A stretch of 64,000 nt of DNA from Cirrosporium novae-zelandiae (lineage: Eukaryota): the NCBI GenBank assembly GCA_026023565.1, contig JAPETS010000008.1, positions 248,001 to 312,000 of the forward strand, given 5' to 3'. Positions 1 through 64,000 of the stretch are shown here, piece by piece; the first letter of the stretch is position 1; the number at the start of each line of letters is the position of its first letter. The position numbers and the translations under genes are program-made. The notes under the pieces were generated by a model, which did not search any database, was not told the origin of the DNA, and saw only the letters and a program-made list of their open reading frames with translations.

Positions 1-231
1 TCAAAGTGTAATATTGATAGCATGATACGTATGTCTTTTAACCTGCACAAGAGTTGTTACCAACTACCAAAAGAAATAGCCAAATGCATTTCGAGATATA
101 TCACTACACTGAATAATATTTCTAGATTCGATGCTCATTTCTCGAAGGACTTTTTAACCTAATTGAACTAGATTAAATGCCTAACACTTATACCTATCTG
201 TACACAGACTACCTCACCAATCTTCACGTCC

Positions 232-1176
232 CAGTTTGTCAAAATGAACTTTAAACCAATTAACTGCCTGTTCTTCTGCCTCCAATCCCTGTCGCTTCTC
301 TTTATCATCTCCTGGTGTCCCTCGAATAGCAAAGCCATGCTTTGTGCCCGGCTAAATTACAACCTGGTTTTCAACATCCTTCTTTTTCCCCTCCAGGACC
401 ACCTTGATTTTATTCACACCTTCTAGATTCAACGCAATATCAGAATCCCTAATAGCCATCGCAAAGGGCTTCGCGATCTTGTTGATTTCATTGGGAATGT
501 CTAGGTCGCCTCGATGTGCAACAAACACCGCATCCACAGTCAGCTTTCCGTTTGCTAGTATCTCGCCGCGTGCGAGATGAACACTAGGCTTACCGCCCCA
601 GCAATACCCTGCCACCCCGAGCGGTAGGTTCGCGGCCTCGTTGTTTCGCAAGGCCGTAAAGAAGGATCGAACTCGTGGCATTGTCATCGAGAATTAGACG
701 AATGCGAAGAAGGGGATAAAGCTTGCTGCTACATGCAAAGCGTAGTGTGTTTATTTCATGGTCATCAACAATAGCATCTCAACTTCAAGCCAGTTACTCG
801 GTCAGTTAGGGAATCGAGAAAACTTACGGTTTCAACATCCAGGCCCAAACCCCCTTCTCATACATGAGTTTGGGAAATAATTCAATAGAGAAAGAGAACA
901 CGCATAGCCTATATATATCCTACCTCAGAAACACACCAAATAAAAACCCAACAACCTCCTCAAAAAACAAAACGTCACCCTCTCTCTCCCTCTCCCACTC
1001 TTTCTCCCACCCAACACACACACGCTTCCTTCAGAGAACTAACTCGCCATCCATAAACTCAGGCACATAAACCCTCCACCCCCCTTTCCTCGCCATTTCA
1101 TCCGCCAAAACCCGACAGTTGGGAAACGTCTATCCACGCGCATCTGGGGATAATCACTATGATTCCTTTTGGAGAC

Positions 1177-1207
<31 letters not shown>

Positions 1208-1313
1208 GAGATATTGATTCGGCCATATATGTGGGAAGACCGTGCAGTTTTATTTCTTGCCCGGATGGCTTACCCATGTGGATGGTGCCAATGAAGCAGG
1301 ATGGACAGAACGT
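232..1313 (-). pseudogene. Dienelactone hydrolase family (alpha/beta hydrolase) pseudogene
   Basis: Minus strand reads FCPSCFIGTIHMGKPSGQEIKLHGLPTY...GIIVIIPDARG*TFPNCRVLADEMA (frameshift) WRVYVPEFMDG, then GVAGYCWGG (nucleophile elbow) and VVI*PGTKHGFA. The start codon position reads ACG. There are at least three in-frame stops and a frameshift. Boundaries approximate. Confidence 0.8.
1177..1208. repeat. (TGT)n microsatellite, about 10 units, read as poly-Gln in the hydrolase pseudogene
   Basis: tgttgttgtt... run is directly visible. Confidence 0.9.
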
Positions 1314-2559
1314 TTTTTTTTTCTCTTTTTTTTCTTTCGGTTAGACGGTTATGGGGGTAATGGTGGGTACGTGGGCAGCGGGGCGTTGGGTAGTCGATGG
1401 GTCAAGGGAAGATAGAGATTTATAAACAAGAGATCGACCAAAAATATATATATATAAATTGCCAGTCAATACAGCAATATAAGAATATCCAAATAGAAAA
1501 AAACTTATATCCCTGAGGGCCAAAGCCATACCAAAGGAAGAAAGGATAAGAAAAAAATAAAATTAAAGAGGCTCTCACTTGGCTTCAAATACAACCTCCA
1601 CATTAGACTTTCCCTCATACATTCATACATTCATACATACATTAGTTCATATTTTAATTCTCTTACTAATTAATCAAAAAAAAGTTTGTTCTCTTTCTTT
1701 CTTTCTTTTCCCCTTTTGCCTTTTTGGTTGTGATGATATTCGGTCGAATTCGGTCGAAAATAAACGTGCTGTAATTATAGCATCATGTAGGAGGAATATC
1801 ATACATCATCTATATCTTTTCTACCTTCCATGCTATGCTATACCATATATGTATAACACTAAATTTTTTAGTGCTTGTGTTGTGTAGTGTAGTGTAGAAA
1901 GATCGGGTTAAGTAGGACTATCTATATCTAAGATATGTGATTAATCAGGAAATTTGGATTTATTCGGCTTCTTCAGCTAGAGTAAACTTCATCTGAATTA
2001 TGAGGATGAGGGTGATCCATCCCTCTTTTTGGGATTTGGGTAGACTGTAGTAGTAATTAGAGAGGAGAAGAAGTAGAAAAGTTCGTGATGTGATGTGTTA
2101 GGCAATAGGCTTTTTGGGACTAGATTTGTTTTTTTGTGGCATAAGAGCATAAGGGGGTGGGTTTTATTATTTTATTGTACAGGTACTATGTGTACTCTAC
2201 TGTATAGGGTAATTAAATATTTTTTGCTTGGATTTAACTAGGTAACTAGGGAAATTTATTGTGGACGTATTTTATCTTATCTTATCTATAAGTGTTTATC
2301 TAGGAGTCAAGTGGGGGGGAGGAGTTATCTATGCTTTCCAATGCTATATATTATTATACGAGTCTTGGAGATTTTATTGCACGTCGTATGTGAAATAGAA
2401 GCCGTTCATGGTTATATTGTGAATATGGGGTGCCTGTGCTTGGTGTTCATAAATTGTTTGATTAAGTTGTTATGGGTTTCAAATACTTATTGTGATTTTT
2501 TGGTCGTTTCAGGGGCGAGGGGGAGCCCGTGCTGTTCACATATACAATAAAGTCGATGG

Positions 2560-3900
2560 GAGGTGGCTTTACCTTCACATTCCGGCCTTTGTCCATATAC
2601 GACGTGACTAGAGGAATATTAAGGTTCGATTAATTATCTCCAGCCGAGCACGTGTGTGTAGATGTCTGGAGCGAAGGCTTCCGTTCTATCGAAGACTTGG
2701 GCGAGGTTGTAGGCACCGATTTGTTTTTAGTTGCAGTTTGTGGTCTCCCGTTAGATGTCTATGTGTATTTGTCTGATTGTTCGTTTGTGTGTGTGTGTTT
2801 GTCTGTGTTGTGTAAAAATCAAGAAAGGGCATGATGACGACGGACCAATTCTTTCATTCTTCGGCTATGCCCCTAGTGGCGTCCCGACCTCCTCGTGATG
2901 AATGTTCTTGAATCTAGCCTCCCCAGCCCGTTTTCTGAGATGTGAACCGGAACAGGAGGATCGGCCAACCTTGTCGCAGCCGGATATGAGCAGCCGCATG
3001 CATCATCTTGACGAATTTGTTGTCGGGGGAGGCTGAGTTGTCTTCGGAGTGGTAGTCCACGTCCCAGTCTTAAAATTCGACCTAGCCTCTGGATTCGGTG
3101 TTACTGTGATGAGAAGGAAGTGTAAGCTTGCGTGATATTGTTAGAAGTGTTAGGATGTAAGGAGGATACTCAACTCATAGCATTGACGCATATACTTTGG
3201 CCAGTCTTGAATAGATCTGCACGTGTACCGAGAATGGATGAAATCAAAGGGAAGTCTTTCGGGTCATTCACTCTTGACGTCGTCTACTTAAATGTGACAT
3301 TTGGTGGCACCCCGCAAATTTTTTCCCCTCTCGTTTTAGCTGGTCCTAATTTAGTTGGGGCGGGAAGGAGTTAAGAAGAAGAAGAAAAGGAAAATTAAGG
3401 AGCACATGTACCATCGTGGTTGGATAAGGGTAATGTCGTTAGCAATCTACAAAGAACTAAGCTCTCAGGTGAGATTTTGGAAGAATGTATAGAATCTCAC
3501 CACTTCGCCCGATTGACTATTTATTAGCTGGGAGCTATGTCAGCATTCTCGTGTTTGGATCAGGGATATGATTATGATTCACTAACCCACCTCTACAACT
3601 CAAATCCTCGTTCCAGTGCCGATGTCCAATATTCGTAAAGGATTTGAAGAAACTGGTGCCAAATGAAGCTTCCCGTCGAGACACAAGGCAATGAGATGGT
3701 GGGTAAGATCAAGACAATCCTGTTGCTTTTCATGATTGGGGAATTGGTAGGCTTGCAATTGTTAAAAAAAGAAAAACATGCAATGAACAGACTATTCATA
3801 AACATACACATTCTTCTCTATAACTATGATGTCGACGGCTATTTTCTCATTTGAAAATTTCCACCCTCGAGCTTATCGATGTTGTGTAACTCTAGATGTT
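2560..3900 (-). pseudogene. SAM-dependent methyltransferase (LaeA/TAM-like family) pseudogene
   Basis: Minus-strand fragments occur in the expected order: TTSISSRVEIFK*ENSRRHHSYRE; AYQFPNHEKQQDCLDLTHHLIALCLDGKLHLAPVSSNPLRILDIGTGTRI*; PNVTF..DDVKSE*; PFDFIHSRY..IQDWPKYMRQCYE; G*VEF*DWDVDYHSED; PLGA*PKNE; HVVYGQRPE. Many stops and frameshifts. The ORF track does not show it. Confidence 0.85.
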
Positions 3901-5250
3901 GAATTTTTGTTAGTAGAAGATGATAGTTCCCTACTGTTTAATGTTTCACATCTATTGTGTAGTTCTTCGCCATAACCAGGATTGTGTTGATAATGCTACA
4001 AATGGACTGGGTATAAAGTGTGATGAAGAGCTATCTGCTAGTAGGGATGTTATGTAAGGATTATGATAGGTCAGATCACCACTTTCAGGCAGACTTAGGC
4101 GTCAACTTCTCTGCTGAATCATATATTGAGCCTCAAATGCGGTAGCCTCGTAATTAATGGGGTGATGATGTATCGGCCGGGAAGATTCCCCAAAAAACCG
4201 TTATGCTGCTAATTATGCCACTTCGCTGCATTGACTGAGCGGTTCCGAGGTTGAAATGTGGTTAGAATTCTAACCTTCAATAAGAGAACCCGAATAACCA
4301 CCAATACCCAGAAGTATCCAGATACACACCATCCCTTTTGTTGACTTACCTTGGTGATTTTTTAATAGCGGACGCTTCGATCGATAGATCTATGTTGCTC
4401 AAATGTACCTGGTGCATTGAGCAGACGGCGGTTTAACCTGAATGGAAAGAAAAATTCTCTTTGTCTACTCACAATTTTTAGCTGCAGCTTTCTCACACAA
4501 ACTACATGCGTCTAGCATATTAATATATGCCGGAAATGACAGGGTAACATAACTATTTGGTCGAAATCCACTTCTTTCTCGAACATGCCCCGAAGCTACT
4601 GGATAAAAAAAGCCTACAGTTATCGTACTTAGAGAATTAAACCCTGGTGGTCCAGTCCTATAACCCAATAACCACCAGCTTGATCCCATCAATTTTCCAG
4701 AGAATAGAGACTCGAAAGCTATGAATGTACATCTACTCAGCTGCCTAGATGGCAGTTCCATTCTCCAGCCCTTAGGGCCCTACCACTCAGGAGCAATAAT
4801 GGAGTGCATGCCCATTGCGCCATTTTTGAAGTCCCCTGAACGATAGAACTCAGTCATGTCCATTCACTTCCTTTCCTTGTTGAAGGAATGAGACATCTGT
4901 GGCGAGTATTCCCTTGTGACTTAGTGAATGAGGAAACAAAGACAAGAGTAGCTTCTTAGTCTTTGGGGTTTAAACGTATCTGCATAAACCTCTCCTCCAA
5001 GAACCAATTTACACCTGTCTATTCTGGATCAGATGACCTGGGATATTGGACGTAATTTTTCACCACTGTGATAGCTAAGCGCGATGGATGCAGCACAGCA
5101 AATTCCATACCTAGGGGGTTTCAACGCTCAGATTTGAACTTCGCGGCTATTTCTATCATGCTGTAAACTGCTTTCTCTTAAATCTTACACTTATATAGCC
5201 CCAACGTTGACTTGAAACTTCTTGCGACAAGAACAAGATTAAGCAACGAG

Positions 5251-6427
5251 ATGCCTACCGACAAACTGAAACTTGACCGAAATATCCTCGCAAGTTATGG
5301 CATCATATATGTGGAGAGTATCATCTTTAACCACGCAATAGAGGATGTCCAAGGTAGTAGAAATACCTTGAGACTACCGAGACATGTTGATTTATTCAAA
5401 GAGGCTCTCTTGGGCTTTGGCCGTTCAATACCCATATTTTTTAGAAAGTACTTTGAGAGTCACAGCAATAACAGAGCTACTGCCCCCAGGGTCTGCATAT
5501 TTTGAAGACTGTGGAATTCTTTCGGACTCTAAGTCTGCAACAACTGTTGCTAGAAACTATATTGAAGAGAATGAAAAGATTGCAAAGATAGCGCAGAATT
5601 ACACATACGCAAATGCGACAGAAGATACCTGGGCACATTTTATGCAGACGAATATTTTCAACACGTTCGAAGAAGCATACCCATCAATGAAAGAAGACGA
5701 GTAAGTGATTCAAGCCAGAACTTGATAATTTAATATTATGGCGCTAACGGCCCAATGAAGGAGTTTGTTCGACTGATGGTCCTTGTGTGCTACCCAAAAA
5801 TTATTTTCTAAGATATCAAAGCTAAAAATAATTTCAGGGAGAGCAATATTCACTGGAACGAGGCTAAAAAGTACGCCAACTTCACTCCTAATATAAGACA
5901 GCCAACAGGCCCAAAGCCAGACTTCACATGGATTTTCAACCAACAAGGACCTTTCCCAACTTCTCGGAGGCTTTCGACATGAGGAGTCAGCGGAAAATTT
6001 TTCACTTGAGGTCCTTGCAACGCTCCGCTCCAAAGGCCTCGTTTCTTCTCCCCTATCCGCCACAGGTGATATTGAAACCTGTATTCTTCCAGTAGTGGCC
6101 TTCACGTGTATTGGCCTAGAGGTCCGAGTATGGCTGGCTTATACCTGTACAAAAAGGGTCCAATCTAATTGTCATGTATAGCAGTCCTCTCCACTTTAGG
6201 CTGAAAATATTTTGCTAGAGCTATTGTAGAAAATGGTGTGTATCTGGAAAGGCACCCTTGAAACTACCTGGGGAGTAATGGCAACCCACTGCATTGTTAA
6301 AAATATGCAGCTGTGGGCATCACGAGTTTTAAGACTAAAGATTTCCTTTTACGTCAGCCAAATCCGCTGGAAACTGCAGAAAAATCTCCCTATCAACGAC
6401 TCCCCTTTACCGAGCACTGGTCGTTAG
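5251..6427 (+). pseudogene. Disrupted fungal hypothetical protein gene
   Basis: ORFs 5212-5505 and 5384-5704 overlap as if joined by a frameshift. There is a GTAAGT donor at 5701, then further coding-like fragments (PKPDFT, FSLEVLATLRSKGLVSSP, PVVAFTCIGLEVRVWLAY, MVCIWKGTLETTWGV) broken by stops and frameshifts. No function recognised. Confidence 0.45.
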
Positions 6428-6999
6428 AGCTCCTCAACCCAAAAGGACTCCGTCCGAAATATGCAGCATATAAATGTCACTAATGAGGATATCTCAATTA
6501 CCCCAGTTTCAGAAATTCCTATCCGAGGAGCTCCTGCTTTTGTTTCTTCCCCTAAAGATCTAAAGGCAGTTAATTTTAATCCTGAGATGCTTAAAAGAAA
6601 GATATTGACGCCGAAGACGCAGATGGGGGCCTTGACATCTCCCGGAAAATCATTTTCTCGTCGTTCAAACATTAACGCTTTCCAAATTCCTATTCATGAT
6701 TCTCTCGTTTCCTGTCCTTCTTTTCAGGCAACACTAGCTACGGGTAGTCCCTCGCAAAATTTACCAGGTGCAAGCGCGCGAAATATACCGCCAACAGAAA
6801 CCCTAGGGCCAGGAAAATCCTTTCTGAGGAGCTGTCTTCCAATACTTTCAATTTCGATTTTAATCTCAAGAATAGCAAGGCGCCAACATGTCATATCAGC
6901 CAGAAAAATGGCATAGAATTCATAAAATACCTCTCTTCATTAAAGTTTGACAATAGCCAGAAGCTAAAACATGAAGAAGTTCAAAGTACGAAGATTCCA

Positions 7000-8067
7000 G
7001 TGGCTTGCGCCTGGTCTCCCATACAGGACACGATGAATCTAGGAGGGCCCGCATGTAAAAGGGCTAGACTACTTCGGCCTCTGACCCCACTCCAACCCAA
7101 GCCTGAAATTGATGCCTGGTTGCTAACTATAACTAAAGCCTCGAGAAACGATGACAAAAGGAAGAAGCTCACTCAGTCTACAAAGGAACCACAGCTCGAC
7201 GAAATGAGGCGTTCGGCTGAAGATAATCACAGTGAAAATGTATTTTACTCGAGCTGTTGGGATGATAAAGGTGTTGAAGTTAGCTCTGATGAAGCTGATC
7301 TTCACGGCGCAGATATAGATGAAGATGAAGATAAAGCAAGTGAAGACGCGTCAGTCTCCCTTCATTACTATATATATGACATGAAGGATCCCTACACCAG
7401 ATGGCTCGATCCATCTATATGGTCAGACTGCGAAAACGATAGTTTCGATGACGGTTCCTCCATCACTTCAAAATCTGAAAGCGAAAGTTCCGACAACCTA
7501 CTTTCAGATTCCGATGACGATGCGAGTGAAGATAGCTCAAAATACGAGTACGAGAACAGTCTTTCAGAAGTATCTATGCACGCCCTCGAGTCAAGAGCAA
7601 CCGAATTTCTGTGGGGACCCGAGATTATCCAACTAAACGTCACGCTGAGTATGATCAAAACGTTGACCAGCACTTCCCTCGTTGATACTACCTGGAAAGC
7701 ACTAGAGCTGTGAAAAGACCATGAAAAAAGATGCAAGAACTCCTTGAGAGTTGTTTTTCTAATGTATATTCTCTAGGAAATAAATAATGTCTTAGGACTC
7801 AGTGGCCGTAACGCGATAACGTACGACCAGTTCGGGTTATTGCAAGAAAGGTGGGAGTTGGTGGATAAAGCACTGCATATTTTGCAGGACACGGATTTAG
7901 ATAGACTGAGGGGGTTGTTGAAAAAAGCTATTGCGTGCTGGGACGGAAAGGCATTCATGAATATTCTAGGGCCGCTGTCGCCAGAAATACATTGGTATGA
8001 GGGGTGGTCGGGTATAGGAGGAGAGGCTTTGAATATCTTGCTCTCGGGACATATTGGTCCCCTGTAG
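7000..8067 (+). CDS. Acidic low-complexity hypothetical protein, possibly the 3' part of the disrupted gene upstream
   Basis: 237-aa D/E/S-rich ORF at 7000-7713 plus a downstream ORF at 7840-8067 after a possible acceptor near 7777. No domain recognised. Confidence 0.3.
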
Positions 8068-9232
8068 TATTAATAAGTAGTTGGGGAAACACACACTTAA
8101 ATAACAACTCGTCACATGTTAATAAGTCTTACATGGTCCCATCATGGTCCCATTAAAGATTTTTGCTTTTTTTCGAATTATATTCTGTTTGGCGCCCTAG
8201 ATACTGGTCCCTTTTTACCGAGCAGTAATACTACCGCTATTACTACAGTCAGCATGCAGACTTCGTATCTCGTCATTAGCTATTGACGTTGCATAAGACT
8301 GAGAATTACAATAACGGAAAGGATTTTCTAACAAACCTCGAAGGGTGAGCGCAACCCATGATAACTCAGAAACTCCTGAGTCAGAAAGTTAAAAAGTTAT
8401 TCAACTTATTGCGGGGAAATTTCCGCAAATGATTGGAAGCAATTGAGATCCATAAGCCGCCAAGACATAAAGCCTTCAAGGAGATCTGTTTCCTAAAATA
8501 CTGTTTGTGTAACCTTGGTTGAAGAAAATGTGGAGTACGTGGACACAGGCCCGTCATCTTAGGAACCTAGAACAGCTTCACGGGCTACAGAGAACGATAA
8601 TAAGTAATAGTAGCTGCCAATTAGATCACAATGATGGGTTCGTGTTTCAAAGTTGTGGCGATGATTTTTAAGAAATATATTAGCTGTGCTGGATAGGATG
8701 GTCGTTTGCTTGCTTTTGGTTTACCCCGGATAGCGTTTTAGGGCTAGGGCTTACCCGTACCGATGGGATGACTAGTGGCGTCCGTGCAGTCTTACTGCGT
8801 ACTCCTGCATTCCTTTACGAAATTGACATACAACGCCCTTCTGTATTCCCCTCATGCGCCAAGTTTATTTGTAGGTTTGTAGCTAGCAGGGTCATGGCAG
8901 CAGACTGGAAGAAATTTCGGTGTATTCCAGGTGCCTGCTGCACCACTGTTCCTTGCCTTTATATCATGTCTGTTAAATCCTTCAAGAAGTCGATGACGTA
9001 ATGTATTCTACCCCAACTCATCCTCTTGGGGAAGTAATGATACTGGTCGATGAAGAACGGAGGAGCAGGCATTATTGACAGGAGATTGCGTGACTGGATT
9101 GGATAGTTCTGAGTTGCCCCGATGGAGGTCTCAGTTCGATACACACACCTGATAGTCAACTTTATAGAGGCTTGGTGGCCGCTTTTTTGATAACACGATA
9201 GATAACAACTCGATGCAGATTTCTGGCTTGAC

Positions 9233-10885
9233 ATGACTTCCTCTGATAAAGATCCATCCGGCGCGGCCAATGATGACGACTGGTCAACCATTTCTGATCG
9301 CATGTCACGAAAGAGAGTTCAAAATCGACTGGCTCAGCGAAATTATCGTATGCTTCAGGGTCCTTATAGTCAACGCTATTCTTGTACAATGTACTGATAT
9401 AATTTAATTTAGGGAAGAACCTCAAAAAGCGTATCGAGGAGCTAGAACGCCAAGCTGCAGCAAGATCCGGCCCTGATGCTAGCAATGCTAGCCTTGCAAT
9501 GCCCGTCTTAGACCCTACAGCATCGAGCATTGCCTTCCCATCTATACCCAATTTCTTTCTTCATCCCTCTCAGGTCAACTATGATATGACGTATGGACCG
9601 GCCGCATTTCAGTTATCAAAGTTTGTACCACAGTCCTACCATCAAGTCTCCCATTCCCAGGGTCCAGAGATGGTAGCTCAATCTCAGGTTCCCAAAAACC
9701 TAGCTTACGATATAAAAAGTGGAAATGCTCCAAATTTATCCATTAGTCCCTTCACAGACAGCGCCTTTTCGACATTGGGGACGGATTCAAGCAATGGATC
9801 GGGTATCAATCAAGCCTCATTAACTGGTGATATATTGTCGAGTAGGCCTATTTTTAAGGTATTTTGATCTCGGCTATAGAGCACTAATATGCTGCAGATG
9901 ACAGTGAAAAGAATGAAGTGTCTGCTGGTTCTGCAGCTGTCTCCGTGGTAGCGTCGACTGCTACACCAGATGCGGAGAGGAGCACTCTAGTCGCAACGGC
10001 TAGCGATATTGACTGGCACACAAGCTCTATCTCGGACAACAATGATTTTCCTGGCACACCACAGATTAACCCCTTGCCTCTCGAAACGTTCGTTCCTACT
10101 CCTCCATGGAGTGCCACGAGCGATCAGTATGCAGGATCTGAAGAGAAAAGCAGGACACGAAAAGACCAATGCTGTTCGCCAGCTTCTCAATCCCAAATTG
10201 TGCTCGAACACCACGTTTCTTCTGAGGAAACCGTACTCGAATCCCGCGGTGGCTCGAATCGGGTTCTCCCAGGTAGTGTGGGTCTGACGGAACAGCTCGA
10301 ACATGTGCTAGAAAACATCCATCTCTCAGGCTTCGATGGCCTCGAGAGCGTTGTATCCAAATACTACACCTCCGACTTTAGCTCATCCCCAAGGCTGGCC
10401 AGTACTCGACGACATAGCCGTAACCGAAGACTGCCCGGTGTCCTCTCCGACTTGCGTGAGAGCATGCCCACTTGGACTGAATGGGAGTCCCAGGGGTACA
10501 AAGACGAGATCCTCAGATCGGCGGAGAGCATCTTGGTTGCCGAGCGCAGGAACCTTAGCTCAACCCCGCAGTTTCAGGACTTCCTCATCAAGTCTAGGAA
10601 AGATCATGACCCGCGCTCATCCCCGTCCCTTGCAGAGATGAGCAGTATATTAGAGAATGAGGTAAGGTTCAATAACAATTTCGCAAGCTTCTCCGAGGTA
10701 AGCTAATGATTTGCAACTAGTCGCCAAACCTATGGGCGCTGATCACATCCTTAACCACAGATGGATTTGCAATCAGGCAAGCAGATTTACACTTGACACT
10801 CGCCGCAATGTCGATATTATACTTTTCTGGGAAAACATCCAAGGAAGAGCTCCGTGTGTGGGTAGACCGCTGTCTACGCGACTAA
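9233..10885 (+). CDS. bZIP transcription factor (4 exons)
   Basis: ATG at 9233 gives MTSSDKDPSGAANDDDWSTISDRMSRKRVQNRLAQRNY, then intron 9348-9412, then RKNLKKRIEELERQAA. This is a fungal bZIP basic region plus zipper. Further introns lie at about 9859-9897 and 10662-10720. The last exon reads SPNLWALITSL...CLRD*. Confidence 0.85.
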
Positions 10886-11646
10886 TGAGCGTGCTTACCA
10901 GCATCGCTATATAGATTCCCAAACTCCTTCTTAACCCAAGTCTATACATTCACAGTGCACCATCCCATGCCTTTCAGGGCTCTACACTTGCTAGCTGAAC
11001 TAGAAGTCGAAATGCCGTAACGTCCGTATATATAGGATTGTATCAATGTGGAGGTCTAGATCCTAGTTGCAGGCGTGCTGTTACCGCCTGCCTCAAAAAA
11101 GTATATAGTGATCGGTTAGCATCCCAATAACATTACTGCGCCAAACGCAATTTAGACTTGGAAAAGATATATAGACAAGGCACGAACGATTTACACAATT
11201 GAACCCTTCACTGAGGAATTTTTGTTACCAATGTGACTTTCCCTTGCAACGGTTTACTTATTCTAGATAAGTTTTCCTGACATCTTCCTCTTTCAGCACA
11301 AACTTATGGCTACGAATTACCAAATAAGTTTCCTTTGGCAGAATTCTCTAACCCCGTTTTAAATGTATGCAACTAATAATAACCTTCTCTAGGACATATA
11401 TACCTTCTGCCGCCACACTTTTTGGGGACTGCCAAGGCAACAGGGCCTCACATAGCCTCCTTGTCCAATACACAACGATTGAGCCCATTATGCACACGAT
11501 ATATCATTTCAAACAAAGATCTTATTCCTTACTTTATCATCACTGTAGCTCATCATCATTGCTACTACTAACAGCCAGCCCCCACAAGCCAAATTAAACA
11601 TACCTTTTTGTCCATGCATCGACCGCGGGAATTTTCAACGTGGATT

Positions 11647-13623
11647 TCACGGCAGCATCATCGGAGCGGGACTAACTGGGGGGAGCTCGTAGCGTTCTTC
11701 GGCATCTTGATTGATGTTGCCTTCGCTCGGGTAGGATGGCTTGATGTCCGAAGCAGCGGTAGTAGTGGCCAAGCCGGCGTCGTTTTCTTTTTTATCCAAA
11801 TAAAAGCTTTTTGCTCCAATTGTGTCGGCGTAATCCTCTTCTGTTGACGCTTCACTAGTAGTATGCATTTCGTTGCCGTTCTTGTGGTTTCCATTTCCGG
11901 TCCCCCCTCCGATTTCCGAGGGTACTTTATCGCGCGGTTCTGTTGGGACTGGACTCGGTGGCATGCGTTCTGAGAATGCGGTACTCGGGTCCGGTGGAAA
12001 CTCCAAAATTGGTCTGATTGATGCTGATGCGGTTCCTTCATCTAGAAGAAATTTCGTTAGCTGGAAGGTCTTTCTAAGAAAACAAGCAAATATAGAGATC
12101 GAGACCAAACACATACTCGGACCAATTTTTGGGCTATAGGACAAGTCAATGGTGACAATGGGATTGACACCTGCAATCCTCCGAACATGCGACACATATA
12201 CTGCGCTCATGAGATGCGCAGGGACGCTATGGTCGTCCAGGTTCGACGAAAGCTCCTCCATCCGCTTCTTCCCTTCGATAAAGTCAACAGCTTCCCAGAG
12301 AATCCCGCGCTTAACATTCTCGGAGTAGATTCCCGGCAGCTGTGCATCATAGCGGCGGTCAAGATCGGCGACGGAGTACGTGGTTAGTGGTTCCTTCTCG
12401 CCGAGCAGATCACAGTTGCGGAACACATGCACCTCGAAGTGGTTATCGGTTCCGATCTTGGCCGTGCTAGGCTTCGATCGATCATGCTTGTCGTTTGCTT
12501 GCCGCGAATCGATGACTACCGTTTGAAACGGCCCGCTCTTGATCTCGTGGAATTCGTGCTTCACCCGCCCGATCCCCTTGTACAGGTCCGGTCCCGGCTT
12601 CACCCAGCTGCGTCGGGTGAATCCGTTGTGCTGCAGGTTGACTTGCGCCAGAGTGATCGGTTGGTTGTCCTTTATAAAGGATATTTGAAGGGCAGCATCG
12701 ATTTCGCCGCATGCGACCATCAGCTGCTCGAGCTCCTCATCCGTGTACTTGCACGAATTGGAATAATTTTCTGCTCCAAATACGCGCATGTAGTCGTCGT
12801 ATCCGAAGCACTTCTTAAAGCCATTGGGCATCACAAAGCTACTCACAACCTCTATTCTATCTGGCTTCTTTTCGGCCGTCCACCCCGCTTTCACAAACCG
12901 GTATACCATATCCAGGAAGTGGTACCCGCTATGAGAGACTTTCCCATACCCGGTATTGAAGGCGTGGTACCTTTGGTCTACAATTTCTGTTGGGAGGCGC
13001 CACATACCGTCGCAGTGAGTCGAGATGATGTTCGTCACAGGGCACCCTGACTTGTCTGTGATCTCTTTGAGCATCTCAAACGTGCAGTACATGCCCGGGT
13101 GGTATCGCCGGTGGCTCGTGATGAGGAAAAATGTTTCACGACGACGCTGGAGTTCCAAGTACGCCGACCGTAGATCATCATAATCCTTGGCGATTCCGTA
13201 CGCTTGTGCAATGTTCGTAGTGACTCCCTCCCGCGTCGTGATGGGCTTATCCATAATGGCATTGAGCCCCTGGCTGATTGCCCACAAGCCATAAGCTTTA
13301 TGCGCGAGCGGCTCGGTGCTAATAACAACACAGGATATTCTCAGCTGAACAGTCAATTTGTTTAGCTGGCTGGCCACGGCACCTGGCATCTCGCCCTTGA
13401 ACATAGGAACAAAGAAAAGCTCGAGACCCGGAAACACGCGATCACGGTACTCTGTGATTGCCGCACTATTCGGTTCGACATCGATGGCGCATACAAGTTT
13501 AGCTCGGCCTTCAGCTTCGAGTGCTTTCAGGTGTGGTATGTAGATTCGTTTAGCATGGGGACCCACGCCTACGAGGAGAAACCGTATTGGCTCTCGCTGC
13601 TCTGTGGTAATCATCTCCGACAT
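11647..13623 (-). CDS. Gfo/Idh/MocA-like NAD(P)-dependent oxidoreductase with a low-complexity C-terminal tail
   Basis: N-terminal Rossmann motif FLLVGVGPHAKRIY, VISTEPLAH, DKP (EKP-equivalent) and SHSGYHFLD. One in-frame 75-nt intron at 12042-12116 (GTATGT...CTAAC...TAG). Likely start is MSEMITT at 13623. Confidence 0.7.
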   Translation of the reverse strand: MSEMITTEQREPIRFLLVGVGPHAKRIYIPHLKALEAEGRAKLVCAIDVEPNSAAITEYRDRVFPGLELFFVPMFKGEMPGAVASQLNKLTVQLRISCVVISTEPLAHKAYGLWAISQGLNAIMDKPITTREGVTTNIAQAYGIAKDYDDLRSAYLELQRRRETFFLITSHRRYHPGMYCTFEMLKEITDKSGCPVTNIISTHCDGMWRLPTEIVDQRYHAFNTGYGKVSHSGYHFLDMVYRFVKAGWTAEKKPDRIEVVSSFVMPNGFKKCFGYDDYMRVFGAENYSNSCKYTDEELEQLMVACGEIDAALQISFIKDNQPITLAQVNLQHNGFTRRSWVKPGPDLYKGIGRVKHEFHEIKSGPFQTVVIDSRQANDKHDRSKPSTAKIGTDNHFEVHVFRNCDLLGEKEPLTTYSVADLDRRYDAQLPGIYSENVKRGILWEAVDFIEGKKRMEELSSNLDDHSVPAHLMSAVYVSHVRRIAGVNPIVTIDLSYSPKIGPSMCLVSISIFACFLRKTFQLTKFLLDEGTASASIRPILEFPPDPSTAFSERMPPSPVPTEPRDKVPSEIGGGTGNGNHKNGNEMHTTSEASTEEDYADTIGAKSFYLDKKENDAGLATTTAASDIKPSYPSEGNINQDAEERYELPPVSPAPMMLP

Positions 13624-14350
13624 GATTCGGGTATTCGAGGGGCGTATACACCGTAAGCTGTACCTAAGCAAGGACTGATCAAGGAGTTTATTTGTGGGGT
13701 ATTGAAGGTTCCTGAAACTTTGAGATTGAAATGGCAGAAAACACCACAATCGGCTGATAAAGGATGGTTATTAGGAGCGATAAGAGCTTGGGATCAACAA
13801 AGTATCTGTATTCGAAGCGGGAGGCATAATACAACCGTCTCGTGAGAAGCCTCAGATCGACATGATCGATGTACGACATATGTCAGGGTTTACTTAACAA
13901 GAGAAACCTGTAGCAGCATATTCTAATGCCGCTGTGGAGTGGTAGTCGACTTAGAGTGTCTTAGAGCTAGCTCACATAAAGTGCAGGTAAGCCAGACTCC
14001 CTCTATCATGATAGAATGCTCTCGGTCGTAGTAAGAAGGGGGGAAAGCAGTCGATGGACATTCCAACGTCAGAAACCAGTAAAATGACATAATACATGGA
14101 TTAGATGAAAGTTAAGAGATTGAAAGTGGTAGCCATGGATAGATGAACTAGGAAAAAGACAGTAATGCCTTATTACAGGGTTACTGTTATTTCGGGGGTA
14201 ATGTATCACAGTAAGACAGTCAGAATAGTCAACCGGACAGTAAGTCGACTGTACAAAGCTGAACGTCCCCACCAAAACTTCCTGCGGGGAGCATATTGCG
14301 CCTAGTTCGTTGGATTATTCCTTAGACCTGTCCCACAAAATAAATCCGAA

Positions 14351-16446
14351 ATGACAAGTCACGATATCGTGATTCAATCGAACAAAGGTGAAGGTAAAGT
14401 GGCAAGCCGCATGATAATCTCTGTGAATGTTGTTAATGCTCACTCGCAACAGTATGGTTTGAATGCTGCTGGCAACTCTACGAGAATCCCCAACGTCTTT
14501 CGGCAGACCAGTCTTGGCAGTCTCTCGATGTCGTGTTCAAAGTAAAATCGCACTCTCCCGCCGTCTCGCAGTTAGAAAACTATGCTACCGACGCTTCTGT
14601 CTTGTTTTCTGGAGCTCAGGGAGGTCTGGAACAAGTCACTCCTGAAGGATTGGGTTCCGCTGCAGCGTTTCAGTTCCTCCACCAATGTCTTCGCGCAGCC
14701 AAGACTGCTCCCTCTGGTCGCGAATGTGTTGCCAAGCTTATTGTTCCCTTGATCAAGGGCCACATCGTACGGTCCGACATTGTCCCTCTGCGTTTCTTGG
14801 ACTGTGAATGCGTGGAATCGGCATTATCCTTTGCAGAGCCTTTGCAGTTCTATCCCGGACATGCTATTCCAAAAGACAAGTTCGATCAGCTGGGGGAATT
14901 GTTCTCCGCATCTGCTGCTGGGCTGCTCCTTCACGGCGAATCCGAAGATAGCCTGGGTATGAGCACCCGAGCATCATCGCCCATTGTAGAGGCAGAACTA
15001 GAGAATAGATTGTCTTTTCCATGGATGATAGAGCACCCCCCTTCCCGACGAACATTAGCTATCGTCGAGGGTAGTCGCGTTCATCCAGACAACGGGGGCA
15101 CAGGTCCCGGAATCTATCTTGCCGCCAAAGCTCTAGGTATCAACATGGTCGTGTTAGACAATGCCGGACACTGGCTCCAAGGACCCGAATATGCACACTG
15201 GCGCGAAGCCTTTATCCCCACAAAGCTGGTCGATCCACCAGACGCTGACTTTACCAACCGCATCATTAACTCAATCCGCTCATATGGCAAACAGGTAGAC
15301 GGAATCGTAACTTTCTGTGATTCTTACATGGTCCACATTGCCCAGGCCGCCCAGGAACTAAGTTTACCAACATCCGTACCAGAAGCCTACGAAATCGCAA
15401 CAGACAAATATAAAACCAGCGTCTTTGAAGGTCACCACGCATTCAGGGCCTCCAGCGCTGAAGAAGCTGTCGACATCGCCACAAAAGAGAACCTCGCCTA
15501 CCCACTCATCATCAAGCCCTGTAATGGCTGGAGCTCCGAGGGCGTCTTCCGCGTCGACAACCTCTCCTCGCTTACATCGGCCGTCCGCTCCATCGACACC
15601 ACTCGCCACGGCAAAGAGTTTGTCATCGAGCGATACTGCGCGGGGCCGGAAGTTGACGTCAACCTCGTACTCCTAGACGGGGAAATCCTCTTCTTCGAAG
15701 CATGCGACGATTTCCCCAAGGGCGCCGACATTAATAGCAGTGATGGTTCCAGCGCAGCCGCCATCTCTACACGCACCTTCATCGAACTCAACAGCGTCTT
15801 CCCTTCGGCGCTCCCAGACGAAGAACTCTCGCTCCTCCGCACCTCCTTCCACAACTCTCTCCTCCGCCTGGGCCTCAAGTCCGGAATCATGCACCTCGAA
15901 GGCCGGGTCGACCGCTCCACTGTCGAATACTGCACTCAAAATGGTATAATGGATCTCCATCCCCTCCCTAATCCAAATCCCAATCCTCCTTCCCCCTGGC
16001 TCATCGAAATCAATCCCCGCCCCCCAGGAATGAAGGGAACCCAAATAATCGAATCCACCCACGGCATCGACTACTGGGGCCTTGCGATGCTAATTTCCCT
16101 CTCTGACACCGCCCGCACCCGTGCTCTCTCTCATTCTTACAAGAATGGCCCCCAGTACACCTGCATCATGGTTTTCATCCCTGCAGACTACCCCCTCTCC
16201 TCCTACACAGAAGGAATCTTTGACTCAGACGATATCTGTGCGGAGCTACTAGCACGGAGGCCTGATATTGCTAAGCATATCAGCCGCTGTGGGTGTCTGG
16301 TGAAAAGGGGCCAGAAAGTGCCACATCCCAGTTCGGGTGTTAACAGCTTTTTGGCATATTTTAATGTGTTTTCAAGACGGGGGAGGAAGGAGGCATTGGA
16401 GGTTGCGAGGACGGTTAGGGAGGAGGTGAGGTTTGCTTTTCGGTAG
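14351..16446 (+). CDS. ATP-grasp ligase of the L-amino-acid-ligase type (similar in organisation to fungal FsqD/AnkG-type enzymes)
   Basis: Exon 1 at 14351-14393, intron at 14394-14452, exon 2 to 16446. Motifs: TDKYKT, YPLIIKPCNGWSSEGVFRV, FVIERYCAGPEVDVN, MHLEGR, LIEINPRPPG. Confidence 0.85.
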
Positions 16447-17344
16447 AGAGGTGGGGTTTTAAGGGTGTGAGGAGGGGAAAAGGAGGTAGGGTAAGCAGCA
16501 ATAAGCCTATAAGTTGAAACCTATTAAGGTAGACCACTAGATAAAAAAACAACAATCATTTTTTGTAACCAAGAGAGATGATCTATTCCACCTCGTTAGT
16601 TAAACGTGGAATGCACTGTACGGCTTTTCTGATTTTTTTATGTGTATTTCTCTTTTTATGTTTGTCGGCCCTTAATGTGATGAACAGACAGAGCGAGGAA
16701 TATTTGATCCCTTTCTTTTCTTAACAGTCTTATCTATGACGTATCAAGATAGACTTCTCGATACTTTCAAAAGTACGCTAACTAGAGTCGCCAAGGTGAG
16801 GTCTTAGCAGTCAGATAAGGAGGCCCTTTGATAACACAGCCTTACTATCATACGCACACATTTCAGATATTCTTTTCAGGAAAATAATGGCAGCTTATGC
16901 AACAAGAAAATGAAGTTTTTCCTTAGTCTATCCCTTCTATAAAGATTATGTCGTTGCTCTTTTTCAAATATATAGGTCAGGGCTTAGATTGAAACGACTT
17001 CGATATACCGGCCACCTCCTTTAGTTGGAGAAAACATAGTCTTTGACATATACAATAGGCTTTCGCATCTCTATTTAGATCGGTTTCCAACAAGTTCATC
17101 TTCCTCACAATACTTATAATTAACCACAGAACCTAATGTCCATCATAGCCCGAAGGCGACATGCGGACAATAAAATGAATCATCAACTACAGAACCTGGA
17201 CCTGTGCATAACTCGGATCCATACTCCAAATGCAGAATTATGCACATAAACCAGAAACAATGTCTTACAGCGAGCTTGAAAATTTCTGTTCGGGAATCTA
17301 TCACCAGAAACCCTTGTCAAAATTATCCTACTAAGCTTAGCTAT

Positions 17345-18526
17345 CTAGGAGCTCACTAGGCTTTTGATCGTATCCTTTAGATCCTCCTTTGGCAACCCCA
17401 ATAGATCGTTGGCCGCTTCTTCGTCTGAAACGGTAGACAGTCCACTTCCATCAATAAGCAAGTAGGCTTGCAGGAAGTTGATAAAGGATGAGGGATCTTT
17501 TTTGGCGAACTTCTCCTGGCCCATCTTGTATATATCACCGGCGCTTCCCTTCTGAATATCCCATTTTGTGCCAGTGACTTCTTCGAGGATAGATATAAGT
17601 TCATTCTGTGTCGTTGTGAACGATTTCACCCACAAATACTGATTAGCTGTCTTGTCAGGAAGCTCGAGGATTCGAGAGACTGCACGGCCGATTTGGGCCA
17701 CGGTTGTTGTGGAGAATGCCTCATTTCCGGAGTCATAAATCGTAGCGCTGTGAGTAGGGACGTTAAGGCCTAGCATTTGGCGTTTTATGCCCTGGTAAAG
17801 AGAGTATTAGTTAAGAGATTAGTTTTCGATAAGCCAAACCAAGCTAGGGGGTCGACTTCGCTCGAATGCCTCCTGGATATTTCTTGCTTAGAACTAGCCG
17901 TCAATCCTTAATGAACCTTTGCATATTCTCGTGGCACATCAAACACATCCCTCAAGAAGAACAGGGTCCAGCTTGATTCGGTTTATTCTGAACGGTGAGA
18001 AAGTAGGAGAGTTTCATACCCAGTCAAAGAAAGGGCCTGTCGCCAAAGCAGTCCAACTGAAGCCTGGGTTTGTGCTTGCTTTTTCCTTCAGGTAACTCTG
18101 TATTGCTACCTTGCCACCTAGCATAATGCTTAATTCAGGTGGCAGAGGCCCCGTAGTATTGATACCGTACTCGCTTGGTATGAAGCGTTTCACTCCGGCA
18201 TCTACAGCTGCATCGATGATCGTTTTCTGGAGGGGTACTACCATACTTGCAATGGTCGACACAACTGCATCCTGGCCAGTAAATTTCTCCTTCAAAGAGT
18301 CGGGACTGTAATCTGATTTCAAGACGGTTACACCTTCAGGAGCAGTTGAATTTGAACTTTCTCGGGACAAGACCGAGATTTTGAAGTTATTGGAATCAAG
18401 GAGTGCTTTGACAATGTGAGGTCCCAGGTTTCCGCTAGCCTATGAAGTATCAGGAGCAAGTTCTCAATATATATAAATCAAAATACGAACGCCTCCGAGA
18501 ACAATCACGTTCTTAATAGTAGTCAT
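17345..18526 (-). CDS. NmrA-like / isoflavone-reductase-like NAD(P)-binding protein (3 exons)
   Basis: MTTIKNVIVLGG, intron, ASGNLGPHIVKALL (GxxGxxG); also GQDAVVS, AGVKRFIPSEYG, WTALATGPFFDW, intron, ...STTTVAQIGRAV. Confidence 0.88.
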
Positions 18527-19002
18527 TTTCAGAAATGTAGTTTTATACAATTTCGAATAGGTCAAAGATAACTAGCGGTAGGGGATTGATCAGGAAGAAT
18601 GTGAATGGATTAGAATCAAATCAGCTCAAGTACAACGAATACAATAGTATTTATACCCTTTCGGAAGGTGGGGGGACACAAACAAGTCCCGAATGAAGGA
18701 AATGACATTGATGACGAGGTTCGGGAGGGGTTACCTAGGTAGGTGTGACAATGGATTAATCAGGCATTGCAGAGGGAGCAGAGCGAATAGGACATTCGGT
18801 TAATTGATACATTTTTACCATCACCATGACTGTTGCAGCAAGAGATTATCACATCATACAAGAGAAAATCGGAAATATCATAGATATGTAATTAGAAATC
18901 AGTAATCAGTAGGCCAAATATCTGAAATCCACTGGCCGCAGTCGGAATTCATTCCGTCCTCCGAGTCCAAGGGACCTTACGAAGTTTGTATTGTTTGCAC
19001 CG

Positions 19003-19022
19003 ACGCGAAACGCGTTTTCGCG
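19003..19022. promoter_or_regulatory. Overlapping MCB/SCB-like G1/S elements upstream of CTF18
   Basis: ACGCGAAACGCGTTTTCGCG contains ACGCGT at 19010-19015 and CGCGAAA on both strands, about 110 bp before the ATG. Confidence 0.65.
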
Positions 19023-19125
19023 AATCAATTCAAATCATTAATTATAATTATACCTATCTCTCGATCTTAAACGTTAAGAGAATCATGGTTACAGAATACC
19101 TTTTTAAACACATTCTTAATAGTCA

Positions 19126-22100
19126 ATGAATACCTCTTCGCCATTATTACCGTTCCCATCGTCCTTTGATCCTGCCATCTGCCTTCATTCCGATTCAGAT
19201 ATCAACCAACCCAGCACGCGTATTACCCCTCCAAGCTCCGATGATCTAGAGGCGTTACATATTGTACAGGCAGAGACAACCAAAGACAGGAATAGAAAAG
19301 GCATTGTTATACAACATCGAGCTTGGAAAATTGAGGAGGTGTTTAGAAGCGACGAGGATCATTTGCAAGGTGTGTAGTTCCCACTGCATTTGTGTTACAG
19401 GGCAGGGCTGACACTATGTAGAAACTCCTTTGAAGAAACATAGCGTCTTTACGTCTATAGAATTTAACCATCCCCTTCATCAAACTTTCCCGTCCTCGCC
19501 GCCCTCAATGGCCCCTCTATCTTCGCCTATCGCTTACCCTCGGAGTTCCTCACCTGCCTGCGCCCCAAAACGAAGAGATGGCCCAAAGCATGCTGCACCG
19601 GAGCCGAAGCGGCAGAAGATGCTGGGTGGCTTTATTATAGATGATGACGATGACGATGACGAACCCATTGAGCATAATAAAGAGCCGAAACAACAGAAAA
19701 CACTAGGCGGCTTTATTATAGATGATGATGATGAGGTAATGGCAGATGATAGGGAGACTAGCTTAGATGGACCGCTTGTTTCGCAGCAGCAATCGTCGTT
19801 CCTTCAACCTTCAAGTAGTCCATCTATTTCACGCCACCTATCTCCCTTTGCCCAGAATGATCGCACTCAGTTTGCTCCACCCAGATCACTAGCACCTGAC
19901 TTCAGCCAGTCTACCCCTCATCATTATGGAACGGGAAAAATCACATTGAAAACTAGTTCTGGTAAGACTTATGTGTGCCAAAAATGCAAGGATTCTGCTC
20001 CAATCTCGTACGAAAGACTTGTTGCCGATAGGTCCAAAACCAAAGAAGGAAGAGCACAAAAGAGCTATTACGGAATTGACGTGCATCGGCTTATAGACGA
20101 TGCCGCCAAGGATATCGAACGTAGCCGACGTGAGGCATTGGCGAGAGATCAAGATGCGTTTCTCACTGGTGTCGAAAATCTTATGGCTGTCGATCAACGA
20201 GGAGCTCCCCGAACCTTGATGTGGACTGAAAAATATCGTGCCCGCAAATTTACAGATCTTGTTGGAGATGACCGAATGCATCGGTCCGTATTGCGCTGGC
20301 TCAAAGGCTGGGACCCAATAGTGTTTCCCGGTCTAGAACAGCGTAAACCAAAGAAACGTGTCTTCGACGACAATTCTGAGGATAGACCTTTTCGCAAAAT
20401 CTTGCTCCTTGCCGGACCACCAGGGCTTGGGAAAACAACCCTTGCTCATGTGTGTGCAAGGCAAGCGGGCTATGAAGTCGTGGAAATAAATGCTAGCGAC
20501 GAAAGGAATAGGGATGTTGTTAAGGGTAGAATAAGGGACAGCGTGGGAACTGAAAATGTCCGAGGTGTCAATATTGAGACTGTGAATGGTAAAGTCAGAA
20601 AAGCAGGCCGCCCGGTTTGTGTTGTGGTTGATGAAGTGGATGGAGTTGTGGGTGGATCTAATGGAGGTGAAGGGGGTTTCATGAAAACATTAATTGATCT
20701 TGTCATGTTGGATCAGAAGAATTCTAAAGATAAGGAAAAGAACTCCTCATCTAAAAGAAAAAAGAAAGGGGATAACTTTCGATTACTCCGACCCCTTGTC
20801 ATGATATGCAATGATGTCTATCATCCAGCCCTTCGGCCACTGCGTTCATCTGGTGTTGCTGAAATTATTCACGTTCGAAAGCCACCTCTTGACAGAGTTG
20901 CAACCCGTCTGAAAATCATCTTTGAAAAAGAGTGCGTGCCGTGCGATAATGATGCTGCACGGAGAATATGTGAATTAAGCTGGGGTATCAGTAGCGGAAG
21001 GGAGGACCGTGGCAAGGGTGGGGGATCTGGCGAGGGGGATATCCGAAGTGTCTTGGTAACAGGGGAATGGGTTGCTGCAAAACTACGGTCCTTGAAAGTG
21101 CCTAGGTTAACTAAAGGATGGGTTGAACAGCAGATGTCTAATAACCTTTCTTCCGGTGAAAGTGGTGCAAGAGGCCTAGGGAGAGGTTCTATCCGCGAGA
21201 TTGTAGACCGGGTCTTTCTCGAAGGAGGAGGGTTTCCAAAGGCCTTCCATGTTCCATCGGAGATGCCTATTCTCATAGACCCTACAGTCAAACTGCATGC
21301 ATCGGAGCCAGCAAAACGCGCAACCATGTACAGGTTAAGAGAAATGGTTGATACCAGTGGCGACTATGATCGAATTGTTACGGACTGCTTCGGCTCATAT
21401 CCCAACCAAACATTCCAAGACGACACTCTCCTTTCTAAGCCTAACTCGGCTTACGATTGGCTCGATTTCCATGATAGAATATCTGCAAAGGTTTATTCCC
21501 AGCAAGAATGGGAACTTAATCCATACCTGAGTCAATCCGTATTAGCTTTTCATCATCTTTTTGCTTCACTTGGTCAAAGTACTCTTGGTGCCGAAACGCT
21601 AGCATACGGCAAAGACGAGACAGAAGAACCATCTCCATTCTCTGGACCAAGAGCCGACTTCGCTGCTCGTGAAGCAGAAAAGGAAAGCCGATCCGTCCTT
21701 CAAGGATTTCAGTCATGTCTTTCAGCTCCACTTCTACGCACTTTCCGCTCGTTAGACGACATATCAACAGACCTTGTGCCACAGCTCTACCGCATGCTGT
21801 CTCCCAATGTAAAGCCAATTGTGGTTGGCGGTAGTGGTGACCAGCGGGGAATCGCCAGCGTAAGGAGAGAGACGGAAAAGGATATGGTGCAAAGAGCCGT
21901 GCGCGTTATGTGTAGCGTTGGCGTTGTTTTTGAGCGGACTAGGATTGAAGATGAGAGAGGCGGGTATGGTGGATTCATTTTCAGAATGGAACCGTATGTC
22001 TTTTATCCTTTTTTCCTTCTCGGCTTTGAAGAGCCTGATTAACCCGCTATTAGACCCCTCGATACCCTCGTCACCTTCCAGACAGCCTCTTCTTCGAGCA

Positions 22101-22489
22101 CTAGTCATGCCCCAGTAAGATATGCTATCCGCCAAGTCCTGGATCAAGAATACCAAAAGGAGATCGTGCGCGTTCGAGCCCAAGCTCGAGAAGCCCGTCT
22201 TGGCTACCCCGTTTCACAGCCAGATTCCTTAGATCTCACTATGGACAAAGAAAACGCATCGCTACTCAATCCGAAGACCACCAAGACCCCAACCGTAAGA
22301 CGCGATTTCTTCGGTAGAATCATCAACGAAGTAAGACGACCAGCTCTAACGGAGAAGGAGGAACTTAGAAAAAAGAAAGCGAGAAGTACGAGAAACGAGG
22401 AGAATCAAGTATGGATTAGTTTTCATGAAGGGTTTAGCAATGCGGTTAGGAAGCCTATTACGTTGGAGGATTTGCTAAGGGAGTTATAA
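19126..22489 (+). CDS. CTF18: Chromosome transmission fidelity protein 18 (alternative RFC clamp-loader large subunit)
   Basis: MWTEKYRARKFTDL, Walker A GPPGLGKTT, EINASDER, Walker B VVVDEVDG, and C-terminal RRDFFGR and FHEGFSNAVRKPIT. Introns at 19370-19421 and about 21994-22053. Confidence 0.93.
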
Positions 22490-23768
22490 ATGGGGGGTTT
22501 TTTTTGCACTTCGCCTAAATACTCATATTTGTTTGTATATAGCTAGAAAATATGAGGACGCAGCGTCATGGGGGACCTGGACGGATGGATGGATGACTTT
22601 GGATGTGAAATGTATTATCATTATTCTTATTCAACTTCCTATACTTTATATTCTTATAGCCACCTCCTTATGACGTGTTCGATGCCATTTCGTCTTAAAA
22701 CCACCACCTTTCCTAAACTCGACGCCTCAAAGGCAAATATAATATAATAAATATCCACTAAAATATATAATCGCTACTCTACAATAATAACATTCACCCC
22801 CTCTCTCCCCCACCCCTTCTTCCAAAAGAAAAGCACAAAACCAACACAACCACAACCATAACCAATACTCAAATCCTATACTATTAACTAGCAGCAATCC
22901 TTCGTCCCCAAGAATGGATTTCTAGCCCCCACAGTAATATAATTCATTACTTATAAATCAGTGTTGCCTGCCAGCCCGAGTCCGAACTCCATATCCGCAT
23001 CCCAACTCCGCATCCAACTCCGCGTACAGTGTGCAGTTGTAGTGTGGTGTTGAACTCCGATACCGACATCGACCCCACCTTCACAACCCCCCCACAGATA
23101 AATTAATCATCTCTCTACCTAATCCATCCACACATAAATTCGATATTGAATAACTGCCTAAGCGCCATGTTTATGCCATTTATTGCTTACTCTAGGAAAA
23201 TGGGATGAGAGAGGAGGGTTTGAGCTTTTGGATTGATATTTTTTTTTTCTGGTTTTTTGTTGTTTCTTGCTAGGGCTTGAGCTTCCTTGGAAGAAGAAGA
23301 AGAAGAAATGGAAAGGAAAGAAAACTCTTGTGACTGATTACAGCAATATAATTACAGGGGAATTTTTTCAACTCAATTGGTTTGTTGTATAGAACGCCAA
23401 TGAACTCCTCATGATTATTATTATAACTTGCTTCTAAGTGGGATAACACGTTATGCTGCTTCCGGTGAAGACTCATTTCTCCAGCTCTTCCTTCTCATCC
23501 TCCTTGAAAATTAACTAACCCCTTATTCCCTCCCTCAACTCCTAGAGGAGAGGAGAGATGTGTCCCGATCTTTGTGATGTTGAAGGCCTGAAGGCTTCCT
23601 TTTTGATCATGCCCACGACTTGTTTAGCCGCCTCTCAGACGAATAGAAAAGTAGGCAGGCATCCCAATTCCCATTTCCGCAATCCTATGCATGAGCTCCA
23701 TCCCTCTAGGGAATGAAACATAATACACGTCCTTCTTCTTCGCTACACCATACCATAATTACCCCCAT

Positions 23769-24017
23769 TCATCGAAAAGCCATATAACTAGCAGTGGCCT
23801 CCCAATTTCTCTTCTCAGGTTTATCCTCCTTTTTCTTTTCCTTCTCGGGACTCTTTTCCCCGTTGGATGGCAATGATGATGGCGATGAGGGGTTGGGTTG
23901 GGGTTTTCGGAGACCCCTCAATAGGTCTGTCCGGGATGAGGTTGTGGAGGTGCTGGTTATGGAGACGGTGTCGGCCATGTTTTGGTTTGATGGTGAGGTG
24001 GTGGTGGAAGCAGACAT
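23769..24017 (-). CDS. Small (82 aa) S/T-rich fungal hypothetical protein
   Basis: Clean ORF ending EATASYMAFR*, a terminal motif type I recall from small Pezizomycotina proteins. Confidence 0.55.
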   Translation of the reverse strand: MSASTTTSPSNQNMADTVSITSTSTTSSRTDLLRGLRKPQPNPSSPSSLPSNGEKSPEKEKKKEDKPEKRNWEATASYMAFR

Positions 24018-24543
24018 TGTTGAGATTGTTTAGGGGGGTAAATGAGGTCTTTCGGAGTGGGTAGTTGGGATTCCCTGTGATAATTGATACTGGGGAGGTG
24101 GAGACAACGAACAGTTGACTTTTGGGTATAGTACTAGTGATGTTTTTTGAGAAGTAGTTACTTCTGGTAGTAAAACACTGTAATTGTACTTTGTATAGGA
24201 GGTCGGACGATTGAAGAGAGTAGTTTTTTAATGTCTAGAACAGATAGGATGAAAGGAAAAAAAAAGCATTCATCCTCAGGCCAAACACATCCTCTTTATA
24301 CATCGACCAACCCCATCCCATCCTTCCACCAGGCTACCCAGTCGTCATAAAGGGAATACTTGAGTCAGATGTCCCGTCGGCCGCCCATGACACTACCGCA
24401 CCACATATCGGACCTTCCAGTAGAATGATGACCACTCCAAGCGATTCCCATTACAGTTGATTAAAAGAAATCAAACCGCCCCCCCCCCCAAAAAAAGCCA
24501 ACGTCGAGCATCCAAGCGGAGTTCAAACAATACATTGAATTTA

Positions 24544-24594
24544 GTAGATAGGTAGCAATGGTAGATAGGCAGCAATGGTAGATAGGCAGCAATG
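24544..24594. repeat. 17-bp tandem repeat x3 (GTAGATAGG[T/C]AGCAATG)
   Basis: gtagataggtagcaatg gtagataggcagcaatg gtagataggcagcaatg. Confidence 0.9.
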
Positions 24595-25642
24595 GGGATC
24601 TGACATGTTTCTAATTGGTGACTTTAGCCCTACGGATTACCCCAAGGCGGTGGAGGACAAGACTTTACTTCTTCATCTTCTTCCTTCCCGAAAGGTAGTT
24701 AATTTGTTAGGCCAGCCAAGGTAATCAATGACAACCTGTCAGACGTGTGTTCTTGTGTTGTATCTGGTTTAGTTTTGTTGCTATGTAAGAAGAGGTGTTT
24801 TTTGGGAAGCAATGACACAGAGATTGCCAAGCCTATGTCCAACACCCTTGCCCACGCCCTTGCGGCTTTTTTTCTTTGGGATAAACCATCAAACTCCGAG
24901 ATGTTTACAGAGTAAGAGAAAAGCATTACGGATATCGTTTACTGGATTTTTTAAGGGTTGAAGGGCGCGCCCATCTATAGCTCCTATCTTTTTTTTTTAT
25001 CACCTCCTCAAGAATATCTACGCGCTTACTCGAGATGCAACGACCGGGGGGGGGGGTTTCTTCGGTGTTGACCTTCCCAGTTGGTGAATGCTAAGAAAAG
25101 TAATTAACCTTTCAACTCACTCTTAGGGGAGAGATGAGGTGGACTTTTGTCATCCCCGGAATCAAGTTTTATTATAGAAAGGTGAGAAAAAGACCCATTA
25201 TATGCAAGTTATTTTGGCATGTTTGTGATCCCTTTGTACTATAAAGAGCCAACCCTAAATTGAAGGCCTGAGTCATCTACTTCTATCATCATCTTCTTCT
25301 GGATGCTTTGTCACCGTTTACCGCCTCCGAGCATTCTCTTAACCCCTTCTCTGTCCTCTCTGCGCCCTGTGAAAGCTTATGTGTCCTATATCAAATGGGT
25401 GTTATCATAATAAATTGAAATTGTGGACTCGACTCATATACATTTATGGTAATGATGCTATACCCTTTATGGCTATTTGAAGCGAATCGTGAAACCGCAA
25501 GTCCTGAGACTAGAAATCTTTTTGTGTCCAAAGATACGCATTATCAAAGCCCTCGTAAATTCGTTTATTTCAAAAGAACACATTTTGGCATATATATACA
25601 TTGAAACTCGTCTGGCAAAAGGGAATTCTAGAACCGATAGAA

Positions 25643-26797
25643 TCACTGCTTCTTTAGCTTCTCAGTCAATTCCGGAACCTTCTCAAAGAGGTCTCCCACC
25701 AATCCAACATCAGCAACTTGGAAAATGGGTGCATCTGGGTCCTTGTTGATGGCAGCAATGACCTTACTGTCCTTCATTCCCGCAAGATGCTGGATCGCAC
25801 CAGAGATGCCTACACTGAGATATAGCTGTGGTGCCACATTCTTCCCTGTCTGACCCACCTGCAAGCTGTTGTCAGCAAACCCGGCATCTACAGCCGCCCG
25901 GGACGCTCCAATGGCAGCACCAAGCGTATCCGCGAGAGGAGTCATAATCCTATCAAACTCTTCTTTCGATTTCAAGCCTCGACCTCCAGAGACGACCTTG
26001 TCGGCTGTTCCGAGGTCCGGTCGGTCGGACTTAGCAAGATCCTCGGATACCCACTCGGTCGGACATGGCGCCTTCGGATCCTCACCGGCGATAATTTCAG
26101 CGGAGCCATCGGAGGGAATTGCGGCAGCAAAGGCAGTGCCCCTAACGGTGATAACTTTGATGGGGTCGGAGGATTGGACTGTCAGTATGGCATTTCCGGC
26201 GTAAATCGGACGAACAAAAGCTGAGCGCAAAATACAATTAGTCAAAGGTGACAGAAGGGGGATAAATAAATCTATACTGTCTTCGCTCTCGATATTCGTA
26301 ACATCTGATATCTGCTGTGAATCCAGCAGCGCAGCAACCCGTGGCATAAGATTCTTCCCAAATGCAGAATGCCCAGCAATCACATGCGTATAGCCACCTT
26401 TCTTGATGTTTTCAATCAAAAGAGGTGCAAAATTTTCTGGAAGACCCTGAGTATACTTGGATCAGTGGAGCCCATATATTTCAATATTCCAAGTGTTTAG
26501 ATGCACCTTGTCATATGCTGCATTATCGACTGTAATGATCTTGTCCACTCCCTTGACCTTTGCTACTTCTTCTGCTACAGGCTCGATCCCACTCCCGGCT
26601 ACAAAGCCTGATATGGATCCCCCAAGCTTTTGGGCAGCTGTGATAGCACTGAGGGAGGCATGGTTAAGCTTTCCCTCTCTTTGTTCGAGGACGGCAAGGG
26701 TAGAGAGTAATCGGGAGAATGCAGACGATTGGATAGAGGAGAGAGGTCGCAAAGGTCGCAAAGACCGTAGAGTGGAGTGCCGCGCCGCTGAAAACAT
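25643..26797 (-). CDS. ETFA: Electron transfer flavoprotein alpha subunit, mitochondrial
   Basis: Arg/Ser-rich presequence, [61 protein letters not shown]; two introns. Confidence 0.96.
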
Positions 26798-27522
26798 TGC
26801 TTCTACAAGTCAATGATTTAGGCCCAGTTTTGAAAATGACTCTACTTTTTTATGGGCTTCAAGCGGGGGGATCAGAGACCAAAGATTCGAACCTCGGGAT
26901 CACCATCTTAGTCAGCCGCGATTAAATTGACCGAGTTAATCGATATATTGACACCCCCCCCCCCATGCCTACATGGAAGATGAAGTTTAACATTTTACCA
27001 TCTACTAAACTTTTCTGCACGCTCTTAACCGACGGACAGCTGCTTCATACAAGGTGACAATGCTTGCTATCTCATCAGTGCTTTTTTATTGAAGTATATC
27101 ATTGAGTTGAAGATTTGTGTCTTGATAGACCACGACTCCCGCTGACGGAGGGTTTCTTGGCTTAAAAATGTCTCCACTGACACGACACAATGGTGTAAAA
27201 AAATCGCGAAGGGGTTGGGCTGAACACTGGCGTGTCTTTATCAACGCGCGTGGTGTGAATTACCCGAAGCCACGCAGGGACCACTGTCTAGTCGGTGAAG
27301 ATGACTTGAATAAGGATAGAAAAGAATATAGTTAAGACCATAATATATATGAAAGATTAATATATAAAAGGCTACATGTTTAAAATCAAAAGAGATCGAG
27401 GAATGTCAGAGTAATAATGAGGTGTTGGAAAAAGTAAAAGCTGCTTCAAGTGAATTCACCTTGGAACCTACAACCTGAAGGTTCATCGGTCGGTCTCAAG
27501 TCCGGTCCAATCAAGAAACCCT

Positions 27523-27528
27523 ACGCGT
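27523..27528. promoter_or_regulatory. MCB element upstream of the TOS4-like gene
   Basis: ACGCGT about 280 bp upstream of ATG 27805; further CGCG-core sites near 27205 and 27245. Confidence 0.5.
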
Positions 27529-27804
27529 GCTACGAGAGCACCACGCTCGTAGCTCACAATCTTCTTTTGCACGGTCACGACCTCCTCTTCCTCTTTTCTT
27601 AAAATCAGGTTGACCGCAGATGGCCTTGTTTTCTATCCCTAGCGATTGATCCCTTTAGTTTTATCTTCATTATACCTTTCCTTCCTTCTAGTATGTGCTT
27701 TACAATCTTCATTCCTCTATCACCTCCTCAACGCCATATATCCGCGTCTGAAAGACTGTTGCTGACCGTGTCAAAGTCCCAGAAAATCTCCTTGTGAACC
27801 GTCG

Positions 27805-29478
27805 ATGGATTCACCACAAAGGACTCGAGACTGTCATGTCTTTCCTGTAGCAGGGGTAAAGCGTTCAGCTCCAACACCTTCATTGCTTCCTGCTTTCGAA
27901 CCAACTTATTCATCTCCAACCCTTCCTCGACCTACAAAACGCTTGGCACGATCCCCTTCGGTACGGGGTACCGAAACTCACAAATATCCTACCCCTATAC
28001 CAACTTCGTCTACTGATATAATATCCTCGCCTCCTTCAGCCTTGCAAGGATCTCGGCGTTATACGGGACTTCAAAGGCCTCAATCATCGGTGTCTGAACG
28101 CGCTCCACTCGCAGATGTACCCTCAGTTACCCTAGAAGATAATGGGGAATGGTTGCTATTCGGTAGATCCAGTGGCTCCAGTCATTATCAATTGTCCGCC
28201 AATAGGTTAATCTCGAGAGTTCACGTTAGAGCCAAGTTCCAGCCTGCTACGTCTTCATTGGATGTAAACCGTATCCTGATCGAATGCTTGGGGTGGAACG
28301 GGGTAAGGATCCATTGTCGTGGCCAAGCTTGGGAGCTGGGAAAAGGTGATAGCTTCTCATCAGACAAAGAGGATCAAGATATTATGCTTGATGTTCAAGA
28401 TGCTCGGGTGGTGTTGCAATGGCCAACAAAACGTAGTGTGGAATCGCCCTCGAGACGTTCTGATTCAACATGGGATGACGAAAACGAAAGTTCTCCTAGG
28501 CGTGGTGTGGGAATCCTTCAACGAAGATCTTCTTTGGGAAGCCCCTTGAGTCGCAGGCATCGCCTCCAGTCACCAATATCTCCATCCCCTGCTGTCCAAT
28601 CAATGGTTCTACCATCATCACCCCCAATGCAAAATACAGTACAGGTATATGAAGATGAACACTCGTCAGAGGAGCCTGTAGATGACTACATCGACCCAAC
28701 AGCAACTATGTCCACGGAAATTGTCTCTCAACCACTTGGGTGGAACAGAGAGCCAAGTCCCTTGGGCGAAGAATTTGATGATCAAGATGAGGAAAACGAC
28801 CCTATCATACATTCTTTTGGACCGTTTGGGGGTAATGTACTTCCACGTATGGCCCCGTTCACTACTAGATCACCTTTTCAACGCACATACAAAGGCATTA
28901 AAAAGGAGGATACACCATCCCCTCAACCCCGGATCCTGGCTAGGCCAAAGGAGGAGCCTTCAGTATCTCGTTCACGTTCACTCATTCGCCCTAAAGAGGA
29001 ATCACCTTCACGGCAACGATCTTCCAGCTCGGAATCTATTCGCGACGTAGATAGCCATCCTATAATTCACCATGCTGTTAATCAGCTCGCATTCTCACGT
29101 CTAAATTCGACCCCCCTTTCGATAATCATGGATCACCTACCTAAAGATCTCAAGGGGCGTAGTCCATCAGTCAAAGGAAATCAAAATCTCACTCTTTCTG
29201 GACTACAACGATTGCTTCGTGCAGCAGCGTGCCTTGGAGAGGTCACACGCCAAGGAAAAGATGCCGCTGGAAAGCCATTGGAAAGCGAGTTTTATTATAT
29301 TCCAGAGAATGATCCAGATGAGCAACGTCGCCAAACAGTTGTCGGTGGGCTGGGAAAAACTGGATTGCGTTCCTGTCGTAAGCAACATAAGGTACTTTAA
29401 CACCCCTCCTATCATCTCGGTTAGGCCATAGTCTAACTATCATAGCAATACTTTTGGAGAAAACCGAAGATGCCCTGA
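27805..29478 (+). CDS. TOS4: FHA-domain protein of the Tos4/Plm2 family
   Basis: FGRSSGSSHYQLSANRLISRVHV and CLGWNG (FHA), DEENDPII, and C-terminal GKDAAGKPLESEFYY...GLRSCRKQHK, intron, QYFWRKPKMP*. Confidence 0.85.
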
Positions 29479-30847
29479 AACAGGGGCGGGTTCTCAAGAA
29501 TTTTTTGACAACCACTATACCTGATTGCCATTGTCTGTTTAATTGTTTTCGCATAGCGTAGCGTTGTTTTTGATTTGTCGTTACATATTCCCCAGGCGGT
29601 TTCCCTCAGGTATTGACGATGTTAAGGCGAAGAAAATGGAGTTTGGTTTTAAGGTTGCCATGCCACAGTTTGACTAAGTCAAGAAGGAAAACGAAGGACA
29701 TGGATACCGTTTAAATAAGGCGTTCATAATGATGAATTCTGTGTCCTATATTTTCACAAGGCCCTTAATTCCGAATGGTGCGATGAAAACGTGGTAAATA
29801 ATGAAAATGTGGTAAACAACGAAATTGCGGGGTTGATGCGGATTGATCGCGGTGTCAGGTGACCCCATCATATCTTATCAAAGCGGGGTAACTAGGGTAG
29901 CACAGACGAAAGGTTATGGGACCGTGAGACCGAGAGATGACCTTGAAGATGCTTCATGCTAGTTCTTCTGGAACGTTGGGTCAAACAGATGACGGTGGAG
30001 TCCGACAAATATATCCGGTCATATTTTCATTTCTAAATATTATTTTCCTTGGATGGCAAAACTATTATTTGTATTTATGATGAGCCGATAACTACTCTCT
30101 TCACACGCCGACCTATCGTATAACTACTCGAGTAGTAACTATTGTTTGCAACTGGCAGATCGACAAAGTATGATCTGGGATCAATTATGAGCTAGTGGAG
30201 GCCAATAATATAACCTGTTGATGAAATAATTGGAAAGAAACCAGTGTAGAATAATCTAGGTTTAGCCATGGTATGTTTACTCAGGAAGTTTTGGAGTCAG
30301 CCACCGATTTCGTCATAACTTTATATCATGTAAAGAAGGGTCTGAACCGTTCGGATCGACCTGGATGTTTTAAATCTCCATCATAGAGAATGGTTCCTTC
30401 TTAAAAAGGCATCGCGTATAGACTATTGGCAAATCATGTAAGTATTTGCCTACTAAGTTGAGTATTGTCAGGAGATTGTTCCTTCGATCGAGACACCTAA
30501 ACTCCTGCGGCAAAGGTAGGTGCATCCCCGCTATCAATCCCAATAAGTAGACCCTTCTTCCCATCTCTTCCTTTTATATCGCCAATCCTAATCTAAATCA
30601 TCCTATTAGCACTCCAAAAAAATCCTTTGATACCAAACTATCCCCAAATTGTTTCCAATCATCCAACCAACCAACATACTTATCCATCATAACTCCTAAA
30701 CAAGCAAGGCTATTCGGTGAGTCTCTTTCATTACCTTGTCCTCATGCAAGTGACTAGCTAACATGCTATGTAATGTTTGAATTTAGCAATTAAACATTTC
30801 AAATTGATATTGATCTAAAAACCTCAGATATCTCGGCGTCGCTCAGA

Positions 30848-31117
30848 ATGGCATCCTCCAATCAAGTTGGCAAAGACTTCAAGACCCCAGCCAGAAGTAG
30901 CACCGAAGCTGCGGCGAATGCCGCGAGTACATCTACAGAGATGGGCTCTAATACCACCGACTCGGAACCCAAGTTTCGCGAAAGAGCGGAGAGTTTGACT
31001 TGGACGCCTTCTGTTGCTAGATCTCAGAGTTGGAGCCAACAAGATTTGAAGCATGACATCCAGCAGAAGGAGATGGGAAGTGGGAAAGGCCAAACAACGG
31101 GTTATACAGAGTCGTAA
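30848..31117 (+). CDS. Small conserved-looking fungal hypothetical protein (89 aa)
   Basis: ORF contains RSQSWSQQDLKH...GYTES; preceded by a probable 5'UTR intron (GTGAGT at 30717...CTAAC...TAG at about 30787). Confidence 0.6.
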   Translation: MASSNQVGKDFKTPARSSTEAAANAASTSTEMGSNTTDSEPKFRERAESLTWTPSVARSQSWSQQDLKHDIQQKEMGSGKGQTTGYTES

Positions 31118-31797
31118 TGTTCGACTATGGGTTGTGTCTCGGACCTGCTATTGAAGTGATTGAGATGGACCAGGGGTTAAAATTACTTTTCCAAGGATAA
31201 CTACTGGCGACAAATCATCATGGAAGAGTGCATATGGTATTGCATGACCTTGTTGAAAAGTGACTTCATTTGTTATGTTCGGATTGAGCGGGGAGGGAAT
31301 TGGATAATTTCTTGATTCTCAAAATTGTGGAGCACCCGAAAGTACCATAGCGAACTGATACACCTGCTATGTCTACACAGCACTGTATAAAAAGATTATA
31401 ATTGAATGAGAAAGCTAGTTTTTGTAAATAATTCTACAATCCACTGTGCAGTGAAAAGCTGGTTCCCTTGTGCTCGGACCAATAGTTTCATTATCCCGGT
31501 CGGACAGCCCTATGGATAGTGTAAAGTGCCTGTTCGGTACATATCGATAGTAGCATCACTCTTTATGCTTTTTGGAACCTGTCTCCAACACTAGCAATCT
31601 TACATTCGACACTGTTCCATTGAAAACGTCTGTGTAATAACTCAGAAGGTTTACTACTTAACTCTTTCGTCTTCACAAATGCAACGCTCGAGTTATCTGC
31701 AAGCTCTTGTTTCGCTTCCTCAGATGCGAGGTCCTTAATATTATCTTGCGCAATTTAGAACCGTAACAACTGTTGGAGTTTTAAGCTTACTTCACAC

Positions 31798-34700
31798 ATG
31801 GATCGCAAGAGAAAGCGTATTTATCTACATTCTACCTTCTAGCTGTCCTCTACTGACAATCTATTCTTGAAGGTGAACTGCGCGACCTGAACGCTGGAGC
31901 ATGGGCTGGAGAGACGGGTATGTGGCGAGCAGCTTGGATTCACGACACTTAATAACAGAAAACAGATATTTTCCCTGCCAACGGCTCATTAGATTCTTCT
32001 TTAAAAAAAAATACTGCCTTCATCAAACGGCTTCGTACTGCTGTCACCTCCGCGAGCTTGAATACCTTCCTATCTGACATCCGAACTCTGTCACTCCACA
32101 AATACCTTTCGGAAATAATATCTGCCTGTTATGAGGGTCTCACAAAGCTAAAGTCACCAGGCGAAATCTCGGCTGGTGTAGAAATTGTCAGCGCTTTGCA
32201 CCAAAGGTTCGGGCCTTCCGAGTTTACAAAGTATTTGGGATGGCTGCTAGGCCGAGGGCTGACACCCCCGGACAAATTTCAATTAAAGACGTTATCCCCC
32301 GATGCCAGAGAAAAGGAGGAGAAGGAGCGTCTAGCGAGACATAGAGTTCTTTTAAAGGTGGTGACAGAATTCTGGCTTGTCGGTATACTAAGAAGCTTGG
32401 ATGATGTGGAAAGACCTGATGATGCATCTACTAAAGTCAAGGACCCTATCAGTATAGCTTCTATCAAAGCAAAATCCGCTTCGGCTACAGCGAAAGCGCC
32501 AACTGATACAGAATCTGAGCCTTATCCATTGGAGGTCTTGAAGGAGCTCCTCGGGCATGATAGGGATCATGCAAATCTGCCGCTTGCTGTCCTGTTTGTC
32601 AAGAACTATACTTGGGATATACTAGGTGTAAAGTCTACTGCTGATGAAGGTCGGAAATCTGTTGAAGAAGATGGAATAACGACGACTGCTGAACAGGCTA
32701 CGAAAGGTGATAATGTCAGTTCTGGGGATGAAGATAACATTAGTTCAAGCGATAAAGACTCTCCGCTAGTCTCCTCAGAATTACGTCAAAGGTTTAAGAA
32801 TATTCTTGGCCGTTATCTTGATGATGTGAAGAAACATGTTATCAAAGATCAAAAATCGCTTGCTGCCCAGGGACGTCGTAATGCAGAAGCTTATGTTAAG
32901 TCTGGTGAAATTTTCGAGGATCGGCAAGCAAATTATGATAAGCAAATCAAGGCTCAAGAAAAGCTTGTTGCAAACACCCAGGTCCTGTGCGAGGCTCTGG
33001 GTTCAGAGATGCCGGACCTGACTGAAAAGGAGGCAGCAGATGCCACCACTGCTGGAAGCATCGGCCTTGTCAAGGCTGGAGAATATTTGCGTGGACAGGG
33101 CGAAGGAGCTGGTATTTGGGAAGATGAAGAAGAACGGCGGTTCTATGAAAACCTAGTCGATCTTAAAGGGAAAGTCCCGGGAATTCTCCTCGAAGATGGG
33201 AAGAAGAAAAAGGCCGACAATGAGGACCAGGCCACGAAGAAAATCGAAGAAAACTCCAATGGAGAAGTCAAGGAAGGATTGGAAGCCGCTGCAACTGCAG
33301 CCAAGCCCGCTGAACCAGATGATCAGTCTATCGTTATTGCTAACAAGAGCGTTGGGGCCCAGGTTGACATCCTCTTAACCCGTCTCACTGAGATGCAGAC
33401 TAAAGACCAAGTGGATCAAGCAGCCATAGATTTCTGTTTCCTCAATTCAAAGGCATCCCGAAACCGGCTACTAAAAGGATTACAAGAAGTCCCCAAAGGC
33501 CGTTCAGATTTGCTTCCTCTCTATGCTCGCCTAATTGCGACTCTTGGACGGCATCTTCCGGATATTAGCCAAACAATGGTAACTGCCTTGGACGATGAGT
33601 TTAGAAGTCTTCAACGCCGAAAACAGAAAGACTTTCTAGGTCAAGTTCGTATGAGCAACATCCGTTACCTCGCAGAATTGACCAAATTTGGCATCGTTCC
33701 AGAGCATATCATCTTTCATTGCTTGAAAGTTAGTTTGGACGATTTTTCCAAGATGAATATTGAGATAATCAGCAGCCTACTTGAGAACTGTGGTCGTTAC
33801 CTCCTCCGAAACCCCGAGACAACCCCTAGAATGTCATCCTTTCTTGAGACCCTTCAGCGGAAGAAGAGTGCGCAACATCTTGGCCAACAAGAACGTATGC
33901 TGCTGGAGAATGCTATGTACTATGTGGATCCTCCAGAGCGTGCCGCTATTCAGCAAAAAGAACGGACTCCTGTCGAACTCTTTATCCGGAAGCTCGTGTA
34001 CCTTGATATGAACAAGCGCAATTATACAAAGGTTTTGAAGTCTATCCGCAAATTGCATTGGGAAGAACAGGAAGTACGTCAGCTTTCTCTGTCTTTTAGG
34101 ACTATGTTGGCTAACCCGTTCAGGTTGTCGACATCCTAGAGAAAATATTTAGCAAGCCTGGTAAGGTCAAATACAGCAATATTCATCTTCTCGCAATTCT
34201 TGTCGGTGCCCTGTATCGATATCACCAGGACTTTGTTATCATGGTTGTCGATAACCTCTTGGAACATATTACGGTTGGGCTTGAGCAGAACGATTTCAAG
34301 TTCAATCAACGGCGGCTAGCAGAAGTCAAGTATCTCGGTGAACTGTACAACTATAAGATGGTTGATTCACCCGTTATATTTGATACCCTCTACAGAATTG
34401 TAACATTCGGCCATGGTGAGCTAGTTAATTCTTCATTGTCTTTTCGTCAAATTACTAACCGTGTTTCAGAGGGAGGCACCCCAAGGCCCGGTCGTCTTAA
34501 TCTTCTTGACTTGCCTGATGACTTTTTCCGGGTGCGGCTTGTTTGCACTTTGATTGAAACCTGTGGCCTCTGCTTCGATCGCGGTTCTGCAAAGAAGAAG
34601 TTCGACTTCTTCCTAACATTTTTTCAGGTTTGAAAAAAAATTATTGTAACTTTTCTACCAGACTAATCCATGGCAGTACTATCTCTTCACGAAAGACACC

Positions 34701-35781
34701 CTTCCGATGGATATTGAGTTTATCATCCAAGACACTTTTGCACTTACAAGACCGGACTGGAAGCTTGCTACGAATCTAGAGGATGCCGCTCGAGCATTTT
34801 CAGAGGCTGTAGCTCAGAATTACAAGACCCAGGGACCGGATAAAGCCGCGGAGCCCGAGGAAGCTGAAGATGAAATTTCGTCCAACGACGGTGCCGACGA
34901 CGATGATATTAAAGTCCCAGACATGGAAGAAGGACAGTCATCTAATGAAGACGCAGAAGTATATTTATTAGTATCCTTTTACATCCACATAACTAACAGA
35001 CTTAGGTTCCTGACAACGATGTTGCAGAGCATTCTGAGTCCAGCTCAGAGGAAGAACAGATAATTGTCACACGTCCCGAGGAAGAACATGACCCCGAAGC
35101 TGATGCTGAATTCGAACGTGAGTACGAAAAAATGATGGCTGAGAGTCTAGAATCTCGAAAATTCGAACGAAAGCCTATTTTCGATGTCCCACTCCCCATG
35201 CGACGAGCAACTAGAGAGCCATCAATCACCGGAGAAGATGTACCTAGCAATGGCACAAATTCAACCAACACCATGGCTTTCTCTCTTATGACAAAACGTG
35301 GGAATAAGCAGCAGGTATGCGCTACAGCTCCCATATGAAATAAACCACTAAAATAATATATATAGACTCGCACTATTGAGTTGCCGTCAAATTCTCAATT
35401 TGCAGTTGCGATGAGAACCCAACAGCAAGCAGAGCGCGAGGAGCAACAGCGGATCAAGAACCTAGTTTTAAACTATGATCTTCGCGATGACAATGATCAG
35501 GATGATGGTGATTCTAACAACTTCCATTATTTTATCAACCCGAACCCAAATACTAAAGGATCAAAAGGCCTGGAGAGGCACAATGCTTCCCAACCAATTT
35601 ACCCTCACGCGCACCCGAAAGCCGAGAAAACTGGCCCCAATCGTGGAGGCTATCGTGCCAGGAAATTGCAGCTTAGTGATGTCGACTGGTATGACCAAAA
35701 ACGCTCTAAACCGAATGCTAGAGGAAATCGCAAAGTTCCGATTGCTAATAATGAGGCCTAACTGATAAAATCAGGACTTGA
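31798..35781 (+). CDS. UPF2: Nonsense-mediated decay factor Upf2/Nmd2 (MIF4G domains)
   Basis: MDRKRK first exon, LDSSLKKNTAFIKRLRT, GIWEDEEERRFYENL, RYLAELTKF, FFRVRLVCTLIETCG, EQQRIKNLVLNY; multiple introns. The end is 35781 if the terminal intron is spliced and 35761 if it is retained. Confidence 0.93.
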
Positions 35782-36333
35782 TATGATTGAACGGCATACT
35801 ATCTTATTAGAGCTATTTCCCGCTGGATGCATTTGAACGCTTCCTCGTGTCCTATCCTTTCGAGCGCTTGATCGCCGAATACGAACCCATCAGCCCGAGG
35901 TATTCAGGCCACCGAGCCTCCATACCAACGGGTTGCCCTAGGGCTTCGAGTACAGCACCCGAATTCGAACATCGCCCTGCCAGTCCGCTAAAACGATTGC
36001 CAACGTCAGATGCAGTGTCAACGAGTCCTGCTGGTGGGCCTGTAGGGAGGTGGATGATGGCCGTGCCGTTGCTTTGGGGAGCTTTGAATTTGGAGGAATT
36101 AGGCGAGTTCAAGATGTTGTTACCAATGATATGAAATTGCTTGTCTCTTATTCATGAACTAGTCCTTCCTTTCAGCCTCTATATAGGGGTATACTAGCTA
36201 AGAGGTTGTTTCTTTCTAAATAAATTTCAAATAGGAGGCATTCACCATCAGTTTTGCGCCATTCGTATCGTATTTATCTAACCCAAACTCCTCTATATCG
36301 CTCCACAATAGCAGCCATCAATGCTTAAGAGAT

Positions 36334-37197
36334 TCATAGCTTAGCTTCGCCAGAAACAGAGGGCGCAAATTCTACCGTGAACAACACGGGTTCATTTGTT
36401 TCAATTTCGATCACATCACTCTTTATATGATTACTCGTACTAATAACCCCTCCTAATTCTGTTTTCCAGTCCTTGACATCCCACTCCAAGCCCTTTGTCG
36501 TGATTATAGCAGGCACCCCCACTGGAAGGACTCCAACGTCTCGTAGTAGGATCCCTTCTTTCAGTGGAGTAGATATAGCATTTTTCCCTTTTTTCAGGAC
36601 AAAAGAGATATTTTGTGCAGTTACAAGAAACAAGTTTCCTGGAATAAGAGTAGGGTCCCTTGCGGCGAAGTAGAGATGGTGGATGGTGGAGATGGCTTGA
36701 TCGAGGCGGCCACCCATGCCTCCCAAAACCACAACATCTAACCGGTCAGATACTGTATCAGCTGGGGCGTGCTTGCGATTAGATGTGCGCAAGATGGCAT
36801 CCTTGTGGTCTCGAATATACCAGAGACATTTTGTAAAATCTGTAGAATCTTGGTCGTGGTCCTGAATAACTTGGACCCCAAAATTCTGAAAGTAGGTCCG
36901 TACGCTGGATTTCAGAGAATCCAAGTCGCCCAGGATTAGATCACAGGCTTTTGCGTGGTCTAGATCCTTCATATCGGTCATTAACATGTCATGTAAGCAA
37001 TTGGCAGCGCCGTCGGCGCAAATGGTGAATAGCGCATTGGTATGAAGAGTATGGAAGAGTTTGGGGTGGAATTTCTGATTGAGGATGAGAAGTACAAAGG
37101 GCGACCGTTCCTTCACATGGGAGGAAGGCGGGTAGAGATACAAGCTTGGATCCCAGTCCATCGAGTTAATATTGCTATTGTGTGGTGGTGAGTACAT
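36334..37197 (-). CDS. THI80: Thiamine pyrophosphokinase
   Basis: ICADGAAN, LILGDLDSL, DQDSTDFTKC, LGGMGGRLDQ, ITTKGLEWDV, ISTSNH. The start is either 37197 or the downstream MDWDP. Confidence 0.92.
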   Translation of the reverse strand: MYSPPHNSNINSMDWDPSLYLYPPSSHVKERSPFVLLILNQKFHPKLFHTLHTNALFTICADGAANCLHDMLMTDMKDLDHAKACDLILGDLDSLKSSVRTYFQNFGVQVIQDHDQDSTDFTKCLWYIRDHKDAILRTSNRKHAPADTVSDRLDVVVLGGMGGRLDQAISTIHHLYFAARDPTLIPGNLFLVTAQNISFVLKKGKNAISTPLKEGILLRDVGVLPVGVPAIITTKGLEWDVKDWKTELGGVISTSNHIKSDVIEIETNEPVLFTVEFAPSVSGEAKL

Positions 37198-37764
37198 AGA
37201 GAGGTCGGACGGGTCTATGGACAGCCCTAGCTTTTAGCCGAAAACACCACAACTTCTCAATTCATCCCCAACTCACCCCTCAATCAATTTATTTAATTCA
37301 ACACCACCACCATGCCTTATAATTCATCTGTCAATGAATCAGCTCTTCAAGCTGCAATTGCCGATTATAAAAAAAGGCATTTTTTCAAGTTTTCGAGCTT
37401 GTGCGGTAGCTCATGGAGTCACCCGATCTACCCTATCTAATCGATTAACCGGGAAAGCTAAAGCAATACGCAATTCGTATACAAATCAGTAAATTTTGTC
37501 TGAAGATCAGGAAAACGCTATAATTGATTGGATAAAAATCTTAAATGATCGAGGTCAAGTTCCAACATTCAAAATTATACGTCGTTTTATCCTCGATGTC
37601 GCGAAATATATCGCCGGTCCAAGCAAGCTTAGTCAGAAATGGGTGACTCGATTTGTGAATCGATACCCAGATATCAAAATTCTTCCGAGTCGTCCTATTT
37701 CGACCGACCGAACCTTTATTACGGCTCAAGACTTTATTGCTTTTTTTACTCTATTCGATCGTAC

Positions 37765-38157
37765 TGTGAAAGAGTTACCAGTTTTTGGCTGCCTAGGGCA
37801 CCGAATGAGGGCAAAACTCTATTCGGAAAGCTCTAGGTAAGCGAGAACTGGGGACAACACACCGGAACCTCGGAGTTAGTTTCTTATCCATTTACGTACT
37901 AGTCCTGGACATGGGGTACAGCTACCTATCTATATAGGTAGCTGTACGCCCTAATAGACATAGAAAAAAATATCAGACTTCTTTACTCCCTTAATCCTTT
38001 TATTTTGTTTGGTTGATTTGTTTGTCTATTCTAGGAGTCACGTATTTATTTATTTATCTAGGTCCTACACACGATACCATTCCTATAGCTGCCCCAGGCC
38101 CCTTATATCCTATACCCACAGCTCTATCTAAATGCTCAACCTTATCACTCTTTCACA
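37765..38157. mobile_element. Solo-LTR-like insertion (393 bp) inside the transposase
   Basis: Ends are TGTGAAAGAG...CTCTTTCACA (TG..CA, 10-bp inverted termini), flanked by a GTAC duplication. Removing it restores the transposase frame FDRTKTEYNVKLENIWNIDE. Confidence 0.85.
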
Positions 38158-38632
38158 GTACTAAAACTGAGTACAATGTGAAGCTGGAAAATATATGGAA
38201 TATAGACGAAATAGGTGTTTCAATAGGGATATACAATAATACAACTAAAGTAATAGGGCGGGCAAATCAGCGATCTACGACTAAGGCTATGCCTGGTAAC
38301 CGTGACTGGATTTCTATATTGGAAACCGTGTCTGTACGGGGGAAATATATTCCGTGTGTTATTATATTCAAAGGAATGTCGTTTATTACGTTTTGGTTCG
38401 ATAATTATATCCCCGATTTATATTATACGGTGTCCCCGAATGGGTGGACGAGCAATGATATTGGGGTCAAATAGTTGAATACGGTGTTTATTCCCCAGAC
38501 CTCGATGACGCTCCCCGAAACTAGAATTCTAGTGGTTGATGGGCATAGTAATTATATAACCCCCGAGTTCATGTGGATATATCACCAAAACAATATTCAA
38601 TATCTATATTTATCTGTTTATTCATCTCATTT

Positions 38633-38885
38633 TGTGAAGGCAGCGCTTAGTACAGGCAGTGTGGTAGACTAGTGAAGCAATAGAATATATAACTAATAGG
38701 TATAACGTGCTATTCGCATGCAAGACGCAAGTAATGATGATAGCTTTCGAAGTGCTCCTTCTGTAGATACAAAAATCGAACGCTGCCTTGATAAATCAAG
38801 CAGCGTTCTCCTATATAAGGGTCTGGCCACGCGCCAAACCTCGCTTATGCGCCTACGAAGCGCACATGCTTGGCATGCCGTTACA
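38633..38885. mobile_element. Solo-LTR-like element copy A (253 bp)
   Basis: TGTGAAGGCA...TGCCGTTACA; near-identical inverted copy at 39090-39342; flanks are CATTT and AAAAG. Confidence 0.85.
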
Positions 38886-39089
38886 AAAAGGGTATAAACC
38901 AGCTTTTTTCCACCCAGCTGCAATTGTCCGACGAGTCAGGTGTTCAATGCGAGCTTGATTATATATTCGTATAAAGCTCTTTTTTTTAACGAGTGCGGCA
39001 TTATCCTATATAAAAAAGTCTTCAATATCACGTTTATATGCGTTCTTTAGGAAGGAAAACACGCCTCTATCTAGAGATTGCAGCAAATG

Positions 39090-39342
39090 TGTAACGGCAT
39101 GCCAAGCATGTGCGCTTCGTAGGCGCATAAGCGAGGTTTGGCGCGTGGCCAGACCCTTATATAGGAGAACGCTGCTTGATTTATCAAGGCAGCGTTCGAT
39201 TTTTGTATCTACAGAAGGAGCATTTCGAAAGCTATCATCATTACTTGCGTCTTGCATGCGAATAGCACGTTATACCTATTAGTTATATATTCTATTGCTT
39301 CACTAGTCTACCACACTGCCTGTACTAAGCGCTGCCTTCACA
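39090..39342. mobile_element. Solo-LTR-like element copy B (253 bp), inverted relative to copy A
   Basis: Reverse complement of 38633-38885 with one mismatch noticed; flanks are AAATG and CTTTT. Confidence 0.85.
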
Positions 39343-40326
39343 CTTTTAACCCTGACCGAGTGCTTTCTTCCCCCGAATTCAAAAATTCGAATATTCCCCC
39401 CCCTAGAGCGGTTACCCCATCCTTTCAGCCCCCCCAATCTAGCACCCCGACGATATTCAATACCCCTAAAAACAAAAAACAGCTAGTAGGCTTGGCGGTT
39501 GACTTGGATATACCGATTACCCGAAACCTCCGGACGCTCCTAAATAAGGCCGGGAAAAAACTCGATTAACAAAGCTTCGACGAAAATTTTACAAAATTGC
39601 AATTAAAACAAACACAAGCCGAAATCGAGATTTTTAAGGATAAGAAACGTACTAAAATCGCAATCGACTTAAATAGTCGATTTGCTGACAAGCAAGGTAT
39701 CGAGCGCGAATTGCAGAGGCAGCGGGAGAAGCAGGAGCAAGATAAAATTAAAAAACGGGGGGGTCGTAGGCGGGGAAGGCCAAAATTGCCTAAAAAGGAA
39801 AGGTCGCATTCTCAGGAATCTCCTGCTCCAATGCAGAATTTCATGGGGCAATTCTATGTACATTAATATATAAATTAGTCGATTGTACTCGAATTGAGAA
39901 ATTGTGGTGTTTTCGGCTAAAAGCTAGGGCTGTCCATAGACCCGTCCGACCTCTCTAATGTGGAAGATCAGGTTTACAAGTTCAATTTGATGTACTGAGT
40001 ACCAGTCATCGATCATATGACGGAGATGGTGTAAGTTCATGAAGATCATGCCAAGGATCAAGGGCCAAGGGATCATATCTTATCATAAAGAAGAAGCTTT
40101 GGACCGCCTTGGCCTTTCAAAGGCCCAAGGGCTCAGGGCTGAAGGCCAGTGAGGCCCCTGCAAAAGTCGGGAAATATTATAAATGGCAAAACCCGGCATA
40201 TCCATGTTGATTTCTAATAGCAGCTCGACTTGAAACTAATCCATTGTCTTCTTTCTTGTAGAGCGCTTTTCTTTCTAGACTACTTAGTACTTTCTTTAAT
40301 ATCTATCCCTTCTTCAAGTCACTACC

Positions 40327-41287
40327 ATGTTCAGGCCTATAACAGGTTCGACTCGTTTGGCCCTCCGACAATCTTTTTCTTCTCAATTCTCCCGGACTGT
40401 CCGACCACCTCGACGACTTTTAAGCACAGCACCAAAACGGACGTCACGGAATTGGAAGAACACCTCTCTGCGCTGGGGTTTAGCAGCTGGAATTGTATAC
40501 TGGTATAATACTACCAGTCTTTTTGCCGAACAGCCGTGTATGTGCCAAATGCTAGTTCGCCGTGACGTTATTTGCTAACATGAAACTTTAGATTACAATG
40601 ATCAATCTCTATTTTTAAATGAACCCCAGCCCCTTCCGACCGTTGAATCCATCTCCCAGGAACGACGCGAACGCGCGCAGCGCCAAGAGCTTGCGGAGAA
40701 GCGTACAGAGAAATCGGTAGAGATTCCTACTACAACAGACGGACAAGAGCCTACTCCTGACGATGACTCCGTGTCAGCTGCGGGCCAGTCGCCAGAAGAG
40801 CTAGAAGAAGAAGCTGGTCAGCAGGGTGCCTTTAATGAAGAGACTGGAGAGATCAACTGGGATTGCCCATGTTTGGGAGGGATGGCCCATGGTCCTTGTG
40901 GGGAGGAGTTTAGGGCGGCATTCAGCTGCTTTGTCTATTCCAAAGATGAACCAAAGGGGATGGACTGCATTGAACATTTCAAGTATGTTCCTAATAAATG
41001 GTCCTTCACTTTGGAAGGAAAGGCTAATATTGCGTTATAGGGGCATGCAAGATTGTTTTAGACAACATCCTGATGTCTATGGGGAAGAGCTAGCCGAGGA
41101 TGGTGACGAGGAAGGAGGTATGGATGTCCCTGCGAATGGGGAGGCTCCCCCATCAGATGAAAAGGAACCTATACAGACACCTTCTCAGCCATCACAAAAT
41201 TCGACCAAAATAGACACAACGGAGAAAGTTAAGGCTGTCGCCAAGAAAGGGAAAAAGGTGAACCCATCGGAAGATGAGAGTAACTAG
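40327..41287 (+). CDS. MIA40: Mitochondrial intermembrane space import and assembly protein 40
   Basis: Presequence plus TM segment; [36 protein letters not shown]...MDCIEHFK, intron, [13 protein letters not shown] (CPC plus twin CX9C). Confidence 0.95.
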
Positions 41288-41763
41288 CTTCTGCAGAAAG
41301 AAGCACATGGGACTATCTTGAAAAATGAAGCAAAATAGACTGGCGGCATTCATGTATCTTGTACCACTATTTTCAGCCGTCGGGGTTTTTAGCTCCTGGA
41401 TCCGACGTGTACCAATATAAATGTTGGAGAGCTAGACATAATACCCCATGTACTAATAGCAAAGAATGAGAAAGGTGATTACACAGCTAAATTAATTGTG
41501 AGCTTGTTCCGTATCTAGTAGAGGTGGTAGTGCTGGCTGGTTTGGCGTGTGTGTTATGATGTTAAAGGTTATTGGATCAGGTCAAGAAGATTCATGCTAC
41601 AGTATGTGGGTAGAAGACCTAGCAGAGATTAGAGCATATATGCACTGACATGGCAATCTCTAGATGAACTGAGCCTATGTTTAGTTGAACGGAAGTCTCC
41701 ATTTCCTATCAACACTGGAAGTGTCCTTTAAATATTAAGTTAACATTCTATTGTTTAACGAGA

Positions 41764-41873
41764 GACCACCATGGCTCAGTGGTAAACCGTTCAGTACTCC
41801 TGGCGCATATCAGAGTCAGGACAATGGAGTACTGCGATTGACGACACCTCAAGTTCGAATCCCACTGTCGACA
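41764..41873 (+). pseudogene. Degenerate tRNA-like sequence (tRNA pseudogene or tRNA-derived SINE head)
   Basis: A-box-like TGGCTCAGTGGTAA at 41772 and B-box GTTCGAATCCC at 41853, but the acceptor and T stems do not pair well and no anticodon can be assigned. Confidence 0.45.
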
Positions 41874-42538
41874 TTCCTTCAACAATAAGATCGATGGGGG
41901 AATAAATGGAATGGGGAGGTCGAAGAACACCCTCTCAGGATGAGCAGGCCTGAGGTGGGAGTTTTCATACGATGCAACGATGAACTCAGACACTGGGGCG
42001 GGGGCATCTGAACTTTTTGATATTTTGATATTTTGATTATTTATATTTATATTTATAGGATACACTAATATGTAAATTGTGGAAATAAATGTATAATAGA
42101 GAGCTAATATTCATTAAATCTCACTGTGTTCTCAGATTAAAGTTCGGGAAGACCCATCCTGCCCCGGAAGTTGCATGAAAGCTACGTCACATGCTAGGCC
42201 AGTCAACTGTTGTCCTTCGCTGTCTTTGAAGCAGGCGAGAGACAGGGTGACGAGTGACAAGTGACAAGCCCGAAACGTCCAGTTGTCTGCTACCCGGCTT
42301 TCTCCTTCTGAAAAAAAAAATCTCACACTTCCTCAGATTTCCTCAGACATTCATTCATTGATTGTCTTCTAACACATTCGTCCTCTCCGCTCGATTCTTC
42401 CCAATCTCTCCTACCGCCACCTTGGTGACCAGTAGCTTGACCTTGACCTATATAACTCTCCAGCTTTACCCCACTTGCATTAACCCAATCCAAGAGCCTT
42501 TTCTTGCTCTCAAAAACTTCGGATTAATCATTGTGAAG

Positions 42539-43339
42539 ATGTCGTATGCTCAAGCGGCCGCAAGTGGCCCAAAACAAACTCCCGAAGAAGTATGTATACG
42601 TCCATACCATCCCACTCCCAATTGAGGTTGTCTATAGGCTAACATCCACCTAGGCGTAAGTACATCTCAATTTTCTTCTTCTCTCTGATTCACCGACAAA
42701 AGACAGCAGAGCTTTCATTCTAGCCCCACAATACCAACGAAAAAAACCAGCATCCAATTCCTCCATAGCAAATCAAACTAACCTTCCTCCTATAGTGCTG
42801 CTCCTCAGCCTCCCAGACTAGAAGAGTCCGTCGCCTCCACTTCTTCTCTCGTCGACGTCGACTCCCCACACGTCTCCTCCGTCCCCTCGGATTACGAATA
42901 TCAATCCATCAAAACCACTACTCAAGCTGACCGCATCGAACGCGAAGAAGAATCCGAGGCTAGTACAGCCGAGGCCAAAGAAGAAGAAGCCAAGAAGAAG
43001 GCTAGATTGGAAAAAAATAAGGCTAGGTCGAAGGCACGATCAGCAAAGAAGCTTTTCGGAGAGAATTGCGATAACCCGGTGCTCGTTGGGAATGCGGCGG
43101 TTTACACGCTGAGCTTGGGAGTATTGGGAGTTGCTGCGTATAAGAGGGTGTTGCCAGATTTCAACTGGAAGGTCGCTGGCGTTTGGGCCGGTGCTTTGGG
43201 ACTTTTTGCAACTGCGGATTACTACGTGAGCAAGTACGTATCCTCCATTCAATTTTCCACATATCTATTCCCAGGATAAAACTTTACTAACGTAGATTCC
43301 TCCAGATACTTCTTCACAAAGTATCCTCCCAAGAATTGA
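42539..43339 (+). CDS. Mitochondrial outer membrane protein OM14-like (4 exons, including a 2-nt micro-exon)
   Basis: MSYAQAAASGPKQTPEE|A|AAPQPP...STSSLVDVDSPHVSSVPSDY...NPVLVGNAAVY...WKVAGVWAGALGLFATADYYVSK|YFFTKYPPKN*. Confidence 0.75.
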
Positions 43340-44298
43340 GAAAATCCAAACCACCTTGGAACATGAAAACGACGACACTTTTGATGAGACAACAATAACG
43401 AACACGGAGTCCGAAATGAAACCGACTCATGCTTTTTTTAAGCTACGCACAGCAAACTTTATTCCATGATTACTGCTTATATTTGGTGGGTTCTATTAAA
43501 GTCCTTTCTCGTCTTAATGGATTTTCGGGTTGGCGGCAACGTTTCATTTCTGTTTATGTAGCTAGCTAGCTCCTTGTACATTTTAGACGCCAATGACAAA
43601 CAGAACAGTCCCATCTCTTTATATCCCTTGAAGCCCGATTATAGCTAGAATGGCGTTGGTGATATAAAGTAAGAACAAGAAGAATACCACCAACAACATT
43701 TAGCAGAAAAGTTTCCCTAAACTTAGAATATTTTCCCTAAAACTGTAATACCAAGTTTCATCAACAATGAACAAAGAAAACAACAAGGAACAGACTAAAT
43801 CCTTAACACAATGAATATTTCTCAAAATCACACTACAATCCCTTCAAAATAAGCCAAACAGCCATCCATCATCTCCATCTCTATTTCTATCTTCTGTCAC
43901 TCCCATCGTCACTCCCATCTTCCCGTATTACCAGTACTCCTTCAAGCCTAAATACTAACTAGCTACCCCCGAACGCTATCTTTTAAACATAAAAAAGCTA
44001 GAACTACAATGTCCACATTGTACTAATGAGGTGTAGGTAAGTGTATTCCTGACTAATGAACGTGTTGCTAAATGAACTTGAACAACAGCCCCCCTTTATT
44101 CATACGCTGCACACGATGCCTGATAGTTCTTTGAAATGATGGTCAGCATGGTTAGATAATATGATTGGGGAGAGAGACTTACACCCAAAAGCCGAGGGAA
44201 AACATCCTTTGAATTAGCAATCTCATATATTAGATGAAGAAGATCTAGACGCCAACTGGGCGGGATTTTCCCAGTAGTATTGTATAACATTAATGTAA

Positions 44299-44608
44299 TC
44301 AGATGTGGTAAGCAGCCCTGCGGATGGCTTTCTTAGATTTTGTTCTAGATGAGGCTTTAGGAATCTGGGGAATTAATATCAAGTTTTGCTGACGGTTTTG
44401 TGAGGTATGATTTCTTCCTGGGTTTTGGTTTTGGGAGCGCCCAGAAGCGGAATACGGCAGAGCACTCGTAGCAGCCGGAGAGCTTGACTTATATATAGTA
44501 GAGGACTTCTCTAGGTCCGCTAGTCGGCAAGCTTGAGAGCAGTAAGCTTTCTCACTTGTTTGCTTATCCATAAGCTAAGCAGAAGTTCGGAGACCATTCT
44601 ATCGACAT
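44299..44608 (-). pseudogene. Ecl1/2/3-family (life-span regulatory, zinc-binding) gene with a frameshift
   Basis: MSIEWSPNFCLAY (+1 frameshift) DKQTSEKAYCSQACRLADLE. The second Cys of the expected CxxC reads TAT. Confidence 0.6.
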
Positions 44609-45880
44609 GGTGGTAAAGTTATTGGAAGGATTTTGAAGGTAGGCTGGCAAAGTAGTAGGAGCCGTACGACGATGCGTTATGAATTAATTGGTACATTTGT
44701 AAAGATTTGGTGGATGTTGTAAAGAATCGGATAGAGAAGAAAAGGCTTTCTCTCTAGAAGGAGCTATATATCATCTGTGGGAAAAAGAAGTAACGCTGAT
44801 TTGGAGTCTGGTAGATTTGTTTGTTTGTGTGCAAGTGTGTAAGAAAGGACGAGTCCATAGACAAGGTTTTGGGCTTCTCGGATGCCATGACTAATCACTG
44901 TCTGGACCAGAGGGCTGGATGAAGGTGGAATAGAGAAAAGGAAAATAGGATAGAGAGGATGGAACGGCCTTTTTAAACCTGGGGGGTTTGGTAGATTGGA
45001 GGTAGCGTCTTCGAAGCACGGTACAATAAATACGGTGCGAGGAAGGAAGAGAGAGAGGGGGGGAAGTAGCTATTTAGTCCAAGAAATAAGAAGGGAAAGA
45101 TGAGAAGTTGCGCATGCAGAATGTAGATGTAGTTTGGCTAAGCTTAATCCTCCTAAGCAATGGTGTAGATATATTTGTTGTCTTGGGCTATTTTATTATA
45201 TAGACGTGTGTATGTGTTCTATACGGGTTATGTGCCCAATACATATTTCTTTTTTTTTTTATCAATACATGTACATACCTAGGTGAAGCTTTGGTCCTGG
45301 CACTGATTCCCAGGTGGTAGATATAATTGATGTATGGTATATGATATATTGGGTGAGCTGTCTGAAGGCCGCATTATGATGAGGGATTCAGTTTTCTCTT
45401 TAGAAGTATTAGAGCTAGTTAGTGAGTGTAATAGCTTGAATCAAAGCAAGTAAAATGGATAAAAAAAATAATGGAGAAAGAGCAATAGTTAAGAGGATGG
45501 TGGATTTGTTCTTTATATGAAGCTTTAGCGAGGTATATCAATTACCACTTTTTTCTATTTTAAAGACATGAAAGTTCATATACCGTATATATGTAAAAGT
45601 ATATTTTTTTAATAATTGATGAATATCTGGATAGAATAGTAGAGTGGTAGAATAGGAAGATTTAAATACTTTTTATATTGGAAGGTAAGATGGGAAATTT
45701 AGGTTTTAGATTGAAATGTATAGGAATGGCTTGCGCGGTCTTACAATCATTGTAAGAATACTTGCATAGTATCATTATCATCATAAAAAGGGGGAGGCGT
45801 GAATTTGAGGGTTCTGTCGACGCCTGTATATCGACATGTTTAGCGCATGGCCTGAGTGGAAACCATAAAAAACATTCATG

Positions 45881-47323
45881 TCATGAAAGCTTCCCAATTC
45901 CTCTAAGGTGTAGGTACACGTCTGTACCCCATCCCCACAAACTTTGAATAGCAATTCCACCTCCGAAATACTCGGCATATGCACGGCTTAACGGTAACCC
46001 GTACCCAAGGCCTGCGATACTGCTAGAATACCCACCAGCTCCTGATAGCATGTTCAATCCGTCATTACTACCATTGCAAGATAAATCCAGAACATCGTCA
46101 TCACCAAATGTGGTGAAATTATATGACCAGATGTTGGAGAGATTCTCTGGGGAGATGCCTCCGCCCCTATCGCGAATCCGGATTGTCATTCCGGGGGCGG
46201 AGGTCTCCAGTCCTTGTATGATTCCGGGGCTTTTTAATGATGATGAAGTTGAATTGGATGCTTTTTCTTCCTCTAAGGATGGTTCTGACACCTGGTCGGG
46301 TGCCGTCGCTATGGTCACTTCTATTGGTTCCCGTTCCTGGCCATTCTCAACAACCGCTCGAAACGAATTTTTCAACAACTCTGTTATTATGTATTCTAGA
46401 TGAACCGGTACATGAGTAAAGCTGGCATTGTCATTTCCATTAATCATCACCCTGGGCCGGACACCGTATTTTAGTTCGCAAATCTCGGAGACAAAGGCCT
46501 CACAAGACCTGATAATGTCGGCAGGTCGAAGGTCAGTATCTATTACACCAATATAAGTGGAAGGGTTAGGTGACAATTGTTGGCCTAGAGCGTCTGCTTC
46601 CATAAGCTGAGAAGCAAAATGTAATGCAATGTGCTGTTCGGCAATCAATCGCGTGCCTATTCGAGCTCGTAAATGTTCATCTAGGAAGTGAGTGACGTCT
46701 GCAGGGCTGATGTACTTTCGACATTCGAGAAACCCGCGAGCAAGAATAGGTATAGTATTTGAATGGGTTTGAACTAGATCTGCCATCACCTCCGTGAATT
46801 TGATCTCCTCGTCAACAGTTGTGATCTGTCGCTGCTGGTAGGGAATGGTAAGTGTAGAAAAAGAATGTAGATAATTATGGTATATTTTCGATATGTGTTT
46901 GTTGGATACAACAATAAACGGTAGGTTACGCAGGGCTTGTATTCGACGAGCAAGTCTGCTGGGGAGTAAAGACAAACTGAAATTGGCAGATGATATTAGG
47001 TCGTCGGGTTTAAGTGGTGGTTTTCCATGTCTGAACAAATACTTAGCCAAGTTCGAAAAGGATAAAGGAGGAGTGGAAAGTTGTAGGTTGGGAACTCACC
47101 TCATGAGATCACTAAGTGTTAACTGGTGCGGAGGCTTTGCTGCAAGCCTTGCGACTTCATCATCAGCGAAATTGAGTGAGTTTGGAGGATGCGACCAGCG
47201 ATATCCAGCATTTCCCGCATGAGTATGACGGAGCCTTGAAATGTGGAGAGGACATAAAGATGGTATAGCCCTCGGGTTCCGATTTACTGGCCGGCATAGC
47301 TTAGACATGACTGTGCCATCCAA
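45881..47323 (-). CDS. Mitochondrial alpha-ketoacid (pyruvate/branched-chain) dehydrogenase kinase
   Basis: FLDEHLRARIGTRLIAEQH, ELLKNSFRA (N box), IRIRDRGGGI (G1), AGLGYGLPLSRAYAEYFGG (G2); one intron near 47045-47098. Confidence 0.92.
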
Positions 47324-47749
47324 TATCTTGACGTCCCCGTGGTGGGGATGTAACTAGGGTGGTTGAAGAGTCGGAGAGATTCATCTACCTCCGAGGTTGT
47401 TGTTCTGCTCATGAATGCTGTAACGATAATGAGCGAGAGTTAATATTTTTAGAATATTACTGCATAACCTGTTACAAATATAGTGATGTTCAAGAGGCCT
47501 TGGGTCTATTATTCCCTGGAAAGTACATAGCTTCTCGTTATGTTCACCCTCAATTTATTGTCCGTATGTCACCTTCAAGTCTTTTAATTTATTTTCTCAA
47601 GGGAACTGCAAGCGAGAGCGATATACAGCCCTTGAACCACAGCTGCATTCACAAAATGATACTTAAGAGGCTTATCCGTCAACAACCCTAGTCTAGGAAC
47701 CGGGAGCCAATCTAATAATCCTGAATATCTTCTAGGTACATCGGTTGTA

Positions 47750-48112
47750 ATAAGTTGGGAGGAGTCGATGGTGGATGGATAAGTAATCAAACCTTCGGGG
47801 TTATGTCTCACGGAGGTATTCAGGAAGCTTTCACGTTTCAGAACCCTATCGACGAATATGAATGTGATTCTGGATTTGCCGCATTTATAAACGACTCCTT
47901 TGGGAGTTCATCTCTCCTACCCAGTCCTAACGACCCGTTTGAGGCCTCTCAGCAACTGTACAGCCCCCAAGCATTCGGTATTGCTCAGTAAAAATTTCCA
48001 ATCCTCCAATTTCACATTTCCCGACGATGCTATTATTTCCGTTCTGGGACTTAACATGCTTCGCGCATGTATCATCATCGCCGTACGGCTAGGCTGTGAA
48101 CCCCGAATATAG
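47750..48112 (+). pseudogene. Truncated fragment of a fungal regulator-like gene (possibly DUF3425/bZIP-associated)
   Basis: NFTFPDDAIISVLGLNMLRACIIIAVRLG...* looks like the N-terminal part of that fungal family; interrupted by stops. Confidence 0.3.
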
Positions 48113-49860
48113 GGTTGGATGGAATGTTTATCAGAATTGGTGGTGGGCGATGGATAGAGGGATTATTGCAGAGAGTAATCAATGGAGAAGGGAGCGGAGG
48201 GAAGATGATCTGATGCTTGTGTAGAGGAATAGCTAGATGATAATAGAAAATGTGGCTACCTTAGAGGTGTTGAGAGGTGCTGGAAGGTGTACGTTGCTCT
48301 GCGAATTGGCATGTCGACAACTATATATGACGATCTCTCGAGTGGCATCAATTACGCGCATCGTACGTTTGCGGTTTCGACTACTATGACTTGATACTGG
48401 AAAGTTTGGGAAGCTTTTTGCTCGTTTCGAAAGGGATAAGCGTCTGCATGATATTTGGATTCTATACTAGGAGGCAAGGCCTCATGAGGTCATGATCACA
48501 TAACTCATATCCATTGCTCGTGCACATTCAGGTATAAACCACTAATAAGTCCTTCATAAACCATTTCTATCATGCTCACTGGGTATGAACTATTTGATCA
48601 GCCTCGACATTGAGATGTTCGTTTGTTGCGAGTGTGTGGACGGCATCAGCAGGGAAATCAACCCTGTTATGGTATTAGCACAAATGATCAATATTAGTTA
48701 TATTATGAAGCATGAAACATACGCGAATCCTTTGATCAGAGTGAATTCATCGGTGATCTTTCCCCCTTCAGATATAGCCTTGTCCTTGGCTCTATGGGTA
48801 GATGGTTAGTAAGAACAACTTAATAGAAAGTTAATGGTGGATTCGGACTTTTGAAGTTCCTCTGGAGAGGCAGTAGATTTAAGAGTGACCTAATTCAACA
48901 GTTTCCTCGTCAGCAAGATTCCAGTTATATGCGTCCAGAAAGCGGAAAACAGTGAGATTCAGTGAGATTCAGTGGGATTAACCATGTACTTCATGTTGAA
49001 TAGATTAAATAGGCTTGTATGGGGATGTTTGTATAGGAATAAAATTGTATTTTGCAGAAAGTTGTTGTTTATGGGTTTAAGGAAGTGTCCTGAAACTTTA
49101 GGAGGGGCAGTGGGATGAAGGATAAATACTCCTTAGAGGGGTGGGGGGTGGGGGGGGAGGGGTGAGAAGTAGCAGAAGATAAAGTGACGTAACGTCATCC
49201 AAGTATTCAAGGGTGAGCCACAACCATCATGTAAGCCTCAAAGGCAACAAGGCAGGATTTAATATGGAGTCTCACGAGGGAAATTATTTCTTCATTCGAT
49301 TGGCTTATCTCAAATCCTAATTGTTATAGGTGAGATATGTGAGATATGTAATCTAACAGGGTGAAGTTGTAGCCAGTACGTGTAGTTATCGGATTCGTAT
49401 TACCTTGTATCTTCTCCCCCCAAGGACCTTACTCGTGTCCCCAGACAGGCAGTGAAATGTTTACTCCATTCTTGGTCCGATGATTCACCACAATACTCTG
49501 GATGGATCATGGATGAACCATGGGGGAGAGAGGTATATGGAGGGCTTTTTCTATATGAGTTTCGACATAGTCAGTCATTTGCAATAACTGTAGTTATAAT
49601 TATAAATACTTAACGCAGTAATGGGAGAGAACCTGTGATCAAGAACTGATGTTGATCGAATACGAGGCTTCATGGGTCGAATTGGCTCGGTGGTCGGATA
49701 ATCTTCACTGCGATGTGGCTGCAGCTGGCTCGTGCACCTAGCGTCTTTGATAAATTTTGTGAGACTCGATTTGCGACTATTTTCTTGTGCTGTGTCTGCT
49801 GTGTCTGCCGTGTTAGTTGTGTCTGGCTCCATCTTGATATTCTAGTTAGATATTTTCAAA

Positions 49861-52800
49861 ATGGACGATCAGAAACATAAAGCCCATCATAAGAAGAAAA
49901 AGGAAAGGAAAGAGCCTTCCGGTGGTTCGTTTAAGCTCAGCTCTTTCCCATCACAATCATATTCACTAATTTTACGTGACAGGCCAAAATCCAAAGGCAT
50001 TTGCCTTTGCAGGTCCGGGTCGTTTACAGAAGCAAGCTGGACGCTCCGGTGATGTAATATTCTTGCCTCCAACGTGCCCTTAACTCGACTGACAAGCTAT
50101 TATCAGATCAAAGAGAAACGTTTCCATGTCCCCCTCGTCGATCGCCTACCCGAGGAAGCCCCTCCACTTGTCGTCACAGTGGTTGGACCACCCGGGGTAA
50201 GCTATCAGTGAAGGAGAGACATCGACACTGTATCTAATTGTGTACTAGGTTGGCAAAACGACTCTTATCAAATCTTTGATAAAGCGATACACTAAGCAGA
50301 CCCTATCAACTCCCACTGGTCCCCTCACAGTCGTCACATCGAAGCGCCGGCGTCTTACGTTTATCGAATGCCCTTCCGACTCGCTCGCTAGTATGATTGA
50401 TGTATCAAAGATTGCTGATATAATTCTACTTATGATTGACGGCAACTATGGGTTCGAGATGGAAACAATGGAGTTCTTAAATATACTTGCCGCAAGTGGG
50501 ATGCCGGGTAATGTGTTTGGAATACTTACACATCTTGATTTGTTTAAGAAACAGAGTACTCTCCGCACCGCTAAGAAACGATTAAAACATCGATTCTGGA
50601 GTGAATTGTACCAGGGAGCAAAGCTATTCTATCTTAGTGGAGTATTAAATGGTAGATATCCCGACAGAGAAGTTCAAAACCTCTCCCGATTTCTATCTGT
50701 CATGAAAACGCCTCGTCCACTCGTATGGCGTAATTCACACCCATACTGTCTGGCCGACCGCTTTCTTGATATTACACCCCCTACAGCTATTGAAGAGAAT
50801 CCAAAATGTGACAGGACGGTTGCCTTATACGGATATGTCCGTGGAACAAATTTTCCAACTGATGGTGCAAGAGTTCATATACCGGGGGTAGGTGATTTGA
50901 CCGTATCAGGAATCGAGTCACTCCCTGATCCTTGCCCGACACCCTTCATGGACCAAGCTGCAGAGAAAATCTCGGGAAAGACTGGGCGAAGGCGCTTGGA
51001 TCAAAAACAGAAGGTGCTATTCGCACCGATGTCAGACGTTGGAGGAGTTTTGGTCGATAGGGATGCTGTTTATATCGATGTAAAAACTTCCAATTTCGAT
51101 AAGGAAACAGAGAATCCGGAAGAAAGAGGCCTTGGTGAACAACTCGTTGTTGGGTTGCAAGGCGAACGAAGACTATTGGGCGAAGTGCGGGATGGTGTTC
51201 GACTATTCAAAGATGGCACTGCGATCAATTCTGCAGAGGCAAATAATGCCGATACAGGACGAACAAAAAAAAAGAGTGTAAGATTCTCAGAAACAGATGG
51301 AGACAATGACATACTTGACGGCGAAAATGAAAGTGATGGAGAAGTCACCGGAGAAGATAGTGATCTAGAGGAGTTTGAGGGCGGCGACATCCCTCCCGAA
51401 CGGCTTGGTCGAAGCTTCAAGATTAATGCAGATAAAGATATCCAAGCCGATAATGAAATCGCCTTTGCTGATAGCGACTCGGACCTAGGATCTATATCTT
51501 CTATTGAGGATCAAGAGTTAGAAGATGGAGATCTTGAAGAGGAAAGTGATGTAGAAGACGAAGAAGATGATGATGGGGCCTTGAGATGGAAAGGTAATCT
51601 TGCCGAGAATGCGCGATTACTGCATGGAGCTAGTCGAAGATTTCGAACTGCTGATTTTGGGCGTCTACTCTATGACAACAACACCGACCCTCATGAGCTT
51701 GTGTTAAGGTGGCGAGGTGAATTTAATGAGCCTGAAATAGGGGTGTTGGACTCAGATGATGAAGATAACTTTCTTAAGAAAGCACAAACAGAAAAGGATG
51801 ACGATGACCTGGAGGACAGGCTAATCCCGAATTATGACTACTCTATGTTAGAAGAGAGGTGGAGTGATGAACAGAACCTGGACTCATTGCGTCAACGATT
51901 TGCAATATCTCGAATAGGGCATGGAACCGATGATGATGGCGATGATGGGGAAGATGCTTCAGCATTTGGGGACGAAGATGAGGGTGATGGAGCCTTTGAA
52001 GACCTGGAAACAGGAGAGGTTGTGAAGCCCTCAGGGTTACCCGTAGAGGATAATCTCCTTGACCTTGATGCCGAACGAGAACGTAATGCAAAACGAAAAG
52101 AAGAATTGAAGTTACGATTTGAAGAAGAGGACCGGGAAGGGTTTGCAAACGACAAGGCTAATGAGAGGCGGCAAGGAAATGCTGGTGAAGAGGAATTCGG
52201 CGAGGATGATTGGTATGATGCCCAAAAGGCGAAATTACAAAAACAGCTTGACATCAATCGAGCCGAGTTCGATAATCTGGACGAGCAGTCAAGGGTCAGA
52301 GTTGAAGGTTATAAAGCTGGCCAATACGTTCGCTTTGTTTTAAGCAATGTTCCATATGAGTTCTCTGCCAGCTTTAACCCACGGTTTCCCATTCTTATCG
52401 GTGGCTTGTCACCGACAGAAGATCGATTTGGATATGTTCAAGTCCGAATAAAACGTCATCGTTGGCATAAGAAGATTCTAAAAACCAATGATCCCCTGAT
52501 ATTTTCGCTAGGCTGGCGTCGATTCCAGACCCTTCCGATATATAGCACATCCGATAACCGGACTCGAAATCGGATGCTGAAGTATACTCCGGAGCATATG
52601 CATTGTTTCGGTACTTTCTGGGGTCCTTTGATCGCACCAAATTCCGGCTTTTGTTGTGTCCAGTCTTTTTCAAATAGCAACCCCGGCTTCAGAGTTGCTG
52701 CCACCGGTGTTGTTTTAAACGTGGATGAAAGCGTGGAAATTGTGAAGAAGCTCAAGCTGACCGGCGTTCCATACAAGATTTTCCGCAACACAGCTTTTAT

Positions 52801-53515
52801 TCGAGATATGTTCAACACGTCTCTGGAAATAGCCAAATTCGAAGGTGCCAATGTCCGAACCGTTTCTGGGGTCCGAGGCCAGATTAAACGTGCATTGAGC
52901 AAACCAGAAGGCCATTTCAGAGCAACCTTTGAAGATAAGATTCTCATGAGCGATATCGTGTTCTTGAGGGCATGGTTTCCAATTAAGCCTCACCGATTCT
53001 ACAATCCCGTGACAAATCTTCTAGAAGCTCCTGATGGGAGCGAAGAAGGGTGGAAGGGGATGCGTTTGACCGGGGAGGTTAGGGCTGCCGAGAATATTCC
53101 TATTCCCCAACAGAAGAACTCACTTTATCGCCAAATTGACCGCCCGACGCGGCACTTCAACCCTCTCCGAGTCCCTCGACAGCTGGCTGCGGAGCTTCCA
53201 TTCAAGAGCCAAATCGTACAGATGCAGCCTCAAAAGAAGGAAACATATATGCACAAACGGGCGGTAGTGCTAGGAGGGGAGGAAAGGAAGGCCCGGGATC
53301 TCATGCAAAAGATCATGACTCTACGGAACGACAAGGAGGCCAAGAGAAGGGCTAAAGATGATCAACGTTGGCAAGTTCACCAAAAAAAAGTAATGGCAAG
53401 CGAGGAGAAGAAAAAAGAAAGAGAAAAGCGAGAGAGAGATGAGTATTGGAAACGGGAAGGCAAGAAACGAAAGGGCCAGGAAGAGGGTGGAGGTGGCAAA
53501 AGGAGTCGGAGGTGA
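49861..53515 (+). CDS. BMS1: Ribosome biogenesis GTPase Bms1
   Basis: GPPGVGKTTLIKSLIKRY, RRLTFIEC, LMIDGNYGFEMETMEF, RIKRHRWHKKILKTNDPL, RMLKYTPEHMHC; three short 5' introns. Confidence 0.97.
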
Positions 53516-53778
53516 AGGAACTATGGGGTGCAGGAGGATTGGGCATGGACAGGGCGTATGGTGGACAAAAGCAAATCAGTCCAAAGGAGTTTACTCTGGT
53601 AGGAAAATACTGAAGACTGTAGTCTAATTAAATGTCTCAGTTGATGTTCCGAAAGCGGTGTTTTCATGCAAACGGAGTGTGCGGAGTAATGGATACCCGT
53701 AGGCCGAGTGATAGGCTGAAGTGATAGGCCGAGTTAGGGCCAACGGGGCCAACGGGTCTTAGCCTGAGGCAGAAAAAG

Positions 53779-53784
53779 ACGCGT
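53779..53784. promoter_or_regulatory. MCB element upstream of the Whi5/Nrm1-like gene
   Basis: GACGCGTC palindrome about 380 bp upstream of the likely start. Confidence 0.45.
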
Positions 53785-54155
53785 CCAAACACGTACCTCG
53801 TGACTTTATTCACTAACCAACCAACCACGTAAACTTGGCTGCTTAAGGCACTTACAATAATGAGCCTGCCAACGTCGGCCCTCTTTGCTTTGTAGATACA
53901 TGCTCGTGCTTGTCATACCAGTGAAAATTTCAAAAACTATTCACACATTTTCGTTTTGGTCGGTCTAGGACAAATAGTTTTGGTGGTGACTGTAACTTGA
54001 AGTGGTCAGGCACCCTATCGATCGGTCCATTGTCCCCGCCAGTGGAGATCGCGTCAACCTTGGTTCTTGGTCTTTGGGTCCTGGTCTTAGAACAGCAACC
54101 TCCCAGTCCGCCCGCCACCCCACCCTTCCAGTTTACGCTTATCGTACCTTTGATT

Positions 54156-55855
54156 ATGCCTCCATCCGTTGAGCGCGCTCTTCCTATTGTACACGTTCCC
54201 TCCGCACCCCAGGTCATGGACTTCGCGCAGCCATCGGCAGATCGAACAAAGAATAATCCCATGGATGGTTCACGGAAAATCACTGGACCAAGACTGGCGC
54301 GGGGTGATGTCCTAACAACACCAGCGAGATGCGACGCGAGGAAATCTAGCCTTTCTCAAGAATCTGGAAAGGAATTCGGGAACAAAGCCCTACAGCTACT
54401 CAACTCCTCTAGCGATCTATCTCAATCCACTCAACCTGAGATCCTAGACATGGATGTGAGTCTGACACCAGCTACCACATCTTCGAGCTTTTCAAGCGAG
54501 GATCACCAGTCACAAAAACTTAATTCATTAAGACATAAGATGACCCAAGATCCTTTATCGCCTCCAAATGCCATTGAAACCATTAGAAGAGCTGCAAGTT
54601 CGAGCAGCCCGTCTAACGCCTCTGCGACATCAATAACTCCGTCTGCACCACTTTTTAAGTCCGATGGGTTAGTACATGGACAGAAGAGAACAGCTAGTGG
54701 AGCAGTAAAGTCTCCGTCAGCCAATATAATTAGCTGTCGAGGTGGGAATTCGGGGCATTCTCGAACCATGAGTTCGAGTTCCAACACCAACAGAATGGAC
54801 GAGGTAGTGAGTCAGGTTCTCGTTGAATGTATACAGCAAGCCTAATTGGTAAATAGCTATCTGCACAGCTTCGCACGCGTCTCTCCTACGCGATGATGAA
54901 AGCCCAAAATGGCTTAGAAGATGGCAGTCCCAATGAAATGGAGAGTTTAATGTCCCAGCAGAGTTGTTCCACTTCTATTGCTCCTATTACAAATCAAGGA
55001 AACTTCTATCCCTCCCCTCGCACAAGTATAGCCACTCTCGGACGTGAGTTGAGTTCCTCTTCTACGAATAGCACTGGAAGGCCGAACCAGAACTCTTACC
55101 ATGCTCATCGAGCTTCTGCTCCTATATTTCCCCCGTCTAATCAGTTACCCCAAACCTACGAAACTTTTTGGCGGGACCATCCGTCACAAGCCCCTTCTCC
55201 CAAACATGCAGCAGCACAGCGTCAACATTCTCGTCCTTATCTGGCGCCCCCGGTCGATATTCTACCCGGGGGACGCCGACGGGCAAATCAAATGTCTTCC
55301 CAAATTACTTCGCGGAACACTCAGACACATACAACCTCTCCATCATCAATAGCCCATATAGGAGCTACAACCCTCGTCCCTTCAACCCCTCCTTCTGCAT
55401 CCCCTCAAAAGTCCCATGTGTCGCGCTTACAGACCCCTATTCAAAATAACGCCGACCGGGAGGCAGATGCCATTGAAACGCTACTATTTATGTCCAATAG
55501 TCCTAGCAATTCAGCCTACAACCCTGCCACCCTACCACCCCCATCCTCATTACCTTTGACCGCTCCAGCACCTTCACCGTTGAGAAAACAGTTTCCCCCA
55601 ACTCCCAGGAGAACAGAAACGACAGGAAGTCCAGTAAAACCAGCAAGAAAAGAAAGCGTGGCCAGCGCCACCAGCTCGGTCAGAAGGAAGGGCTTGAGCG
55701 CAAGCGAGGTGTACAACCAATTCGGGCTCGGGGCCGGGTTCAAAGGGCGAAGACGAAGACTGACCGAACAAGACGTCGATCGAATATTAGACGAGATGGG
55801 AGACGGAAGTAGCGACGATGACGTTCCTAGCATCAACCCTTTACCGACTAGATGA
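54156..55855 (+). CDS. Whi5/Nrm1-like G1/S transcription repressor family protein
   Basis: After intron 54804-54856 it reads LSAQLRTRLSYAMMKAQNG (Whi5/GTB-like motif); also EADAIETLLFM and many S/T-P sites. Start uncertain (54156 or 54216). Confidence 0.7.
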
Positions 55856-56723
55856 CCCCCCTCCCCCCCCCTTCTTCCAACTCGAGTTTTCCATTTACTA
55901 CTAACCTTTGCACACACGGGGATATATAACGTGCAAAAATATATTATCATCGGCATGCAATTGTGTTCATGATACCCCTATATAATTCCACAAATCCAGC
56001 ATTATCATTGTTATTGTTGTTATTGTTTTTTTCTGTCTGTCTTGTCTCTCTATCTATCCGTAGTTTTCATGTTAGGGTGGGTGGATGGGATGGGATGAAA
56101 TGTGTTTTTTATGTATTTTCGGAAGATATTATGCTGGGCTTAAACTACTGCTGGGTGGATGGAAACAAATGGAGGTGGGGGAGGGTGTGGTTTTGATATC
56201 AAGTAAATGATATGTTATATGTTATTGGAATGAACGACAATGAAATATGACATTTGAGTGTGTGTGTGTGTTTTGGTCATGTAAACTGCTTTTTTTTGAT
56301 ATTCAAGAAGGATGGTCGGTGGTTGTAGTGTTCAGAATTGCGGAGTAATAAAATAAGCCTTTTTTCGTTAAGAGAGGTAATTAGAGTAATTATGTCGTTT
56401 GATTGTTTTCCCGTGAGTTGGCCGCCTTGATACGTTCGATTGGACAGTACCTATCAAATGTATGTACTTTATTGTGTTCTCTTGACATGTTGAGGGGTAT
56501 AATATTTCCATCCGGACTATTAAATACAGCCGGCATAGACTATGGCCACCCAGCCTTGTCGTACACAAAACATGTAATTAACTATTGCTAACCGTAACCC
56601 GTAACGCCTCTTTCTCCACCAGCCACCATTAAACCCTGACTGAGAGAAGCCATACTTAACAACGCCGGTTGAAACTTTTCCGTTACGTCATGTCATGTCA
56701 TGTATGGTCAATTCATCGGAACG

Positions 56724-58652
56724 TTATATTTGTTCGTTATCGCCCCCATCATTATCATCGGCATCATCTGCGGTGACTTGCTAATTTGGGTTCAATTCCT
56801 CGATGTCCCAATATTTGTGTTGGTCTTCCAATTTCTGGATGACTAATGCCGCTACGTTAGCGCCCATAAATAGGCTTGTGTCAATGGTGTTTGCGAATGC
56901 GTCGATGGCGGATGTGTGCCATAGTGAGTCCGATACCATGAGAGGGGGAAAGGTTTTTCGTGGATAGAGAAGTGGGTATGCGAAAGGGATCTGGACGGTT
57001 TAAATTAGCAAAAACGGGATCAAGAAAGGGAAGTTGCCAACCTCGTTTCGGTAGACCCAGGTGACAGTGTTGTTATCAGCCCCTTGGTCCTCGTGGCTGT
57101 CAAGCACGGCATTAAGAAAATCGTCGGAGATTTCGTGGGCAGATAGGATCCGGTAAAGATGCTCAGTAACGAGCTCATCATCGAGAACCCTTGCGACGTT
57201 TTTAACATGAGCTATTTCATGGATACCATTGCAATCAGCCTTCGACCCAATCACTGTCGTGATGATCTGACTTGGCATCATCTGCCGATGACCAAAGAAA
57301 CTTCCAGTAAGTGCACGGCGGGAAGTGAAAAGGGTGATGTGTCGAGGACGATATTCCACATGAGGGCCGGTTAGGTTTAACTTATTTTCGGGATCCATTG
57401 GACTTTCATCAGGGGTGGCGAAGATTACCTGATCGTATGCTGCATACTCTACCTCGCCTGTATCTCTCTCGGATCTTATTATATTAACCCACTTGCCGGA
57501 AGGCATCAGCTCGGGTTTGGACCCATTCACACGCGTGCCAAGCTTCAGGTCTGCTCCACTGTTAAATGCCATGTCCTCCAGGATGGGAACTATAAGGCCT
57601 CCAGCCTTGCTCACGCCTTGATCTCCATCGTACATGGCTATTGCTAGGGAGAGGGCATTGAGCTCTTGGATATCTTGTGCGAGGCGTTTCCTGACTTGTG
57701 GCAATATGACCTCCTCTTCATATTTCTTTGAGATCCCGTCCACTTTCAAATACTGTTCGGCACTTGACCTAGTTTCTATCTCGAGATTGAGGGTATTCAC
57801 GACCCCCTGAATGTCTGCAAACGGGAATCGTCGCGAGTTTGGTAGCTTGGGAAGAGTTTCAAGTTTGTTCATGGCTCCGACAGGAAGCGCAACCGATCTC
57901 CAGATAGAAGCACCATATCGATATATTTCACCAAGCCATGACATCCAGGGTTCGGCAGAGGAGGGACGGAGACCCTCAAAAATAAAGTTCTTTCCATCAA
58001 AACTATAATTACTGTCAACAACGGAGCATAATGATAGTACTAAAATAGGTTACAGACATTCCCAAATGTTCCCGACGATCATGAAATTGTGGGTTCCATC
58101 CAAGAGACTTTGCGTAACCAGATAGAATTTTGCTAGAATATAGGAGGGAAGGTCCAGCGAGATCCTCGGGCTCTATCGGAGCTTGTGTGTGGTCATTGAA
58201 GGGAAATACGTCGGTGGTTTGTGTTTCATCGCTGAGAACCAGACGTCCGCCAATCGCATGTTTCTGCTCGTAGATGGTAACATTGATAGGAATTTTTTTT
58301 TGTCGGGAAAGACGATTGAGAGTTGAGGCTGCAGCAATCCCTGCAGGTCCGGCACCTAAAATACATGTTAACGTAACTCAAAGATTATAGAGTAAGCTAG
58401 TTAAGACATACCGATAATGGCGATGGACGCAGGGGATTCTGGAAATCCTGGAGGAGCCGAGGGAGGTGGCAAGAAATAAATTCCGGTGAAGAATATAAAG
58501 GCGATCAGAAGGAAGATTGACCTGATAACAAGAACAAAATATTTGGAGTCCTGAAAGCTTGATTTTTCAGGTATATGGCCTCCCCAATAATGATCATGAC
58601 CTAACAGATGGGTGGTCTCACTCTCAGCGAAGTGGACTCGCTTTGTACTCAT
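56724..58652 (-). CDS. Membrane-anchored FAD-dependent oxidoreductase, prenylcysteine oxidase/lyase-like
   Basis: N-terminal TM helix then SIAIIG, intron, AGPAGIAAA (dinucleotide-binding); also YGASIWRS, YDQVIFATP, IPFAYPLLYP, LWHTSAIDAFANTIDTSLFMGANVAAL. Confidence 0.65.
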
Positions 58653-59384
58653 TGCGCGAATAATAAATTACCTCCCCCTCAAAAAAAAACAAATATAACA
58701 AACTCCTCTGTTGAGAAAACTGGGGGGGAAATCAAGAGAGAGAACATGATGGCATAGTGTTTGAAGATAAAGGAAGCTCTTCTGGTTGAGCTAAGTGGAC
58801 TAACAGCGGTCGGGGAAGGAAAAAAGCTTTCCAATTGATAGGACAAGGATGCGATGTGTGTGAGTGTGTGAGTGCGTACCATAGTAAGTGTGTACTGTGG
58901 TAGTAGTGGGCAAATTAATGGGATGGAGTGGTGGAGTATCATGTTAGTTTGTGTGTAATCGAACGCCTTCCCGAACATGCCAAGGTCTGGTTGAGTGCCG
59001 TTATTGGAGCTAATTACTGTACAGTCCAAACCATGATAAGGCCCGATACCTGAAACCCTGTCCGTCATCCAGCTTTGGCACAGTACTCGAGTACTTACCG
59101 TCACTTACCGTCATTCCCCCTTCGCTCATCGAAAAGCTCGCCTGTGTGTCTGCGGGGTTCCCCTCCCAATCAATCCTCTACTCGAAGTGATTAACTTTAG
59201 TATCTTCCTAATTCTTTCCTTAAATTGTAAATCCTCTGCCCATCTTTTTGCGCATTGACCCATTTCATTAATTTATTTTGACTCATATTTGCATCTGATT
59301 CTAGACTCCCTTGCCATACGCTGTCTTATATCTTCCCACCCGTCTATCAAAATAGCCTTTCTACCTCTTCGGGGCTTTCTCTTT

Positions 59385-61702
59385 TCACGTCCGACGAATG
59401 TAAGTTACCAACCACCCAAGAAGTCGATAACCTGCTACAATTCCCATCAGAATACCCACCCACTCCCTTGTCTTTCCTTCCGCATATCCATATGTCTCAA
59501 GAACACCTTTGCCAGAAATTTTACACTGCGGTGCCAAGTCCGTTTGGTACATGCAGTGACATCCTGTACTACAACTATACGTTCGTCTGGAGAATTCATT
59601 CACCATCATCCCTTGGAACACATACGTCTGGTAGTCGATATAATGAAACACATATCGCCAAAACACGTTCAACACCTTTGGGGAAACCAAGAAACCGCCG
59701 ACACTCATCCATAGTCCGTTGGCAAATGCTGTCAAGGCTAGGGCTATCACAAAATTCGGAAAGACCGAAGCCACCAAAACTACCAGAGATTCGGCGGCTA
59801 TCAAATCAAGGAATAGCCACATCACCCAGTACATAAAGGCAACCCCGCTCGGTGTAAAATTGGAGAGCCAGTAAGCGATTATAGAGAATAGGACGGCTAT
59901 TAGGACTAGAATCCGATTAGCAAACAGCATTCTAGCAGTCGGCGATTCCTCCTACATAGATACGGGATGCCTATTAGAAAGTTGGAAACCATGAAAGCCG
60001 TGGCACCATAAAGCCCATTGGCGCGTTCCTTGACAAAGCTTGCTCGGTCTTCAAGAAATGCAGGAACGTATGCAACTGCCATAAAGGACATGAAAGCAGA
60101 TCCAAAAAATATCGCGTTGATAAATGGTTGAATATCTTCCTGGGTCGTGTTTAATCGCAGCTAGTCATACTTGTCAGAGATTCCCATGTAGAAATTCAGA
60201 CGAACAACCAACTTACCCATACCGTTCCCATCATAATAGCCAGCCCAAGATACATAGCAATGCGAATACCGTAAGCCACAACATCACGATAACTCTTGAT
60301 GAACGACCTGTGAAGGAGGGTAAGCGGTATCAGTAATCTATGCGTCCTTGAAAGCTTCTCCGAATGATATTCAGTAGGCTCCTCGGTTTTCTCAATCTCC
60401 TCAATCTGGGCTCGTAGGCTCCGCAACTCGGAAGAAGACTCCCAGCTACTTTGGATTGATTTAAGCCTTTCAAACGCTCCTTCGTTTTCAATGGCGAAAT
60501 CGGTGTTCGTCAAATCTAGGAGGTACTCTGCTGGATTAGTGTGAAGAGGCAGCTGATAACCTAATAGATCAAAATAAGACGGAACTTCTCGAAGAGGGCC
60601 GAAGTAGCAAGTGCTCCCTTGAGAGAGCAAGAGAAGTTTGTCGAAGAGTTCGAAGGTCGATGTTGATGGTTGATGAATACTCGCTATTACAATAAGCTAA
60701 GAATCAGGTTAGCATATCTTAAAATTCATAAAATTTATATAGGGGACTCTTACATTATTCGTTTTAGCAATGGACCGAACAAAAGACATAACTTCGAAAC
60801 TGGCTTGTGAATCTAATCCGCTAGTTGGCTCGTCCAAAAACAAAATCCTCGGTCCGGTAATCAGTTGACTGGCAACGCTGACTCGACGTTTCTGGCCTCC
60901 GCTTATTCCTTTCCGAACAGGTGTTCCGATAAGAGTTGAGGCCTGGTTATTCAATCCAAAGGCCTTGACCAGACTATCTACTCTGCGTATCCTTTCTACT
61001 TTGCCAATATTACTAGTAAATGTCAGATCAATACCGGAGAGTGTGCTTGGGGGGCTTACCTTGGAAGCGCCAGGCGAGCTGCAAAATTAAGTGTTTCTCG
61101 GACGGTCAAAGAACCTATGAGAGCATCTTCCTGCTCTACGAAGGAGCTTATGAGACGAAAATCCTTCAATGATGGAGTAGTGCCATTAACCATCACTTCT
61201 CCATGGGGATCAGAAGATGTGACATGACTTCGGCGGGCTAGGACGTTGAGCAAAGTGGTCTTTCCACTACCGGAAGGCCCCATAAGTGCAACAAGTTCAC
61301 CTACTCCATATCAGAATGTTAAGATATGGGATAATTAAAAGTGAAAGGAAAGCGCCAACAGGAAAATAAGAGTGATTGGGTGGTCGTCCTTGTCTTCAAA
61401 AAGAAATTGATGTGTCTTTGAAATCTCCAAGAGCCCTTCTAAATAAGGTGAAGACTGGCCCCCTAACATATATCTGATAAACAGTCTGGAGTTTCCTAGT
61501 ACTAACCTGCTTTGACAAAACCATTAGTTCCAGATAAGATGGTCTTGGGCTTCTTTATTTTGTGATCTTTCACCGTCACCGTGATGTTCCTCCAGGAAAA
61601 TGTACGAACAATATCGTTCTGGAGATATGCCTCTCCATTGTTTGCCTCGACGTCGCCACACTTAGGATCTGCACAGCTCTGGATGGAACTGTTTGAAGCC
61701 AT
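59385..61702 (-). CDS. ABCG (White-type) half-size ABC transporter
   Basis: Walker A MGPSGSGKTT, signature ISGGQKRRVS, Walker B LFLDEPTSGLDS, C-terminal ABC2 membrane domain; several introns. Confidence 0.93.
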
Positions 61703-63430
61703 TAAATGATGTATTAGAAATTATCAGGGTTTCAATATGATGTAAGGGTGATAAATGGTATAGGAGACAAGAGTTGAGTGAAGAGATGTAAATTAGATGA
61801 CAACGTTAGAGATATGACTCGATCTTCGGAATTCAACTACAAGAAGCATGGAGATGGACCTCTTTAAATAAAAATGGTTCCAGGCATATTCATTAGGAAA
61901 ACCATCTGTGCTCCAGTTGGGCTTTTGGGCTGACTATTCTATCAACGAGCACCAAAGCTGACTTAATCATAAAAGTAAGATTGGCTTTTTGTGTGACTTG
62001 GGGATCTTCCAGAGCCAAACAGACCAGTTTCCAGCAACCATAGCTCGTCCCAGTCAAGGATGTGGATATGGTTAACCAAATGTCTGGTATGGCTAGGGCT
62101 GAGTGCCATTTATGTGGTTGTGGCTGGTCGCCGAGGTCAGTGGAACAGGACCCCGAAGGGAAAGCTGCTTGTTGCTTGCTAGCAGTGTTAGTTAAATTCA
62201 GTATAAGTAATGCGATATATAATTAATTCACTAACTATCCACATAGCGATTGAACATTTTTATCAAGCAAAAGAGGCATCTATTTAATACTATCCAATGG
62301 ATTATCGTAAAGGAGATGTATAATATATTATTTATGCTAATGAAGATTGAGTGGAAAAATCGCGTACTCGGAGTGATTAGTGCGGTAGGTTAACAAGTCA
62401 TTTGGTCAGCTTACTACGTGACTACCCGGATACGGTTAATTAGCTTTGAATGAAGTTTAATCCAACCACCATCCCACAAACCTCCAAGAATAGCCCAAGT
62501 TCCCCGGCAACCCCGATCATCAACCTCGCCGACATTGAGAAAATATCAGTTTGCCAAGCTCTCCTATGCAGTCAATACATGGTGGCGTCAACTTGATGAT
62601 AATGCATCACCTAAGAATGTTCATAATGCAGTCATGGACCCCGAACCGGAGAGGAATATAATATAACAATATCAAGTAGCCTCTACCAGGCTCATAATAA
62701 TTATTTCTCCTAACATGATGATATTGAAAAATTTCGAATGAAAGATAATGAATGTTTTATTCACGTTACTCTTCCGCCAAGTGGATATTAGGAATCCGCC
62801 TTCGCGTTTGCTCTTCGCTGTCCTGTCATTCGCTCCTCCAAAAATTTCGTTTGTTTATATCCATCACAAGTTAACCTGTTTGTTCGTTTGCTTTGTCTAT
62901 ATAACCACTCACTTGATAGATACCTTCCATCGCTACTACACAGATACTTCCAGTAGGCAAAATTTAATTCTAAACTAGTTCGCCTCTCTATATGATTGAA
63001 TGGTTGTCTATCTTTGTCTTTTCTTCTCTCTCTCTATATATCATATGATACTATCCTATATCCCTATTCGTTTTCCCGAGGTGAAGAAAATTGATGGCAA
63101 AAAAATTCTACTACCCACCCATTTCACACCCAACAGGCAGGCAGTTCACGGTTGAATACAGGCATGGACCACATTTTAATACTCCCGATGTCATGTCTGG
63201 TATATTATATAAGGAGACCTCTCCCCTTAGTCATTAGACCACCATCAACACAACATTGCTACAAACCACCTCCCAGCATCCTGATTCCTAACGAGCATCC
63301 TCCTAAAGAAACGATCTACAGCAACCCCTCTAACCAAGCTATCCACTCACCAAACTCTTACTCTACTATATCTTCGGCCTAATAACTCTAACATACTCTC
63401 CCTAAAAACAACAAAAAAGAACAAAAAACC

Positions 63431-63697
63431 ATGTGCCTCATTTCAATAATTTTCTACACTCACTGCCCCTGCAAAACTCGACAATGCGTCCACATCTGTA
63501 AACGCGCAAGATACCATCTCCCATGCCACCAATCAAGGAGCTATTCTACGAGGCTGGGTGCGTGTGGTACGATACATCGGAATCGGAATCCTCATACCCA
63601 GATGGATGGGGCTGGAGAGGGAGGCAGTTCTAACCGTAACCGTCACCGTAATAACGGCGGTGATGGGAGTCGCTGGCGTGAGAGGGCAACACGCTAA
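63431..63697 (+). CDS. Small Cys/His-rich hypothetical protein
   Basis: MCLISIIFYTHCPCK...C..C N-terminus with an A-rich Kozak-like context; no family can be assigned. Confidence 0.3.
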   Translation: MCLISIIFYTHCPCKTRQCVHICKRARYHLPCHQSRSYSTRLGACGTIHRNRNPHTQMDGAGEGGSSNRNRHRNNGGDGSRWRERATR

Positions 63698-64000
63698 ATT
63701 TCTAATGAATCAAGTCAAGGCGTTGGTTGTGGTCATAGGGAGGGGGGGGGATAATGAAGGAATGATATTGGTACTCGGATTGTACAGTACTATTACAAGC
63801 ATACAGCATGGAAGAGCATAGGAAAAGTAACAAGGTTATACAAATTTGGATATTAGATACCCTGTCGATCTTATGACATTAATATTAATATTAATACATT
63901 ATGAACATTATTTCATGATTACCACAAATCATTCGTAAGATACATACCAAAACGGTAATTTATTTCAAAATTCATTATAATGATTTGCAATGTGGGTGGA

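Follow-up and report, generated by a model that had tools for sequence, protein, structure and literature searches.

A bZIP-like regulator, a Gfo/Idh/MocA-fold dehydrogenase and an ATP-grasp ligase as the candidate core of a small specialised-metabolite cluster in Cirrosporium novae-zelandiae

The window analysed, a stretch of 64,000 nucleotides from Cirrosporium novae-zelandiae, carries between positions 9233 and 18526 four intact genes coding in turn for a bZIP-like regulator, an oxidoreductase (OX), an ATP-grasp ligase (ATPG) and an NmrA-like NAD(P)-binding protein. The gene models confirmed the orientations proposed in a first-pass annotation of the same DNA: OX and ATPG lie head-to-head, and each converges with its outer neighbour, OX with the bZIP-like gene and ATPG with the NmrA-like gene. 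The region common to the divergent OX and ATPG genes, previously put at ~730 bp, proved to be 728 bp in length (13624..14351) and is presumed to act as a bidirectional promoter. Scanning it for CRE, AP-1, YAP and PAR site types yielded nothing informative, as did a search for 9-mers common to it and the promoters of L003, a metagenome contig bearing related genes.

The absence of any PKS, NRPS or terpene synthase was likewise borne out for the window, in which the Pfam scan detected no AMP-binding, PP-binding or reductase ORF, and no transporter, P450 or acyltransferase was found. To the left, 18 of the 19 ORFs located at 1-8 kb belong to no Pfam family, the other giving a marginal dienelactone-hydrolase match, and the 1-9 kb flank as a whole is low in G+C (0.41-0.44) and has no recognisable genes. 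To the right, the AAA and Rad17-P-loop Pfam matches of the ORF at 19412-22039 are compatible with its being CTF18, and each of the 20 ORFs of at least 130 aa at 22-61 kb is either a housekeeping gene or without a Pfam family.

ATPG (14352..16446, forward strand) consists of two exons (14352-14394 and 14453-16446) separated by an intron at 14395-14452, and its 678 aa product is letter-identical to the NCBI protein M1834_009183 of C. novae-zelandiae. The protein gave Pfam matches to ATPgrasp_N (61.2 bits, cut-off 27), ATP-grasp_4 (30.6 bits, cut-off 27) and Dala_Dala_lig_C (32.3 bits, cut-off 24); a profile search of the PDB placed the L-amino-acid ligase 3VOT first (E 2.6e-19) and BacD next, and a Foldseek search with the AF2 model (pLDDT 85.1) returned 3VOT, BacD/YwfE and RizA among ranks 1-7. 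Residues K369, P370, E407, E533, N535 and R537 were invariant in 21 family sequences, and we take the Lys of the K-P motif, the E-x-N motif and the Arg that follows to be the ATP/Mg residues, their catalytic roles being assumed by analogy with familiar motifs. Preceding the ATP-grasp core is an N-terminal domain of ~200 aa that was found only in the fungal ATPG family. These matches bear out the ligase class proposed at first pass: as judged by sequence, modelled fold and conserved motifs, ATPG is a predicted carboxylate-amine ligase of the L-amino-acid-ligase type.

OX (11647..13623, reverse strand; exons 13623-12117 and 12041-11647) codes for 633 aa and is interrupted by a single 75 nt, in-frame intron (12116-12042); a tblastn match to the orthologue from Glarea runs unbroken through residues 7-516 at 71% identity. 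The C-terminal ~130 aa form a low-complexity tail, and the 500 aa before it constitute, on the model described below, a divergent Gfo/Idh/MocA-fold protein. The match to the Pfam family GFO_IDH_MocA (PF01408), at 22.7 bits, fell short of the cut-off of 24; the L003 orthologue scored 28.8 bits, and PF01408 is present in precomputed annotation of most of the 120 homologues listed. Foldseek searches with the AlphaFold model (pLDDT 86.8) retrieved glucose-fructose oxidoreductase, aldose-aldose oxidoreductase and scyllo-inositol dehydrogenase (E ~1e-17; TM by target 0.72-0.77; identity ~12%), and the predicted structure thereby showed the two-domain fold of the Gfo/Idh/MocA dehydrogenases. D125-K126-P127, together with many His, Asp, Arg and Tyr residues, was invariant in 24 fungal and prokaryotic sequences, and this DKP stands where we presume the EKP motif of the family, with its catalytic Lys, to lie.

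No significant sequence match to OX was found in the PDB, and no NCBIfam family fits it; sequence comparison places it in a separate, uncharacterised subfamily common to fungi, bacteria and archaea. The operons that contain its prokaryotic relatives code for TauD, 2-hydroxyacid dehydrogenase, glycosyltransferase, deacetylase and radical SAM proteins. An ATP-grasp gene was detected beside none of 80 prokaryotic OX loci by tblastn, and in none of their 895 flanking ORFs using an alignment-derived profile; the pairing of OX with ATPG is thus confined to fungi.

The bZIP-like gene (9233..10885, forward strand) was modelled with exons at 9233-9347, 9413-9841, 9898-10661 and 10721-10885 coding for 490 aa, although the second intron begins at a weak 5' site (GTAGGC), which leaves that junction uncertain. 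The protein has the basic region RKRVQNRLAQRNYRK at its N-terminus and a conserved C-terminal domain without a Pfam match. The exon pieces matched no Pfam family, exon 1 alone included, and in four of five full-length relatives the bZIP_1 scores (16.4-20.1 bits) fell under the cut-off of 27.6. The signature of a bZIP basic region is N-x7-R/K followed by a leucine zipper: NRLAQRNYR fits the first part, and the LKKRIEELERQ that comes next affords at most two heptads before a proline. Exhaustive HMMER searching was used to find the relatives, a word-index search with exon 3 among longer proteins having returned nothing. Close to OX on L003, in Xylaria cf. heliscus (KAI0472516/KAI0472513, by accession order) and in Pyrenula (Q9160_001303/001296, by tag order) there are orthologues built of these same two parts, a recurrent association that upholds the inclusion of the regulator in the cluster.

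The fourth gene fared differently. The NmrA-like gene (17345..18526, reverse strand; exons 18526-18491, 18439-18020 and 17791-17345, with two introns) codes for a 300 aa protein with matches to NmrA (69 bits, cut-off 27) and NAD_binding_10 (61 bits) and the glycine motif GGASGNLG. A homologue was present in none of 17 metagenome loci and was absent from the 14.6 kb of L003, and its earlier assignment to the cluster was not upheld, no conserved linkage having been found; at best it would be a tailoring reductase peculiar to this lineage, and it may be a mere neighbour.

Synteny elsewhere was deduced from the order of accessions or locus tags, which assumes that numbering follows gene order, and from one metagenome scan. 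By this means ATPG and OX were found to be adjacent in Trichoderma asperellum (TrAFT101_004842/004841, tag order) and, by accession order, in T. evansii (KAL6901273/KAL6901272), Stachybotrys elegans (KAH7309181/KAH7309182) and Glarea (EPE26983/EPE26982), and to be 5-6 genes apart by tag order in Colletotrichum acutatum, C. tamarilloi, C. orchidophilum, C. simmondsii and Bogoriella. L003 has the pair (OX 65-1552, ATPG 10001-11962) at a distance of 8.4 kb, and four more pairs were matched to contigs of equal size (67391, 47992, 18794 and 5020 bp). Proximity of ATPG to OX thus extends to at least ten named genomes of four classes, plus L003; the taxa with linkage are Xylobotryomycetes, Sordariomycetes, Leotiomycetes and Dothideomycetes, three species having been looked up and the classes of the others being presumed. 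The expectation that ligase and oxidoreductase would remain linked in unrelated taxa therefore held, while the expectation that they would remain divergent did not: on L003 both lie on the same strand.

The association is nevertheless not universal. T. chlorosporum has ATPG and OX on different small contigs, and among the five informative metagenome loci that contain ATPG relatives (L002, L003, L005-L008 counted as one, L009 and L013) OX occurred within the available flanks of one, which indicates that many members of the ATPG family work without it. In a FastTree phylogeny of 116 ATPG sequences (103 rows unlabelled) the 10 OX-linked rows did not form one clade; the linkage required two changes on the tree, and 100 of 500 shuffles did equally well. 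Accessory genes also vary from locus to locus, comprising an ABC transporter, an acyltransferase or a P450; L003 itself has genes for both an ABC transporter and an acyltransferase of the BAHD/TRI type.

From these data it seems rather probable that the bZIP-like gene, OX and ATPG (9233-16446) are the conserved core of a small specialised-metabolite cluster of the Pezizomycotina that operates without a PKS, NRPS or terpene synthase. The small ribosome-independent pathway envisaged in the first-pass annotation accordingly survives in part: the linkage of ligase, oxidoreductase and bZIP-like regulator stands, and the NmrA-like gene, the conserved divergence and the likeness to AnkG fall away. 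In such a pathway, OX would use NAD(P) to oxidise a hydroxyl of a precursor of the sugar, cyclitol or hydroxy-acid type, and ATPG would activate a carboxylate as the acyl-phosphate and couple it to an amine, its partners perhaps being an amino acid and the OX product, or else a molecule that OX modifies afterwards. The bZIP-like protein would turn on the genes, and in other species the product might be exported by the ABC transporter and tailored by the P450 or acyltransferase. The order of these steps and the substrates of both enzymes are purely inferential.

The alternative that the genes serve a catabolic or salvage function, taking up and converting an environmental compound such as a sugar or cyclitol conjugate, is considered improbable, though not negligibly so. 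It draws on the fact that the top structural matches of OX are of the sugar/inositol dehydrogenase kind: the typical Gfo/Idh/MocA enzyme acts as a dehydrogenase on a sugar or inositol, many such enzymes being catabolic, and fungal catabolic clusters too combine a regulator, a transporter and enzymes. However, a carboxylate-amine ligase that consumes ATP is anabolic, ATPG has relatives in NRPS-type clusters, and the accessory genes recorded elsewhere (ABC exporter-type transporter, BAHD/TRI acyltransferase and P450) are typical of secondary metabolism.

It is more improbable still that the locus is the remnant of an NRPS-like-dependent, fumisoquin-type pathway, the partners of which decayed within the 1-8 kb region and left the ligase orphaned. 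Such a history would suit both the low G+C and gene-poor character of the 1-9 kb flank and the occurrence of the ATPG family beside FsqF-like genes: at L002 the relative of ATPG (56% identical) is transcribed divergently from an NRPS-like gene (A-T-R) whose product bears a class-V aminotransferase domain, with an ABC transporter adjoining, while elsewhere the neighbour of a relative is an NRPS (at L005) or an ABC transporter (at L001 and L003). That arrangement of an ATP-grasp gene beside an FsqF-like gene was not detected in the window, either by the Pfam scan or by tblastn with the L002 NRPS-like protein. Moreover, 17 proteins of L002, L003 and L005, among them the NRPS-like proteins, the ABC transporter and the acyltransferase, gave nothing in the window at E <0.06 when used as tblastn queries, and it is because no NRPS-like, ABC or acyltransferase fragments are present there that this history was rejected; the ATPG-OX pair also recurs without an NRPS on the 5,020-bp contig, and as direct neighbours in four other genomes.

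That all four are chance neighbours of unrelated function, a view to which the unlinked NmrA-like gene and the lack of a detectable common promoter motif lend some colour, is highly improbable and, that gene excepted, is largely refuted by the recurrence of linkage in several fungal classes (ATPG near OX on L003 and in at least ten named genomes from four classes, and the bZIP-like gene near OX in three loci), between which gene order is otherwise poorly conserved.

A wider extension of the specialised-metabolite reading can be offered only tentatively. It holds that OX, ATPG and the bZIP-like regulator represent a widespread but unrecognised class of core-less pathways in the Pezizomycotina, in which the L-amino-acid-ligase-type enzyme would form an amide scaffold by linking an amino acid to a partner derived from a sugar, cyclitol or hydroxy acid, this partner being supplied by a new subfamily of Gfo/Idh/MocA enzymes; that OX has a single origin in fungi, the fungal pathway perhaps having been built around a bacterially acquired gene; and that the operon logic of prokaryotic OX recalls aminoglycoside or cyclitol pathways.

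Standard cluster finders would miss such a locus, since PKS, NRPS and terpene enzymes are their search keys. [quoted passage not shown] The ligase-dehydrogenase-regulator module, conserved in Trichoderma, Colletotrichum, Stachybotrys, Glarea and lichen-associated fungi, presents a small and concrete target for heterologous expression, consisting of two enzymes and one regulator, and a route to the function of both the FsqD-type ligase family and the OX dehydrogenase subfamily.

Of characterised enzymes, the bacterial ligases BL00235 (3VOT), BacD/YwfE and RizA are closest to ATPG in profile and fold (Foldseek E 5.6e-24; TM by target 0.77) and suggest the same expected chemistry, an acyl-phosphate followed by an amide bond, whereas identity is only 16-20% and the N-terminal domain is an addition in ATPG. 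OX similarly shares with the Gfo/Idh/MocA sugar and cyclitol dehydrogenases a two-domain fold and a putative N-terminal Rossmann motif, but is ~130 residues longer, with inserts, at an identity of ~12%. At the level of whole clusters, the kojic acid locus of Aspergillus oryzae (the oxidoreductase KojA, regulator KojR and transporter KojT, coded for by kojA, kojR and kojT) is likewise core-less, of very few genes, and combines a dedicated regulator with an oxidoreductase whose substrate derives from sugar; unlike the window, it deploys other protein families and no ligase. A mycosporine-type cluster was also considered and set aside, no DDGS/EEVS-like or O-methyltransferase ORF having been detected in Pfam scans of the window.

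The ligase family itself leads to fumisoquin-type systems. A Clonostachys rosea member is 59% identical to the window ATPG, and a relative in T. hamatum adjoins genes for an NRPS-like protein, an ABC transporter and an aminotransferase (PMC3726867). The fumisoquin (fsq) cluster of Aspergillus fumigatus is described as having the FsqF (A-T-R-P) and FsqE arrangement (PMC12568646, PMC5999785), and FsqD is stated to lack biochemical characterisation in the legend to Extended Data Fig. 2 of PMC12568646. FsqD and the C. rosea FsqD-like genes probably belong to the same family as ATPG, an assignment inferred via the FsqF/FsqE-like layout of L002. Compared with the fumisoquin cluster, the window lacks both an NRPS-like partner and genes of the FsqB, FsqC and FsqG types, and has a Gfo/Idh/MocA-fold partner instead.

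No paper describing a fungal cluster that pairs an ATP-grasp ligase with a Gfo/Idh/MocA enzyme was found in the literature searched, which was that accessible without subscription; PMC4855365, inspected in this connection, contained nothing of relevance. AnkG, put forward at first pass as a comparator, proved to be of the wrong class: PMC12568646 assigns AnkG and Cp1B, both formerly annotated as hypothetical, to a glutathione-synthetase-like ATP-grasp class that shares no detectable identity with the other ATP-grasp enzymes characterised, whereas ATPG matches the bacterial L-amino-acid ligases and the FsqD-type family. The E-64 (cp1/cp2, Cp1B) and NK13650 (AnkG) pathways (PMC12568646) do resemble the one proposed for the window in being small fungal clusters in which a stand-alone ATP-grasp ligase, and not an NRPS, provides the amide scaffold. 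The window differs from them in having neither an Fe/2OG epoxidase nor an ANL amide synthetase, and in having a ligase of the L-amino-acid-ligase type.

Gene models read from the DNA confirmed that the four genes flagged in the first-pass annotation at 9233–18526 of the window are intact and carry the orientations claimed for them: a bZIP-like gene (9233–10885, + strand, 490 aa, with one weak splice site), a Gfo/Idh/MocA-like dehydrogenase gene (OX; 13623–11647, − strand, 633 aa), an ATP-grasp ligase gene (ATPG; 14352–16446, + strand, 678 aa) and an NmrA-like gene (18526–17345, − strand, 300 aa), all with introns of the ordinary fungal type. OX and ATPG lie head-to-head across a 728-bp intergenic region (13624–14351), and the bZIP/OX and ATPG/NmrA junctions are both tail-to-tail. 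The window is fungal, ATPG being letter-identical to the NCBI protein M1834_009183 of Cirrosporium novae-zelandiae, a species placed by taxonomy look-up in the class Xylobotryomycetes. A family scan of the 20 downstream ORFs of at least 130 aa identified ETF-alpha, Upf2, thiamine pyrophosphokinase, a BCKD/PDH-type kinase and Tsr1/Bms1 among others, and found no PKS, NRPS or terpene synthase among them, in agreement with the earlier reading. Two ORF pieces at 59388–60696 (−) carry ABC-2 type transporter membrane domains, and are probably one ABC-G transporter gene some 41 kb from the cluster. The opposite flank (1–9200) is of low G+C content (0.41–0.44) with short ORFs only; 18 of the 19 ORFs in 1–9 kb had no Pfam family, and the sole match in the flank was a marginal dienelactone-hydrolase at 352–693 (−). 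The flank may contain decayed genes or repeats, so that the pseudogenes placed there by the first-pass annotation are candidates.

Conservation of the gene linkage was assessed from names and accessions returned by protein searches, together with one metagenome scan of 17 loci searched by tblastn with the four window proteins. On the presumption that accessions and locus tags run in gene order, ATPG and OX homologues are consecutive in Trichoderma asperellum (TrAFT101_004842/004841), T. evansii (KAL6901273/KAL6901272), Stachybotrys elegans (KAH7309181/KAH7309182) and Glarea lozoyensis (EPE26983/EPE26982), lie six tags apart in Colletotrichum acutatum (CaCOL14_008882/008876), C. tamarilloi (CTAM01_01218/01212), C. 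orchidophilum (CORC01_13115/13121) and Bogoriella megaspora (M1820_001859/001865), and five apart in C. simmondsii (CSIM01_12427/12432). Four more ATPG/OX pairs occur on contigs of equal size (67,391, 47,992, 18,794 and 5,020 bp), a strong hint only of a shared contig, the smallest of these contigs leaving scant space beyond the two genes; the two genes of T. chlorosporum, on separate small contigs, are uninformative or negative. Among the 17 metagenome loci, OX and the bZIP gene were matched on one alone (L003), where the order is OX (75% identity), a BAHD/TRI-type acyltransferase, the bZIP orthologue, ATPG (53% identity) and an ABC transporter. The bZIP orthologue is also found three accessions from OX in Xylaria cf. 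heliscus and seven locus tags from it in Pyrenula, and one further bZIP relative and an ATPG homologue on contigs of equal size (116,400 bp) hint at a shared contig.

The ligase–oxidoreductase pair proposed in the first-pass annotation is thus linked in nine named genomes and at L003, but its divergent arrangement was not retained, since OX and ATPG share a strand at L003; orientation was read in the window and at that locus only. Despite these caveats of numbering, contig size and orientation, linkage that recurs in Xylobotryomycetes, Sordariomycetes, Leotiomycetes and Dothideomycetes and, for OX with bZIP, also in Eurotiomycetes is difficult to explain by chance.

Many ATPG-family members sit in other gene settings. 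At one metagenome locus (L002, 1890–13837) the ATP-grasp gene is accompanied by an ABC transporter, a Zn2Cys6 factor and an FsqF-like A-T-R NRPS-like gene that includes a class-V aminotransferase domain; this gene set is fumisoquin-like, and in the ATPG tree the contig is all but identical to proteins of Aureobasidium pullulans. Four near-identical loci (L005–L008) hold an A-T-C NRPS, an MFS transporter and an aminotransferase, and two others (L009 and L013) showed no obvious partner genes around the ATP-grasp gene. By this count, OX accompanies ATPG relatives in just one of five independent informative metagenome loci. A similar NRPS-like/ABC/ATP-grasp/aminotransferase region is described for Trichoderma hamatum in PMC3726867. 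The 10 OX-linked rows were scattered over a FastTree phylogeny that comprised 116 ATPG sequences, requiring two changes, no better than shuffles, with 103 rows unlabelled. The OX–ATPG association is either old or was put together more than once.

Both the ATPgrasp_N and ATP-grasp_4 domains of ATPG exceed their Pfam cut-offs, and a profile of 21 family members gave as its top match the Bacillus L-amino-acid ligase BL00235 (3VOT; E 2.6e-19), followed by BacD. The AlphaFold model (pLDDT 85.1) likewise has 3VOT, BacD/YwfE and RizA as its nearest structures. K-P, E-x-N and Arg positions, which we take to be catalytic residues, are unvarying across the alignment of these 21 members. The first ~200 residues (1–215; window 14352–15000) form a confidently modelled beta-rich domain, for which the sole structural match (Atlas) was to the same fungal family, with members named 'carnosine synthase 1'. 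The family is wide (330 matches among the candidates scored), and ATPG is most closely related to the FsqD-type ligases from fumisoquin-like clusters and to bacterial L-amino-acid ligases. PMC12568646 gives the FsqD-type enzymes as biochemically uncharacterised.

OX scored 22.7 bits in Pfam, just under the cut-off of 24, and gave neither a significant PDB sequence match nor a fitting NCBIfam family. Its model (pLDDT 86.8) has the Gfo/Idh/MocA fold, with structural matches including glucose-fructose oxidoreductase, aldose-aldose oxidoreductase and scyllo-inositol dehydrogenase (TM by target 0.72–0.77, ~12% identity), and D125-K126-P127 plus many His, Asp, Arg and Tyr residues are unvarying in 24 fungal and prokaryotic sequences. 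Bacterial and archaeal homologues (95 relatives at 31–47% identity) extend to CPR bacteria and DPANN archaea. In a FastTree phylogeny of 109 sequences, all 37 fungal rows fell on one side of one branch (SH-like support 98), which gives OX a single fungal origin, in whichever direction any transfer ran. In the public gene model of G. lozoyensis EPE26982 (1059 aa), the OX orthologue is fused with a cytochrome P450; the name 'Cytochrome P450' on OX homologues of ~500–570 aa from Apiospora kogelbergensis and Colletotrichum scovillei, for which no P450 domain is listed, looks like annotation carry-over.

Around the 80 prokaryotic loci kept from the 95 relatives, no ATP-grasp neighbour was found, the commonest neighbours being a GT28-like glycosyltransferase and a polysaccharide deacetylase (15 loci each), followed by TauD dioxygenase (13), 2-hydroxyacid dehydrogenase (12) and NUDIX (11), with a TPP enzyme, a radical SAM/SPASM protein, a methyltransferase and a thymidylate-kinase-like protein at nine apiece. 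A same-strand operon recurs (L041, 7219–16007; L046, 9049–16090; L029, 5759–11427; L038, 9123–16785) in the order WYL regulator, TauD dioxygenase, unknown 285-aa protein, OX, 2-hydroxyacid dehydrogenase, GT28-like glycosyltransferase, polysaccharide deacetylase, radical SAM/SPASM protein and methyltransferase, sometimes with an added APH-type kinase or PIG-L deacetylase and sometimes adjoining DNA-methylase or DUF2357 genes. In its logic the operon is reminiscent of aminoglycoside or cyclitol pathways.

The bZIP-like protein combines a basic region, RKRVQNRLAQRNYRK, and a very short zipper with a conserved C-terminal domain (exon 3, window 9900–10661, residues about 300–437) that matched no Pfam family. 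Its family is large in fungi, an exhaustive search returning 622 representative proteins at E ≤0.001; bZIP_1 matches were sub-threshold in four of five full-length relatives, and the many listed members of just 130–280 aa are either fragments or proteins without the basic region. The NmrA-like protein is an ordinary member of its family, for which tblastn found no homologue in the 17 metagenome loci. The cluster first proposed holds for bZIP, OX and ATPG, whose linkage recurs, but not for the NmrA-like gene; this could encode a tailoring reductase specific to the locus or be a mere neighbour, position being its sole tie to the cluster.

The three linked genes most likely form the conserved centre of a small pathway of specialised metabolism without a core synthase. 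Gene identities and linkage alone are established; substrates, order of steps, regulation and product are what we infer. Both the fold family to which OX belongs and the sugar-handling genes next to its prokaryotic relatives suggest that it would oxidise a hydroxyl group on a substrate of the sugar, cyclitol or hydroxy-acid type. ATPG would form first an acyl-phosphate and next an amide bond, one partner being an amino acid; the bZIP protein would serve as pathway regulator, and the ABC transporter, acyltransferase and P450 of other species may export and tailor the product. As a compact three-gene unit, the cluster is a good target for heterologous expression, and it upsets no expectations, ligase-based fungal pathways being already known. 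The literature covered, largely that outside subscription journals, gave no description of a fungal cluster in which a Gfo/Idh/MocA enzyme accompanies an ATP-grasp ligase. The nearest pathways in logic are those to E-64 and NK13650, both NRPS-independent; their respective ligases, Cp1B and AnkG, are, according to PMC12568646, of a glutathione-synthetase-like class; this differs from the class of ATPG, so that AnkG, put forward in the first-pass annotation as a comparator, does not serve as one.
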